Shown: in pieces, positions 1-64,000 of the stretch
Position numbering within the stretch: position 1 is the first letter of the stretch
How the letters are laid out: each line of letters begins with the position of its first letter
Virus record (IMG/VR): IMGVR_UViG_2061766007_000697
Length of the DNA: 64,000 nucleotides
Origin: an uncultured virus (IMG/VR IMGVR_UViG_2061766007_000697)
Taxonomy: Duplodnaviria; Heunggongvirae; Uroviricota; Caudoviricetes
Direction: 5' to 3' (one strand)
Position numbers and translations under genes: made by a program
The notes under the pieces: model-generated
Told to the model about the DNA's origin: nothing
Database searches by the model: none
The model's input: the letters and a program-made list of their open reading frames with translations, nothing else

Positions 1-134
1 TACAGGTGTCTGGAACCAAGAACAGCAGGAGGTCTAATGGGCTTTATCTTATTCATTTTCGGTATTCTGGCGGGTGCAGCTGTGTGGTCTGTGCCTGCTG
101 CCATCATTGGGCTTTTTACAAGAGGTAACCGCAA

Positions 135-1187
135 ATGATCGAAGTAATCAAGCAGTCTGCAAGGTTGCTCACTCACAGTGACCCCCTTGAGATGGTAGAG
201 CATGCTGCCAGGATCTGCTATGACTCAGTTGATAAGATGAAACCAGGAAGCGCAGAGCCAATGGTCAGAAGTCTTATTAAGCTGGGTCATTTCACTCCGC
301 TGGAACACGCACATGTTGATCTTTATATAGATAAGGTGGCTGACAAAGAAGCCAGAAGTTATGTCGAGAATCTGTATCAATTTGCTGCACCAATGGATTT
401 TGCATTTTGTGATAGAAAGCTGACGCGCGGGGCCTTCTATAAGGGTGCAAATGAAGCAGGCAACTTCGTTTCAGGTAATCTCAGAGATATCGTCTGGTAT
501 CTTGGACAGCACACCGATCCTATAGAGATCATTAAACAGGCAGCTGTTCCTACGCCTAAATATGCAGTATTGGAGCTCATAACGGATAGAGGCATCGCCA
601 CAGAGTTCTTCCGTCATCGAACTATGTCATATGACGACAACGGAACAATGTGCGGAACAATATCACTTGATGTTGACTTTGTTCCGGAACCGAGCGTAAA
701 CCAGCAGTCAACACGTTATGTCAACTTCGATAAGAAGGGCGCATTCTTGATACTGCCGGAGCCTGCTGACTGGGCATATGACAGCTCCAAATGGGAATAC
801 CTTATGTGGAAGCAGACATGCATCTATTCGATCCAATGCTATATCGATATGGTGCAGAACAAAATGCCTCCAGAGTATGCACGCAACGTTCTGCCGCTTA
901 GTCTTGGTACCAAAGTGGTAATGTCTGGTTCTCTTATTAATTGGCTCTATGTCTTGAATCTGCGGTTGCCTAAAGGAGCGCACCCACAGGCGAGAGTCTT
1001 GTCGGCGCACATCTGGGATGCTCTTATGGCTGATCCGTATAACAGCAGCTACATTAACAGAGTCCTGACAGAAGGCAAACTGGATCATCAATTCCAGCAC
1101 ATCGACTTTGCCAGCGAAGTAGCAGCCATCAAAANNNNNNNNNNNNNNNNNNNNNNNNNNNNNNNNNNNNNNGCAGACGCCCGTTAA
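135..1187 (+). CDS. thyX: Flavin-dependent thymidylate synthase ThyX (true 3' end probably inside the N-gap at ~1135-1172)
   Basis: EHAARICYDS, GHFTPLEH, RHR...SxxxxSTRY, EYARNVLP and LRL..AHPQ motifs typical of ThyX. Confidence 0.93.
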   Translation: MIEVIKQSARLLTHSDPLEMVEHAARICYDSVDKMKPGSAEPMVRSLIKLGHFTPLEHAHVDLYIDKVADKEARSYVENLYQFAAPMDFAFCDRKLTRGAFYKGANEAGNFVSGNLRDIVWYLGQHTDPIEIIKQAAVPTPKYAVLELITDRGIATEFFRHRTMSYDDNGTMCGTISLDVDFVPEPSVNQQSTRYVNFDKKGAFLILPEPADWAYDSSKWEYLMWKQTCIYSIQCYIDMVQNKMPPEYARNVLPLSLGTKVVMSGSLINWLYVLNLRLPKGAHPQARVLSAHIWDALMADPYNSSYINRVLTEGKLDHQFQHIDFASEVAAIKXXXXXXXXXXXXXADAR

Positions 1188-1954
1188 TCAGAATGCACCC
1201 AATACTGTTAATGCTACGCAAAGGCAGCAGGATGCGAAAGACAACGAAAGCATAAAGGAAAAGATCCTGCAACTCGAAGCAGATGTTGCAGATCTCAAGA
1301 AGGCTGTTGATCAGCTGACAATCGACGCCTACCGTCGCTAACACTCTACCAACGGTATAGAATCCAGGGCGGCTTCGGTCGCCCTTTTTGTTGTCCATGG
1401 AAAGACATAGACTACACAGAAACCTAGTCCAAGGCATACTGCTGCTGGGGCTGTCTCCAAGAGAGATTTCGGATGCCTTTCAGATATCGACAGTACAGGC
1501 AAATAAGATACTGAATGGCAGGCCCGTCTTCTTGGAACAGCAACAGCTGGANNNNNNNNNNNNNNNNNNNNAACCAGCTGCAGTATGCGTTATCGGCGCG
1601 TGTGGAAAGGCTTATGAACAACGAAAAAACCCGAAAAAGTTTCGTTGCCTGGGTACATTCGGCGGCACTCATGATGGACATCTATGATGGTATGCAACCC
1701 TATGCGGATCAGTGTAATTTTCTGAATCCGATGGACCCGTTCCTGACAGGGTTGTATACAGTGGATGCAGNNNNNNNNNNNNNNNNNNNNNNNNNNNNNN
1801 NNNNNNNNNNNNNNNNNNNNNNNNNNNNNNNNACTGGAGACCTTTCAAGGGGTCGATTTTGGCAATTCCAGAGACCGGGTTCCGGCGTCTATTGATATCT
1901 TTGCGTTATCTCCTGAAGACGCAAAGAGAAGGGAAACTTTAGTAAGGAGTAACA

Positions 1955-4900
1955 ATGAACATTATTAAACGAGATGGCAGCGTGGCGGAGTTTGATAGAA
2001 ACAAAATCACACTTGCCATCAAAAAGGCACTGGAAGCCTGCGATATGGCCAGTGACACAATCGCTCTGAGTGTGACGGAGGATGTCGTCCANNNNNNNNN
2101 NNNNNNNNNNNNNNNNNNNNNNNNNNNNNNNNNTCGAGGATGCCCTTATGAAAAGAGGCATGCTTAAAGTGGCGAAGGCTTACATCAAGTATCGCTATAG
2201 GCACGCAATGGCTCGAAACGCTAATATTGAGTTAGTCAACGGCGCGTTGGATAAACTTGCTGCAAAGCATGTGGTGAATCAGAATGCGAATGTTGACGAA
2301 GCGTCTTTCGGGGGTCGTATAGGAGAGGCTGCATCATTTGTCATGAAGAAGCTGGCGCTAGATTTCAAGATGTCAGAGGTTGCTAAAAACAACCACGAAA
2401 ACAACTTGATATACACGCATGACCTCGATATGGTTGCAATTGGTGATCACAACTGTTTAAGCATACCCTTTGATACTCTTCTTGCCAAGGGCTTTAAGAC
2501 GAGACAAACAGATGTTAGGGGTGCTCAGTCGGTAAATACAGCATTTCAGCTTTTGGCCGTTATTTTCCAGCTACAGTCGCTTAATCAGTTTGGAGGAGTA
2601 AGTGCAACACATCTGGATTGGACAATGGTACCATATGTGCGCAAAAGCTTCAAGAAGCACTTCTTGAAGCGGGCGTTTGATGAGTTCGTTGTCAACTATA
2701 AAGCTCCCATGAATTTGAGCAATGATCTCAAATATTATGTGAACAAATATCCAGTCGTGGAAGAGTGGCTTAGTCTCGATAGAAAAACCATACGACAGAT
2801 GATTAAAGCATTTGGCCAGTGGTATGTCAATGAAGAGGGTCTTACAGTTGAAGACTTTACATTTGACAGCAAAAAGTTAAATCGTAAGATTAAGAATGCT
2901 GCTATTTATGATACAGCAGAAGAGGCTCGGNNNNNNNNNNNNNNNNNNNNNNNNNNNNNNNNNNNNNNNNNNNCTGCCAGCTGCCTTTTACTTCTTGTAA
3001 TACAGGAACTTGCACAATTCCGGAAGGTAGATTAATTACAGAACTCTTCCTTGAGGCCTATATCGAGGGCACGGGCGCAAATGGAAGCACACCTATCTTC
3101 CCATGTGCGATCTTTGTAATGAAAGATGGTATCAATAAAAAGCCGACTGATCCTAATTATGATCTGTTTAGACTGGCGCTTAAGGCTACATCGCTCAGAC
3201 TCTATCCAAACTATGCCAATGGAGACTGGAGTTCTCAGAAGGCATGGGTTCGNNNNNNNNNNNNNNNNNNNNNNNNNNNNNNNNNNNNNNNAGCTGTCGG
3301 CACTCATTAGTCGTATACAGCAGGAGCCTGTTGTTGGTACTAAGCTGTCTCTTATTCTAACTGATGGCAAACTGTCTATTGACCCAGCAGAAAGACCTAC
3401 GGAGCAGTTCTCAACTATGGGGTGCAGAACTGCTAATGGCTTTGATATCAATGGGTTACAAAGTTATAAACTTGCCATTTCACAGGCAATATCTAACCTG
3501 CCAATAACCGTTGATTTGCTCTCAGCAGCGCAAAAGGATGGTAGAGGAAATATCTGTCCTGTCACAATCATTTTGCCAGAACTGGCAATGATTGCAAACA
3601 GGAATACAGAAGTCTTCTTCCAGATTCTTGAGCAAAAGCTGGAAGAGGCTAAAGACCAGCTTATAGNNNNNNNNNNNNNNNNNNNNNNNNNNNNNNNNNN
3701 NNNNNNNNNNNNNNNNNNNNNNNNNNNTATATTGAGTCCGAAGGCATCAGAAGCGCGCTACAGCATGGAACTCTTGCCATAGGACAAATAGGTGTTGCAG
3801 AAACGCTTCAGCTTCTCATCGGCAAGGACCAAACATCTCCAGAAGGATNNNNNNNNNNNNNNNNNNNNNNNNNNNTCAGGAATAAGTATAAACTGAATTT
3901 TGGGGTCTATTATTCTCCAAGCGAATCTTTGTGTTACACATCATTGAAGAAGTTCCAGGCCAAGTATGGTAAGATTCCTAATGTTTCTGACAAGGAATTC
4001 TTCACCAACTCGATGCACGTGCCTGTCTGGAAACGGATGGATCCACTAACTAAGATAGACATCGAATCTCAACTGCTTGGTTATTCTTCCGCAGGTGCTA
4101 TCTGCTACGTCGAGNNNNNNNNNNNNNNGGTTCTTTATGCGATGGACAAGGATGTCCCTTATTTTGCCATAAATGTTCCAAACGATCATTGTGAGACATG
4201 TGGTTATATAGGAGATATTCCTGATAATTGTCCTAAATGCGGTGGAAGCTCTATTATGCGCTTACGTCGCGTAACTGGGTTATCTTGAGCAAGAAATGCC
4301 CATAAACTGTTGTAAACCTGAATAATATATTCGGGGTTCTCTTAGCCGGCGTGGCAGTAGCCTGCATAAGTCAAATAATTACTAAGAGGGTATCAAGAGA
4401 TGAATGATACAACCAATTCAAACCTTGAGTTCAGGAAAATTCCTTCGCTCAATTATCTGTATGAAGTTAATTCCAATGGAACTATCTTCAGAAATGTTAA
4501 ATCAAAAAAGCAGAGCAAGATAAAGCTCGATATGCACCACTCCAAGAAAGGTTATTATGCTGTTTGGGTTCACCTCGGTGGTAGAGGTCCAAATAGTATT
4601 ATTAAACGTGTTATGATTGCACACGTTGTAGCTGAATGTTGGCTTGGCCCTAAACCAGCTGGCATGGAAGTTGATCATATCGACCGTAACAGCCATAACA
4701 ATGATTACAGAAATCTTCGTTATGTCACAAAGAGTGAACAAATGAAGAATAGAGATCATAGTGGTATAGCTGCTCGCGGTACAGCTAATTTACTTGAGGC
4801 TTGTGCAGAGCGCTCTAAACCTGTTGCGCTTACTAAAGACAATGTGCGAACAGTGTATCCTTCACAAGCTGCTGCTGGTAGATTTTTAGCAGAACAGACA

Positions 4901-5110
4901 GGCTATACAGTAGGAAAGGCCTGTTATAGATTGAGTGCTGGTAGATCCCATATATGGGGCTATGATATTGAATACCTGAATGCAGAGACTGTACACAACG
5001 GCTCTACGGAGCAAGAAACAGTCCACTAATGTGATTTAAGCTCAGATTATCATCACTTTAATCTTGGCAAGCAGAGTGAAGTTATTCACAGAGTCAAGCA
5101 CATAGGGTAA
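1955..5110 (+). CDS. nrdD: Anaerobic (class III) ribonucleoside-triphosphate reductase. Exon 1 is 1955-4280 and exon 2 is 5034-5110; the apparent frameshifts coincide with N-gaps
   Basis: N-terminal ATP cone (IIKRDGSVAEFDRNKI), NQNANVDE, HDLD..HNC, QFGGVS, MGCRT, GRGNI, FFTNSMHVPV and a CxxC..CxxC Zn site. Splicing restores RRVTGY-LSSDYHHFNLGKQSEVIHRVKH, which contains the glycyl-radical motif. Confidence 0.95.
4281..5033 (+). mobile_element. Group I self-splicing intron in nrdD
   Basis: The 5' exon ends GGGU and pairs with GCCC in the IGS (U.G at the splice site). The intron ends in G. P7-forming GCAGAGACTGTA (~4982-4993) and AAGAAACAGTCC (~5013-5024) are present. Removing the intron gives a continuous NrdD C-terminus. 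Confidence 0.92.
4400..5029 (+). CDS. Intron-encoded HNH homing endonuclease
   Basis: YEVNSNG, AHVVAECWLG, EVDHIDRNSHNNDYRNLRYVT (HNH_3 type) and a NUMOD1-like C-terminus; lies inside the intron. Confidence 0.92.
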   Translation: MNDTTNSNLEFRKIPSLNYLYEVNSNGTIFRNVKSKKQSKIKLDMHHSKKGYYAVWVHLGGRGPNSIIKRVMIAHVVAECWLGPKPAGMEVDHIDRNSHNNDYRNLRYVTKSEQMKNRDHSGIAARGTANLLEACAERSKPVALTKDNVRTVYPSQAAAGRFLAEQTGYTVGKACYRLSAGRSHIWGYDIEYLNAETVHNGSTEQETVH

Positions 5111-5114
5111 CACA

Positions 5115-5553
5115 ATGAATTACGCACGCATCTATAAGGCAGATTTTATCAACGGCAAGGGAATTAGAGTTACCTTGTTCGTATCTGGTTGTTCTCATCG
5201 GTGTCCAGGCTGCTTTAATCAGCGAGCCTGGAACGAGGACTATGGAAAACCATACACACAAGAAGTTGAGGACCAGATAATAGAGTATCTGAAAGCACCA
5301 TATATTGCTGGATTGACTTTCCTTGGCGGTGAGCCTATGGAACCNNNNNNNNNNNNNNNNNNNNNNNNNNNNNNNNNNNNNNNNNNNNNNNNNNNNNNNN
5401 NNNNNNNNNNNNNNNNNNNNNNNNNNNNNNNNNNNNNNNNNNNNNNNNNNNNNNNNNNNNNNNNNNNNNNNNNNNNNNNNNNGTTCTTCCAATCAGCGAA
5501 TCATTGACATGCGCAAGACAGGAGACGGTGAGCCCGTACTCTTGAGTCTTTGA
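5115..5553 (+). CDS. nrdG: Anaerobic RNR activating enzyme (radical SAM), gapped
   Basis: NGKGIRVTLFVSGCSHRCPGCFN (CxxxCxxC), LGGEP and a C-terminal SSNQRIID; directly follows nrdD. Confidence 0.95.
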
Positions 5554-5578
5554 TCTCAATTATCGTTCTACAATTCGT

Positions 5579-5611
5579 GCCCCGTCAGGCAGAAGCCTGA
5601 CGGGGCTTTTT
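5579..5611 (+). terminator. Intrinsic terminator (repeat family, also at 5873 and 8372)
   Basis: GCCCCGTCAGGC-AGAA-GCCTGACGGGGC followed by TTTTT. Confidence 0.85.
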
Positions 5612-5872
5612 CGTTAAACTAATCCGAATAAGGAGTACAAATAATGAGACAAGATACAGATTGGTATTCTGTCGCTATTTTTCTTGAAGAGTTCGCAGAG
5701 TTTTTGGCAAGCCACGATGCGTCTATATCTGTCGATGATAAGGGTAATGTATATTTGGATATTACAGAGGTGGCCAATCATGTGAGGATCGGTAGGATCG
5801 GCTGTATGCTGAACGATAGGACTGTTTCAACGATGTCTGAATATTACATGAGGCGTCAATAAAGTTATCGCA

Positions 5873-5904
5873 CCCCGCCAAGCATAGGCCTGGCGGGGCT
5901 TTTT
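5873..5904 (+). terminator. Intrinsic terminator (same family as 5579)
   Basis: CCCCGCCAAGC-ATAG-GCCTGGCGGGG followed by CTTTTT. Confidence 0.8.
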
Positions 5905-5946
5905 CGTTTAACTGATTCAAAAGCAACGGACAAGTAAAGGAGAACA

Positions 5947-6525
5947 ATGACTATAAACCAATTACGCAAGGGCATACTAATTTCAAAAAGAGCAGAAGAT
6001 AAGAATGCTGTTAGAATGCATTTTGAGCTCGGTAGATGGAGTATAGGCAGTAAAAATATTAAGCTATATCCAAAAATCGTTTTTGGATTAGATCCTAGTG
6101 GTAGGTATTTAGGAGCAACACATTATGAGACTCCTTATACATACTCATTAGATGAGTTTGAAAAGCGTTTCCATCCTACCGGTATAGCTACTACACGTAG
6201 AATCAGGAAGCTGTTTACTAACTCTGGGTGTCAGATTGATTATATGCCTCCTATTCAAAAATCTGCTTATTCCAAGACAACTCTTGAAGAAAACGAAAGG
6301 GAAGAAATTAAGGAGTTGCTAGAAGAGAATGAGAAGTTGCGAGAAGAGGCTGAGTTTTACCGTTTGTGCTCGATTGCGTCTGAGAAAGCCAAACAAGATC
6401 TCGAAATAGAGATGTTGTGTGAGGCCGCGGATCGAAGTCGTAGAGAATATCTGGATTGGGCTCATGGTAAAAAGAGCGGGTATGGTCCAGATTCTTTTAT
6501 GTGCTATATGAGCGATTATGACTAA
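5947..6525 (+). CDS. Hypothetical protein with a coiled-coil C-terminal half
   Basis: 192-aa ORF with AAGGAG SD. Confidence 0.6.
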   Translation: MTINQLRKGILISKRAEDKNAVRMHFELGRWSIGSKNIKLYPKIVFGLDPSGRYLGATHYETPYTYSLDEFEKRFHPTGIATTRRIRKLFTNSGCQIDYMPPIQKSAYSKTTLEENEREEIKELLEENEKLREEAEFYRLCSIASEKAKQDLEIEMLCEAADRSRREYLDWAHGKKSGYGPDSFMCYMSDYD

Positions 6526-6549
6526 ACTTTTCAATCCTAGGAGACAAAT

Positions 6550-7086
6550 ATGTCTGACACGAAAAAAGCAAGACACCAATTTGATGAGGTGGCAGAAAAG
6601 GCCGAGCTAAAAGAGTACCTCACGCAGCATCCAGATTTTAAGGCGACTTGTGGTAATTGTTGTCGCAACGCAACGATAAATCTGGAAGTGCTTTGCGATC
6701 ATCCCGGTACTGACGATAAGGCAGCATGTGATGATTGGATCCCTGGTCCAATGACAAAAGAAGAGCTTTCTGCTTTTCTCGGCTTTGAAGGGGATCATGG
6801 TGATATACCAAGATTGGATCATGTTGAGGAAGCAAAAGACGAATGTGACAGCTGGGAACCATTCTCCAATCCTGAAACAGCTGACGCTGAGTACAAAGCA
6901 ATCCAGCTTGGTACGCTGGCGAATATTGACATGCTGCTTTCAGCGCGGTTCTGCAATAACAATGGGTGTGGCTGCGCTGCGTGTCCGTTTGGTGCAGCTG
7001 GACTCAACTGCCCGCGTCATCAAGTGATAGAAGCCATCAAGAAATTGGAGGAACAGAAATGTTTTTCGACAAACAACACAATTTAA
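6550..7086 (+). CDS. Cys-rich hypothetical protein
   Basis: AGGAG SD; multiple CxxC motifs. Confidence 0.6.
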   Translation: MSDTKKARHQFDEVAEKAELKEYLTQHPDFKATCGNCCRNATINLEVLCDHPGTDDKAACDDWIPGPMTKEELSAFLGFEGDHGDIPRLDHVEEAKDECDSWEPFSNPETADAEYKAIQLGTLANIDMLLSARFCNNNGCGCAACPFGAAGLNCPRHQVIEAIKKLEEQKCFSTNNTI

Positions 7087-7769
7087 GGAAAGGACCAGAT
7101 GGTAGAATCCATAGTCTGGATCCGCGTGAGGAAGAATCACTGCAGCGGCAGTATGCAAAGGCGTCCTCTATGACAGAAGAGGAGGCCAGGTGCCTTATGG
7201 CTGTCCTGGCTCGTGACAATCCACGCCTTACAAGCATCCTGCATGAACGAGCCCAGCAACAGGAGCAGAAATGAGTTGGTACACCATCGTTCAGAGGATT
7301 ACTTTGGAACCAGACGAGCTTCATTACATCATGCTGGAACTTCTTCAAAAGCATCCAGATGATGAGAAGTTCGCAGAGGCAGCAAAGGAAATCGAAGAAC
7401 GGCTCAATCAAGAAGCACATGATGTTGTGCTTGAGTAAGGAGNNNNNNNNNNGTTCTGTCTTTCATCGCGCTTGCCTATGCTTTCAGCGCCTTCATACAG
7501 GCTATGAGGAAGGCAGATATGTCTGAGGATTTTCAGACTATTCATGATATGCTGCAGAAGCTGGATGACGACGTGCCAGGTCTGGAAGATGTCATAAAGG
7601 TCGCCGAGACCAATGCCGACAAATGGCATGATTCGGACAGATGGTCTATGCACGGTCTCATCGCGATCTTNNNNNNNNNNNNNNNNNNNNNNNNNNNNNN
7701 NNNNNNNNNNNNNNNNNNNNNNNAAATGCTTATGGAGCCGCCTGTCAGAGCCAGGAAGGAGCCTGACAA

Positions 7770-7985
7770 ATGAGCATTACGACTCAATGTCCAAACTGTC
7801 ATAGCATGAATGTCTATCACAAGGGCATTCTTGTTGTGGACATGGATGAGGTAGAGCTGTTCTTTACCTGTAGGAAATGCGGGCACGAATGGAAAGACAC
7901 ATTCGAGCTCGGTCCCCGCATCAAGACCTCTGTGATCCAGCAGGGCAACAAGTCTCGCAGACACCGCCAAGTCATGGAGGAGTGA
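7770..7985 (+). CDS. Small zinc-ribbon protein
   Basis: CPNC...CRKCGHEW. Confidence 0.75.
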   Translation: MSITTQCPNCHSMNVYHKGILVVDMDEVELFFTCRKCGHEWKDTFELGPRIKTSVIQQGNKSRRHRQVMEE

Positions 7986-7987
7986 GT

Positions 7988-8185
7988 ATGGAAAAACAAC
8001 CACAGATTCCTCGTGAGTGTCCCGAATGTAACGGCAAGAACTTGGCGATCACGAATGCCATGCCTTTGTCAGATGAGCAGGACAATGAATTGCTCCGACT
8101 CAGCTTTCGATGCTGTAGCTGCAATCACGGGTGGTCAGAGCTGTATCGTCTTGAGCGCTGCACAGAAGAGGTTGTCGGGACATGA
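7988..8185 (+). CDS. Small zinc-ribbon protein
   Basis: CPEC...CCSCNHGW; start re-called at ATG 7988 after GGAG. Confidence 0.75.
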   Translation: MEKQPQIPRECPECNGKNLAITNAMPLSDEQDNELLRLSFRCCSCNHGWSELYRLERCTEEVVGT

Positions 8186-8361
8186 TGCTTCATCATACAT
8201 GCCCTGAGTGCGGGGAGCACGAGAATATCAACGTGCACATCACGGTGTTCCTATGGTCCAACAGGGAACCGCAGCGGCTGATATTCACATTCACGTGTTT
8301 CACCTGCAGGCATCAGTGGCAGATGGAAACGGATGACTTCGACACAGATGAGAGTCCGTGA
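8182..8361 (+). CDS. Small zinc-ribbon protein (59 aa, not in the ORF track)
   Basis: MMLHHTCPECGE...FTCFTCRHQW; ATGA overlap with the previous gene. Confidence 0.7.
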   Translation: MMLHHTCPECGEHENINVHITVFLWSNREPQRLIFTFTCFTCRHQWQMETDDFDTDESP

Positions 8362-8874
8362 TCCTGTTCGTGCCCCGTCAGGCTTCTGCTTGGCGGGGCN
8401 NNNNNNNNNCAAATGCAATCAACGAGCTTGGCTTATTTTTGGCTACCATAGATATGTCTATCAAGTTTACAGGGAGCGACGTCATTTTGCAGCTTGATGA
8501 TTGCGGCGAGACGTTTGTGTTGCCTGCTCTCAAGTCGGAAACAGATGCCAGCGTTATAGATGGCGAGCTGCTTGGTGAGCTTGCGGACAAACTTCTGCTT
8601 TAACAAGAAAGGAAACAGAAATGAGTTATCACGTAACACTAACCGACGAGCAGATTGTTGAATTTAGCGATGCTCTGGACAACTTTCTGGAAGTAACCAA
8701 AAGGGTGTTCGACGACCAACGTACAATGTTCAATTTCGGTGAAGTTATTGAGGGTGCTTTAGAGTATTGGCAACCTACGGCATGCAAACAGTTAAGAGAA
8801 TATGTGAAAAAGCAGATAGATACAAAGCCGGATGAGGAACTCAAAGCCGTCATGAAAGAACCGGAGGAGCAGAA

Positions 8875-9252
8875 ATGAACAAATCAACCAAACAACTTTT
8901 CGATGCGCCGTGGGAAGCAGAAGAGTACAAACATGGTAAAGGGGCATTTGTTGTTCGCAACAATAGTGGATATCTTGTTGCAGAAAATATGTCCGAACAG
9001 GACGCCCAGCGACTTGCAAGATTACCAGAGCTCTACGAAGCGCTTGCATCTGTTATGTACGAAGGCTGTAATAACTGCCTTACGGCGCATCGTTCAGACA
9101 TTGATCCTACTTTCGATTTCTTCATGGACCATGGGTGCCCGATAGACCATGGGGACTGCCCGCTTGGTAAGCATTGGACAACGCTGCGGAAAGTGAGAGA
9201 TGGGGAACGAGTGTACCAGCCAAAAGACGAATCAAAGGAGGCTGACCAATGA
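8875..9252 (+). CDS. Phage hypothetical protein
   Basis: APW...DAQRLARLPELYEAL resembles a common phage small-protein motif; Cys-rich C-terminus. Confidence 0.6.
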   Translation: MNKSTKQLFDAPWEAEEYKHGKGAFVVRNNSGYLVAENMSEQDAQRLARLPELYEALASVMYEGCNNCLTAHRSDIDPTFDFFMDHGCPIDHGDCPLGKHWTTLRKVRDGERVYQPKDESKEADQ

Positions 9253-9415
9253 CACGTAGGGTTTGCATGCTCTGCGATTGGGCCCGCCCTGAACCGCTAC
9301 ATCTGCGGCTCTACTGCCGGAAGAAACAGGCTATAGTTGACCCGGAGGATTCCTGTCCTAACTGGCGCGACGAATGGCCGAAGCCTGACACACAATCAAC
9401 AAAGGAGAACCCGAA

Positions 9416-9820
9416 ATGAAGAAACCAAGCACATGCCCGAAGTGCGGTAGCTCTAACATCTGGCGGTCGTTCGTGAGAACCGGCGACGACGATACAGTCA
9501 ATGTTTACAGTGTGCTCTGCAAGAACTGCTATCACACCTGGCTGGAGCACTATAAGACGGAGCTCGAAAAGATTGAGGAACCAGACGTCAATCCCGATGA
9601 GAAGATCGGCGTGTATCTGGCCATGTCCCGAAAGGCAGCGAGGATCCTGTTCAGTAATCTCGGATATCTGGCAGCTATTCAGCATGACAAGTGTGATCCG
9701 GCAACCTGTGACAAGTGCTTTGGATGCCTGTTCTATGCCAAGGACGGCGACAAGAAGATCTGTCTGCGCATCCCTGCGCTCCAGGCAGCCAATCTGCTTA
9801 GCATGGAGCATGACAAATGA
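9416..9820 (+). CDS. Zinc-ribbon protein with a second Cys cluster
   Basis: CPKCGS...CKNCYHTW; AAGGAG SD. Confidence 0.7.
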   Translation: MKKPSTCPKCGSSNIWRSFVRTGDDDTVNVYSVLCKNCYHTWLEHYKTELEKIEEPDVNPDEKIGVYLAMSRKAARILFSNLGYLAAIQHDKCDPATCDKCFGCLFYAKDGDKKICLRIPALQAANLLSMEHDK

Positions 9821-10002
9821 AAGAGTCCCTTAATCCAAATGTCTGCCCATCATGTGGAAGCACAGATATTGATGACTATGGGGATATAGTCTGGGTAGAC
9901 GATGCTGTGCTGGAACAAGACTGTTCTTGTTTGACATGCGATTGTGACTTCACAGTGCGTTACAAAGCGGTACCCATAGCGATCAAGGTCCAGAGAAAAT
10001 AA
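9817..10002 (+). CDS. Small zinc-ribbon protein
   Basis: CPSCGS...CLTC. Confidence 0.7.
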   Translation: MKESLNPNVCPSCGSTDIDDYGDIVWVDDAVLEQDCSCLTCDCDFTVRYKAVPIAIKVQRK

Positions 10003-10020
10003 CAATGAACAAAAGGAGGC

Positions 10021-10538
10021 ATGATGAAATTCTGGACATCATACTTCGGAAATGTACGGAATATCCCGTCCGACATTGTTCCAGTCGGCATAGCCGGCAG
10101 ATCGCCTAAATGGTGGAAAGGCCTGGAGTACAAAAAGCTCGCTCCATCATGGGACATATACAGCAAGTGGAAGTACGAGCACCATGACGACGGCATCTAC
10201 ACCGCGAGGTTCAATGCTGAACGTCTTNNNNNNNNNNCTCATGGGACATATTCAGCAAATGGAAGTACCAGCACCATGACGACGGCATCTACACCGCGAG
10301 GTTCAATGCTGAACGTCTTGGCAAGCTGAATTTTTCCAATGTTGTGAATGAGCTCATGAAGCTGTCTGACGACAAGGACATCTGCCTGCTCTGTTATGAG
10401 ATCCCCGGCATGTTCTGCCATAGGCACCTGGTGGCCAAATGGTTTACAGAACACGGATTCACAACACTTGAGCTTACCAAAGACAGTGTCCATACTGTCA
10501 TCCAGCCTGACGAACAAGAGAAAGGACCTGACAAATGA
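10021..10538 (+). CDS. DUF488-family protein (split by an N-gap with a duplicated flank)
   Basis: TSYF, KLAPSW and ICLLCYE..FCHRHLVAKW motifs. Confidence 0.8.
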
Positions 10539-10936
10539 CAGAAGCTGTTAGAGACCGTTTACTATGTGCCATCGGGCATGCCCTGTTGCTTGTCATTAAG
10601 CGCACGGACGAGTATGCAGTCTTCGGTTCTGCGTACACAGACCTCAAGGAAGTCTTGCAGCTCTCAGAGCAGGAGCCTGACGCACACGCGAAGGGACCTG
10701 ACAAATGACTTTAGACCAGGCATTAGATACAGGTCTGAACATTTATGCAAGCTACGGTGATTCCACAGTTTATATCGACCCACATAGTGGTGTTGATATA
10801 ATGCGAGAATTACCAAACGGTAAAACCGAGTGCGAATGGTATGCCTGGTATACGTATGCCATGAAAGAGCATCCGCTGGATAAGCTCGATTGGCATGTAA
10901 TCGAAAACTAACGACACAAAACAAGGAGAAATAAAA

Positions 10937-11590
10937 ATGGCTACTTACACCTGTAATGCATGTGGTCTCGCTGAGTGCACCATTTGTATTAGCAGAGACG
11001 AGGTCGAATCAGCTAAATTGATTCATACGGCTACATGTCCAGTTTATGGAGATTCTATTATTGCTGGATTTACTTTGGATAAACCAGAGCGGTATCATAT
11101 GAAAGCAGACGGTTATCCGGTTCGCTACAAAGATGAGGCTGGACGGCCTAATCGTTGCTTGGTCTGTGGCACTGAATGCCCGACCCCAGAGCTCGACTGT
11201 CTGGATTGTAAGATCTTCGAGAAAGATGTCGGTACATACACAGTCAATAAAATGCGGGACATCAGAGAAGACCCAATGAAGTATGTTCCAGGCATGCTGT
11301 CAGAGGAGAAAGAGGGCGCGGAAGAAATCTTCCAGGATGACGAAGAGGATGAAAGCTGCGCTGAAAACGACATTTACGAACCAGTGAAGATCAATGATGT
11401 GTGGCGGTGTCCCCTAACTAGTGATCATTTGTGTGATCATCAGGCAATCGCAGAGGCGCGTAATTGTGAGAAATGCGAACATGTCTTCGATTATGGGCCA
11501 GCCGATACTTTTACAGCAGCCCGATCTGCTATCTATGAAGAGATTAAGAAGGCAGCAAATGTCGACACCAATACAAATCCCAACTCCTAA
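10937..11590 (+). CDS. Cys-rich hypothetical protein
   Basis: Several CxxC pairs; AAGGAG SD. Confidence 0.6.
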   Translation: MATYTCNACGLAECTICISRDEVESAKLIHTATCPVYGDSIIAGFTLDKPERYHMKADGYPVRYKDEAGRPNRCLVCGTECPTPELDCLDCKIFEKDVGTYTVNKMRDIREDPMKYVPGMLSEEKEGAEEIFQDDEEDESCAENDIYEPVKINDVWRCPLTSDHLCDHQAIAEARNCEKCEHVFDYGPADTFTAARSAIYEEIKKAANVDTNTNPNS

Positions 11591-11957
11591 ATATAAACAA
11601 GGCGATTATGTCTGGTATGTTCGTGATCATGAGAGTGTGTTCAAGCGAGCTTATGTCTGTGGCTGGAAGATAGTGATCTGGAGCCATGATCACAGCCTTA
11701 TTTACTACACAGTAGAGTATGATGATCCAGAAGTCGATTATGACGAAGATCCATCCGGAGGCTGTGACTATGACATCGCTGAGAACAGGCTCTATGACAA
11801 CGAGCTGGATGCACTGCGCAAACAGCTGGAACTTTGGGGTTCTGAACACACCAGACAGCAGAGCACACTGGAATCATTAGACAGGATTCGTGCAAATATC
11901 ATGAAGCGAATTCTGGAGCTTGAATCAAAGGAGACAACAAATGCCAAACACAGTTGA
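11559..11957 (+). CDS. SH3/KOW-like + coiled-coil protein (paralogous family)
   Basis: PKYKQGDYVWYV...RLYDNELDAL followed by a coiled coil. Confidence 0.6.
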   Translation: MSTPIQIPTPKYKQGDYVWYVRDHESVFKRAYVCGWKIVIWSHDHSLIYYTVEYDDPEVDYDEDPSGGCDYDIAENRLYDNELDALRKQLELWGSEHTRQQSTLESLDRIRANIMKRILELESKETTNAKHS

Positions 11958-12925
11958 AGTACCATCCGATATGGTAATGGTTCGCACTATCAGAGCAGGG
12001 AAACAATACCTTCTCAGTAATGAGGTGCTCGATCTCGTTAACGAGGCCGCAGGTATCAAATATGCTGCTTTCGTGAACAATATCTTCCACCTGCCAAACG
12101 ACGGTGACAACGACAAGTTCAAAGCAGCTGTGGAATCACTCAAAGACAGCTACATCGGCAAGGTCGAGCNNNNNNNNNNNNNNNNNNNNNNNNNNNGATC
12201 CTGAGACACACCATCAAATCATTTTTCATCGACGGGGATCCAGCAGATGACTGTACAGGACGCAGAGCGCACATCCTCTATGTGTTCCTGGGCATTCTAC
12301 TGGGTAAGGTCAAGTCATACACCTTCCTGAAGTTGTTGGAAGAATACTAACAGGAGCTTTATGTTCGGACTAACCAAACTGCTCACATGGCGGCCATCCA
12401 AGCATCATATCGAATCTACGTATGAGTTAGAACAGCTGCCTGTAGTTCCTGCAGAAAATCCTGGTTCTTGAACAAGAGGAGAACAAATGAATATCGAACA
12501 GATCGAAGTAGGTAAAGACTACTATGGTTACGATTGTATAGACAATGGTCCATTTCGTCTTATAAGATATCATGTGCTTGCAAAAGCTACCTGGTCTTTA
12601 CAAGCAGCTAGATATTATGTAGGAGAGTATGGAGACACAGCATCGTCTAACTGGTCAGGATATCCTGACAATTTGTACTCTACAGCAGAGGCAGCTATAA
12701 AAGCGCTTCAGGCTAATGTAGAAAAGCTCAAGGAGGATCTTGAGAAGAAAACACAGCATATGGTTAACGGCATTAATGTAGCGGCTTGTTGCACAACATN
12801 NNNNNNNNNNNNNNNNNNNNNNNNNNNNNNNNNNNNNNNNNNACTCAAATTTGCAGAGAGGGATTATATTCGTGTGATCCAGCAATGATCAACAGCGAGG
12901 TAAACAGAATACAGAGGCCAGAGAA

Positions 12926-13267
12926 GTGATATACGCAATCGACTTCGACGGCACCATTGTGGAGAACAAGTTCCCTGGCATAGGTGCCCTTAATCCAGAA
13001 GCTGAGCAGTTCATCAGAGATCTGAAAGCAAATGGAGACAAATGGATCCTCTACACCATGAGGGAGGGGAAGCTGCTTGATGAAGCGCTTGCCTTTCTAA
13101 CAAAGCTCGGTATCCCTCCGGATGCTGCTAATGACAATCTGCCTGAACTTTGTGAAGCTTTCCATAACAATCCCCGCAAAGTGTTCGCCAATGTTTACAT
13201 TGACGACCACAATGCTGGTGGCTTACGCTTTGACACCGCTCATAGAGCACAAGGAGGTACCAAGTGA
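12926..13267 (+). CDS. HAD-superfamily phosphatase (BT0820-like)
   Basis: AIDFDGTI motif I, LYTMR, RKVFANVYIDD. Confidence 0.85.
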   Translation: MIYAIDFDGTIVENKFPGIGALNPEAEQFIRDLKANGDKWILYTMREGKLLDEALAFLTKLGIPPDAANDNLPELCEAFHNNPRKVFANVYIDDHNAGGLRFDTAHRAQGGTK

Positions 13268-13333
13268 AACTCGAAAACATCAAGAGTGGACACCAGGGAT
13301 ATAAGACCAGATCGATGCTTTAAGGAGAGCAGG

Positions 13334-14233
13334 ATGAACAGGTCAACAATCGAAAGTATCTCTACAGACAATAAAGACTTTTGTCTGGAGGAGATCGCTA
13401 AACTCAAGAAAGAGCGAGACGCAATCATACTCGCCCACAACTACACACGTCCGGAAATTCAGGATATCNNNNNNNNNNNNNNNNNNNNNNNNNNNNNNNN
13501 NNNNNNNNNNNNNNNNNNNNNNNNNNNNNNNNNNNNNNNNNNNNNNNNNNNNNNNNNNNNNNNNNNNNNNNNNNNNNNNNNNNNNNNNNNNNNNNNNNNN
13601 NNNNNNNNNNNNNNNNNNNNNNNNNNNNNNNNNNNNGTTGCCTATATCAACACGACTGCGGAGACCAAGACAGAGGTTGACATCTGCTGTACCTCCAGTA
13701 ATGCCGAGCAGATTATTAATTCCATCCCACACGGAACCAGGATTCTTTTCGTTCCAGACCAGAACCTTGGTGACTACATCCGCTATAAGTGCGATCGTCA
13801 TGAAGATATCGAGTTGTGGCCCGGTTATTGTCCTGTCCATAATAAGATCATGCCCTGGCATATTGAGGAGATGCATGAACAGCACCCAGCTGCAGAGGTC
13901 ATGGTACACCCTGCGTGCAGGCCCGATGTTGAGGTGCTTTCGGATCTCACGCTGTCTACAGGTGGTATGCTAAGGAGGCTCAAAGCCAATCCCCAGAAAG
14001 AATGGATCATTGGTACAGAAGCTAACATCATCCACCGTATGCAGAAAGAGAATCCTGGCAAGACGTTCTATCCTCTGGTGCCTACAGTCATGTGCCCTGA
14101 TATGAGGGAGATAACACTTGAACACGTTTTCTTTTGTCTGAAGGAGAGGGATCCTGAGATCTTATTGCCAGAAGAAGTGCTGCTTAAGGCAGCGAAACCC
14201 ATTAAACGTATGTTGGAGATATGCAATGGATAA
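13334..14233 (+). CDS. nadA: Quinolinate synthase A
   Basis: AIILAHNY..PEIQD, AYINT, DICCTSSNA, PDQNLG, GYCPVH, LSTGGM, IGTE, CPDM. Confidence 0.93.
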   Translation: MNRSTIESISTDNKDFCLEEIAKLKKERDAIILAHNYTRPEIQDIXXXXXXXXXXXXXXXXXXXXXXXXXXXXXXXXXXXXXXXXXXXXXXXXXXXXXXXXVAYINTTAETKTEVDICCTSSNAEQIINSIPHGTRILFVPDQNLGDYIRYKCDRHEDIELWPGYCPVHNKIMPWHIEEMHEQHPAAEVMVHPACRPDVEVLSDLTLSTGGMLRRLKANPQKEWIIGTEANIIHRMQKENPGKTFYPLVPTVMCPDMREITLEHVFFCLKERDPEILLPEEVLLKAAKPIKRMLEICNG

Positions 14234-14687
14234 ACCAACATTTCCCACCGTCATTCCCAGAGAGCATGGCCTGATCGTAGCTATCGACAAGACCGATCTT
14301 CCTGATACTTGGCCGGAACTTGTGACCAAACTTGGAAGATTCATTTTGGACGCCTGCGATGCAGAGCCTGCTGCTTTCAAAGCAACCATGCAGGAATTCA
14401 AGAATTATCTGATCGGCGTTTATGCTGCTATTGAGGAGTATGACGAAGACGCCAGCGATGATAAACCGGTTCCTGATTGGTATCAGGAGATTGGTGCCTG
14501 CTGGACCAAGGATGAGGATGATCAGGATTGGCTTGTTGGCATGCTTGAGCAGATTATCAACAAGGGTTGCACAGAGGAAGTGGAACTCAAATGCAATCTG
14601 CTGCTGACTTTGTTATTGGCGCCGTGGCCTGACTTCTTCGATGAGATGATCACCCAGATCGATGAATACCTTCTTATTACCAAGTAA
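14226..14687 (+). CDS. Acidic hypothetical protein
   Basis: 153-aa ORF overlapping the nadA stop; GGAG SD. Confidence 0.6.
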   Translation: MDKPTFPTVIPREHGLIVAIDKTDLPDTWPELVTKLGRFILDACDAEPAAFKATMQEFKNYLIGVYAAIEEYDEDASDDKPVPDWYQEIGACWTKDEDDQDWLVGMLEQIINKGCTEEVELKCNLLLTLLLAPWPDFFDEMITQIDEYLLITK

Positions 14688-14751
14688 CTGTACTATGCCT
14701 TAAAAAGAAGGCATAATAAGAGGGAAGGTCCCAAAACAACAAGGAGGTATA

Positions 14752-15777
14752 GTGAATACTAAATATATTCCAAAGATAAGTGAGCAAATGGTTTTTGCTA
14801 CTTTGTATGGCAGCAGACTCTATGGTACAGATGGCCCTAATTCGGACACTGATATCCGTGGAGTCTTTTTGCCGTCAAAGGAGGATCTGCTCTTAGGCAA
14901 AGCACCAAGGCATTATTGCTTCAAAGACGACAGAGACGTATCTTATCTCAGCCTTCACTATTTTCTGCAGCTGTTGACACAAGGCGAAACCAATTGCCTT
15001 GATATGTTCTTCAGTTACACGAACTACAAGGCAAAGATCTGTTCGTCTCCTATCTATGAAGAGCTTATTGCTAATAAGGATAAGCTGATCACCAGGAACG
15101 TCTCCAAGTATCTCGGTTATTGCAAAGCTCAGGCTTTAAAGTATTCCATTAAAGGAGACCGCATAAAGGACTATGAGGTGCTGCTAGATCTTGTGGACCA
15201 CGTTCCGAATCCTTCCAAGACACTTGGGGAAGCGCTGTCTGAGGTTGTTGTTCCAAAGTTGGCTGATCCTACGCCATATGATAAGAACGGCAAGGTAATA
15301 GGCAGACGCTTCAAGATCCTCGACAGCGTATTCGGTGATCATGCGTATTTTGTTGTGTTCGACAATTACGAGCGCTATTTCATGCTATCAGGGCATTTGT
15401 TTCCAATGAATGCCAACATGAACAGCACACGTGACTCGATCAACAAGTGTTTAGCATCCTACGGCAAAAGAGCTTTTAACGCAGCTGAAGATAACGGCGC
15501 TGACTATAAGGCACTGTCACATGCTCTTCGTGTTGCTTATCAGGCACAGCAATTATTGCTAGAGGGAGAGATAACTTTCCCGTTGCGTCCTCATCAGCTC
15601 AATGTAGTCAGATCGATCAAATTCAAGACAACCACTATGTCCTATGAAGAGTTCGTGGCTGCTATAGAGACCAACATCGAACACATAGAAAAAGAGTGTA
15701 TGCCTAATACACGCTTACCAGACAAACCCGACTGGGATTGGATCAATGCGTTCATTCTCAGACAGTACAAGGAGTAA
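14752..15777 (+). CDS. Pol-beta-superfamily nucleotidyltransferase (RlaP / T4 NrdC.11-like)
   Basis: GSRLYGT..PNSDTDIRGVF, YLGYC..QA.KY, DYKALSHALR, LPDKPD. Confidence 0.85.
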   Translation: MNTKYIPKISEQMVFATLYGSRLYGTDGPNSDTDIRGVFLPSKEDLLLGKAPRHYCFKDDRDVSYLSLHYFLQLLTQGETNCLDMFFSYTNYKAKICSSPIYEELIANKDKLITRNVSKYLGYCKAQALKYSIKGDRIKDYEVLLDLVDHVPNPSKTLGEALSEVVVPKLADPTPYDKNGKVIGRRFKILDSVFGDHAYFVVFDNYERYFMLSGHLFPMNANMNSTRDSINKCLASYGKRAFNAAEDNGADYKALSHALRVAYQAQQLLLEGEITFPLRPHQLNVVRSIKFKTTTMSYEEFVAAIETNIEHIEKECMPNTRLPDKPDWDWINAFILRQYKE

Positions 15778-15778
15778 C

Positions 15779-16117
15779 ATGATATTACCCTGTAAAAACT
15801 TAACCGTATGGACCTACGGCATTGGTCTATTCTCTTCGCGTTTCACGCCTATGGAGGATCAGTTGCATAAAGGTATCGTTGCATATAGCAATCTTGCTGT
15901 CGATACAAGGGCCAGCCTTATGCGACGTCCTCTTAAGCAGTGCGGACTTTGTGTCAGATCTGTCAATGCGCTGAAAAGCAAAGGGATAACCACGCTTGGC
16001 GATCTTATCAAGTACAATCGGCAGCAGCTGCTCCAGATTCGTAACCTCGGTGTAAAATGTGCCGATGAGATCGAAGAAAGAGTCAAGATCTACGGGCTCA
16101 AGCTGGAGGAAGTATGA
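15779..16117 (+). CDS. Stand-alone RNA polymerase alpha-subunit C-terminal domain protein
   Basis: LCVRSVNALKSKGITTLGDLI...LLQIRNLGVKCADEI matches the alphaCTD consensus. Confidence 0.85.
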   Translation: MILPCKNLTVWTYGIGLFSSRFTPMEDQLHKGIVAYSNLAVDTRASLMRRPLKQCGLCVRSVNALKSKGITTLGDLIKYNRQQLLQIRNLGVKCADEIEERVKIYGLKLEEV

Positions 16118-16649
16118 GCACCTGGCTTATCGTCTTACTGGTCATACTGGGCATTCTGATACTGCCTATAGCATTGCCGCTTATTCTCATCTTGCTGATC
16201 CTGCTTCCGATCTTAGCCTTTGTTATCGTGATAGAGGTTTTATGCCTGCCCATCTCGCTTATCAAGGCTATTATTGTCAGGATCGCAGGTAATGACAAAA
16301 CAATAACCATTCAAACAAAGGAGATTTCCTGTGACCAGGAAAGAGAAGAGAAACAATAAACAGAAGAGCTCTAATTTGGTACCTGCTGTGACGCATGGAT
16401 TGAAGCACTGGAGGATGAGGAATGAACCCATTCAAGAACGATAGCGAACGCTTGGAATTCGCGTTGCTTGCTCTGCGGAATATCTATAACTGGGCATCTG
16501 ATGGTAATATCGATGCAGCTATGGTACAACGTGAGATTGCAGCGATTGCGCAGAATTCTATACGGACACTTGAAGCCTCCCAACATGAGCCCTCAGTAGA
16601 GATGAACGATCTCCTGTTGGAGATACATGAACAGCAATAAGGAGAACCT

Positions 16650-17079
16650 ATGGAAAATTTGAAATGGGCATGTGATCTTGATCTGAATCACATGTATAAG
16701 AAACACAGAGATGATGCCGGCTATGATATCTGCTGCGCTGAGGATATTATCATTCCTCCTTGTCCTGGCAGAATCGAAGTCAAGACAGGTCTGCATATCT
16801 CTGTGCCGTCTGGGCATGATGCCAAGATCGTAGGCCGTTCCGGTCTTGCAAGGGATTATGGTGTTGTCGTTCTCGGTGGAGAAATTGATTGTGGCTACAC
16901 TGGCGAAGTCATCGTCATTCTTGGNNNNNNNNNNNNNNNNNNNNNNNNNTAAAGCGGGATCCCGTATCGCACAGCTTGTTGTGCGCAAGCTTTATGATGG
17001 TCCTATTGAAAGAGTCGCTGTCGAGGGCCTCGGTAATACAGGCAGAGGCTCTAACGGCTTCGGTTCCACGGGTGTCTGA
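16650..17079 (+). CDS. dut: dUTPase (trimeric type), gapped
   Basis: DAGYD, GRSGLA, GEIDCGYTGE, RIAQL, RGSNGFGSTG. Confidence 0.95.
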
Positions 17080-17151
17080 ATGACCGCTTTTTGGCTAGGC
17101 TTTATCCTGGTAGGCATCTGCATGCTGGGTGGAGCTATGGGGAGTAAATAA

Positions 17152-18174
17152 ATGCATATCGAAGTATTCGATCCTACCATGGCGCTGTCTGATGGTATTG
17201 TGGTATTTCCTGCGCGTATCGCTGTTCCTGGTAAGGAATCTGCTACACGCTTCAAATACCAGAAAGCCATTCGCAGAAGCGATCTCGAGGCTTCTGTTGT
17301 GTCCTGTGTTTTCGACAAGTTCTCTAACAGAGTGAAACTTACTATGGATTGCACGCCAAAGGTCTTTTCCAGAAGGGACAGAGATAGTTCTGTGCTTGTC
17401 ATGGATGGCCCAGAGCGTGAAGCAACAATGAGAACCACAATGGAAATCAAGCTTGATATTCCCAGGGGTTCTCTGTCTGCGCAGAAGGTCACGACGCTCT
17501 CTATTATCGAAGCACCAGATTATTGGGGTTCCAATGATAAAGGGAAACTCAAGACAGCTGATGGTACGATTATTCCCATCACTCAGCAGAAACAGTCCAG
17601 GGATATCTATAACAAGTTGTTCCAATGGCTCAGAGACCAATTCAAAGAGAACGGCTGCCCTGAAGCTGTTGATCGCAGACGTCTTCCTGAGCTGTTAAAG
17701 AGCTATACAGGTGAACTCAGAGCACAGTGGCGCCTTGTAGATCGTAACTTTGGTTATCCTGCAAATGGCTTAGCAACTGCACTGGTTGATATGCTGACAG
17801 GCAGAAGATCACCCGAGACGACACTTGACCAGCTTATCGAGTGGCATCTTATTGCAGACTATCCTACGATTACACAAGTCAGCGGACGTGGTAAGAACTG
17901 GGACAGCATGCGACAGACAGCTTTCGTCGGCATCTATGTGTCCGATGGTAGCAATAAGCAAACTAAAAACACGCAGCTTCTGTGGAAACTCAATAATATG
18001 CTCGGTGAACAGTTCACGCTGCAGGGACTGGATGCCGCATTTACCGAGTTCTATAGAAAACACCAGAACGAGTCAGGCGCAACACAGCCTCAGATCCTGC
18101 TTAACAGCGATGGTAACAGGCTGTATTTCGTCGGCGTAACAAAAACAACCCGTAGAGAGGAGAACCGCCAGTGA
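17152..18174 (+). CDS. Hypothetical protein
   Basis: 340-aa intact ORF, GGAG SD. Confidence 0.65.
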   Translation: MHIEVFDPTMALSDGIVVFPARIAVPGKESATRFKYQKAIRRSDLEASVVSCVFDKFSNRVKLTMDCTPKVFSRRDRDSSVLVMDGPEREATMRTTMEIKLDIPRGSLSAQKVTTLSIIEAPDYWGSNDKGKLKTADGTIIPITQQKQSRDIYNKLFQWLRDQFKENGCPEAVDRRRLPELLKSYTGELRAQWRLVDRNFGYPANGLATALVDMLTGRRSPETTLDQLIEWHLIADYPTITQVSGRGKNWDSMRQTAFVGIYVSDGSNKQTKNTQLLWKLNNMLGEQFTLQGLDAAFTEFYRKHQNESGATQPQILLNSDGNRLYFVGVTKTTRREENRQ

Positions 18175-20025
18175 GAAATTTCTTCATTTGGCTTGGTGCA
18201 TACGCTACTGTGTACTCGCGGCGTATCCATCAGACAAACCCAAGCAAACTACGCATTATTGCAGCNNNNNNNNNNNNNNNNNNNNNNNNNNNNNNNNNNN
18301 NNNNNNNNNNNNNNNNNNNTTCGTGCTTCCGGCAATCAATACTGAGCTCAGGTCGGAAGTCGACAGAGAGTACAACAAACACAAGTGATCTGAATAATAT
18401 AAACAATCCGAACAATCAGAAAGGGCCAATAATGGCTAATAAATCAATCAACGCGTCTCTGCGTGCATTCGTTGCCTCTTGGGGCAGTTCCGTCACCTCT
18501 CGCCTCCGCGCTGCCAAGATCTATGCGGATGCGGCCAACAGTAAGAACACCGACGCCAAGGCGAAGTTCTGGGCACTCCAGGAATTTGCGAATTGGACGC
18601 CGCAGCAGTGGGCGCTTTTGTACTGGATTGGCAGCGGTGTGCTCAGCTCCAAGTATCTCGNNNNNNNNNNNNNNNNNNNNNNNNNNNNNNGCATCGTAAT
18701 GTTCGCCTTGAGATGCAGGAGCATATCGTTAATCACGGGCTCCAGCTGGCTCGCATCAACGGCACAATCCGTGAGCTGCCTTACAAGCTGATTCAGCAGA
18801 AACACATCACCCAAGTCTTCAAGGAAAACGGTGAAGAACGCACCATCGAAGAACAGGTCCAGTGGCTCAAGGATCATGAAAAGCAGAATATCGAGGTCCT
18901 GGCGAACGGTAATGTCCGCATTCGGCATGCATGTGTTATGACTCCCACTGATCTCTTCAACATTCTGAGCAGCGAATATCAGCCGCTCGGACCTGAAGCG
19001 CTCATGGCGATTATTACCCGTCAGACTCGCAGTGCAAACCATGAACAGAGCTGACCTTTATAACACCTTCCCNNNNNNNNNNNNNNNNNNNNNNNNNNNN
19101 NNNNNNNNNNNNNNNNNNNNNNNNNNNNNNNNNNNNNNNNNNNNNNNNNNNNNNNNNNNCTTACGTTCTTTATCAAAAGTTATGCCAGAGGATGCATGAC
19201 AGGTAAACCCAGCGCAGTAGAGAACCAGTGGATTTCTTATGGCTGGAAAAATAGCACATATAAAGAGAAAGTGCCTAGATGGGCTAACCTGCTTATCCAT
19301 GTGCATCTGACTGATTCTACTGTCATCGATACGCATGTCGCAGTTCAGCCTACCAATGGCAAGCTCTGGTCTTATAAAACAGAAAAAGAAATCTCTTACG
19401 TTGCTGTTAAGCATCCCGCAAAGCACAGAGGCGGTATCAACAAGCTGTCTACAGGCTGGGTTATTACACACGCAGCCCAGGCTATCAAAGATAATCCCAA
19501 TAAGCATAATCAGGTTGAAATCGATTATGTTGTTGGTGATGAGGGCAACCAGATCTACCGCCACAANNNNNNNNNNNNNNNNNNNNNNNNNNNNNNNNNN
19601 NNNNNNNNNNNNNNNNNNNNNNNNNNNNNNNNNNNNNNNNNNNNNNNNNNNNNNNNNNNNNNNNNNNNNNNNNNNNNNNNNNNNNNNNNNNNNNNNNNNN
19701 NNNNNNNNNNNCCAGCCTGAAACTCAAGGAGCTCGGTATGTGCTCCACTCTCAGCAGATGGCGCGCAACAATCAGGAGATTGACACAAACAAATGAAACA
19801 GACAAAACCCAAACCCAGACCGCAGCTGAAACCGACTGAGCACCTGATTTCTTATATCGGTGTTCAGAAAGTATCGCCCAGACGCTGGGTGCATATCGGT
19901 TTTNNNNNNNNNNNNNNNNNNNNNNNNNNNNNNNNNNNNNNNNNNNNNNNNNNNATACAATCATTATCACCTCGTACCTTCCAACCTATAGATCTCCGCC
20001 GGAACCTGTTAAGTGTATTGACTGG

Positions 20026-21069
20026 ATGGCTGCTGAATTGAAACACTTCGGTAATGCCATTAACAGGGAAGGCTTGGAAGTAGATATCAGACATATCTAT
20101 AAGTTTGGGCATGAGGCTTTGTATGGTGGCACACTTGAGGCTATAGCTAAGCGTTATATCATCCAACATCCTGAAATGCTGGAAATAGATGATGCGACGT
20201 TCAAGCGAGGCTATGCAAAGTCGATGCTCTATGCTCTATCCAGAGAAGCCAGACAGCGTGGCAGACTCGACATGGCTATCACATCAGGCATGATCGATAG
20301 CTTGCAATCTCCTGATGATCTCCTGGATTTTGAGTATATCTTATGCTCCTTAAGGGTTAATGTGCAGGAGCTGCTAAAAGCGGTTCGCACTAGTCACCAT
20401 AACCTTAAGCAACATATCCAGAAGCGAGCATCTGACAAGCGCTATAAATTCATGCACAATAGGCAGTTACGTGATTATAAGTATTGGCTGAATCCTGTTA
20501 ACTGGGTTGGTTTCTCAGCCGGGTTCATTGTGGACTATTACTTGTATCAGTATCTTCCTATGTGTTATAGACATGCTATGTGGACGCTGCCGCAGAGAAG
20601 CTATGACGGTACGAACACAATAGCAGACTATATTGGAATCAACGCCAATCTCTGTTATGCTTTCAAGGATCCTGTATTAGCAGAGGAAATAGCCAAAGCG
20701 TATTTCCCTGTAAGACCAGTGTATCTCAGCGAATATACTGTGATACACACGCCGCTTGATCCAGAATTTGAGAGCAAGCTGACAGAGATACTAGCAGATC
20801 CAATCGCTTACAAACAAAGGCTTGAACATGAAAAACAAGAAGCAGCCGAGAGACAGCAGAGGCAGGNNNNNNNNNNNNNNNNNNNNNNNNNNNNNNNNNN
20901 NNNNNNNNNNNNNNNNNNNNNNNNNNNNNNNNNNNNNNNNNNNNNNNNNNNNNNNNNNNNNNNNNNNNNNNNNNNNNNNNNNNNNNNNNNNNNNNNNNNN
21001 NNNNNNNNNATTACACCAGATGAAGCCAGAGCAGAGCTTGAGCGTCTCTTGCGAGAACTTAGAACCTGA
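20026..21069 (+). CDS. Hypothetical protein
   Basis: 347-aa ORF with a coiled-coil C-terminus. Confidence 0.6.
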   Translation: MAAELKHFGNAINREGLEVDIRHIYKFGHEALYGGTLEAIAKRYIIQHPEMLEIDDATFKRGYAKSMLYALSREARQRGRLDMAITSGMIDSLQSPDDLLDFEYILCSLRVNVQELLKAVRTSHHNLKQHIQKRASDKRYKFMHNRQLRDYKYWLNPVNWVGFSAGFIVDYYLYQYLPMCYRHAMWTLPQRSYDGTNTIADYIGINANLCYAFKDPVLAEEIAKAYFPVRPVYLSEYTVIHTPLDPEFESKLTEILADPIAYKQRLEHEKQEAAERQQRQXXXXXXXXXXXXXXXXXXXXXXXXXXXXXXXXXXXXXXXXXXXXXXXXITPDEARAELERLLRELRT

Positions 21070-21203
21070 AGATACAGAGGAGTTACTTCTTATGGCTTTT
21101 GTGAAACATACCTTCAGTTTTGTCGGTGGCATTGCTGTCACACTGTTAGCGTTGATTGCTGCAATGATCGTCAAGATCGTTGTCAGTGCCATGCGCTAAT
21201 AAG

Positions 21204-21240
21204 AAGGCCCCAAGGTTTGATCCAAGGGGCCTTATTTTTA
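21204..21240. terminator. Probable bidirectional terminator between convergent genes
   Basis: AAGGCCCC...GGGGCCTT stem with A-rich and T-rich flanks. Confidence 0.6.
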
Positions 21241-21244
21241 CTCT

Positions 21245-22049
21245 TCAGAAGGAGTAGCTCTTATCCTTCATCACTNNNNNNNNNNNNNNNNNNNNNNTAC
21301 AGCGACAACTCATTCCAGTCTCCTGTGCCAGTACCTCTACAGGTACAGGTGTGCAACCAATCCCATAGCTTCTAGTAATAAGGAACTGATCCTTAGCAGG
21401 CAGTAATCCTATTAGTCTCCTGAGGTCGGTTATTGCATCAGGCATATCCTCAGGCGTATCATCCTGCTCATCGATTGTCTTAATAAGCATATCTTCATAG
21501 GTGGTTGCTGCGTCTTCTTTCACCTGTTCATCCAGGGAACAGAAAGAGACGTCTGCAATCTTATTGGATTCAACACGCACTTCAGAGATACCAAGCTCTT
21601 CAGCGATCTCTGTAGTGGTAGGCTCACGGTTTTCCTGGAATTCGTAGCGATGTTTGATGCGGGCAATGCGAGCTGCTCTTTGTGCGGCGCCACCAGGAAT
21701 GGCGACAGTACGGGTTTTAGAGAGAATAGCTCTTCGGATATTTTGCTTGATCCAGAAACCTGCGCAGACACTGAATTTAGGCGCGCGTTCAGGATCAAAC
21801 TTATCGACGGCNNNNNNNNNNTGAGATAATATCATTGAAGCTCATGTACTTCTTAAAGGCATGGGCAATCTTAATCACCAGGCGTATATTGCAGCAGATC
21901 ATCTTCTCTCTTGCGGCTTCTGCAAGGGCTGGGTCATCACCATGCATTTGTTTATGGAGTTCCAGTTCCTCCGCATGCGTAAGCCTCGGATATTTATCGA
22001 TGTCACGCATGAGTTTGTCGATGTTGTCGGTCTTGATGTGTTCGATCAT
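21245..22049 (-). CDS. Sigma70-family RNA polymerase sigma factor (RpoD/RpoS-like, lacking region 1.1), gapped
   Basis: Region 1.2 (DIDKYPRLTHAEELEL), region 2 (NIRLVIKIA, AVDKFDPER..KFS..A.FWIKQNIRRA, TRTVAIP), region 3 (REPTTTEIAEELG, SLD), region 4 (YGIG...LAQETG); AAGGAGG SD. Confidence 0.92.
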
Positions 22050-22078
22050 GTGGCCTCCTTGGTTGACGGGTTACTATC

Positions 22079-22106
22079 AATATAGCATGCTTTTGTGAAA
22101 AGTCAA
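22079..22106 (-). promoter_or_regulatory. Sigma70-type promoter upstream of the phage sigma gene
   Basis: Minus strand TTGACT-16 nt-TATATT with an extended -10 TG. Confidence 0.6.
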
Positions 22107-22150
22107 GGGCTATTTTAAAGAAAATCATCATTTTTCTGAATTTTTATACT

Positions 22151-23459
22151 ATGGGTATAGATCTCGGCTTCAAACCTAAGAACTATGGACACGTGGAAGA
22201 GCTGCCAACAGATGCAGTTCTTACGCTTGCTATTCAGTTGCATGACGCACGCAAAGCTCACAGGCACAGTGATTTACGTATAGGCTCTCCGTCAGGGATG
22301 CTAAGCTGGGCGTTACCGCGTCATTTGCCAGAAAAGCCTGGTGATAAGAGGCTTGCAATACAGACACCTATTCATTCATACGACTACTCGACCAAATTTG
22401 AAGGCGAGATACCAGAAGGTAANNNNNNNNNNNNNNNNNNNNNNNAAAGAAAAGGGTCCTGTAGTTGTATTGAAGGCTGCCCCTAATCATCTTGTATTTA
22501 CCAGAGGCACAAGCCAGGATAGTCCTGTTTATTCTATGGTGAAAACCAAATCCGGTAATTGGATTGTTTCTATAAAGCAAGAAGGACAGCCAACAGCTGT
22601 AATCAGATATAAGAAGTCGCATTTCCCCTCTGTACCTATAGATAAGATAGCTGATATCATTGATCAGGGCGCAAGAGTGCGTGGAAAAATCGATGGGAGC
22701 TCAGTCCTCGCTTATCTTGGTGAGAATGGTATAAGAGCTTTTGGTACTCGTGTTGGTGCTAATGGTATGCGTCCCGAATATACTTCTGTTCTTGGTCCAG
22801 AGATCAGAAATGCCAAGGTGCCGAAAGAGCTTATAGGTAGAATGATTCGTGGTGAGCTCTATGGTGTAAGAAATGGTAAGCCTATCCATCCTAATGAGCT
22901 GTCTGGTTTGCTCCATAGTAATTTAGTCAATGCCATAGATACCAAACAGAAAAGAGGCATACATCTTCTTATAGCTGCACTGGCTGAGAATAAGAATGGT
23001 GTCGATGATTGGTATACAGGTGCAGATGATCTGGTAGCCAAACTTAACAATCCATCTATTCATGCTATGCCACCTGTCACTGGTGAAGCAGCCAAGAGAT
23101 TGGTTGATAAGATTGTAGCTGGTAAATATCCGCTTACCCATGAGGGTGCAGTTTTGAGTTTGCCAAATGGTAAGACCTATAAGAGTAAGAAGCGTGACGA
23201 CTACGATGTTATCATTAGAGACATCTTCCCGGCTGAGACTAAAGGTGAACCAAGAGCTGGTGGCTTTATGTATAGTTACCCCGGCAGTGATAAGATAGTT
23301 GGTCGCGTTGGCACGGGTTTCGATCATGCTATGCTTAAAGATATGTTAGCCAACCCTGATAAGTATATTGGCAGAGAAGCAAGGTTAGCAAGCCAAGAGC
23401 AATTTTCTAATACAGGTGCACTAAGAGCACCAAGCTTTATAGCAATGAGAGCCGACTAA
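22151..23459 (+). CDS. DNA ligase with an N-terminal LigD-type 3'-phosphoesterase domain (frame broken only at the N-gap)
   Basis: QLHDARKAHRHSDLRI, LSWALP, KRLAIQTPIHSYDY..FEGEIPEG (PE domain); KIDG, GELYG, EGAVL, KSK (NTase); GRVGTGFD..LRAPSF (OB fold). Confidence 0.85.
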
Positions 23460-23492
23460 TAAGTCGGCTTCTTTATATATACTCCTTTTGCT

Positions 23493-23506
23493 GGCATAAT
23501 ATAATG
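23493..23506 (+). promoter_or_regulatory. Recurrent promoter-like motif GGCATAATAnAATG
   Basis: Copies at 23493, 37240, 38376 and 49822; variants at 14710, 52453, 53159 and 61477; all intergenic at the start of gene runs. Confidence 0.7.
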
Positions 23507-24405
23507 AGGTGGCTACAATTTGTCACCTTGCTGTTGGCCGCAGCATATATTAACCTATTTTAGAAGGAGAGCCATTATGTCCGAATTCACCCACAACCAC
23601 AATCACATCCACATCACCACCAACCAGCCCCAATTCAAGTTCCAGCCCCCGGATTGGAACAAAATGAGCATTCGTCAGAAGATGACGTATGTTCAGAGCG
23701 AAATCAAATTCGTTTACGGGAAGCTTCAGTCGCCCAAGGCTGATGTCCAGTATTGGCGCCATCAGCTGAGTTACTTCCTGTGGCTTCCTATCAAGAATGC
23801 CTTGAATCNNNNNNNNNNNNNNNNNNNNNNNNNNNNNNNGAGTACATCAGCAAGGGCGTCAGCAAATTCCTCTTCACTCTCTGTGAAGCCAGGATTCCGC
23901 TCGAGAAAGAAGGGGCCATGGTCGCATTGAAGAAGCTCTACTGGCGCGTCACTAAGATGATCGAAGCATACGATCAGAGAGCAGTGAACAGCCTTCGCAA
24001 CAATATTGGTCTCGAGCCTGAGGCCAATATGCGAAATCTTGAATTGTTCAACCAGATTTTCGCCACCGAAATTCAAGAGCGGAAGAATAAGACCGCCTAA
24101 GCCCTGCAAGGGCTTCCAACCAGGGGCAGCTTCATAATAGAGGCTGTCCCTTATCTTTTTACTCTATAGGAGAAACAACATGGCAGACTTTAAACAAATG
24201 ATCGAAGATGTCGATAAACTCGCACACAAGGATCTAGGCACCGCGATATCTTTCAGGGATATGCTGGAGGATATAGCGTCACTTCTTAACAGTATCGAAT
24301 ACAACAGCCGTCGGAGAACCAGATGGATCGACGTGATTGTTGTTACTTTATTATTGTTGAATCTTATGACAACAGTCGCTTTATACAACTTGATCAGGTG
24401 AGTCT

Positions 24406-24693
24406 ATGCAGCAATCAAACAAATACGGTATGTCCTATGAACAGTCTGTGCGCTTTTTAAAGCAGCATCCGAATGCACTTATGTACAGAGAGGTCGAAAT
24501 AGATTTCCATGACGGTACATATGGCATTGTGAATCGTTTTATGGAAATACATAAGGACGGCAAGCTTACAGTCTCACAATTACACGCTCCTTTTGGGCCC
24601 GTCACGGATGCTGATAAAGCAGCCAAAGACTGGAAGATAAAACAACCGTGGAAAGACCCTGATGAGAATGACCAACATACTTTCATATTATGA
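24406..24693 (+). CDS. Small protein, possible divergent DUF2829/Tad2-like
   Basis: MSYEQSVRFLK...MYR...DADKAAKDWKI pattern. Confidence 0.4.
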   Translation: MQQSNKYGMSYEQSVRFLKQHPNALMYREVEIDFHDGTYGIVNRFMEIHKDGKLTVSQLHAPFGPVTDADKAAKDWKIKQPWKDPDENDQHTFIL

Positions 24694-24717
24694 CAACCTG
24701 ATACGATAGGAGTTACT

Positions 24718-25836
24718 ATGCAGTTTAAGTCTTTTCCTGAGATCGAATATGTGACACCAACTACTGTGGAGATGTGCCGTGCACAAGGGCTTGATAAAGT
24801 TCCGTGGTGTGTGACAGGCAAAATCGATGGCAGCAATTTTCAAGTTGCTATCGATGTTGATGACTCCATTCATTATGGTGGCCGTAACGGAGAACTTGGC
24901 AGATACGATGACTACAACAACTATCGCCGCGCAGTTGCTAATCAGGACCTTGAAGCTAGGGTGCGAAAGCTAAAAGAATACCTTGATGCATACGAGCTTC
25001 TCGATGTCGTGAAGGATGGCCCATATATCTTGATCTGCTACTTTGAGCTGTGCGGTGGTATCTACAGACATAAGGATGTTCCGCCTGTATCAGGGGCTAT
25101 CAAGATCCAAGGCAGAGTACAGTATCACCCTGATAACGTCGTTATCGGTCTGGATATCTTCTGGTATCAGCCCGTTACTAAAGACAGCGGATGGCTGGCA
25201 CCTGAGATAACTAATCATTATTTTGAGAAAGCTGGCTTACCCCATAGAAAGATCCTGGCGACGCTGTCCTTTGATGAGGCGATCATGTACCCGAATGATT
25301 TTGAGGATACCACTGCCAGTGAGATGTTTGGTCTGCCACAAGTAACGCCTAACATCACAGAGGGCATTGTTATCCTTCCAAAGATACCTGCAAAGTTCGC
25401 TAATGGCTCCAGGGCTATTCTAAAGAGCAAGAATCAGATCTTTTATGAACGCGGCATCAAGACCAACAGGGTGAGACATCCTTCTACGCCTATGTCCGAG
25501 CTGGACAAACAGTGGTTTGATATCTATATGTCGTTCATAACTGAATCCAGATTGATGTCGGTTATCTCGAAGATTGATGTCACGCATCTCACCAACAAGG
25601 ATTTCAGTGTTATTCTAAAGAACTTCCTTGATGATGCCGATAAGGACTTCCAGAAGGAATACGGGGGACAGATCAAGGTGCTGGAAGGAGAGAAGTCTTT
25701 GGAAGAGTTCAACTTCATGAAGGTTTTGAAAGCTGCCAAGCAGGAAGCAGCTGCAATGATCAGGCCTAAGTTCGTCGAATTCCTGCAGAAGAATAAGATG
25801 CAGAATGAGTGCACTGACCAGACAGCAGAACCATGA
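24718..25836 (+). CDS. RNA ligase, Rnl2 family
   Basis: FKSFPEIE, WCVTGKIDGSNF (motif I), ELCGG, IQGRVQYHP, EGIVI, ILKSKN..FYE, ITESRL.SVISK. Confidence 0.88.
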   Translation: MQFKSFPEIEYVTPTTVEMCRAQGLDKVPWCVTGKIDGSNFQVAIDVDDSIHYGGRNGELGRYDDYNNYRRAVANQDLEARVRKLKEYLDAYELLDVVKDGPYILICYFELCGGIYRHKDVPPVSGAIKIQGRVQYHPDNVVIGLDIFWYQPVTKDSGWLAPEITNHYFEKAGLPHRKILATLSFDEAIMYPNDFEDTTASEMFGLPQVTPNITEGIVILPKIPAKFANGSRAILKSKNQIFYERGIKTNRVRHPSTPMSELDKQWFDIYMSFITESRLMSVISKIDVTHLTNKDFSVILKNFLDDADKDFQKEYGGQIKVLEGEKSLEEFNFMKVLKAAKQEAAAMIRPKFVEFLQKNKMQNECTDQTAEP

Positions 25837-26462
25837 GAAATGGAGCTGCTGCCTATGTCATACGTACACAGGCACAGTCTTCATGCTCCGTAACGAGCTG
25901 TGGAAGTCGGTAGCTAAAGATAATGCAAACCGTGTGATCTGCTGGGATTGCTGTGAAAAGCTTCTCGGCAGATCAATTTCTTCTGCAGACCTTAGACCAG
26001 ATGTTCCCTGCAATCAAGTTTATATCAAACTACTCAAGAAATTGGAGAAATATGCAACGAAAACATAAAGCTAGAGCAGCTTATTTCAAGGACGTGCTAT
26101 ACGACCTGTACAAGCTTTTCAAGATGCACGATGCTGCTGTGCAGTTCCAATGGGCTGATGGTGTATGTAATGCAGCTTTCTTTGTTGGAGCGCCGTATAC
26201 TTCTATTTATATCACTATTGGATCACATGACGTTCTTGATCAGCAGTCTTTAAGTACCGTGTTAAAAACAATACCCAGATCACAGCAGAAACAACGAAAG
26301 TTCATTAGAGATTTTATGAACTTCTGCAAAGACTATAATCTGCATGTGACGAGAAGCGGTGTGATCTATATAAATGGGGTATGGATTACGTCTGTATTGC
26401 AACTTTCGCCTTATTACCTTTATTATGAATGGCAGCATTTTGATGCTGCATAAGGAAACAAA

Positions 26463-26711
26463 ATGACTCTGGAAGAGTTTAATAGCACACAAGGCCGCTG
26501 TCCAAAGTGCTGGAGTGATGCCATAGAAGAGGAGCATCATGATGATCCTGAAGCCGGGTTAAAGGATGTTATATTGCTGCGTCCTTATTATGATGTTTAT
26601 GGTCGTAATGTCGACGGCTTCTATGTAAATTGCATATGCACCGAGTGTGGATGCGTGTTCAGACAGCGCTATCACTTGAGATATGCAGGGCAACAGGAGA
26701 TAACCAGATGA
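26463..26711 (+). CDS. Small zinc-ribbon protein
   Basis: CPKC...CTECG. Confidence 0.65.
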   Translation: MTLEEFNSTQGRCPKCWSDAIEEEHHDDPEAGLKDVILLRPYYDVYGRNVDGFYVNCICTECGCVFRQRYHLRYAGQQEITR

Positions 26712-27949
26712 GAGACTTAATTCTTTTAAGAGGTGCTCCTGCTTCTGGAAAAACGATATGGCTTCGTGCAAATAACCTTGAGCCTTATGCTATCTCTCCT
26801 GATAGTGTAAGGCTCATGTATTCTTCACCTGTACCTGATCCCGCTACTGGAGAGATGCAGATGAATATGCGCAACGAGCAGCTTGTGTGGGACTTCATTG
26901 AAGACATCATGACACTGCGTATGCGTACTGGGCAATTCATTGTTCTTGATGCGCAGGACGTTCGTTATGACAGATGGATCAAGCTTGCCAAGCAGTTCTA
27001 TTACAACGTCTGGTACAAGCAGATCGATGCCACTAAAGATGAGTGCCTTGCACGCAACGCAGCCAGGGATCCTCTGCACAGGCTTCCAGACTATGTTATG
27101 TTACAGGCATTCATGTGGCTGGAGAACAATCCAATGCCAAGCAGTGTATGGCCTGTTACAGATTCTGTTGTAGCTGGCACTATGGAACCAACGGTTGTCG
27201 ACAAGTACAAGCGTATTCATTTCTGCGGTGATATCCATGGTAGCTACGTCCCGCTGAAACATTTCTACGATGACACAGACGGCTTCAATGAGAAAGAGCT
27301 GTTTGTGTTTGTTGGAGACTACGCAGATCGTGGTACGGCGCCTAAAGAGACGCTGGAATTGCTCATGGAACAAAGGGACAAACCCAATGTGATCTTCCTT
27401 GAGGGCAACCATCGCAGTGAGCGCATATGGGTAGACGCCTGTAAGGATGAGATCAGATCCAAAGAGTTTCTCTATCGTACCATGCCTAAACTGGATGGTA
27501 TTGATAAAAGAGCACTGAAGGAGTGGTGTCACAAATGGCAGCAGCTTGCTTATTTGCAGTACCATGGTAAACGCTATTTCGTCACCCATGCTGGTATAGG
27601 CTATATGCCAGAACACATCAGATGGATCCCAACACAGACATATGTTCGTGGTGGTGACTATGAAGAAGATGTGGAGCGTGAATGGTGTGAACAGTGTTAT
27701 GGCTCAGATCTAATTCAGGTGCATGGACATAGGAACTTCTATGGATATGATATGGAAGAAACCGATGAGAGCATCAACCTTAACAGTCCTGTTGAATTCG
27801 GAGCAGACTGGAGAGTGCTTACAGTAAGCAAGGATACTATCGAGTACCACTACTATCCGAATCCCGACCATCAACCTATTAACACAGCTCTGGCAGAATT
27901 CATGCTTGAGCCTAATAAAATCATAGGAGACGCTAATGGAACAAAATGA
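26708..27949 (+). CDS. Polynucleotide kinase / metallophosphoesterase (Pnkp-like, no ligase domain)
   Basis: P-loop GAPASGKT, SPD.VR, CLARNAAR; phosphoesterase motifs GDIHG, GDYADRG, GNH, THAG, HGH. Confidence 0.88.
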   Translation: MRDLILLRGAPASGKTIWLRANNLEPYAISPDSVRLMYSSPVPDPATGEMQMNMRNEQLVWDFIEDIMTLRMRTGQFIVLDAQDVRYDRWIKLAKQFYYNVWYKQIDATKDECLARNAARDPLHRLPDYVMLQAFMWLENNPMPSSVWPVTDSVVAGTMEPTVVDKYKRIHFCGDIHGSYVPLKHFYDDTDGFNEKELFVFVGDYADRGTAPKETLELLMEQRDKPNVIFLEGNHRSERIWVDACKDEIRSKEFLYRTMPKLDGIDKRALKEWCHKWQQLAYLQYHGKRYFVTHAGIGYMPEHIRWIPTQTYVRGGDYEEDVEREWCEQCYGSDLIQVHGHRNFYGYDMEETDESINLNSPVEFGADWRVLTVSKDTIEYHYYPNPDHQPINTALAEFMLEPNKIIGDANGTK

Positions 27950-28365
27950 TCCTGTTAATCGACCGAAGCATTATGCGGATCTNNNNNNNNNNNNNNNNNN
28001 NNNNTGCAAGGCTTCTTGGATTCGATCCGGCTAACGTGGTCAAATACTGCTGGCGGGCCGGACAGAAGGAACCGGAGAAGACGAAAGAGGATTTGCAGAA
28101 GGCTGTCAACTACCTGAACGATTGGAAAGAGCTCTATGAAATCTTGATGTATCAGGATATTGGCAACTTTGAAGCTGCTCGTGTTCTGTTTGCGCAGATA
28201 GAGCAACCGGACAATGAAAAAGATCCTGTGGCTTTCCGTAAGTGGGATATCATCAGGGCAGTCCTGGATGTTAAAGATTCGACTGACTACGAGATGACAT
28301 TCAACTACATTTACAACTGCATCAACTCATTGTGTGTAGCACTGACAGGGGAAACACTGAAATGA
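27936..28365 (+). CDS. DUF3310 (SaV-like) domain protein, gapped
   Basis: DPVNRPKHY...NVVKYCWRAGQK...EDLQKAVNYL. Confidence 0.85.
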
Positions 28366-28817
28366 CACGTACAGGCTTTATTATCTTCTGTGCATTGGTA
28401 ACATTTGCCTTGGCAACGGCAGCATACATCTGTTATCTTACTTATCAGGAAGATATGCAAGCAGCGCAACCGGTGGAGGAGCAGCAGTAATGATCGGTGT
28501 ATTTGACATCACCTTCTGCTCCAATAGAGGTTGTCCCAGGTCTAACAGTTGTGGCAGATCCATTAAGCGGCTTGATGGTCAGAAGGCTATTGTGTCTATC
28601 GCATTNNNNNNNNNNNNNNNNNNNNNNNNNNNNNNNNNNNNNNNNATAGAGAGTATCAGGTTCCTGAATGGATGGTCAAACTCGCAGAAGAGCATGAAGA
28701 GCGCTATAATGCAGAGAGCGCACGCAGACAAGAACTTGCTGATGCAGATAGTCTTGATGCAGACGACCTAGACAGAGAGGTTTGACGGATAGCACTTCTT
28801 CATAGGAGAAACTACTT

Positions 28818-29717
28818 ATGAAGAAGTGCAGGATACTTATTTTAAACGGTGGCGGATGTATGGGGGTGCTTGAAACGCATTTCCTCTCAATGCTTTCCGC
28901 TGAAAAGCAGAACCTGTATGGGATAGATCTCATAGTAGGTGCGAGCATAGGTGGAATCTTGGCTGCCGCTTATGCAGCAGGCCAGCCTTTTAAGCTTATT
29001 GATGATGCTTTTCAGAAGCGTGCAAAAGAATGCTTCACCAAGCGCTGCATGGCAAAGATAAACCCACTTGCTTGTCCTACATACAGATCTGATTGTTTGG
29101 AGACTGTTGTAAAAGCAATGGTTGGTAGTGCCAAGCTCGGAGATGTTAAAAACATTTATCCTGATCTGCACGTTGTTATCCCCTCTGTCAATCTGTCTGA
29201 CGACATCTATACACAGTTTTCTAATTTCACACATGAGTATGATGATATACCCTTGTGGAAACTTGGTATGATGACATCGGCCGCTCCTACTTACTTTGAT
29301 GGGCAAGATCTGGATGGCAAATGTTATGTCGATTCAGGCATCGTCGAATGTGACCCCTTACTTACTGCAGCTACAATGGCTAAGAAGTTTCTTGGTGTTC
29401 CTTTCATACGGCAAAAAATCCTGATGCTTGGAACAGGGATGGATAGAGATCCGACTCCGATGCCAACAAAGCGCTACAACAGTTTCAATAAGCTTGATGT
29501 GTGTACCGAGGTGTTGTCTGAATACACATGTCTGTCTAATAAACTGTTTGTTAAGCAAGTAGCTAATGGCCTTGGTCTAGGATATTTCAATTTCTGGAAC
29601 CCGGTGCAAGTTGAGGGTGATTTGGCGGATTGGAAGAGCATACCAAAATGGGTAGCCGAGGCAGACAACCATAAAGAAGAGTTCCTTAAAGTCTGGGACG
29701 AATGGATGGCTGACTAA
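28818..29717 (+). CDS. Patatin-like phospholipase
   Basis: LNGGG, GASIG nucleophile elbow, SAAPTYF, DSG in place of DGG, LGTG. Confidence 0.88.
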   Translation: MKKCRILILNGGGCMGVLETHFLSMLSAEKQNLYGIDLIVGASIGGILAAAYAAGQPFKLIDDAFQKRAKECFTKRCMAKINPLACPTYRSDCLETVVKAMVGSAKLGDVKNIYPDLHVVIPSVNLSDDIYTQFSNFTHEYDDIPLWKLGMMTSAAPTYFDGQDLDGKCYVDSGIVECDPLLTAATMAKKFLGVPFIRQKILMLGTGMDRDPTPMPTKRYNSFNKLDVCTEVLSEYTCLSNKLFVKQVANGLGLGYFNFWNPVQVEGDLADWKSIPKWVAEADNHKEEFLKVWDEWMAD

Positions 29718-29732
29718 GCCAAAGATAATATG

Positions 29733-29768
29733 CTCCCTGTGCCAGTAGGTGCAGGGAGCTTTTATTTT
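29733..29768 (+). terminator. Intrinsic terminator
   Basis: GCTCCCTG...CAGGGAGC followed by TTTTATTTT. Confidence 0.75.
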
Positions 29769-29869
29769 ACCTATAGTATAAATTTACGCTACTCTATAAA
29801 AAGAAACCCGCTGTGATGTCCGGTCACAACGGGTAATAACATTCACACTATCATTTAAGGGAACCTAGT

Positions 29870-30581
29870 ATGAACGAGCAAAGTATGGACGCAATGTCCA
29901 CCGATGCTACCAANNNNNNNNNNNNNNNNNNNNNNNNNNNNNNNNNNNNNNNNNNNNNNNNNNNNNNNNNNNNNNNNCCCTGTTGTAGGGTATGAGGGAT
30001 TATATGAGGTCAGTAATAAAGGACGTGTAAAGTCACTGCACAGCAGATGTGGTATTACTGAATATATAATGAAACTAAAGCTCACGCGCTACGGATATTA
30101 TGAGGTTAAGCTGACTAAAAACGGTAAGGGAACATCTTGGCTTGTGCATATACTTGTAGCAAAAGCCTTCCTGCATAAACCCGACGAAAAGGATCAAATA
30201 GATCACATCAATGCTATACGTACAGATAACAGGGTTGAAAATTTAAGGTGGGCAACAAGTCATGAGAATCACATAAATCCGATTACAATAGAAAACTATA
30301 AGAAAAAGTTTTCATCGGAAGAATATAGACAGCATAAGCGAGAGGACTATTATAGATCTGGGGCAAAAGAGGCCTTAGAGGCAGCGAATAATATGCGTAA
30401 GCGTCCCGTGTATTGCATAGAACTGGAGAGGCCCTTTGAGTCAGCGAGAGAAGCTGCTAGACAAACTGGGCTACAAGATAGCAACATTGCGGTCTCTTGT
30501 CGTAGGNNNNNNNNNNNNNNNNNNNNNNNNNNNNNNNNNNNNNNNNNCATTGGCGCTGGTCTACAAAGGAAGAGTTACTAG
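29870..30581 (+). CDS. Free-standing NUMOD4-HNH homing endonuclease
   Basis: PVVGYEGLYEVSNKGRVKS (NUMOD4), VHILVAKAF, IDHINAIRTDNRVENLRW (HNH), FESAREAARQ (NUMOD1). Confidence 0.92.
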
Positions 30582-30986
30582 CTTATCAGCAGACCCACAA
30601 GAACGACACCGAAAGCCCATCATAAGATGGGCTTTTTCGTATCCATGTTACTTTATCTTCAATAAACCATAAGGAGAACCAATGAACAAAGATCCTGTTT
30701 ACCCCTCCAAATTCAAGAAGCATCTGGCTTTGGAGGGCGTAGATAATATGCAGGATGCACTGAATGTGCTTTCGGTGTTCCAGTCTTGGCGTTTAGGTGA
30801 ATGCGTGCGCTCTATGGAGGAGCTCGGATTGCGTCCTGATTTGTTATCGGCAGCACTACATTATGTATTGTCGAAATACAAAGCACAAAAACCACTGTTC
30901 CGTTGCAGCGTCTGCAAGCACAACATAGGCGACATCCACTGCGACATCATGGAACGCAAATGCCACTTTGAAAGGGTTAAGCCAGA

Positions 30987-31517
30987 ATGAAATTTAAGAA
31001 GGGCGACACTGTTTACTACATCGCTGCTGATGAATCGGTTAAGCGTGCTATTATCAGTCACACGCATCCCAAGGATAAAGAATTCCCTTACGAGCTGGAT
31101 CTTCCTGTGAAGAACCGTTTCTATCCTGAGGATTGTGTATTTGCTACGATGGAGGAGGCCCATCGCGCCGTTAAGAAATCTCAGCAGGATAGAATGTCTG
31201 CTGCTATCAGAGACGGCAAAGAGCTTAACCTTAAACAGAAAATGCCCGATGCCAATAAGCTGTCCAGGTTCTTTATGCTTCCTGAAAATGAGAGGCTTGA
31301 ATTGGATAAACTCTGTCGTGCTGTGGATGATTATTGCACAGATCACAATGTCCCATATATGCTGACAGTTGTTATGGGACGTAAGAAAGCCAAAGGAGGT
31401 TCTCTGGAGCTTGTAAGGACTACTTCTTGCTTCCCTGGAGAACGCTGTCCTTATTGGATGCTTGACTTCTGGGAAGAGCAGGAAGACATTCTTGGCTTTG
31501 GGCCTGATGACGAATGA
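30987..31517 (+). CDS. SH3/KOW-like family protein
   Basis: MKFKKGDTVYYI...VFATMEEA. Confidence 0.6.
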   Translation: MKFKKGDTVYYIAADESVKRAIISHTHPKDKEFPYELDLPVKNRFYPEDCVFATMEEAHRAVKKSQQDRMSAAIRDGKELNLKQKMPDANKLSRFFMLPENERLELDKLCRAVDDYCTDHNVPYMLTVVMGRKKAKGGSLELVRTTSCFPGERCPYWMLDFWEEQEDILGFGPDDE

Positions 31518-32293
31518 TACTGTTCACACATTACGGACGCATTGGTGATCTTATATGGTCTCTGTGGTCGTGTCTTCAAAGAACTGACCATAGACCATTT
31601 GATTTCCATATGCAGACAAATGTGCCTGATGCACATGATCCAGGACACAGAAAGACCTTCATGTCCACGGCTGATGCAGAATTCCTCGCTTCTATCTTGA
31701 GAGAACAGCCTTATATAAGGAACCTCACTATAGGAGATAAGGATCCTTTACCNNNNNNNNNNNNNNNNNNTCTCAACAGATTCAGAACAACCTTTGATAT
31801 CTATCCGCATATTGAGTGCAGACATTGGTACGAGCGCTTGTTCTCATTTAAGCTGCAGGGATATGACAAAGCTATATTCATAGTACCAGAATCTGATATA
31901 GCTCCTACTGACAAATTGGCTATCTGCTTTACAGAGCGATACAAGCCTGCTATATCTCCCATGAAGCTTGAGCCCTATAAGGATAAGCTGGTCTATGTTG
32001 GGCTCAAATCAGAGTGGCAGAGGTTCTGTTTGAATTACTTCGATGTAGAGTACCATCCTGTTACAAGCATGAAAGAAATGCTGCAATACACTAAGAAGTG
32101 TTATGGTTTCGTCTGCAACATCTGTGGAAGCTTTGCAGCACATGAAGCGGCAGCTATTCCTCGCATCCTGTGCCTGCCTCCTGGTGGTGGAGACTGCAGA
32201 ACATACACACCAAACGGTGTTGGGGCCTTGGATGATCATAAACTGGTCAAGCATGTCGAAGCTTTATTATCGGGTGTCTCGCTGGCAAAATAA
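31514..32293 (+). CDS. Glycosyltransferase, GT9 (heptosyltransferase)-like
   Basis: HYGRIGDLI N-terminal motif, L.EQPYI, and C-terminal GFVCNICGSFAAHEAAAIPRI resembling the GT9 pattern. Confidence 0.6.
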   Translation: MILFTHYGRIGDLIWSLWSCLQRTDHRPFDFHMQTNVPDAHDPGHRKTFMSTADAEFLASILREQPYIRNLTIGDKDPLXXXXXXXLNRFRTTFDIYPHIECRHWYERLFSFKLQGYDKAIFIVPESDIAPTDKLAICFTERYKPAISPMKLEPYKDKLVYVGLKSEWQRFCLNYFDVEYHPVTSMKEMLQYTKKCYGFVCNICGSFAAHEAAAIPRILCLPPGGGDCRTYTPNGVGALDDHKLVKHVEALLSGVSLAK

Positions 32294-33792
32294 GTTGACA
32301 CGCTATTTAAAGCATTACAACATTTTTACACTGGAGCTGAACATGGAAGTATCAAAGAATGACACCAAAATCCTTATCTACAAAGATGGCGTGCCTGTGT
32401 GGATAACGCTTGCAGAGTTCCTTCATATGCTGGAGGAGCTGAAGAATGGCTGATCATGCCACTGTATTCTTTTGTAAAGGTTACAGTTATCTTCTGTGTT
32501 ATGACAACGATATAGAAGACCTGCCAACGCCAGCGCAAAGATTTATGCCGCACGATAGGGTTAAGCCTTTTGAGCTGACTCCATACTCTGCTGACACTAT
32601 AAACAAAATGTATGTGTTACGCATTGTCTACAAGCCTGAAGAGTCTTCGTTTGGAAGACGTCCTGATGGTATGGTGGATCGCTATGCAGTCGTGTCTTCT
32701 AATTGGCTTAAACGCATGGCTTGGCAGTTTGAAGCAGCTTTCCCTGCCGGTTTGGATGATGACCAGATATTGAAATCAGAGAATGTGGAGATCCTATATT
32801 GAAAGTTGAACAGGACATTTACTGGAGCGACGCGCATCCTACAGACTTGCAGGAAGCCCGCATGAATGAGATTACTGATGCATGCTATGAAACTTATTGC
32901 TGGGCCATTGATGCATTGGCAGCAGGTAAGTATGACATTAACGAAGCAAACCTTTATGATGTGCTAGACCATCAGATGAAGCCTGACTGGATCGAGTCCA
33001 GACCCAAGAAGGTTTGTCCGTGGACTACGATGCGATACACCATAAGGGATGCATGTCATAACTGGCTTGATGAGATGGTACTCAGGGAAAAGGATCCCGC
33101 TCATCTGGTGGAATACTTGAAGCAGAAACACAAAGACCGTCTCTATGTTCCGCATACCAGAATGAAGATCACCGACACTGTGCAGATAGAGCGCGTCTGC
33201 AGAATCAAGATAGATCCTGTTGAAATCCCTACTGCAATACATTTAGTCATTCTTCATAGGGATGGCACTAGGTGGCGAGCAGAAATCAGAGCAGCTAAGA
33301 AGCGTGAAGAGAAGCCGGTTGAATAATGCCGGCTNNNNNNNNNNNNNNNNNNNNNNNNNNNNNNNNNNNNNNNNNNNNNNAGGAGAGCCAAAAATGGATT
33401 TCAAAACCGCCAGCGTCATCGCCAAAGAGCAGGGAATGTTCATCACCACTGAGCACTTCTATCGCATTGCAGCAGCTGATGCTAAGAAGATCCCGGGAAT
33501 GATTGTGCATCTCGATGCATACCGTTTCGTAAACGGGAAGTGGAGGATGGGCAACAAAGAGTTACCAGAGTCGGCCAAGAGCACGTACACCTGGCGCGTC
33601 TGTGCCAGAGAAACATTAACATTCAATGGACACTATGTCCAGTAAGGAGACAGAAATGTTCACTATGGAAACGCATCTTGATGTGATAAACAAAGAGGTG
33701 CAAATCAACAGCATCGAGATCAATTTCTCTGATGTTGTAATTACAGTCGCCAGTGATATTTCACTGGAGACATGGAGCACGGAGGAATATGT

Positions 33793-34557
33793 ATGAGAGA
33801 TTCCAAAGGTAGATTCTGCAAAAAGGATACAGAGACCCATGATATGCTTGCTGCTATTGGAGACGTCATGTATTCTGGCCACGGTTTCGGGCATCTTGAT
33901 AGAATGGGTAAGCTTCCCATGCACTCAACTGTAGACGGCTACAAGGTGGAAGAGTTTCTGCCGAGTGGCGCACCTGTTTGCTTCCCATTCCCTAACAGAC
34001 CAGATGATTCTCTTATTCTTGTCACGCTTGATCAGGCCAAACAAGAAGCTATACAAGAGACAGTCCGTGATCAGCTTATTGTCAATAGCGACCTTAGAAA
34101 AGGTTTCCTGGAGTTGTCTACCTGGCATGAACACGACTTCTCATTGCCCGATAAATTTACAGAGCCCAGATTTCAAATTGGTGAAGAAGTTTATGTGGTT
34201 GAGCACTTGAATATGGTCTATATGCAGATCATAGCGTTCAAGGGCAAAGTAATCGGTCAGATGTATGAGGCTGATGAAAAGGCCGCAGATACCAGTGCGA
34301 CTGTGCGTCATGCCTGGAATTACAACATTTATTGGAAACAAGAAGCCAATGATGTTGATATTGAGTGGGGCGAGAAACCTGGATCACTCGTTGAGAGGTC
34401 GCAGTGGATCGCAGAGGACAGCATCTATCGTTGTAAGGAAGAGGCGATTGATGTGTTCCTTAAAGGTGCCCAGCAGATCAATCAGTTGTATGGGGATATT
34501 TACACCAAGCTTCAGCACATGAAACCATCTGACATCATCTTGAGGGAAAAGAAATGA
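33793..34557 (+). CDS. Hypothetical protein with an SH3/KOW-like domain
   Basis: MRDSKGRF N-terminus; PRFQIGEEVYVV...IYRCKEEA. Confidence 0.55.
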   Translation: MRDSKGRFCKKDTETHDMLAAIGDVMYSGHGFGHLDRMGKLPMHSTVDGYKVEEFLPSGAPVCFPFPNRPDDSLILVTLDQAKQEAIQETVRDQLIVNSDLRKGFLELSTWHEHDFSLPDKFTEPRFQIGEEVYVVEHLNMVYMQIIAFKGKVIGQMYEADEKAADTSATVRHAWNYNIYWKQEANDVDIEWGEKPGSLVERSQWIAEDSIYRCKEEAIDVFLKGAQQINQLYGDIYTKLQHMKPSDIILREKK

Positions 34558-36475
34558 AAGAAATCATATGGCCAATATTGGCACTTGTTGGTATCTTCAC
34601 TGTGGCTGTGGTTACCATGGGAGTAATCAGAAGCTGCGATCAACCTGACACTAATTTCGTATTCGACAAGGGAGACTACAGATATGTCAAACTTGAAGAA
34701 GAACAATTTAACCAACTCATCAAAGCGCTGGAAAACATAGCCAGTGCAAAGGAGGACAAGTGAGTAAAACAATTACAGTCGGAGACAGTGTATGGTTCTG
34801 GTATTATGATGATGGAACCTATAATGTCTGGTATGGGGATGTGAAGGCAGAAGGTCCTTATGGTTCTGTCATCATTTCGTATCTGTCGTATATCGATCTT
34901 GAGGCAAACGAAAAAGAACCGTATGAAGTCGAATTCACTGTTGCGCCCTTCCAGATCTTTGAGACCAGAGGGGAAGCTGTAAGCGATGCAGCAGCTCAAG
35001 TCAGAAAAGAGATCGATCAGGCTGTAGAGGATGATCTTAAGCAGAACAACGAGGCCAAGCTACAGTGGGAAGAGAGAACACGAAGGCGCTTTCCATATAA
35101 AGANNNNNNNNNNNNNNNNNNNNNNNNNNNNNNCGGCTGTGGAATTGAAGCACGGTACTGTCTCTAAAGAACCTCGATCAAAGCAGCCTAAATGGTTCTG
35201 CCTGAAGCTTGATGAAGGCCCAGAGGAAATGGTTCCTGTTGCTTTTTGTGCAGATACTCCTGAGGAAGCTGCCAGGCTTTATGCGGATAGCATCTATAGG
35301 CAACTCATNNNNNNNNNNATTGTATCCTTCCTGAAGGTATTGTCTTATCACACGCTGTGCTATGAAGCGCGCATTGTATTGATAAGGCCTATCTATCCTG
35401 GTGATACGAAGTTGTCGTTGAGGGAGCTTCCTGTCTTTGAGGCCAGATGGAAAGATGAAATCTTCTCTGCCTGGGCTATGCAGCCTACTCTGTTTAATAA
35501 GTTCGTTGTAAATAACGGCGACATCATTAATGCCGAGCAACTGTTTGACATCAAATTTCCTGATGCAAAGTTATTGTTCGACAATCTTGGCTCAGAGCAG
35601 ATCCTTCCTTATCCTGCAAGACAAGCAGCAGCGCTTGCAGGCGTCAAGTTACAAACAGCGAAGATCATTAAAGATGCTGGTCTCACTGTAGACTACAAAG
35701 TCCTTAGTGATGCATTAACTCAAATCATCCAACTCCCCACACCAAAGAAAGGAAACTAAACAATGACAGACTCCATCTATGAAGAACCCGGCGATGATTN
35801 NNNNNNNNNNNNNNNNNTTAGACGTGGGTGATCTCCCAGAAATGGGGGAATTCGTCATTGATAAGACAGCCAGAACCATGATGGCTCTGGATGAGCGGAT
35901 CGCCGTGCGTACTTATGCTTTCGCTACTAGAAAAGAGAAGTATGAGCTATACAGACGATTCAAAGGAATACGAGGCTCGTTAAATNNNNNNNNNNTAACC
36001 ATTACGGGCGACAGCAACTGCAGAGCGGTCGCCCTATTCTTTTATAAGGAGAGTCAAATGCCAAAACATGATTGTCGTGATGATCGCACAGGCCGTTTTC
36101 TCAAACTTTATTTTGATCCCATCACACCATCCAAATTTAATATTGGCGATAAAGTCTTTGTTGCCGACCAAAAGGATGGTAATTGTTGGGAGATGGAAGT
36201 AACTTGTGTTATGCGTCATCAGAACAATAACCTTATTCCTATTATCTCATACAATCTGGTTAATAAGCTCGGTAGTATGGTGCTGTTCAGAGAAGAGGAC
36301 ATCAATGAGACTAATGTATTTGCTACCGAGCTGGATGCCCTAAAGTATCTGATGAAGAACATTATTCCATGTGAAAGACAGCACCTGAACTATAAACTGC
36401 GCGAGCTCAAGAAAAAGGCTGTCAGCTATGCAGAAAGAATTAAAGAACTTGAAAAGGAAAAGAGACGATCAAAGT

Positions 36476-36865
36476 ATGAATCTTCCAAACATACAAGAGC
36501 TCTGTCCCGGTGAACTTGAGGATTTTGTGCTTGAGCTCGTCCGGAAGGAATATAACAGAATCCCTCCGGACGTCTTTTGTAGACGCAAAGAACTCTGCCA
36601 GGCAATTCTCTCCTGTAACAAGGAGAAAGGCAACAGAGCAACCATGAAGGAAGCATTGACCTCTAATCTTAAGACCTGGTGCGCCAGGCAGGATCAGATC
36701 AATGCTATCGAACGACTTGGGTTTACTGTAACAAAAGGCAGGACCCATTATAAAATTCGCGCCAACGGCTCCAACTATTTCGTAGCCTTGGCAGCAACTC
36801 CAGGAGATAGAAAAGGNNNNNNNNNNNNNNNNNNNNNNNNNGTCCGTTTTCTTCTAAGGAGCTAA
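36476..36865 (+). CDS. Protein with a C-terminal HicA-like domain
   Basis: LGFTVTKGRTHYKI...LAATPGDRK. Confidence 0.5.
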   Translation: MNLPNIQELCPGELEDFVLELVRKEYNRIPPDVFCRRKELCQAILSCNKEKGNRATMKEALTSNLKTWCARQDQINAIERLGFTVTKGRTHYKIRANGSNYFVALAATPGDRKXXXXXXXXXVRFLLRS

Positions 36866-37216
36866 ATGAAAACAGAGCCGCAAATCGGCGATTTTGTGTG
36901 GATTTATATCTACGACAAGATCTGGAAGTGCGAGGTCAAAGAACAAAAGCCCATGTGGTCAGATGCTGATCAGGATATGGGACTCTGCTATGAGATCAAA
37001 CCAATAGGCGAGACTTGTCCAGGCAGAGAAAATGGTTTCCTTATCCAGAGAAAATATTTCTTCAATACAGCCAGAGAAGCTATTAATGAAGAAATCAAAC
37101 ATAAGAATGCTCTCATTAGAGAGCACAAGAAAGCACTTGAGGAAGCCAGAGCTAATATCAAAGAGCTGAAACAAAAGCGTGCAGATCTTCAGCGCTTATT
37201 AGAGCATTATCACTGA
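36866..37216 (+). CDS. SH3/KOW-like + coiled-coil protein
   Basis: PQIGDFVWIY...FFNTAREAI followed by a coiled coil. Confidence 0.6.
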   Translation: MKTEPQIGDFVWIYIYDKIWKCEVKEQKPMWSDADQDMGLCYEIKPIGETCPGRENGFLIQRKYFFNTAREAINEEIKHKNALIREHKKALEEARANIKELKQKRADLQRLLEHYH

Positions 37217-37239
37217 CCTATATTATGCACTAAATAGGT

Positions 37240-37253
37240 GGCATAATATAATG
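37240..37253 (+). promoter_or_regulatory. Promoter-like motif preceding the ncRNA locus
   Basis: GGCATAATATAATG, identical to the copy at 23493. Confidence 0.7.
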
Positions 37254-37609
37254 GTGGGTTNNNNNNNNNNNNNNNNNNNNNNNNNNNNNNNNNNNNNNNC
37301 CTATCGGACGTCTTTCAATTTCTGACAACAAGTATTCATAACGTCAACTAATAAGTCTGTCAAAACGGGTTGAGTCGGTTTACTTGTTGTATCTTTTTCC
37401 TGCAGGCAGTTTAACTTCTATTCATCCGGTTTGGGTTAGGGTTATGCGAGCATAGCCTGCCTGCAGGATCTTATTAAACAACGCACTGGAAGCCGTCGTG
37501 GGCGTCGGTATCCTTTCCTTCCAGTGCGTTGTCCTTTTGTCCTGCGCGGAAGAGTGTGGTTATGGCTCTCTTTCGTGTGGATGGCTTTCGCGCAGGACTT
37601 TCTCAATCA

Positions 37610-37774
37610 TGCCCTATGGACCTAGGCGTACCAACGCTATTGGCGGGTCCCAATGCGAGGTAACTTGTGAGCGCTCGTGGTAATACCGGTCACTGCGCAC
37701 GAGATATATCAGGTCGAAGCATTGCATGCGTTTTAAGGCAGCGTCATGAACTGCCCAGCATGGTTAGGGCGCCA
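37610..37774 (+). ncRNA. tRNA-like three-armed RNA ending in CCA
   Basis: (T)GCCCTA/TAGGGC(G)-CCA acceptor-like stem enclosing arms GGACCT/GGGTCC, CAATGC/GCATTG and CATGC/GCATG. Confidence 0.55.
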
Positions 37775-37857
37775 TTTTGACAGCTGGTGCTAAATAATGA
37801 TTAGTTGGAAACGAGGCATCTAATCGCATTTCTTCCGGGCATCAGCTGTCTTTCATC

Positions 37858-38041
37858 TTGCCCGTAGCTTAATCGTATCTCCTCAATATCAGAGGAGGTC
37901 AGTTAAATCTCATATCAAGTCTTCTAGAAGCTGTCTTGGGGTGCCTGTCGCGAAGGAGCCCAAGCATAAGATATATGGGATAATCAGAGCGCCCCGAACA
38001 GATCGGGGAATGATGCAGGTGCAAACCCTGTCGGGCAACCA
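37858..38041 (+). tRNA. Atypical tRNA-like gene (CAG at the anticodon position) with a ~116-nt D-loop
   Basis: Acceptor TTGCCCG/CGGGCAA+CCA; TA; D-stem GCTT/GAGC; anticodon stem CCCCG/CGGGG with loop AACAGAT; T-stem GCAGG/CCTGT with loop TGCAAAC. Confidence 0.65.
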
Positions 38042-38375
38042 TTAAAATCCATGCCATTGACAGCTGCAAACTGTCATGGTCTGTCTTGAGAGGCTATCAG
38101 ATCAGGGTGTGTTGCAGCATACTCCTGTGAGGTGTCGTCCGCGCAAACGGCATATATAGGCTCTCGCTGGGGTGAGTGGCATCCCACTACTTCGGCAATA
38201 AGAATGGTCATTGATATTGGATAGCCCAGGTGCGGCTTTAATGGGAGACAGGAACCCACCGGTATTAGTGAGATGGCGTAGCAAAAAGACGGATAAGCTA
38301 CGACTGAGGCCAAGGCGCTGCTCAGATGAGAGTAGCCCTTGGCTTCTTTTTAGTCTTAATATAAAGACTATAGCG

Positions 38376-38389
38376 GGCATAATAGAATG
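38376..38389 (+). promoter_or_regulatory. Promoter-like motif
   Basis: GGCATAATAGAATG after a terminator-like hairpin and upstream of an SD-led ORF at 38422. Confidence 0.7.
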
Positions 38390-41065
38390 ACGTCTTAACA
38401 AACAAAAGAAAGGAGTGTCTTATGCTGGTATACAAAGTTATGCCTAATGTATGGGGTGTCCGTTTTCACCTCATCGACGATATGGACCTTGACTTAGAGG
38501 TCATTAGGAATCATGACTCTGTTTGTGTCAGTATCTGGATCGCAGATATNNNNNNNNNNNNNNNNNNNNNNNNNNNNNNNNNNNNNNNNNNNNNATTCAG
38601 CTTTTGTCCGGCGGCATTAGCTGGCGCTCTGGTGTTGTGCAGCATGGGCATTTAAAAGTCTCAGGGCATGAGGCCCTGCCAACTAAGTTAAAATTACTCG
38701 ATATCAACAAGGAGATAGATCTTGTATATGAATATTGAGGAGATGGGCCCCTGATGGGGCCCTCTATTCNNNNNNNNNNNNNNNNNNNNNNNNNNNNNNN
38801 NNNAGCAGCTATGTCCACACCAAACATGTCGATTATCATACTCTTCAGCGACCAGGATGCTAAAGATGTATTCAACCCATCTCCATTCTGCCAGATACTT
38901 ATGCGCTCTAAGTGCATACACTTTGTAGAGCCGAAGGATCCTGGCATGGAGCTTTCTTTCAGATTCAATGTGTGGTTTGATTCAGCTGCTATTCTTCATG
39001 AAGNNNNNNNNNNNNNNNNNNNNNNNNATACAGCATAACAGATCTATCGACGTCTTCCTTGCTGCCTATCAGATGACAATACCAGGTGCACTCGCTTCCT
39101 ATAGATGGTCCAAGGATGACCCTTATAAGATGGTACACAAATTTCTGGTAAATCCTGAAGCCTATTACAGGACCATTCCCATAGAGTCACTCGCGCACCA
39201 TGCCTGTCAGGNNNNNNNNNNNNNNNNNNNNATGTTAACCCTACTTTAGATCCAAACGAAATCATCATAGCACCATAAGGAACCACCCATGAAACAGATC
39301 CATATGACCTTTCCAAATTACCCTATGCTAGGATATTTCCTCAACATGTTCAACAATTCACAATATACGCCGCAGTATACGCTTACCATGAACGGCCCAG
39401 CTACCGAAGCGGTTACAGTTGTCATTCAGTNNNNNNNNNNNNNNNNNNNNNNNNNNNNNNNNNNNNNNNNNNNNNNNNNNNNNNNNNNCAGCTCCCTGTC
39501 CTTTACGGTCATGGAAGATATGCCCCTTGTCATGGAATCACAGTTCGTGGTAGTTGATCATGGTTCAATCTGCTGAGGCTATTGCGGCATTCTTGCTGTT
39601 TCTTTTATTCCTGGTTATACTGGCTATTGTAATAGGACTCAACTATATTATGCAAAACCACAAGTCACAGCAACGCTATTATGAGGAACCGGCTACAGTG
39701 TATGTGACTTGACGGTTTGTCTAATAAAGCATAATAACAACATGGGAGAAAGATCATGCCTGATTCACATATAGATCTTAAAGGCAACACCAATTACGTT
39801 CTGCTCAAAGACGTTTCTGACACAGTCGTCGTATCTGCCGGTGCTGCATCCGATCAAGTGACTATTGGCGGNNNNNNNNNNNNNNNNNNNNNNNNNNNNN
39901 NNNGTAATTGGCGGTTACACTGTTACAAATATCGATACGACTTCTGGTTATAAGATCCGCGCAGAGCAGATCTTTTATATGGTACCCAGAACTTCATTGG
40001 CTGCATTGGATCTTATCGTCGGTCCNNNNNNNNNNNNNNNNNNNNNNNNNNNNNNNNNNNNNNNNNNNNNNNNNNNNNNNNNNNNNNNNNNNNNNNNNNN
40101 NNNNNNNNNNNNNNNNNNNNNNNNNNNNNNNNNNNNNNNNNNNNNNNNNNNNNNNNNNNNNNNNNNNNNNNNNNNNNNNNNNNNNACTTTTGGATGTCAT
40201 TCATGTTCTTACACACCATCACCCGACGTACCCTATCTTGAATCGCCCTGTGCCACTTGCAAGCTCGCAGTAGAGTACACCAACACAAAACGAGCTGCCA
40301 TGTTCGATTCTGCAGGTGGTTCTGATTTCGACTCCGAGGAAGAAGAGGATTCTGCACTCGCTCGTGTTGANNNNNNNNNNNNNNNNNNNNNNNNNNNNNN
40401 NNNNNNNNNNNNNNNNNNNNNNNNNNNNNNNNNNNNNNNNNNNNNNNNNNNNNNNNNNNNNNNNNNNNNNNGGCGTTGTCATCAAACTCCTCAAGCTTGG
40501 GCAAGTCTCTCCTATTATGCTGGAACTCGTCACCAAGAAACTTCAGTACCCGCATATGTCCTATTCAGAGCTCGGCGCTTCTATGTCTACACCCTTCTCG
40601 AAACAGANNNNNNNNNNNNNNNNNNNNNNNNNNNNNNNNNNNNNNNNNNNNNNNNNNNNNNNNNNNNNNNNNNNNNNNNNNNNNNNNNNNNNNNNNNNNN
40701 NNNNNNNNNNNNNNNNNNAGCGTATTCAAGGCATTCTTTATGGCGAGAACGACCCTTCTTTCACTGCACACAGGCTTAAAGAACTTAATGCTATTCTTCA
40801 GGCTCCGTTCCTAATATCCAAAGAAGCTCTCGATTTCAACCCCTATATCAAGGATGAGATGGAATGAACAACTCCGATAATCTGATAGCTATCTCTATGA
40901 AAGAGGCAGGCTGGGAACTCGTCGAACACTATACAGGTTCTGATAAACAGCTTGTAAGTTATATGAATGATCTCAATACCAATGATGGCTATGATTATTG
41001 CGCCGCGCTTGAACCCGGACTCTTCGGCGGACAAATCTGGACCATCTACAGAAGGGAGACAACCA

Positions 41066-42144
41066 ATGAACATAGATTCTGAATGCTATAAGATCAAGGA
41101 TTCCCGTATCGATTCTGTTCTCGGTGGCAGACTCTCGCTGCAATCCTTCGCCATGACTCTCAGGGCTGACGATCCTTTCGTCATGATCAATGATACTATC
41201 TATGCTCTTTCGGAGGATGAATTCTATTCTACCAGATCCATAAGACGTCTTACCGATAAATACGAGCAGACATTCAAACACATCCTCTCTCTGGAGGATC
41301 TCTCCTTTATGGATGCTGATGACATAGACTTCATTAATAAAGTTCGCAAAGAGCTTCCTACCTGTCCTGTCTGCAAATATAAACGCTATAGACAAGCAGT
41401 CTTCCGTCTGGCTGGTAAATATAAACTACAGACAGAGTATCATTTCGACGGGCTCATTTCTGATGTCCGCTATCCTGCTGTCAAAGCCAAGGTGGAATCC
41501 AAAGTCACAGTTCTTCTGGATAAACTCTACGACCTTCCGCAGCAAAACAGAAAGCCATGCATCGACTGCGTTGAGAAGCANNNNNNNNNNNNNNNNNNNN
41601 NGGCTATCCGGAACACAGGGTGCTTATGTGCGGACATCTCGCTGAAGCCATCGATGAGGCGCCTAATGATATTCCAGAACTTAAGCATACCTTACAGCAC
41701 TGCCTCTCTATTACCATGCAGACAGCTAAAGCCTTCCTGCCTATCTATCCTGTCCTTGCTTTTATACAACTCGTCAGGCAGCATCTTAATCAGCAACCCA
41801 CTGACGCTGATTATAGACAAGAGGCTCCTCCTGTCACTGATACAATAGACCTCACTGATGATATCCGCGAAGAGCTTGATAATGTTGATCCAGGGCTGCG
41901 TCTTAAGATCTATGGAGCAGCAGTGGATATTCGCAACGTTATACTGGAGTATAAAATAAACAAAAAAGAAGAAGCTCGTATTCGCTTTGAAGGCCTTGTG
42001 GCTAATCTTGCCGACCTTGTATTAGCACAAGCACCTCTTTTCGCCAATATGCTGCGCAACCGCAGACTCTTGTTTACCGCAGATCCCGCTACGGCTAAAG
42101 ATGCGGGCTACGATTTCGACGACATCGTTCAACATACCAGATAA
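41066..42144 (+). CDS. Hypothetical protein with CxxC motifs (gapped)
   Basis: ORF halves flank one N-gap; CPVC, CIDC. Confidence 0.55.
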
Positions 42145-42329
42145 GGATTTTCTTATGGAAACCAGAAAGCCTAACCTTACTATNNNNNNNNNNNNNNNNN
42201 NNNNAGACGACAATAATACTAAGAAGTCTGACGCACAGCCAATCAATGACGCCAATAACCGTCGTCACCCCCTGGGTCCAGATCTGCTCTGGGAGGAAAT
42301 TAAATAAAACCTTATAAGGGAATTTGATT

Positions 42330-43729
42330 ATGGCTGAAAAGAAAGTCAAACTACTTAATCAGGCCGGGGATGAGCTGTATCCACGGACTACAATGGACAA
42401 CATCCTGACGGCTGTTGGTTCTACGGTGTATGCCAATCTTGTCAGGCTTAACGGCATGGGCAAGATCGATGCAGAATACCTTCCCAGCTACGTCGACGAT
42501 GTTGTCNNNNNNNNNNNNNNNNNNNNNNNNNNNNNNNNNNNNNNNNNNNNNNNNNNNNNNNNNNNNNNNNNNNNNNNNNNNNNNNNNNNACGAATCCTGA
42601 GAAGGGTGTCATCTATCTTAACCTTGCCAATGCCTCCCGCACCAAGATTTATCGCTGGTCTGGCTCCGCTATGGTCGAGATCTATGAACAGTATGCTACT
42701 GTTACCCAGGTCACCAGTGCATCCACTAACACGGAAGTCCCGACTGCGCTTGCTACTTACAATATTGCCAGCGCGATGGCGAAGGCTGCAGCTGTTCCTG
42801 CTGCCGGTANNNNNNNNNNNNNNNNNNNNNNNNNNNNNNNNNNNNNNNNNNNNNNNNNNNNNNNNNNNNNNNNNNNNNNNNNNNNNNNNNNNNNNNNNNN
42901 NNNNNNNNNNNNNNNNNNNNNNNNNNNNNNNNTCACGCCTAAGGGTGTTTCCAATATCCTCTCCAGCTTCCAGCCTAAACTTACGTCTGCGACCAACGTT
43001 ACTGTCAATGGCAATTCCATCAGTGTCGCCGCTGCTTCTGAGTCTGCTAAGGGTGTTGTGGAACTTGCCACCACCGCAGAAGCTACGACTGGTACTGATA
43101 CCTCTCGCGCTGTTACGCCTGCCGGTGTTGCCGCTGTCGTTGCCAGTTATCAGCCTAAGCTCACGTCTACCACCAATATCACTGTCAATGGCAACTCCAT
43201 CAGTGTTGCGAATGCCTCTACGTCTGCCAAAGGTGTTGTCGCCATTGATACGACTGCCAACAACGGCGTCGCTCTTAGCGTGACCGGTGGCACTGTGAAG
43301 GCTACGATGACTGCCGGTACTACGGCTGNNNNNNNNNNNNNNNNNACGGCTGAAGCTTCCGCTGGTACTATTGAGACGAAGGCTGTCACTCCTCTGGGAA
43401 TGGCTACTGCTCTCGGTAGTTATCAGGCCAAGCTTACCAACACTACCAATATCACAGTCAGTGGCAATTCCATCAGTGTCGCCGATGCCACCAGCACTAC
43501 TAAGGGTGTTGCTGCGTTCTCTACCGGCACTGCCAATGGTCTGACTGTTGGTGTCAACTCTGCTACGGTCTCTGTCAGCGTCTCCACTGCCAGCACTTCC
43601 GGTGTTGGTACTGTCCAGCTTGCTACTGCAGCCGAGACGTCTTCTGGTACGAACTCCACCAAGGCTGTCACGCCTGCTGGTCTCTCCAGTGCTATGGCTA
43701 TGAACGTCTGGTACGCGGAACTTACCTGA
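42330..43729 (+). CDS. Tail-fibre-like protein with tail-fibre repeats (gapped)
   Basis: GKIDAEYLPSYVDDV; repeated KGVVELATTAEA..GT...AVTP and YQPKLT..TNITVNGNSISVA; Thr/Ala/Ser-rich. Confidence 0.8.
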
Positions 43730-43807
43730 TCAGTCTAGCGGTAATCATAATGGCTGGCTGTACTCTAATGCAGTCAGCCATTTTCTAAATTAACAGAGGG
43801 CATAAGC

Positions 43808-44419
43808 ATGAAATATTATACATATAACGGAAACACTACAAAGCATCTTCCCGATCCGCTGCATCTTGCTGAAGGCGGCTATGNNNNNNNNNNNNNNNNN
43901 NNNNNNNNNNNNNNNNNNNNNNNNNNNNNNNNNNNNNNNNNNNNNNNNNNNNNNNNNNNNNNCATTGGACAGTTTATCCACGACCCGGACTTTAAGGGCG
44001 GAATCAACGAGATCGAAAAACTTTATACAAGTCCCTATGCACTGGAAAACCAGCAGATGGCTATGATGCTTGCCATGCGTTGGCAGGGTGCTGACAGACA
44101 GTGCAACCATTTTGCTTCTAAAGAGGATGTAGGGCTGGATTCTCCCAAGTGGTGGTATGTATGCTGGGATCTTCCTATTCCTGATGAAGTAAGCGTGCCC
44201 GAGGATGCGCATGAAGTGGAAGTCGGGCCAGATCCTGTGACAGAAAACGCCAATAACGAGAGCAACGAAGAAAGCGGCGAAAACAGCGATAACTCACAGG
44301 AAACTAACGTAGCTAGCGATGAAAATTCGGCGGAGCCGAGCGAAAATGAACAGGAAATTGAACCTGAAAATCAGGTAGAAAATCAGCTCGACGACGAAAA
44401 TTATACCAGCGAAGAATAA
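43808..44419 (+). CDS. Fibre-associated protein with an acidic low-complexity tail
   Basis: Follows the fibre gene; E/N-rich C-terminus; N-terminus paralogous to the ORF at 47373. Confidence 0.55.
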   Translation: MKYYTYNGNTTKHLPDPLHLAEGGYXXXXXXXXXXXXXXXXXXXXXXXXXXXIGQFIHDPDFKGGINEIEKLYTSPYALENQQMAMMLAMRWQGADRQCNHFASKEDVGLDSPKWWYVCWDLPIPDEVSVPEDAHEVEVGPDPVTENANNESNEESGENSDNSQETNVASDENSAEPSENEQEIEPENQVENQLDDENYTSEE

Positions 44420-44431
44420 TGGTGGTTTACC

Positions 44432-44977
44432 ATGGCTGATAAGAAAGTCCAACTGCTTAATAAAGGTGGTAGTAGTCTTGCACCTGCGACGAAGCTGGCT
44501 TATGTTGGGCTGTCCTCTGGCGGCGGAATCAAGATCACTGGCAATACCATAACGACATCGGCTATTCCTCAGGCCAATATCTCAGGTTTATCCACATCGC
44601 TTAATGCTTTACAGGACAAATTAAAGAGTGGCTGGGGTATGACGGTCAATGGTGCTACTGTCAGTGTTAATCGCTATTACAGCATCCAGCCAGATGTCAC
44701 AGCGGGTTCTGTTACTCTGTCTGCAGGTTGCGCCTATCACATCTATGCAAATGGGGCCGCTGTTACACTTGTTGATGAGACCTATGAGAATTCGCATCCA
44801 GATCAATGGGGCTTGGAAGGCCATGCTATGATCTACCTGACGAACCTTGCCTACATCAAGACAGACGGCAATGTTGTCATCGGCACGCCACTTACACCTA
44901 ATATGTATAATAACTGCACCTTACGCTTTCACGACGGGCATTGCATCATAGACGTGGAAGACACCACAGCACCCTAA
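44432..44977 (+). CDS. Short fibre/adaptor protein, paralogue of the next gene's N-terminus
   Basis: Shares TSAIPQAN, GLEGHA.I.LTN and NNCTLRFHDGHCIIDVED with the gene at 44990. Confidence 0.7.
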   Translation: MADKKVQLLNKGGSSLAPATKLAYVGLSSGGGIKITGNTITTSAIPQANISGLSTSLNALQDKLKSGWGMTVNGATVSVNRYYSIQPDVTAGSVTLSAGCAYHIYANGAAVTLVDETYENSHPDQWGLEGHAMIYLTNLAYIKTDGNVVIGTPLTPNMYNNCTLRFHDGHCIIDVEDTTAP

Positions 44978-44989
44978 TAGGAGAAACCC

Positions 44990-47360
44990 ATGGCTGATAT
45001 TAAAGCGCAACTTAAAGCTAAGAACGGGGACAATCTGTATCCCGTTACGAGCCTTGCATATGTTTCTGCCGTCTCTAGTGGCGGCATTGTCATTAATGGC
45101 AACAGTATCTACACCAGCGCAATTCCGCAGGCAAACGTTTATAGGCTGACAACCTCTCTAGGTGCCAAGCAGGCTAAGTGTAGCGCGGGCTTCAGAACGT
45201 ATGTCAGTGGTGCCACGATCGGACAGAACCGCTATTTCGATATAGCGGCCCCTGTTAGCAGTGGAACATTGACCGTGAGTGCCGGATCTGCATATCGTAT
45301 TTTTGCCACAGGCAACACTGTAACTGTTAATGCTGAGGGTTCTGCATCGTCTGCCGGCGTGTTCGGGCTTGAAGGACATGCTGCTATTCTGCTGACGAAT
45401 TCATCCTATCTTAAGTTTGGCACTAACGTGGTGCTTGGCGCACCTCTTCAGATAGATGCTATTAACAACTGCACACTTAGATTTCACGATGGTCACTGCA
45501 TTATCGACGTCGAAGACCATGAGGCTGCACATGCAGTGACAGTGGCAACAGGCACTGGAACAGGATCGCTTTATTATTGGGCTAACTGGGCTAACACCAC
45601 GAGTGCGAGTGCTACACCGGCATATGTTTCTTTTAGCGATGCTTTGGACGGCATCGCATGTACCTTCAATGGGGTGACAGTGAATGGCGACAAACACCTC
45701 GTTGGCAACGGAAAAACGCTGACAGTGGTTACTGGTACAGCTACAGCCAGCAGCAAGACGTACCTGACGAATATGGCCATCAGCGGTGCAACGATCACTG
45801 GCGGCACAGTGTATGCGACTGATGTTCTGATTCCATCCGGAGCCACTACAGTAATCTCCTCTCCACTGATCGCATCCAACACACTGGATATTGATGGGAC
45901 GCTGCGGACCCCAGGGTCGCTAATCCCGACTAACGGGCTTGTAATCAGCGGGGGTTATGGCATGGGAAATGGGGGCGTGATTGACCTCGGAAAGACAGCT
46001 GTTCCTGCAACCGCATTGATTCAAGTGAGCGGAGTAACCTTAACAAACGGTCTTACAGCAGCTCAATCCACGAACAACGGTTCTGGCGGTGTGTTCCGCC
46101 TGAATAGTGGCTCTGTTGGTGTGTCAAATGCCGCATTTGTCGCTAATTCGGCAACCGTTCTTGGAGCGTGTGCCTTCGTCAACACTGGCGCAACCATGAC
46201 GGTAGCGAACACAGTGTTCAACAATAACAATTGCGCTGTAAACGGTGGTTGTTTTTACACAAACGGAGTGCTGAATATATCTTCGTGCACGTTTTCGAGC
46301 AATACTGCGAAACGTGGTGGGATGTTATATGTAGGGACTAGTGGCCATGCGACCATCACAGACAGCGAAATTACGAGCTGCAATGCCACAAATTTCGGAG
46401 GTGCGGTTGCCCTCTATGGAAATAACGCAGACCTGACTCTTGTAAACTGTTATGTCCATGATAACGGTGAGACCAATGGTGCTTTCTACGTTCAGACAAA
46501 CGGAGCAGGCAGTGCTCATCTCATTATCAGCGGTTCTACGATACAGAACAGCATAAATATGCTCGAGTCTCGAGCCTCGACAACTTTTTCCGGCACAAAT
46601 GTGCTCGGCAGCACAGTCTATGGATCTGGTTCGGCAATTATCACCTCCGGCGCAACTCTAGACATTACTGGAAACACGAACGCGACACCCGTTAATCCGG
46701 GAGGTGGCATTACGTTTGAGCAGGGCGGGGCAACCGTTCTCTACAGTTCCGGCGCGGTGTCCGGCTCTTACATGATGGACAATGTGACGCTTCCGGCAGG
46801 GGCTAAGCTGACGAATACGGGCGTGATTAACCTCGGAGGCTCCGTGTCGTTCATCAGCTCCGGCGGAACGGCATACATCTCCGGTTGCACAGTGACAGGG
46901 GGTTCCCGTACAGGCGTTGGCGGTGCGTTTGTAATGACCAACGGGAATACCCTCATCGTAACATCATCGGTCATTTCCGGAAACACTGCCACATCTCAAG
47001 GTGGGGCACTATTCATGTCGGNNNNNNNNNNTTTTGAGAACTCAGTTGTTTCCGGGAATAGCGTTCGTGATGTCTATCTCTATGGCGGAGGACAACTTGA
47101 CATTATCGGTGGCACATTTGGCGCTGCGAATAATCAGGGTCTTATCACGCTGAACGGTCATACAACTGTGTATGAAATAGCGGGAAATGGTTCTACCACT
47201 ATCTCTTCCGGTGCCATTATTGACCTTACGGGCAACACGAAAGCCTCACCTATTTCTCAGGGAAAGGGTGTGACTGTCAGTGGCGGNNNNNNNNNNNNNN
47301 NNNNNNNNNNNNNNNNNNNNNNNNNNNNNNNNNNNNNNNNNNGACGGTACGACAGCATAA
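44990..47360 (+). CDS. Large beta-helix tailspike/adhesin-like receptor-binding protein (stop probably TAA at 47358-47360)
   Basis: Right-handed beta-helix / Pmp-like repeats (F.NN.A..GGA) and G/S/T-rich composition. Confidence 0.7.
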
Positions 47361-47372
47361 GGAGGCATAAGC

Positions 47373-47456
47373 ATGAAAACCTACACCATTGACGGCAAAA
47401 CCTACAACAAGCTCCCTGACCCGCTGAAAACGGCGGGCACAGCGCAGATAAGCTAA
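47373..47456 (+). pseudogene. 27-aa truncated paralogue of the 43808 gene
   Basis: MKTYTIDGKTYNKLPDPL versus MKYYTYNGNTTKHLPDPL; same GGCATAAGCATGAAA start context. Confidence 0.6.
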
Positions 47457-47538
47457 ACCCGATTGAGACATTTCATTTGTCGGTATGATTTTATTATGCT
47501 TGAGTAGGCTATACACAACAAGTAGAAGGTGGCAAATA

Positions 47539-48243
47539 ATGAAAAAGCTTCTCACACTCTTTCTTTTAGGCATCACAGCGGTGGTTTCGGCTGNNNNNNN
47601 NNNNNNNNNNNNNNNNNNNNNNNNNNNNNNNNNNNNNNNNNNNNNNNNNNNNNNNNNNGCAGGCAGCCTGTGGATTACTGACTTCTTCAATAATGTCGGT
47701 TCTGATACGCAGTCTGAGCTGCTGACCAATTCTCTCTATGGCCTGACTGAATATGGCTATAAGGATTCCACAGGTGTTCACAACTTCTCGTTCTCTGATA
47801 CCTCCAGAATCTCCCAGGGCGACTTCTATAAATATAATCTGTATAAGGAAGCCCAGGGAAAGGAAGCTGATGTGATGTATCGCAATAAGTATTTCCTTGG
47901 TGATTTCAAAGGCGGAGAGGAAATAGAGATCTGGCTTAGCAATGGCACTGACTCTGTTGCATCCAATACACCAGCTGGCTATCATCTGAGTACCTTCAAC
48001 ACCAGAACAGACGCGCTGGCTCCTACTATGGATGTGGGCGAGCTGTTTCTTCCTGGTGGTCCTCAGATCAACTTCGGTCTAGTAGCAGCAGGTGCCCCTG
48101 TCATTAATGAAGGTGGACAGACAATGGGCTCTCCATTGCCATCTAAAGGTTTAACAATTCTCCTATCACTATTTATAGCTCTTACGATCTTTGGTTTTGT
48201 AAAAGGACGTAATAAGCCATGTGATGAAGAGTGGCTATACTGA
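47539..48243 (+). CDS. Secreted/surface protein with a PEP-CTERM-like (GSPLP-TM-basic) sorting signal
   Basis: Signal peptide MKKLLTLFLLGITAVVSA; C-terminus GSPLP + hydrophobic helix + KGRNK. Confidence 0.7.
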   Translation: MKKLLTLFLLGITAVVSAXXXXXXXXXXXXXXXXXXXXXXAGSLWITDFFNNVGSDTQSELLTNSLYGLTEYGYKDSTGVHNFSFSDTSRISQGDFYKYNLYKEAQGKEADVMYRNKYFLGDFKGGEEIEIWLSNGTDSVASNTPAGYHLSTFNTRTDALAPTMDVGELFLPGGPQINFGLVAAGAPVINEGGQTMGSPLPSKGLTILLSLFIALTIFGFVKGRNKPCDEEWLY

Positions 48244-48262
48244 AATAGTTTTCATTTCATAC

Positions 48263-48302
48263 AAAAGCCCCTGATCTTGATGACCAGGGGCTTTCTTTTA
48301 TT
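48263..48302 (+). terminator. Intrinsic terminator
   Basis: AAAGCCCCTG...CAGGGGCTTT followed by a T-rich tail. Confidence 0.75.
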
Positions 48303-49559
48303 CTCCAGGCTCCTCTATGGCACCAAATAGATACCACAGCTCCCTATAGAACTCGATCGTTCCTTGATAATAGACTTCTTCCATGGCAACGTCTCCTTTG
48401 TGCTACTATAATAGCACAACCTTCAAACCAACATAAGGAGACACACTATGAGTGGTAACAAGAAAGCCGTCTTCAAGGACTTCACTGTAAAGCGCGCGTC
48501 GCAGCCAGAAGAGCAGCAGATCATCCGCGTCAATCTTCTAGACAGCGACAAGAACCTCCTGCTTCCCAATGATGCCGATGCTATGGTTATGTCACAGCAG
48601 TATCCGGACCAGAAATGCCTGACCGTCTACCATAATGGCATCCCCGAGGTTTACACTGTCAAGCAGCTGATTAAAGAGACCATGCTGCAGATCAAGGGAG
48701 AGGTTGAGGCCTGAGCTTCCCATGACAAAGAAGACCAAACGTGTGCGCAACAAGCGCACCGACACAGTTGAACAGTCTGCAAAAGCCATCGTCTCGAATC
48801 ATGGCGGCTGCCTTTTCACGATCGTGCCACTGCTGGTGCATGATGATCAGCTTGGTCCTATCATGCTTTTGCCGATGGTGCACGAATTGCTTGAAGAAGC
48901 AGACATCGTCTATCCAGACCAGTCTATTACAGATAATATGGAAGTCGGCAAGCTTTACCAGTGGGGCGTCTCTAATCTGTATGAGAACTTCGACGCTGCA
49001 TGCTGGATTGTTAAAGTGGCTGTTGACCCTATCAAGCTGTTCGCCACTGATGAAGATCCCGATCTTGAACATACCGCATGCCTTGTGATCCCTGCAGATA
49101 AGCTGCTGGATTGGGCAAGCACAGAACCAAAGGAGACACTCTGATGTTTTATTTCCCTGGCACTAATTTCGAAGCGGCTGTTGCCGAAAGCCGTCGCAAN
49201 NNNNNNNNNNNNNNNNNNNNNNNNNNNNNNNNNNCCAAGCATGTATTTCGATGCAGGTCCGCTTACTATGTGGCTTACGCACGGTGAGTTGAACATGTGC
49301 CGCAAGGTCAATATTGATCCTGCGCTTGCACGCCGTATTGGTGTTGGCAAGGTGTTCCAGTTGCCTGAAGGTAAAGGCACGCGTTATATTTTTAAACTGT
49401 GGTACACTCCCAAGCGCGGCTATTACGCCGATAGTCATGCGCATGCAGAGCCAGGTAGAACCGAACATGTGTTTGCAGTCGATGAAAACACGTTCCTGCG
49501 TTGGATCATCGATGAGGCAGACAGTGTTCGCAGTATGCCGATTGCCGCAGAAGCTTAAT

Positions 49560-50160
49560 ACGGGACGGACATATCCCATGTTTGGCAAGGCAGATTATGC
49601 AAAGCCGGCCAAACGAGCTGCTGGANNNNNNNNNNNNNNNNNNNNNNNNNNNNNNNNNNNNGGATGGGACGACGCTATGTTGGGCACCATTAGCTTATTG
49701 GTCGACCTTGAGGCTTTTTCCATGTTTTCCGCCTCCTGGTAATCCCGAGCTATCCGGCAGCTTCTGGTCGGTGCAGGTTTATCGATTTCCCTGCACCGGC
49801 CTTTATTTTGTCTTGGAAGTGGGCATAATAGAATGAAGAGGTTTATCCTCTTTCAATAGAATGCATGGGAGCAAGAACTACGAGAGTTGCGGTTACCTCC
49901 GGACGCTTGAATCGTTAGTGGCTACCATCTGGGGACTGGTGTTCTTGACATTGTTCCGCCCNNNNNNNNNNNNNNNNNNNNNNNNNNNNNNNNNNNNNNN
50001 NNNNNNNNNNNNNNNNNNNNNNTCTTTTGTTAATACCACATCATAACGGCATTATATTCTATGAGTATGTCCCATTACGTAGTAATGGGACTACTCTAGA
50101 AGAATATAATGCCTATGATGTGACTTTATAAACAAACAAACTAAAGAAAGGAAAACAAAC
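49560..50160 (+). ncRNA. Structured intergenic region(s), putative ncRNA or leader
   Basis: Long-range pairing 49605-49625/49753-49771; terminator 49767-49809; promoter motif at 49822; ~35-bp hairpin at 50039-50120. Confidence 0.5.
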
Positions 50161-50346
50161 CATGAAAGCTTTACTCACCATGATGATTGTGTCTGCAGTA
50201 ATCTGCGGCGCCTTCTTTTTGTCGTCGCTGCTCGCTGGTTGGGGNNNNNNNNNNNNNNNNNNNNNNNNNNNNNNNNNNNNNNNNNNNNNNNNNNNNNNNN
50301 NNNNNNNNNNNNNNNNNNNNNNNNNNNNNACCAACAGGAGACACTT

Positions 50347-51441
50347 ATGATCCATTTTAATTATGACAGAGACCAGCAAACCTTTGGAGACACCGTTGAT
50401 CCGAGGCTTGAGCAGATCCTGAAACATCACCCGAAGTTCCCGCTCGCTTTCTGGTCCTTCTGTGATCGCAAACAGGGAGTAGATGCTTGTGCTATCGGCC
50501 AGGGCCCTACCACAGAGNNNNNNNNNNNNNNNNNNNNNNNNNNAGATAACGAGCGCTCTTATCTGCACATCTATGACAACGCCTATGTAAATAGCATCAA
50601 GATGACTGCAGGCATTCTCCATGTTATGAAGGGCGGATATGTTGGCTTCCTTGATATACAAGGTCCATCAGAGATCCACATCACTGGTCACGTCGGCGTT
50701 CTCTCAGTAGACAAGCAGGCACAGGTGTTCCTCTATAAGGGCGCCTATGTCGATTCGCTCTGTACCTATGGTAACGGCTCTCTTGTCCGTATCTACAAAG
50801 GCGCTTCTGTTTATAGACTCAATATCCAGAACCATGCTAAAGTCATGCTAGAGGGCAAGTGGTGCGTCAACAAGTGTGTTAATGGCGAAAAGGATATTAT
50901 TCCCTTTATTGCTCCCAGAGAGAAGCCCGCCATTCTTAAAGTCCGCATCACCTTCCAGACCCATGACGATTTAGTAAGGTTCTGCAAGGATGTTACCGAG
51001 AATATGACACATGATGGGAGGCTGCATGTCAACGACGACATATGGCTGGCTATGATAGATGACTGCACTGTATATGATTCCTATACAAAGAAACAGGAAT
51101 GTGTAGACACTGTGGAATTCAGCGCCGATGCAATCAATGACAATGAGACGGTTGTTATACTGGCAGTAACAAAATGGCTTAGAGATAATTACAGCTGTGC
51201 AGATGGTGGCATTGACTTCTGGTACAAAGGGCAGTTCATTAAGTGCAGCCTTGACAATGTTATCCAGTCATCTATTGGCGCCGGTGTAGGTGAGCCTGTT
51301 GAATATGGCAAGCTTATCGGTCTTGTTAAAGCCGACGGATCTATTAATATGGCTATGGTCAGGCGGTCATTAGAGGTACTGGCTGATGACACGACAGCTG
51401 AAGGTGTCCCGCATAGAACACACGATATGGACGACAAATGA
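50347..51441 (+). CDS. Hypothetical protein with short beta-repeat-like segments
   Basis: AGGAG SD; repeated xIYxGAxV units. Confidence 0.55.
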   Translation: MIHFNYDRDQQTFGDTVDPRLEQILKHHPKFPLAFWSFCDRKQGVDACAIGQGPTTEXXXXXXXXXDNERSYLHIYDNAYVNSIKMTAGILHVMKGGYVGFLDIQGPSEIHITGHVGVLSVDKQAQVFLYKGAYVDSLCTYGNGSLVRIYKGASVYRLNIQNHAKVMLEGKWCVNKCVNGEKDIIPFIAPREKPAILKVRITFQTHDDLVRFCKDVTENMTHDGRLHVNDDIWLAMIDDCTVYDSYTKKQECVDTVEFSADAINDNETVVILAVTKWLRDNYSCADGGIDFWYKGQFIKCSLDNVIQSSIGAGVGEPVEYGKLIGLVKADGSINMAMVRRSLEVLADDTTAEGVPHRTHDMDDK

Positions 51442-51813
51442 CAATGGCTTCTTTCTGCATCACAATGGGTCTGCTGCTTGGTGTCTTTGTTATAGGGATA
51501 CCGGTTGCGGTCTTCCTGAATGATTTTATCAAGCTCTTCCGAGAGCACCGCCAAAACAAGCGTTGGCGCAAACACTGCAGCAACTGCATACATTATCACC
51601 GTATACAATTCACAACACTTGATGGGTATCATAAGCGCGGTGTAGTATGCGACGACGGTGCAGGCTTTGAGTATGTGGCCGATCCCCTTAGCTGTATCAG
51701 ATACGCGCCAAGAAAAAGCCCCTCGAAATGAGGGGCCTTATTTTTACTTCTTAACAGCAGGCGGTACAAGTGAGGCAGGTACTGGCAACTTCCTATTAGT
51801 GTAGTATGCGGGG

Positions 51814-52423
51814 TTAGTTACTCTGGCNNNNNNNNNNNNNNNNNNTATTTCTGCCACCGAAGCCGCCATAGTGAATCGCATACAGATCCTTATCCGTTAC
51901 CTGTTTTCCTGTAGCTTTCTGATACCTAAGCGCATCATCGGCAAGTTTCATCTTCTGGAACTTAAGGGCGGTTTCATAGTCATCGAGATTCGCCTTTGTC
52001 ATACCAGCAGTCTCTTTAGGATATTTCTTCTGGAAGTCCTGCCAAGTGCCATTCATCCAATGGAAGTGGCCGCTTGCAGTGCTGTTTGGATTGCTGAGCC
52101 ATTTGCCACGACCTGATTCTATAGTCCACAACACATCAGCAACGTTATTGGCCACTGTATCATCCAGTGGCGTATTCACATCAAAAGGCTTCTGCACCTG
52201 TCCAGGCACCAGCAGCATCTTATTGGCTCGGATCTTATTCATNNNNNNNNNNNNNNNNNNNNNNNNNNNNNNNNNNNNNNAGATGCTCCGGTGTGGTATT
52301 GAATTGTTTCGCTATACCGCTTAGTGTCATACCAGGCTTAACAGTGAACTGATTATAGACAGGTACATCTTTTGCGGGTTCAGCTGCCTGCTTCATCATT
52401 TGTGCTACATCAAGATAGTTCAT
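51814..52423 (-). CDS. LysM + lysozyme/transglycosylase-like protein (gapped)
   Basis: FTVKPGMTLSGIAKQFNT (LysM); IESG...NPNSTASGHFHW..GTW and YAIHYGG (lysozyme-like fold). Confidence 0.8.
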
Positions 52424-55371
52424 ATCAATCTCCTCTACTATATAATATATACGGCATAAAATAAAGGTTAACATAGCATGTCTAAAAAGAGCACTATCGG
52501 TATCGTCCTTTTGGATGCAGGTATTATCACCATTAATAAGGATCGTTGCATATGCGGTTGCTGTAAAGCAACAGGACGCGCTGAGACATTATCAATACGA
52601 CACAAACCAAATTGCACGGCATCACAGGCAGTCAAGAGTTTCATAGAGCAACTGCATGACGACGATCANNNNNNNNNNNNNNNNNNNNNNNNNNNNNNNN
52701 NTGTGATGCTGCCTTATTATTCTGAGATAGGTAAAGATGAGTATACAGCCGCAGAAGCTATTGCCACTTCAATATTTGCGGCTGCTACACAAGAGGAAAG
52801 AACCAAGTTGTGGCCAAAAGTGCTGACATTTGAACCGTCCTGTAAGGGATGGTCTAATATAAAGGATGCTATCATTAAGAATGGGCTGGAAACGAATGTA
52901 GACAGGCTCAATATGAAGAACTGGCTTATTTTTAGAAAAGTGTGGGAACGTAACATTACCAGACTCGAGGCGCAGCATTATGAGATGGATTGCGAAGCTA
53001 ACGATATGAACGAGATGTTCAGACAGGCATTTGGCGTTTGACTTATAATCTAGTATGGGACGTGAGGTTGGTGGTTCCTCGCTGGTCTCCTTTGGTTTCG
53101 GGTTGGCCTCGGCTGTTAATGCAGCCGAGGCTTTTTGTTTATATGGGCGTGTTTGGATGGCATAATATGTTGAAGGTCCCTTTAAACCTATTAACCCATT
53201 CTAAAGAAAGGAAACCAAATGAAACACCCAAAACTGGGAACCACTGTCTATCAGGTGAAGACAGACGGGGATCAGGGAAACACATTAGTCCATAAAGGCT
53301 TTGTGTCTGATCCTATGGAAGGAAGCTTCGACAAGTGCAAGGTAATGTGGCTGGCGCCCAATACGTCTTACAAGGGGAGTACCACGGAAGAGTACAGAGT
53401 CGATGTCTTCACAACGGCAAGCAGGGCAATCAATAAATATCTCAGGTGTGCCAAGCTTAATCTGAGTGTACAGGCACTGGATTTGGAGGAAGCATGATAG
53501 TCGGAATCATCCTTATTGTTGTAGCCCTTATCATCTTATCACCAGTCATGATCATTTTGATCAAAGGTCTGTGCAACGCTATTTACAGCGCCTGGCGTTA
53601 TGACGAGATAGATGAGATCTACGGGCTTGCCATCGTATTCGGCATCATGTTATGGCTTGCTGGCATGGCATGCGTACTTAAGTATCACAAACCTGAACAA
53701 CAAGAGCAGCAAGAACAACAAATACAAACAACGGAGATTACAAATGAGCGACTGCATAACATTGCATACGATGAATGAGAGCTGGGCTGATCGCATACAA
53801 CGTGCTAATGTGATCAATATCCTGCGCGCAACATGCAAGCTTCCTGACCTTATTCACAGCAGCCCGAATGAATTAGTTGATATCATCGAGGATATCGCCA
53901 AAGAAGCTAGTAAGTGCTTAAATCAGATGGACTATACAAGCACACCTTTATACAGATGTGAAAACTGTCATCATCACACTTTAGGCGCCGGTCCAGCAGC
54001 TGATGGTTATATCTATTGCAAACGTGATAAGAAAGACCATTGTAAAGAGCATACCTGCAAGCACTGGGAACCTATAAAGAAAACTATACAAGAATGGAAA
54101 CAAGACAAGGAGACCAAATGAAATCCAAACATAAACAGCAAATCGCTGAACCTACCGGTGTGCTGGGTATCACAACAGAGCAGCCTATTCAGCCCGACAG
54201 CTTTAAGTCACTGCTGATACCATTACAGCATCAGAGCCTCGTTAAGCTTCATACACAAGGCGGCATCGAACAAGGAGAGGATAGAACAGCAACCCGCATC
54301 TTTTTCAAGCTGGGCAAGCTGCCGTCTTCCAACAATGTGTACTTCATGCTCAGTGATATCCATCAGCTGATTGGCTCGCTGCAACCAGAGTATCTGCTGT
54401 TGTTCCACTTCCCTGACAAGGGCCAGTACCTGTGGTGGCGCTGTAAACCCGCCTCGGTTCGTGGCATATTGGAAGCAGAGTTGCCCGCTATGAAGCAGCT
54501 CGATTCCTCGCTGATTGGCTATCCAATGAACTCCGGCTATCAGCTGATCAACTCTTGGTGTGGCGCCAGGGAATCAGCTGGATGTGAACAGTGGATAAAG
54601 AGTGGAATGCCTGAACCCGGCTGGACGCCGATCCCGGCGTAAGGAGGTAACATGAAACCTACAGCATATGCTAGAATCTATAGATATAGGCTGGGTTACG
54701 ATATCGAAGCCTGTAATCGCTACGTTTACAAACCGAATAAGCCACCTAAACCAAAAGCCATAGCTGGTACAGGTGGTTTCAAACTCAAGAACAAAAAGAA
54801 ATGAGGAGATACTATGAGTTTCATTCCCATTCACTACAAGAAGGGCGATAAGGCTTGGACTTGGATAGGCACAGAGGATGGCTACAAGATCATACAGGTC
54901 ACTATCACTAACAGGTGTGATCATGATAGAGAGGCTTATGACTACATTCAGCCAGATGGCGAATATAGTGTAAAGTCTGTAGCTTATCTCTTCCCTCATA
55001 AGAAACAGGCTGTCATAGCCCTAAGAAAATATCTGCTTGATTTGGCGGACGGCTGTCGTTTTAATATCCANNNNNNNNNNNNNNNNNNNNNNNNNNNNNN
55101 NNNNNNNNNNNNNNNNNNNNNNNNNNNNNNNNNNNNNNNNNNNNNCTCGAAAATATCGATACAACAGAGGAGGCAACATGAGCATCCAAAGAAGTGGCTC
55201 TGGGGCAGTGATCAGAATTGGTGGGCCCAGGAACGATAAAAATGTTCCTATGGCGAAACTAGCCCTTATGCGCCAGATCAACGAAATACACATACAAAAA
55301 CCGAAGAGCTATCAAGGCCCACCAAAAGCTTTGGTTGGTACCGGTGGCTTCAGACTCCATAAGCACTACAA

Positions 55372-55824
55372 ATGATGGAGCTTATGGATATATTAAAAGC
55401 ATTGGCAAACTCTACGCAATTCACATCAGATCTCATCAGACTGTATTTTGCTGATATCAAGCTTGAACTGGTGCATCAACTCACAGACGACGCGCTTGGT
55501 GCCTACGCAGAAGATACAGCTACCATCAAGCTATGTCCATATAATATATGGATGTGTGCTGTAGAAGAGAAACTCGACTANNNNNNNNNNNCTCATGAGT
55601 TCAGACATGCACAACAGTCCGTAGACGAGACCTTGCCTGCTACAGACCCGTATGCATATAGCAAATCAGATGGTACTGTTGACTTCTATAAATGGGAAGC
55701 TGACAGAGGTGAGATTGATGCTGCGGATTATGCTAATGCCGTAATGAAACACATACACAAATCAACAATGTCCGATATATCTGGGTATATCAACTATAAA
55801 TGGCGTACTCAGCTATTAGGATAG
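55372..55824 (+). CDS. Putative zinc metallopeptidase
   Basis: HEFRHAQQ (HExxH) and a downstream EIDA..YA. Confidence 0.7.
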   Translation: MMELMDILKALANSTQFTSDLIRLYFADIKLELVHQLTDDALGAYAEDTATIKLCPYNIWMCAVEEKLDXXXXXHEFRHAQQSVDETLPATDPYAYSKSDGTVDFYKWEADRGEIDAADYANAVMKHIHKSTMSDISGYINYKWRTQLLG

Positions 55825-56818
55825 AAAGGAAACAAATGAACCAACAAGATATCAAATTAGGAGAGGAATACTGGACTTACATATTCCTTAATAGACCTCA
55901 AGGCACAGACGTACAATTCAGAGTTGTCAAAGTCAGAGCTGTCAGTAGGATCGATAAAACAACGTATGTCGGCACCTCTGAGATGACCAAGACGGTCTTT
56001 GAGTGTGTCTGTGAGGNNNNNNNNNNNNNNNNNNNNNNNNNNNNNNNNNNNNNNNNNNNGAGGGAATTCAAATACGGCGACTGGTCCGAAAACAGAAAAT
56101 TCTCTGCCGAGGATCTGTATCCTGATGTGGAATCCTGCATCCAGTGTGTCTGTGATCGCTTTAAACAAACGGCTGCAAACATCCAGCGTGAGATTGATAG
56201 AGGCGATTATAGGACATTTCCAGGTGTGCTTGTTATCGGTGGTTTGACAAAGGAAATCGAAAAGTGACAGGCTCTATTGTCATGATGGTCATAGGCTCAG
56301 TTCTGCTGTTGCCTATGGCCTTTTTAGTTGTCCTTGCATTTTTTCATATGCTTGGAGAGATCTTGCAAGGTCTTTATGGATCGCGTGACGATGTGGTGTT
56401 TACATTGATCGTCCTATTTCTGACATTAATTGGTGCCGGCCTATTATGGGGCGGCATCGTAACACTTCCACAATAGAGGAGGACAAAAATGCATGTCAAG
56501 CAATTAGTCCTATACAATGATCATGTAGAGGTCCTTAGAGATAGCCCAGAAACAGCGCGATCTTCACTGTATTGCCCGTTTTCACGTAACGGCGCTTGGC
56601 CTGAGTGGTTTTTCTGTGGTCCTCAGTGCCCGCACTTTGGTGACTATGTACGTATACCTACTGGAGATAAATCAAAATACCTTATCAAAATTAAACTTAC
56701 ATGCACAGCTGGCAATACAGAGATCATATGCGATAACTATGTAGATTTCGCGGATCTCAGAGGAACAAAGAAATGATCACACAAATAAATTAACTAAGAG
56801 ATCCAAAAGGAGTAGAGC

Positions 56819-57331
56819 ATGCAAATGTTCGTGCTTGATAAGAGTCCGGTGCTATCTGCAAGGTGTCTGTGTGATGCGCATATCAGGGTGATAGGACGGG
56901 AGATCTCAATGTGTCTGTCATCCTGGTACGCACAACACATGGGACATGCAGATGAATTGCCCTACAAGCAATTCAACCATCCTATTGTGTCTCAGTTCAA
57001 TAACGAGGCCGCCAGATTCTGGGCTGTTCATAACGCGAGCTTTATCTTTGCCGAATTTGCTCGGCGCTTTGGTAAGCAGCATGCATCCGAGCTTAAGTTC
57101 GGGCAACTGCTGAGATACAGGTACAGGTACCATGATGCTCCGCTGTCCATCCCATACAGGCTGGCACTGTTCAGCTTTGTGGAAAAGGGCACACGCGTTG
57201 TAACAGGCCTTCCCATTGAGGATGCTGTGCAACGGTATAGACAATATTACAGAAACAAGGTCAGCACCATGAGGGTTCCTGCGGTGTGGACTAACACAGA
57301 AAAGCCAGATTGGCTCTGTGAGAAAGGATAA
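56819..57331 (+). CDS. Pyrimidine-dimer DNA glycosylase / endonuclease V-like
   Basis: MQMFVLDKSP..SA..LCD.H, PYK..NHP, EF.RRFGK.H, AVQRYRQYY, WT...KPDW. Confidence 0.8.
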   Translation: MQMFVLDKSPVLSARCLCDAHIRVIGREISMCLSSWYAQHMGHADELPYKQFNHPIVSQFNNEAARFWAVHNASFIFAEFARRFGKQHASELKFGQLLRYRYRYHDAPLSIPYRLALFSFVEKGTRVVTGLPIEDAVQRYRQYYRNKVSTMRVPAVWTNTEKPDWLCEKG

Positions 57332-57862
57332 CAATGCCCACAACAAAACTAACGGCTGATCAGATCCAAGCCAAGATCAAAGATCTGAACAGAAAGCACA
57401 ATCAACGAATTAAGCGGCTGAAAGCACAGTATGAGAAAGCCGTCCTTCAAGAGGAAGCTGCTCGTACTGATGCTCAGGACGCTGATATCCTCGCAGTTTA
57501 CAACAATATAAAGCATCGGGATGATTGGGAGGAGGGTGAGCGTGCCTGGATCTGGCATGATTTCCTCGGCGAAGTAAACTATGTTCCCATCGAGGGTATC
57601 CACGAAGAGAACGGTAAGAAAATCGGTGCAACCTTGTGGGGACCTGGTTGGTCTCATTATCAGATCGATACCGAGTGTTTCGACACATGCATCGAGGCTT
57701 GTGCGGACTGGTACGTAAAGCTCAAGAACTTCAAGCCCAAAACAAAGAATGAGCGTCCTCCAGTTCCAATTGGTATGACTCGCGAGAAAATGCTGAAGCA
57801 TATTCGAAAATGGTTCTACGAGGAGTATCCAAAATACAAACAAGCTAGAAAGGAAACAAATA

Positions 57863-58510
57863 ATGAGCAAAAAACTCAAAGAAAATAATCACTTGATTCT
57901 GCTCGATAAGGGTCGTGCGCGCACTTGCGAAGTCATCGTTACAGCAGTTGTACGTAAGAACGGAAAACAATTTGCCAAGCTACAACTTGCACATCCAGAA
58001 CAGTCCCAAGGGGGCCTTGCGTTTGGTTATGCAAAAATTGCACCGTTCTATGTAGACCCGAACACAGAATATCCGGCAGAGTTATTATTCGAAAAACCTG
58101 TCGAGGCTTATCACTATTTGCTGTCTTTTTATAAGAAACAATATAAAGAACAACTTGAAGCTATCCGGTCTACAGAGTTTTATATGGATCGGACACGCAA
58201 TGCTATCACAGAGTTGGAAGCATCGAACGTTCTAAAGTATAAGATAGGTTCTCGTGTCTGGGCGATTGTTAGGATCGACTCTGGGGAGCTTGATGTGGCA
58301 AAGGAGAGAATAGATCGCATCAATCCAGATGATTTATCTGCACCCTATCACTACAAGGATGATTGTCATAGAGGATGGCTTAGTCCTGCTGATGTTTTTG
58401 ATGCGCGGGTCGATGCTGTAAAAGAGCTTCAGAGAAGGTTGCGTGAGCATTGCGAGCGGCGCTGTACAGAGCTCGTGGTACCGGATGACTACGAAGAGGA
58501 TGACGAGTGA
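57863..58510 (+). CDS. Tandem SH3/KOW-like family protein
   Basis: LFEKPVEA and KYKIGSRVWAI...VFDARVDA units. Confidence 0.55.
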   Translation: MSKKLKENNHLILLDKGRARTCEVIVTAVVRKNGKQFAKLQLAHPEQSQGGLAFGYAKIAPFYVDPNTEYPAELLFEKPVEAYHYLLSFYKKQYKEQLEAIRSTEFYMDRTRNAITELEASNVLKYKIGSRVWAIVRIDSGELDVAKERIDRINPDDLSAPYHYKDDCHRGWLSPADVFDARVDAVKELQRRLREHCERRCTELVVPDDYEEDDE

Positions 58511-58604
58511 TCGCCAAAGATAACAATCCAACCTGCCCCCGGCGTAGCAAACCGGGGCTTTCTTTTAGGCTACAATAATAGCAACCAATAACAAGGAGGT
58601 TAAT

Positions 58605-59546
58605 ATGGATTTCGCATGGGCTGTGGAAGCACTGCGACGCGGTCTCAAGGTCACACGGGAAGCATGGGAGGGTGATCCGCCGATGCACCTGTACAGGGTG
58701 ACAGAGAAGCCGGACGGCAAGTACATTATCAAGATGCACATAGGCACTGGCCAGGACTTCGAGTGGACTCCTACAGCAGAGCAGATGCTCACTGTGGACG
58801 ACTGGGAGGAATATGTGGAGCCAAAGAAGAAGCCTATGTTCGGTAACACCAAGCTGACATTCGATGAGAATGGACAGCCACACATGGGCGACACCATGAC
58901 CGTCGAGGAGTGTCAGAAGGTACACAGCGGCGAGAAGCATACATTCAAGGATCTGTGCGATGACTATCTGGAGCAGCAGAAGGGCAAGGTTCAGATCAAC
59001 GAGCTGCCCTTCATTACGACACTGGAGCAGCATGGTGGTGAGCCTGTCTGTGAGTCCTATCCCGCGCTTGAGAAGGTTTGGACCACGTTCTACGACCTGG
59101 ATATCCAGATTACAGGCACAATGGTGAACAAGGAGGACTATCCGTACACGTTGTGTGAGCGTGATGTGCTGGAACAGCATGGTAATAAGGTCGTGGTGCT
59201 TGCAGAGCCTGGTTTTTCACAGCGCACAGTCACACTGACGCTTGATGAAGACTGCTGGGATAATGCGAGATCCGTATCAGCTGATCTGGTGCACAGGGTC
59301 GCCACCAGGTATGGCTGGAACATGGAGTTCTTTATCAGTCTTCTCAAGAGCGTTGATACTACTAAGGGCAATTACAACAAGGAGTGTCACGGTGCTGGCA
59401 GCGCCACATTGGGCCAGCAGTTCGCCGAGGACATGGAGTATTGGGCGCAGGAAAACGCCAAGGTCATGCACAGGCTGCATTACATCATAAATCAGTATAT
59501 CAGCATAGTGCGAGATAGCGTAAGCTATGGTACGGATCATGACTGA
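58605..59546 (+). CDS. DUF2829 / Tad2-like N-terminal domain fused to an unknown domain
   Basis: MDFAWAVEALRRGLKVTREAW...MHLY...WTPTAEQMLTVDDWEEY. Confidence 0.75.
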   Translation: MDFAWAVEALRRGLKVTREAWEGDPPMHLYRVTEKPDGKYIIKMHIGTGQDFEWTPTAEQMLTVDDWEEYVEPKKKPMFGNTKLTFDENGQPHMGDTMTVEECQKVHSGEKHTFKDLCDDYLEQQKGKVQINELPFITTLEQHGGEPVCESYPALEKVWTTFYDLDIQITGTMVNKEDYPYTLCERDVLEQHGNKVVVLAEPGFSQRTVTLTLDEDCWDNARSVSADLVHRVATRYGWNMEFFISLLKSVDTTKGNYNKECHGAGSATLGQQFAEDMEYWAQENAKVMHRLHYIINQYISIVRDSVSYGTDHD

Positions 59547-59734
59547 GAATGNNNNNNNNNNNNNNNNNNNNNNNNNNNCGGACACCCGCTGTCCAAAGAG
59601 GGCACTAACCATGTGTGATGCTTTTAATTGATGATAACAAAGCCCCGACAGTAAACATCGGGGCTCTTTTTATTTTACACATAGGTTATTTAAGATTAGT
59701 TATACTATAACAGAAAATCCTTCAGGAGACTCTT

Positions 59735-60290
59735 ATGAAATATACAGACCTTTACAAGCAGCTTATCAAGAAAGCAGAAGAGCAGGAACCAGAAGAGACC
59801 AAAGCCACCGAAACTCAGACAGAGGTTAAGGAAGAAGCCGCTACCAACGATACCGAGACAGATGACTCAAGTAATGCCGTGATCGATATGCTGCGCAAGA
59901 TACTGGCTGACGAGGTTGTCTCGTATTATGCCTACTTTGCAGGTGCCAAGAACATCCGTGGCGAGAATTGGATGGATGTCAAGCAGGAATTTGAACAGCA
60001 TGCAGAAGATGAGCGCGGACACTTTGAGGCTATCTTCGGTCGCCTCTATCAGCTTGGATATAACTGCCAGGATATGCTTAAGGATGTCCAGAGCAACTGT
60101 GGCTACNNNNNNNNNNNNNNNNNNNNNNNNNATGAAGCGGAGAAGAAAGCTGTAGAGGCTTATGAGAAGCTGCTGACTTATATTGCAGAACAAGAGCCTG
60201 GTAAGAAAGACTTCGTTACGCAGCGCCTCGCAAAGCAGCATCTGGAAACAGAGCAGGACCACCTGCAGGATATGGAACGGCTGGTANNNN
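59735..60290 (+). CDS. Ferritin-like (bacterioferritin/DPSL) protein with an acidic N-terminal extension (end lies in the N-gap)
   Basis: LADE...Y..Y, EQHAEDERGH, EAEKKAVEAY, ETEQDH di-iron ligands. Confidence 0.85.
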
Positions 60291-60313
60291 NNNNNNNNNN
60301 NNNNNNNNNNNCC

Positions 60314-61430
60314 ATGTCTCCAGAGGAAAAGAAACTTAGACGCTTAGCCAAGCCCTATTATGTAGAGCATGGCAATAACTCATGGGATCATATACAGCAG
60401 GTCTATAACAACGCCAATGCTATGACACAGCAAATATATGCTCGTCCGCTTACTTTGTCTGAGAAAGCAGCTATCTTCTTTCACGATTCGGCGGTTAAAT
60501 CCATGGGGCGCAAGAATCATGGGCAGAATGCAAGAGACTTAGCTGTTCCTATTCTGCTTAGTACGGGTTACTTTGATCAGAAGCAGCTTGATGATATCGN
60601 NNNNNNNNNATACGTTGGATAATAAAGGTGGGCCATTTACATCCACAACTGGAGAGGTGTTGGCATCGGCTGACACAGAGCCACCGGATATTCCTTGGAT
60701 GCTTAATAAGATGTATGGGTGGCATATAAAGAATACGCCAAACAAAGCAGACTGGAAACAGGGCATCTATGATTCAGTAAAAGAGTACTTTGGGCCTGAT
60801 GTCAACGCACTGCAGCCTCCTCTGTATAATCAGTTTCATAAAGACCGTCGCAGGATCATGAAGGAGAAATTGAATTCATATAGTGCAGATGAGCTTTGGG
60901 ATATCGTAACCAAATACAGAAAGAGACACAGAATAGGTGAAGATGAGATCAAGTATCCCAATACCACGCTGATGAAGGCAGCTAAGCTCTTGTATCATGG
61001 CTCTCCAACTTATATGGATGTTATATCTGCCAGTAAAACGAAAGCAGTACATGGAGCTGATGGCCATGTATTTATGACACCAGATAAATTGTTAGCGTCA
61101 TGCTTTTTGTTAAATAAGCAACGTGTCATGGATAGACTAGAAAAGCAATTTGGTAAACGCGTAACTAGTAGCACTGTCGGTTATGACGTTTGGAACATGA
61201 CACCAGAGGAACGAGCAAAAGTCAAAGCTATTAAAGTGCTGGTTAAAGATGTTCCTGGAATAAAGCCATTTGTCATTAAACAACGTGGTTACATATATAG
61301 CGCAGATGTTCCAGAAGATAGGATATCTCAATATATGGNNNNNNNNNNNNNNNNNNNNNNNNNNNNNNNNNNNNNNNNNNNNNNNNNNNNNNNNNNNNNN
61401 NNNNNNNNNNNNNNNNAGTCTGCCGAATAA
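60314..61430 (+). CDS. HD-domain protein with a C-terminal ADP-ribosyltransferase-like domain (gapped)
   Basis: WDHIQQV, AIFFHDS, NHG (HD); LYHGS...VFMTPD..LA...GYIY (ART-like). Confidence 0.6.
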
Positions 61431-62617
61431 GCCCTGAAAAAGGGCTTTATTTTTGCTTAATTTTAGGCATAAATAGGGCATATTATCATGGTAGAGGATA
61501 AACCACAACCAAGAAAGGAGCCCTTACCATGGAAAAGCCCGCAAACGCAATCACCACAACCATCACCACCAGAACCTATCGTGCCTACGGTGACAGCATC
61601 ATCCCAGAAGAGCACAAGAAAACCGTCTATATCCTCCAGGAAGACTGGAAATACTTCAAGAAAGGAGACCGCATCATCTGGACCGATGCTCAGTATGGTG
61701 TCGGTGGCCGCATAGACGGTTACTGGGGGTTCGCTCCCGAAAGTGCCGACGATGACGAGGACGATGACTATGATCCTTATGAGCTTTGTCAGCACGGTTG
61801 GGAACACTAATAATAGGTGCCCCACCCTTTTTCAACCAAGAAAGGAAATATCACCATGAACAACAAACCTACAATTGAAATCAACGGCGAGGGCAAAGAT
61901 GTCGTAGCCAGAATCGAAGCCGACTATCCGGAGCGCCACACTATGCGAATCGGTAGTTTCGTCCGTATACAAAACGATTGCAAATGCTACGATGGAGTAG
62001 TTATTGCAATCTGGCAACAAGGCTTCACCATCGGCTGGTTAGACCAGCACAATGACAGACAANNNNNNNNNNNNNNNNNNNNNNGGAGATACAACCATGC
62101 ACATCATCTTCAACCTTGAAAAATCGATTTATCGCTCCAAAAACTGGGTTGCCTTTTTCAAAAGAAACCCGACAAAATTAAATGCCAGAATCATCTCGGT
62201 TCTGTCAAACAAAAATCAAGTCATAGGCTTCGATGTCTGTGACTTAATCGAAAGCTTAAAGGTTAATCACGGAGGGTAATCATTCTGATGTATCCACCTT
62301 TAACAAATGAGATAATCAATGAACAACCAAAATTCTAGGTTCAAGCATGAAAAATAATAAACGTTTCATGAAGCTTTATTTTCGCATCAAATTTGCAGCA
62401 ACGCCACAGAAAGCACTCGAGTTGTTTAATCATGCTTTACCGTATTATACAGGTACGCGTATGCTTAAACTTCCGGAAAAACAGTCGTACTGGTCGCCGC
62501 TTCGACGGCATGTGAAGGCGCGCTATCGTAAGCGCGTTAGCAGACCTGATCAGCGACGTTATATCGAGATGCTTGGATTTACCAAATACATACTCTAGAG
62601 CATAGGAGGCACTATAA

Positions 62618-62658
62618 AGGGCGCTGCCGAAAGGTGGCGCCCATGTCTTTTTCTTTTA
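62618..62658 (+). terminator. Intrinsic terminator
   Basis: GGGCGCTGCC-GAAA-GGTGGCGCCC followed by a T-rich tail. Confidence 0.7.
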
Positions 62659-62803
62659 CTCTACAGCCAGATCTACATTAATAGTANNNNNNNNNNNNNN
62701 NNNNNNNNNNNNNNNNNNNNNNNNNNNNNNNNNNNNNNNNNNNNNNNNNNNNNNNNNNNNNNNNNNNNNNNNNNNNNNNNNNNNNNNNNNNNNNNNNNNN
62801 NTA

Positions 62804-64000
62804 TATCCACGCACTATGGAGGAAGTGGTCTACTGGTGCCTTTGGCTCTATGAGCGCAATGCTAAGTATAGATCGGCTATACAGAAGACCGTTAACTACT
62901 TTATCTCTGGTCTTAATGTCACATCCACTAATACCAAAGAAGAGGATTCCGACACAGACGATATCGAGAATTTTAAAGACGAACTAGACCGTACTTATAA
63001 TGTTCTGGAACTCGTGCAGCATTATGGTATCGAGCTAGCTGCTATGGGAAATGTCTTTGTTTCATGCGAGCGCGTGTTCTCAAGGCTTCTTCTCTGCCCC
63101 GATTGCAGCTGGAGCATGGCTCTAAAACAGCTCAGAAAGAACCGTGATTATAAATGGACTGGCAAGTCTTTTGAAGGCGAATGCCCACAGTGTCGTAAGC
63201 ACGTCACTTTTAAAATAAAGGATGTACCGTCTCAGGATCAGGATGGCAAAAAGCTGAGATTCGTATTTAGATCCATTCGTGATATGGTGGTCCAGTATAA
63301 TCAGCTTACTGGCACCTACCAGTATTTCTATAAGATGCCAAGCCATATCAAGGATGCGATTCAGCGTGGTGATCAGGTTTATCTCGTTAACACGCCACAG
63401 GTTTTTCTTGATGCTGCCAATACAGATAATCTTATAGAGTTTCCTGAAGATATGTTCTGGAGTGACAGAACGCACACGTTGGTAGGCTGCGAAAAGTTGA
63501 TGCGTGGCTTCGGCGCTCCGATTTTCCTGCCTAGTCTGGATACTCTTATCAGGCTGCAGTTCTATTCTCGTTTTAATGAAACGATTGCGATGGACTATAT
63601 TGCTCCTACTCGTATTATCAGCCCAGAGTCTGCGAATTTGAAAGCCGGTGTTGATGATCCTAACAGGATGCCTATGAGCGGTGCAGCTTTCAGAGGTTTT
63701 ATGCAGCAGTCGCTTAGACAGGTTAAATCGAATCCTAGTACGTGGATCATAAGTCCTGTTCCTGTGCAATATCAAATGGTCGGTGGAGACGGGCAGCAGC
63801 TTACACCGGTTGATCTTATGGAGTTTGAATATAATCAGTTCCTTGCCGAGTGTGCTATTCCACAAGAGTTCAAGCAGACGAATTTCCAGGTAGTTGCGCC
63901 TTCTATGGGACTTCGAATGTTTGAGCGTCAGTGGGTTACATTTACTAAGTCACTTCATAAGTTTACGAATTGGGTTGGTAGCAAGGTTGCTGACATCGAC
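62804..64000 (+). CDS. Probable portal protein (start in the N-gap, runs off the window end; absent from the ORF track)
   Basis: Open frame of at least 395 codons (YPRTMEEVVYWCLWLYERN...GNVFVS...CPDC...CPQC...GAP...AMDYIAP.R...GLRMFERQW), resembling large-phage portal proteins. Confidence 0.6.

Follow-up and report, generated by a model that had tools for sequence, protein, structure and literature searches.

The window, by which we mean the whole 64,000-nt stretch of DNA that was analysed, seems to come from the genome of a large phage that has not been cultured, and its genes lie almost throughout on the + strand. Matches to Pfam and PHROGs include ThyX, NadA, a patatin-like lipase, a Tad2-like anti-Thoeris domain and a tail-fibre-like protein, together with an NrdD that is split in two pieces and HNH endonuclease genes further downstream. 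The same databases identified an RNA-repair set in the window, which consists of an RlaP 'RNA repair pathway' nucleotidyltransferase, an Rnl2-type RNA ligase and a kinase and metallophosphatase protein. These genes are situated 9-22 kb from the non-coding locus studied here. The locus is present in sequencing runs labelled bovine gut metagenome. Its relatives were compared over the region 36842-38549, for which the DNA run X3 and the RNA-library runs X11, X13 and X18 provided contigs.

The stretch 37217-38421 (1205 nt) is the longest gap without a + strand ORF in the window. No ORF of at least 100 aa was found in it on either strand, the longest ones (99 and 79 aa) both being on the - strand, and no single reassignment of a stop codon (TAG, TGA or TAA) opened a frame across it. 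Six small ORFs of the locus had no match in Pfam or PHROGs at E<=0.1. Moreover, relatives carry 1-2-nt indels at 38200-38275, inside both of the longest - strand ORFs, which would thus be frameshifted. A coding reading of the locus was rejected after the searches with alternative genetic codes and with the small ORFs. The first-pass annotation had already called the region non-coding, and this description holds for a gap that stays closed under every stop reassignment tried. Our analysis confirms that 37217-38421 is a real, self-contained locus of folded non-coding RNA modules.

Directly upstream of the RNA stands an exact copy of a promoter-like motif, GGCATAATAKAAT (37240-37252, + strand). 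The window contains four exact copies of this 13-mer (at 23493, 37240, 38376 and 49822), all of them on the + strand and between ORFs, and 11 matches with at most two mismatches, as compared with 3.5±2.2 in shuffled sequences. At the other end, a terminator-like hairpin of 17 bp in two segments is followed by a U tract (38306-38354, + strand). It has a pair probability of 1.0, and 38306-38346 shows the stable GC-rich hairpin with a U tract at the 3' end that characterizes an intrinsic terminator, though a simple terminator scan did not include it in its list because of the loop and stem limits of that scan. The promoter-like motif and the terminator-like hairpin, both proposed in the first-pass annotation, are borne out by the recurrence of the 13-mer and by the predicted pairing, respectively. 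From the motif to the terminator, the transcription unit would comprise an ncRNA of ~1.1 kb without any ORF (37253-38354, + strand), both of whose ends are predicted from these signals. One of the 76 masked runs of N in the window (37261-37299) falls within the presumed 5' end of this RNA and lay outside all analyses. We infer that the phage transcribes the locus as a unit of its own, with a phage promoter motif, an RNA, an intrinsic terminator and no protein.

The second copy of GGCATAATAKAAT (38376-38388, + strand) precedes the next gene, which has a ribosome-binding site at ~38409 and an ATG at 38422. The position of the locus directly upstream of this + strand gene, and the short U tracts after several of its hairpins, which could be leaky terminators, might suggest that the locus regulates the gene in cis, as a long structured leader or an attenuator. 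However, the very stable terminator at 38306-38346 and the fresh promoter motif separate the RNA from the gene, 1.1 kb far exceeds the length of known leaders, and the modules recur in relatives with different neighbours. We give this cis-acting role very little credence.

The 5' part of the locus contains five closed hairpin units on the + strand. Unit 1 (37325-37390) contains an inner hairpin and is closed by a fully complementary stem of 10 bp (37325-34/37381-90, probability 0.98); units 2 (37398-37468) and 3 (37478-37532) are closed by 100% complementary stems of 12 bp (37398-409/37457-68, probability 0.92) and 15 bp (37478-92/37518-32, probability 0.97). The closing stem of unit 4 (37539-37598) is 93% complementary over 14 nt (37539-52/37585-98, probability 0.65), and that of unit 5 (37779-37850) is 92% complementary over 12 nt (37779-90/37839-50, probability 1.0) and amounts to 13 bp with G-U pairs. 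Units 1 to 5 measure 66, 71, 55, 60 and 72 nt, with short U-rich linkers between them, and all five stems quoted in the first-pass annotation, which had described closed stem-loops with such linkers, are present. Among the relatives, an RNA-library contig spans 37300-37410 with unit 1, and the X13 relative has an unchanged closing stem in unit 5 with nine changes in its interior.

Perfect stems of at least 10 bp with loops of 15-60 nt occur four times in 37301-37860 (560 nt) versus five times in the remaining 62.8 kb; the mean over 300 first-order Markov resamples was 0.01 such stems. The + strand also folds better than its shuffled versions, with z-scores of -3.58 for 37301-37860 and -4.89 for 37851-38350 and none of 100 shuffles as good in either half. 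Per half, the minimum free energy of the + strand is 23-33 kcal/mol below that of the - strand.

Apart from the promoter motif, the locus has as direct repeats just two short sequences, each in two copies and of chance size, and therefore it is not a CRISPR-type array, in agreement with the earlier remark that the units have no common sequence. Regularly spaced direct repeats, by which a CRISPR array or a type III antitoxin repeat array is recognized, were absent from the locus. By eye, units 1 and 3 start with ACAAC and end with GTTGT in the manner of integron attC ends; this candidate was dropped because the other three units have no such ends and there are no cassettes between the units. 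A search for antisense targets gave a best match of 15 nt, a length that was reached in 16 of 500 resamples and is unconvincing.

Between units 4 and 5 lies module A, a predicted multibranch RNA of ~165 nt (37610-37774, + strand), in which a closing stem of 6-7 bp is followed by CCA (37772-74). In a relative, an RNA-library contig retains it as a single block (37607-37777). Downstream of unit 5 lies element B (37858-38041, + strand), which gives an ARAGORN cloverleaf once an insert in its D-loop is removed in silico. Its acceptor stem (37858-64/38032-38), D stem (37867-70/37987-90), anticodon-like arm (37992-38008) and T arm (38015-31) are followed by CCA at 38039-41. The insert of ~106 nt (37871-37976, + strand), as delimited by the deletions that give a tRNA call, forms two predicted hairpin domains (37869-37906 and 37907-37981) with helix probabilities of 0.79-0.99. 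The full cloverleaf, with an acceptor stem of 7 bp, a D stem of 4 bp, an anticodon stem of 5 bp with a 7-nt loop and a T stem of 5 bp with a 7-nt loop, appears only after removal of these ~106 nt.

ARAGORN found no tRNA in the native sequence of the 64-kb window, and with relaxed and intron options it found none in the locus until the threshold was lowered to 80%, which yields junk. On the other hand, removal of one D-loop segment from element B gave a cloverleaf at the default threshold in 38 of 143 deletion variants. When every single deletion of 20-140 nt was scanned over the locus, all 50 calls fell on the site of element B and on the + strand, whereas 4.85 million variants in the control scan, which covered the window outside the locus, gave scattered calls with 1-3 variants per site. 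An alternative ARAGORN reading, in which the hairpin 37877-99 serves as the anticodon arm (20 variants), was rejected as the main one because of its poor D stem and artificial long variable arm.

Canonical tRNAs have U33 and a purine at position 37 in the anticodon loop and U54-U55-C56 in the T-loop. Element B keeps what we take to be the equivalents of the textbook positions U8, A14, R15/Y48, G10-C25, G26/A44, G53-C61, U54, C56, R57 and A58, and position 37 is a purine, but A stands at position 33 and G at position 55. In view of these two replacements, element B is a mimic rather than a decoding tRNA. Module A gave no ARAGORN call in 235,011 double-deletion variants. The first-pass annotation had listed two CCA-ended tRNA mimics; both RNAs do have a closing stem followed by CCA, and the tRNA shape is found in element B but not in module A. 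Concerning tRNA-like RNAs of phages with an insertion in the D-loop, nothing relevant appeared among the literature matches listed, as far as the text available from these sources goes.

The 3' part begins with module C, a predicted three-branch RNA of ~170 nt (38038-38208, + strand), which is the part of the locus found in the largest number of RNA libraries. Its region 38085-38215 is covered by contigs of all three RNA runs, and 38125-38170 has no listed change in X3, X13 or X18. The substitutions in module C alone give a weak signal, with four that keep pairs and four that break them. Module D (38208-38271, + strand; probability 0.93) is a hairpin closed by 13 bp with two small apical hairpins, and it is variable in relatives: the X13 relative has 134 other letters here in place of 55 nt. 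It is followed by a 3' hub (38278-38302, + strand), which is kept in the X13 relative and has alternative predicted partners, namely a local one (38278-82/38297-301), the 5' end (37302-15) and the 5' part of element B (37863-76).

The predicted helix between the 5' end and the hub (37302-15/38285-95) has a pair probability of 0.35-0.6, and the hub also offers a 14-nt long-range complement (37863-76/38289-302). Both could tie the modules into one RNA. Another closure of the whole RNA, by GGTGGGTT at 37253-60 and AACCCACC at 38253-60, had been proposed earlier. The complementarity itself exists, but variation in the relatives does not support the closure. X3 and X18 are changed at 38253, 38254 and 38257 in the 3' arm, and none of the changes listed falls in the 5' arm; in addition, 38243 G>A changes together with 38257 C>T, by which the local hairpin 38242-45/38255-58 is kept. 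This closure is thus not favoured, because 38243 and 38257 co-vary locally and 38253 and 38254 changed without the 5' arm.

To see how natural variation bears on the predicted pairs, we scored substitutions of the relatives against the minimum free energy fold of the window's own sequence. The set comprises 37 listed substitutions inside the locus from three close relatives; six further substitutions and all indels were left out. On the + strand fold, 15 substitutions keep the pair, 7 break it and 15 are unpaired, whereas type-matched random placement gave 6.7±2.0 kept (P=1.5e-4) and 16.6±2.6 broken (P=3e-4). With the - strand fold, the same 37 substitutions left 6 pairs kept and 12 broken, and 19 fell on unpaired positions. 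Switches from G-U to G-C or A-U, which are meaningful only if the RNA is made from the + strand, account for many of the pairs kept in the + strand fold. Modules A and D show the strongest signal: in module A, four of six substitutions keep pairs, two are unpaired and none breaks a pair, and in module D, six changes are kept (four one-sided and one double compensatory, 38243/38257) and none is broken. It is shown by these data that selection acts on the pairing of the + strand.

This strand specificity weighs against the idea that the locus works at the DNA level, where its inverted repeats might form, for example, part of a replication origin, of a packaging site or of recombination hairpins. 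Inverted repeats are dense here, the - strand also beats its own shuffles in the 5' half (z -4.53), and the assembly of the X3 relative breaks near 37140. Against these observations stand the conservation that depends on G-U pairs and is specific to the + strand, the better folding of that strand in each half, the promoter and terminator signals and the tRNA-shaped module, as well as the lack of iterons or direct repeats. We regard a DNA-level element as highly improbable. A decaying tRNA island, with functionless remnants of tRNA genes and other RNAs, would explain why element B, which is tRNA-derived, has no U33 and carries a large insert, and why ARAGORN finds no intact tRNA in 64 kb. However, substitutions keep pairing far above chance, perfect stems of 10-15 bp are maintained, copies of relatives occur in RNA-library contigs, and tRNA ancestry is visible in one module only. 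Decay is accordingly a very unlikely origin of the locus.

Larger differences between the relatives follow the modules. The X13 relative keeps four blocks at ~90-96% identity (37607-37777, 37774-37872, 38042-38226 and 38282-38313) and has 350 other letters in place of 169 nt, and other contigs pass into unlike sequence at 37410, 37777 and 38215. These breakpoints lie at or near the predicted module borders, and it is shown that modules are exchanged between relatives. Parts of the locus were found in RNA-library contigs of three runs from three metatranscriptome studies, among them contigs of 946, 834 and 299 nt in X13 and X18. This is consistent with transcription of the relatives' copies but is no proof of it, as such contigs lack strand and ends and DNA can contaminate RNA libraries. 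Contigs of the RNA runs leave the coding flanks 36842-37240 and 38324-38549 uncovered, to which we attach no evidential weight.

The first-pass annotation had left a choice between one giant ornate RNA and a polycistronic precursor. The former would resemble GOLLD or ROOL in kind, with a single architecture over 1.1 kb, possibly multimeric, in which a 5' half of hairpins would vary, a 3' domain would be conserved and a tRNA-like element would be embedded. It is in keeping with the single promoter motif and the single terminator, with the possible 5'-3' closure and the 14-nt long-range complement, of which the X13 relative retains every partner segment, and with the self-complementary GCGC in the conserved loop 38139-46, which could form a kissing contact. 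However, the locus has no match to GOLLD, ROOL or any other Rfam family even at E<=10, and the long-range helices reach moderate probabilities of 0.35-0.6 whereas local ones reach 0.8-1.0. In addition, whole modules are exchanged or added in relatives, by up to +181 nt, which a fixed three-dimensional architecture tolerates poorly except at its periphery, and the closure by GGTGGGTT and AACCCACC is not backed by variation. A single giant RNA of this layout is the main rival reading, though a rather unlikely one. The modular, polycistronic reading fits better because relatives swap modules, the stable helices are mostly local and one module is tRNA-shaped.

We therefore prefer to see the locus as a phage operon of independently folding RNA modules, which is probably cut into stable small RNAs, and put this reading at roughly 55%. 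The predicted string of modules would run from five closed hairpins and a 165-nt multibranch RNA through a tRNA-shaped RNA with a domain of ~106 nt in its D-loop to a conserved 170-nt three-branch RNA and a variable hairpin. A tRNA-shaped RNA is a classic processing signal. The primary transcript may be cut as in a phage tRNA operon, by RNase P at ~37857/37858 and by 3' trimming after CCA, and further cuts may fall in the U-rich linkers. Such cuts would release several stable small RNAs, whose ends could be protected by the closing stems. The tRNA-shaped module, at least, may act on the tRNA-binding machinery of the host as a decoy or a hijacker. Such a role of element B is purely conjectural; it would fit a phage that also carries the RNA ligase, the kinase-phosphatase and RlaP of the RNA-repair set. 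These genes show that tRNA damage is of importance to the phage, but their distance of 9-22 kb counts against the idea.

The locus was also compared with known RNA families and systems. The first-pass annotation had named GOLLD, ROOL, YrlA and tRNA as families to be checked, and models of Rfam 15 gave no family match at the gathering score in the 64 kb, nor at E<=10 in the locus. The locus thus matches no catalogued RNA family, and membership of GOLLD and ROOL is excluded by the Rfam models. To our knowledge, GOLLD, ROOL and the RNAC and RNAD of phage T4 have been known for years without a function. According to the available text of PMC12286853, GOLLD is a large RNA of phages and prophages with a conserved 3' part and a variable 5' part, which is linked to tRNAs that sometimes lie inside the linker. 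The present RNA is likewise large, phage-borne, tRNA-linked and more conserved in its 3' than in its 5' part, but it has no Rfam match, its conserved core is only ~170 nt and its relatives swap whole modules. ROOL, first found in the cattle rumen, is carried by phages and prophages, in many cases close to tRNA islands, and has no known protein partner as far as the same partial text goes (PMC12286853). The runs with the present locus share this cattle-gut source, being labelled bovine gut metagenome, but the locus shows no Rfam match and no sign of the pseudoknotted ROOL fold.

The RNAC and RNAD of T4 are processed like tRNAs. In the text available from PMC3014915, they are described as small stable RNAs of the T4 tRNA region, with an unknown role, and the likeness lies in phage-encoded ncRNAs that are transcribed together with tRNA-type genes. 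The present locus differs in that there are no intact tRNAs in 64 kb and far more modules, ~9 in 1.1 kb. Together with phage tRNA operons, RNAC and RNAD are the closest analogues of the locus. A phage tRNA operon is similar in its one promoter, tandem compact RNAs, short linkers, variable content and, here, one tRNA-shaped CCA-ended member. However, element B has a D-loop insert of ~106 nt and no U33, and the other modules are not tRNAs.

Transfer-messenger RNA (tmRNA) and the bacterial Y-RNA-like YrlA are tRNA mimics with large extra domains. Like them, element B joins a tRNA-like core of acceptor and T-arm to a large non-tRNA domain, but in element B this domain is placed in the D-loop and none of the four tRNA arms is lost. 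Moreover, the locus has no tmRNA call, Rfam match or tag ORF: ARAGORN gave no tmRNA at default or -ps thresholds, and thresholds of 80% give junk permuted calls only. No Ro/TROVE gene was found among the 45 proteins of the window that were scanned.

With respect to what element B does, two further ideas may be worth considering, though we hold each of them to be improbable at present. Element B may be the first member of a novel type of phage tRNA mimic that comes from an operon of exchangeable modules, a proposal that we make with considerable reserve. Its core would be a complete L-shape, with acceptor, D, anticodon-like and T arms and CCA, onto which the two-hairpin domain of ~106 nt would be grafted in the D-loop, at the elbow. 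It is equally tentative that the composite RNA docks on tRNA-binding or tRNA-attacking proteins of the host as a decoy or hijacker, or else that its insert is an intervening sequence of a new type that is removed. In the second option, which is as speculative, the D-loop intervening sequence would be excised and the RNA resealed by the phage kinase-phosphatase and the Rnl2 ligase.

Non-coding RNAs of phages are poorly charted, and the present locus contributes some nine folded RNA modules that are not in the catalogues and lie under a single promoter, with evidence that their pairing is under selection and with their presence in RNA libraries. Its tRNA-shaped RNA, which has a large domain in the D-loop and belongs to a phage equipped with RNA-repair genes, is a concrete object that can be tested. 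If such modules serve as decoys or hijackers of host functions directed at tRNA, they would represent an RNA-level arm of the conflict between phage and host. Moreover, the way in which relatives swap modules points to a cassette system in which RNAs can evolve.

Relatives outside the sequencing runs were searched for in several ways. The locus gave no homologous locus by blastn against phages (in distant mode) and E. coli genomes, and 7.25 kb of upstream DNA and an 800-aa protein had no match among 50,697 phage records. Scans of viral, metagenome and genome contigs with exact patterns likewise gave no homologous locus, the sole match in a metagenome contig (L001) proving to be a chance match by alignment. 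Scans anchored on neighbour proteins of 244, 439 and 116 aa recovered no homologous locus, and the 116-aa protein itself has four homologues with 78-88% identity.

The sequence GGCATAATAKAAT occurs as four exact copies in the window (23493-23505, 37240-37252, 38376-38388 and 49822-49834), all of them on the + strand and all intergenic, and two weaker copies are found at 52453 and 53159. The copy at 37240-37252 lies directly 5' of the non-coding RNA locus (37253-38354), and that at 38376-38388 precedes the next gene, whose ATG is at 38422. The motif probably represents a phage-specific promoter class.

With regard to possible targets of the locus RNA, the interior of one of its closed hairpins, hairpin unit 5 (37792-37806), is perfectly antisense over 15 nt to 25209-25223 in the Rnl2 ligase gene (+ strand). 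This antisense match should be regarded as marginal, because the same length was also attained by 16 of 500 resampled loci. In the D-loop insert of element B, the tRNA-shaped RNA of the locus, the first hairpin has a 5' arm (37877-37889) that is exactly complementary to a 13-mer present twice elsewhere (13860-13872 and 38732-38744). One of these two copies resembles a ribosome-binding site and is located directly 5' of the ATG at 38754. A 13-nt complement of this kind is expected by chance. Within the locus itself, the most conserved hairpin of the three-branch module C carries a self-complementary GCGC in its loop (38139-38146), and this loop also shows 7-nt complementarity to a stem strand of hairpin unit 4 (37543-37549). 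Judging from these base complementarities, a kissing or tertiary contact via the loop is possible.

The Rnl2-type RNA ligase (24718-25836) belongs to a set of three RNA-repair genes in the window, together with the RlaP nucleotidyltransferase (14752-15777) and a single protein combining a kinase (AAA_33) with a metallophosphatase (26630-27949). There are also auxiliary genes that are uncommon among phages, namely those for quinolinate synthase NadA (13286-14233), a patatin-like phospholipase (28818-29717) and a ferritin-like protein (59735-60622). Moreover, the protein at 58605-59546 carries a Tad2-like (Thoeris anti-defence 2) domain at its N terminus (E 1.7e-9). NrdD, the anaerobic ribonucleotide reductase, appears to be encoded in two or more pieces, and a gene for an HNH endonuclease follows some 600 nt downstream of them (2082-3035, 3126-3782 and 4400-5029 for this region); a mobile element may have interrupted nrdD, or its fragmentation may be an artefact of masking. 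Finally, the three proteins encoded 5' of the locus (34760-35167, 35779-36513 and 36866-37216) may be paralogues, as judged by eye from their similar layout: each has a 'GD.VW'-type beta segment, either N-terminal or central, and behind it a coiled-coil tail rich in charged residues.
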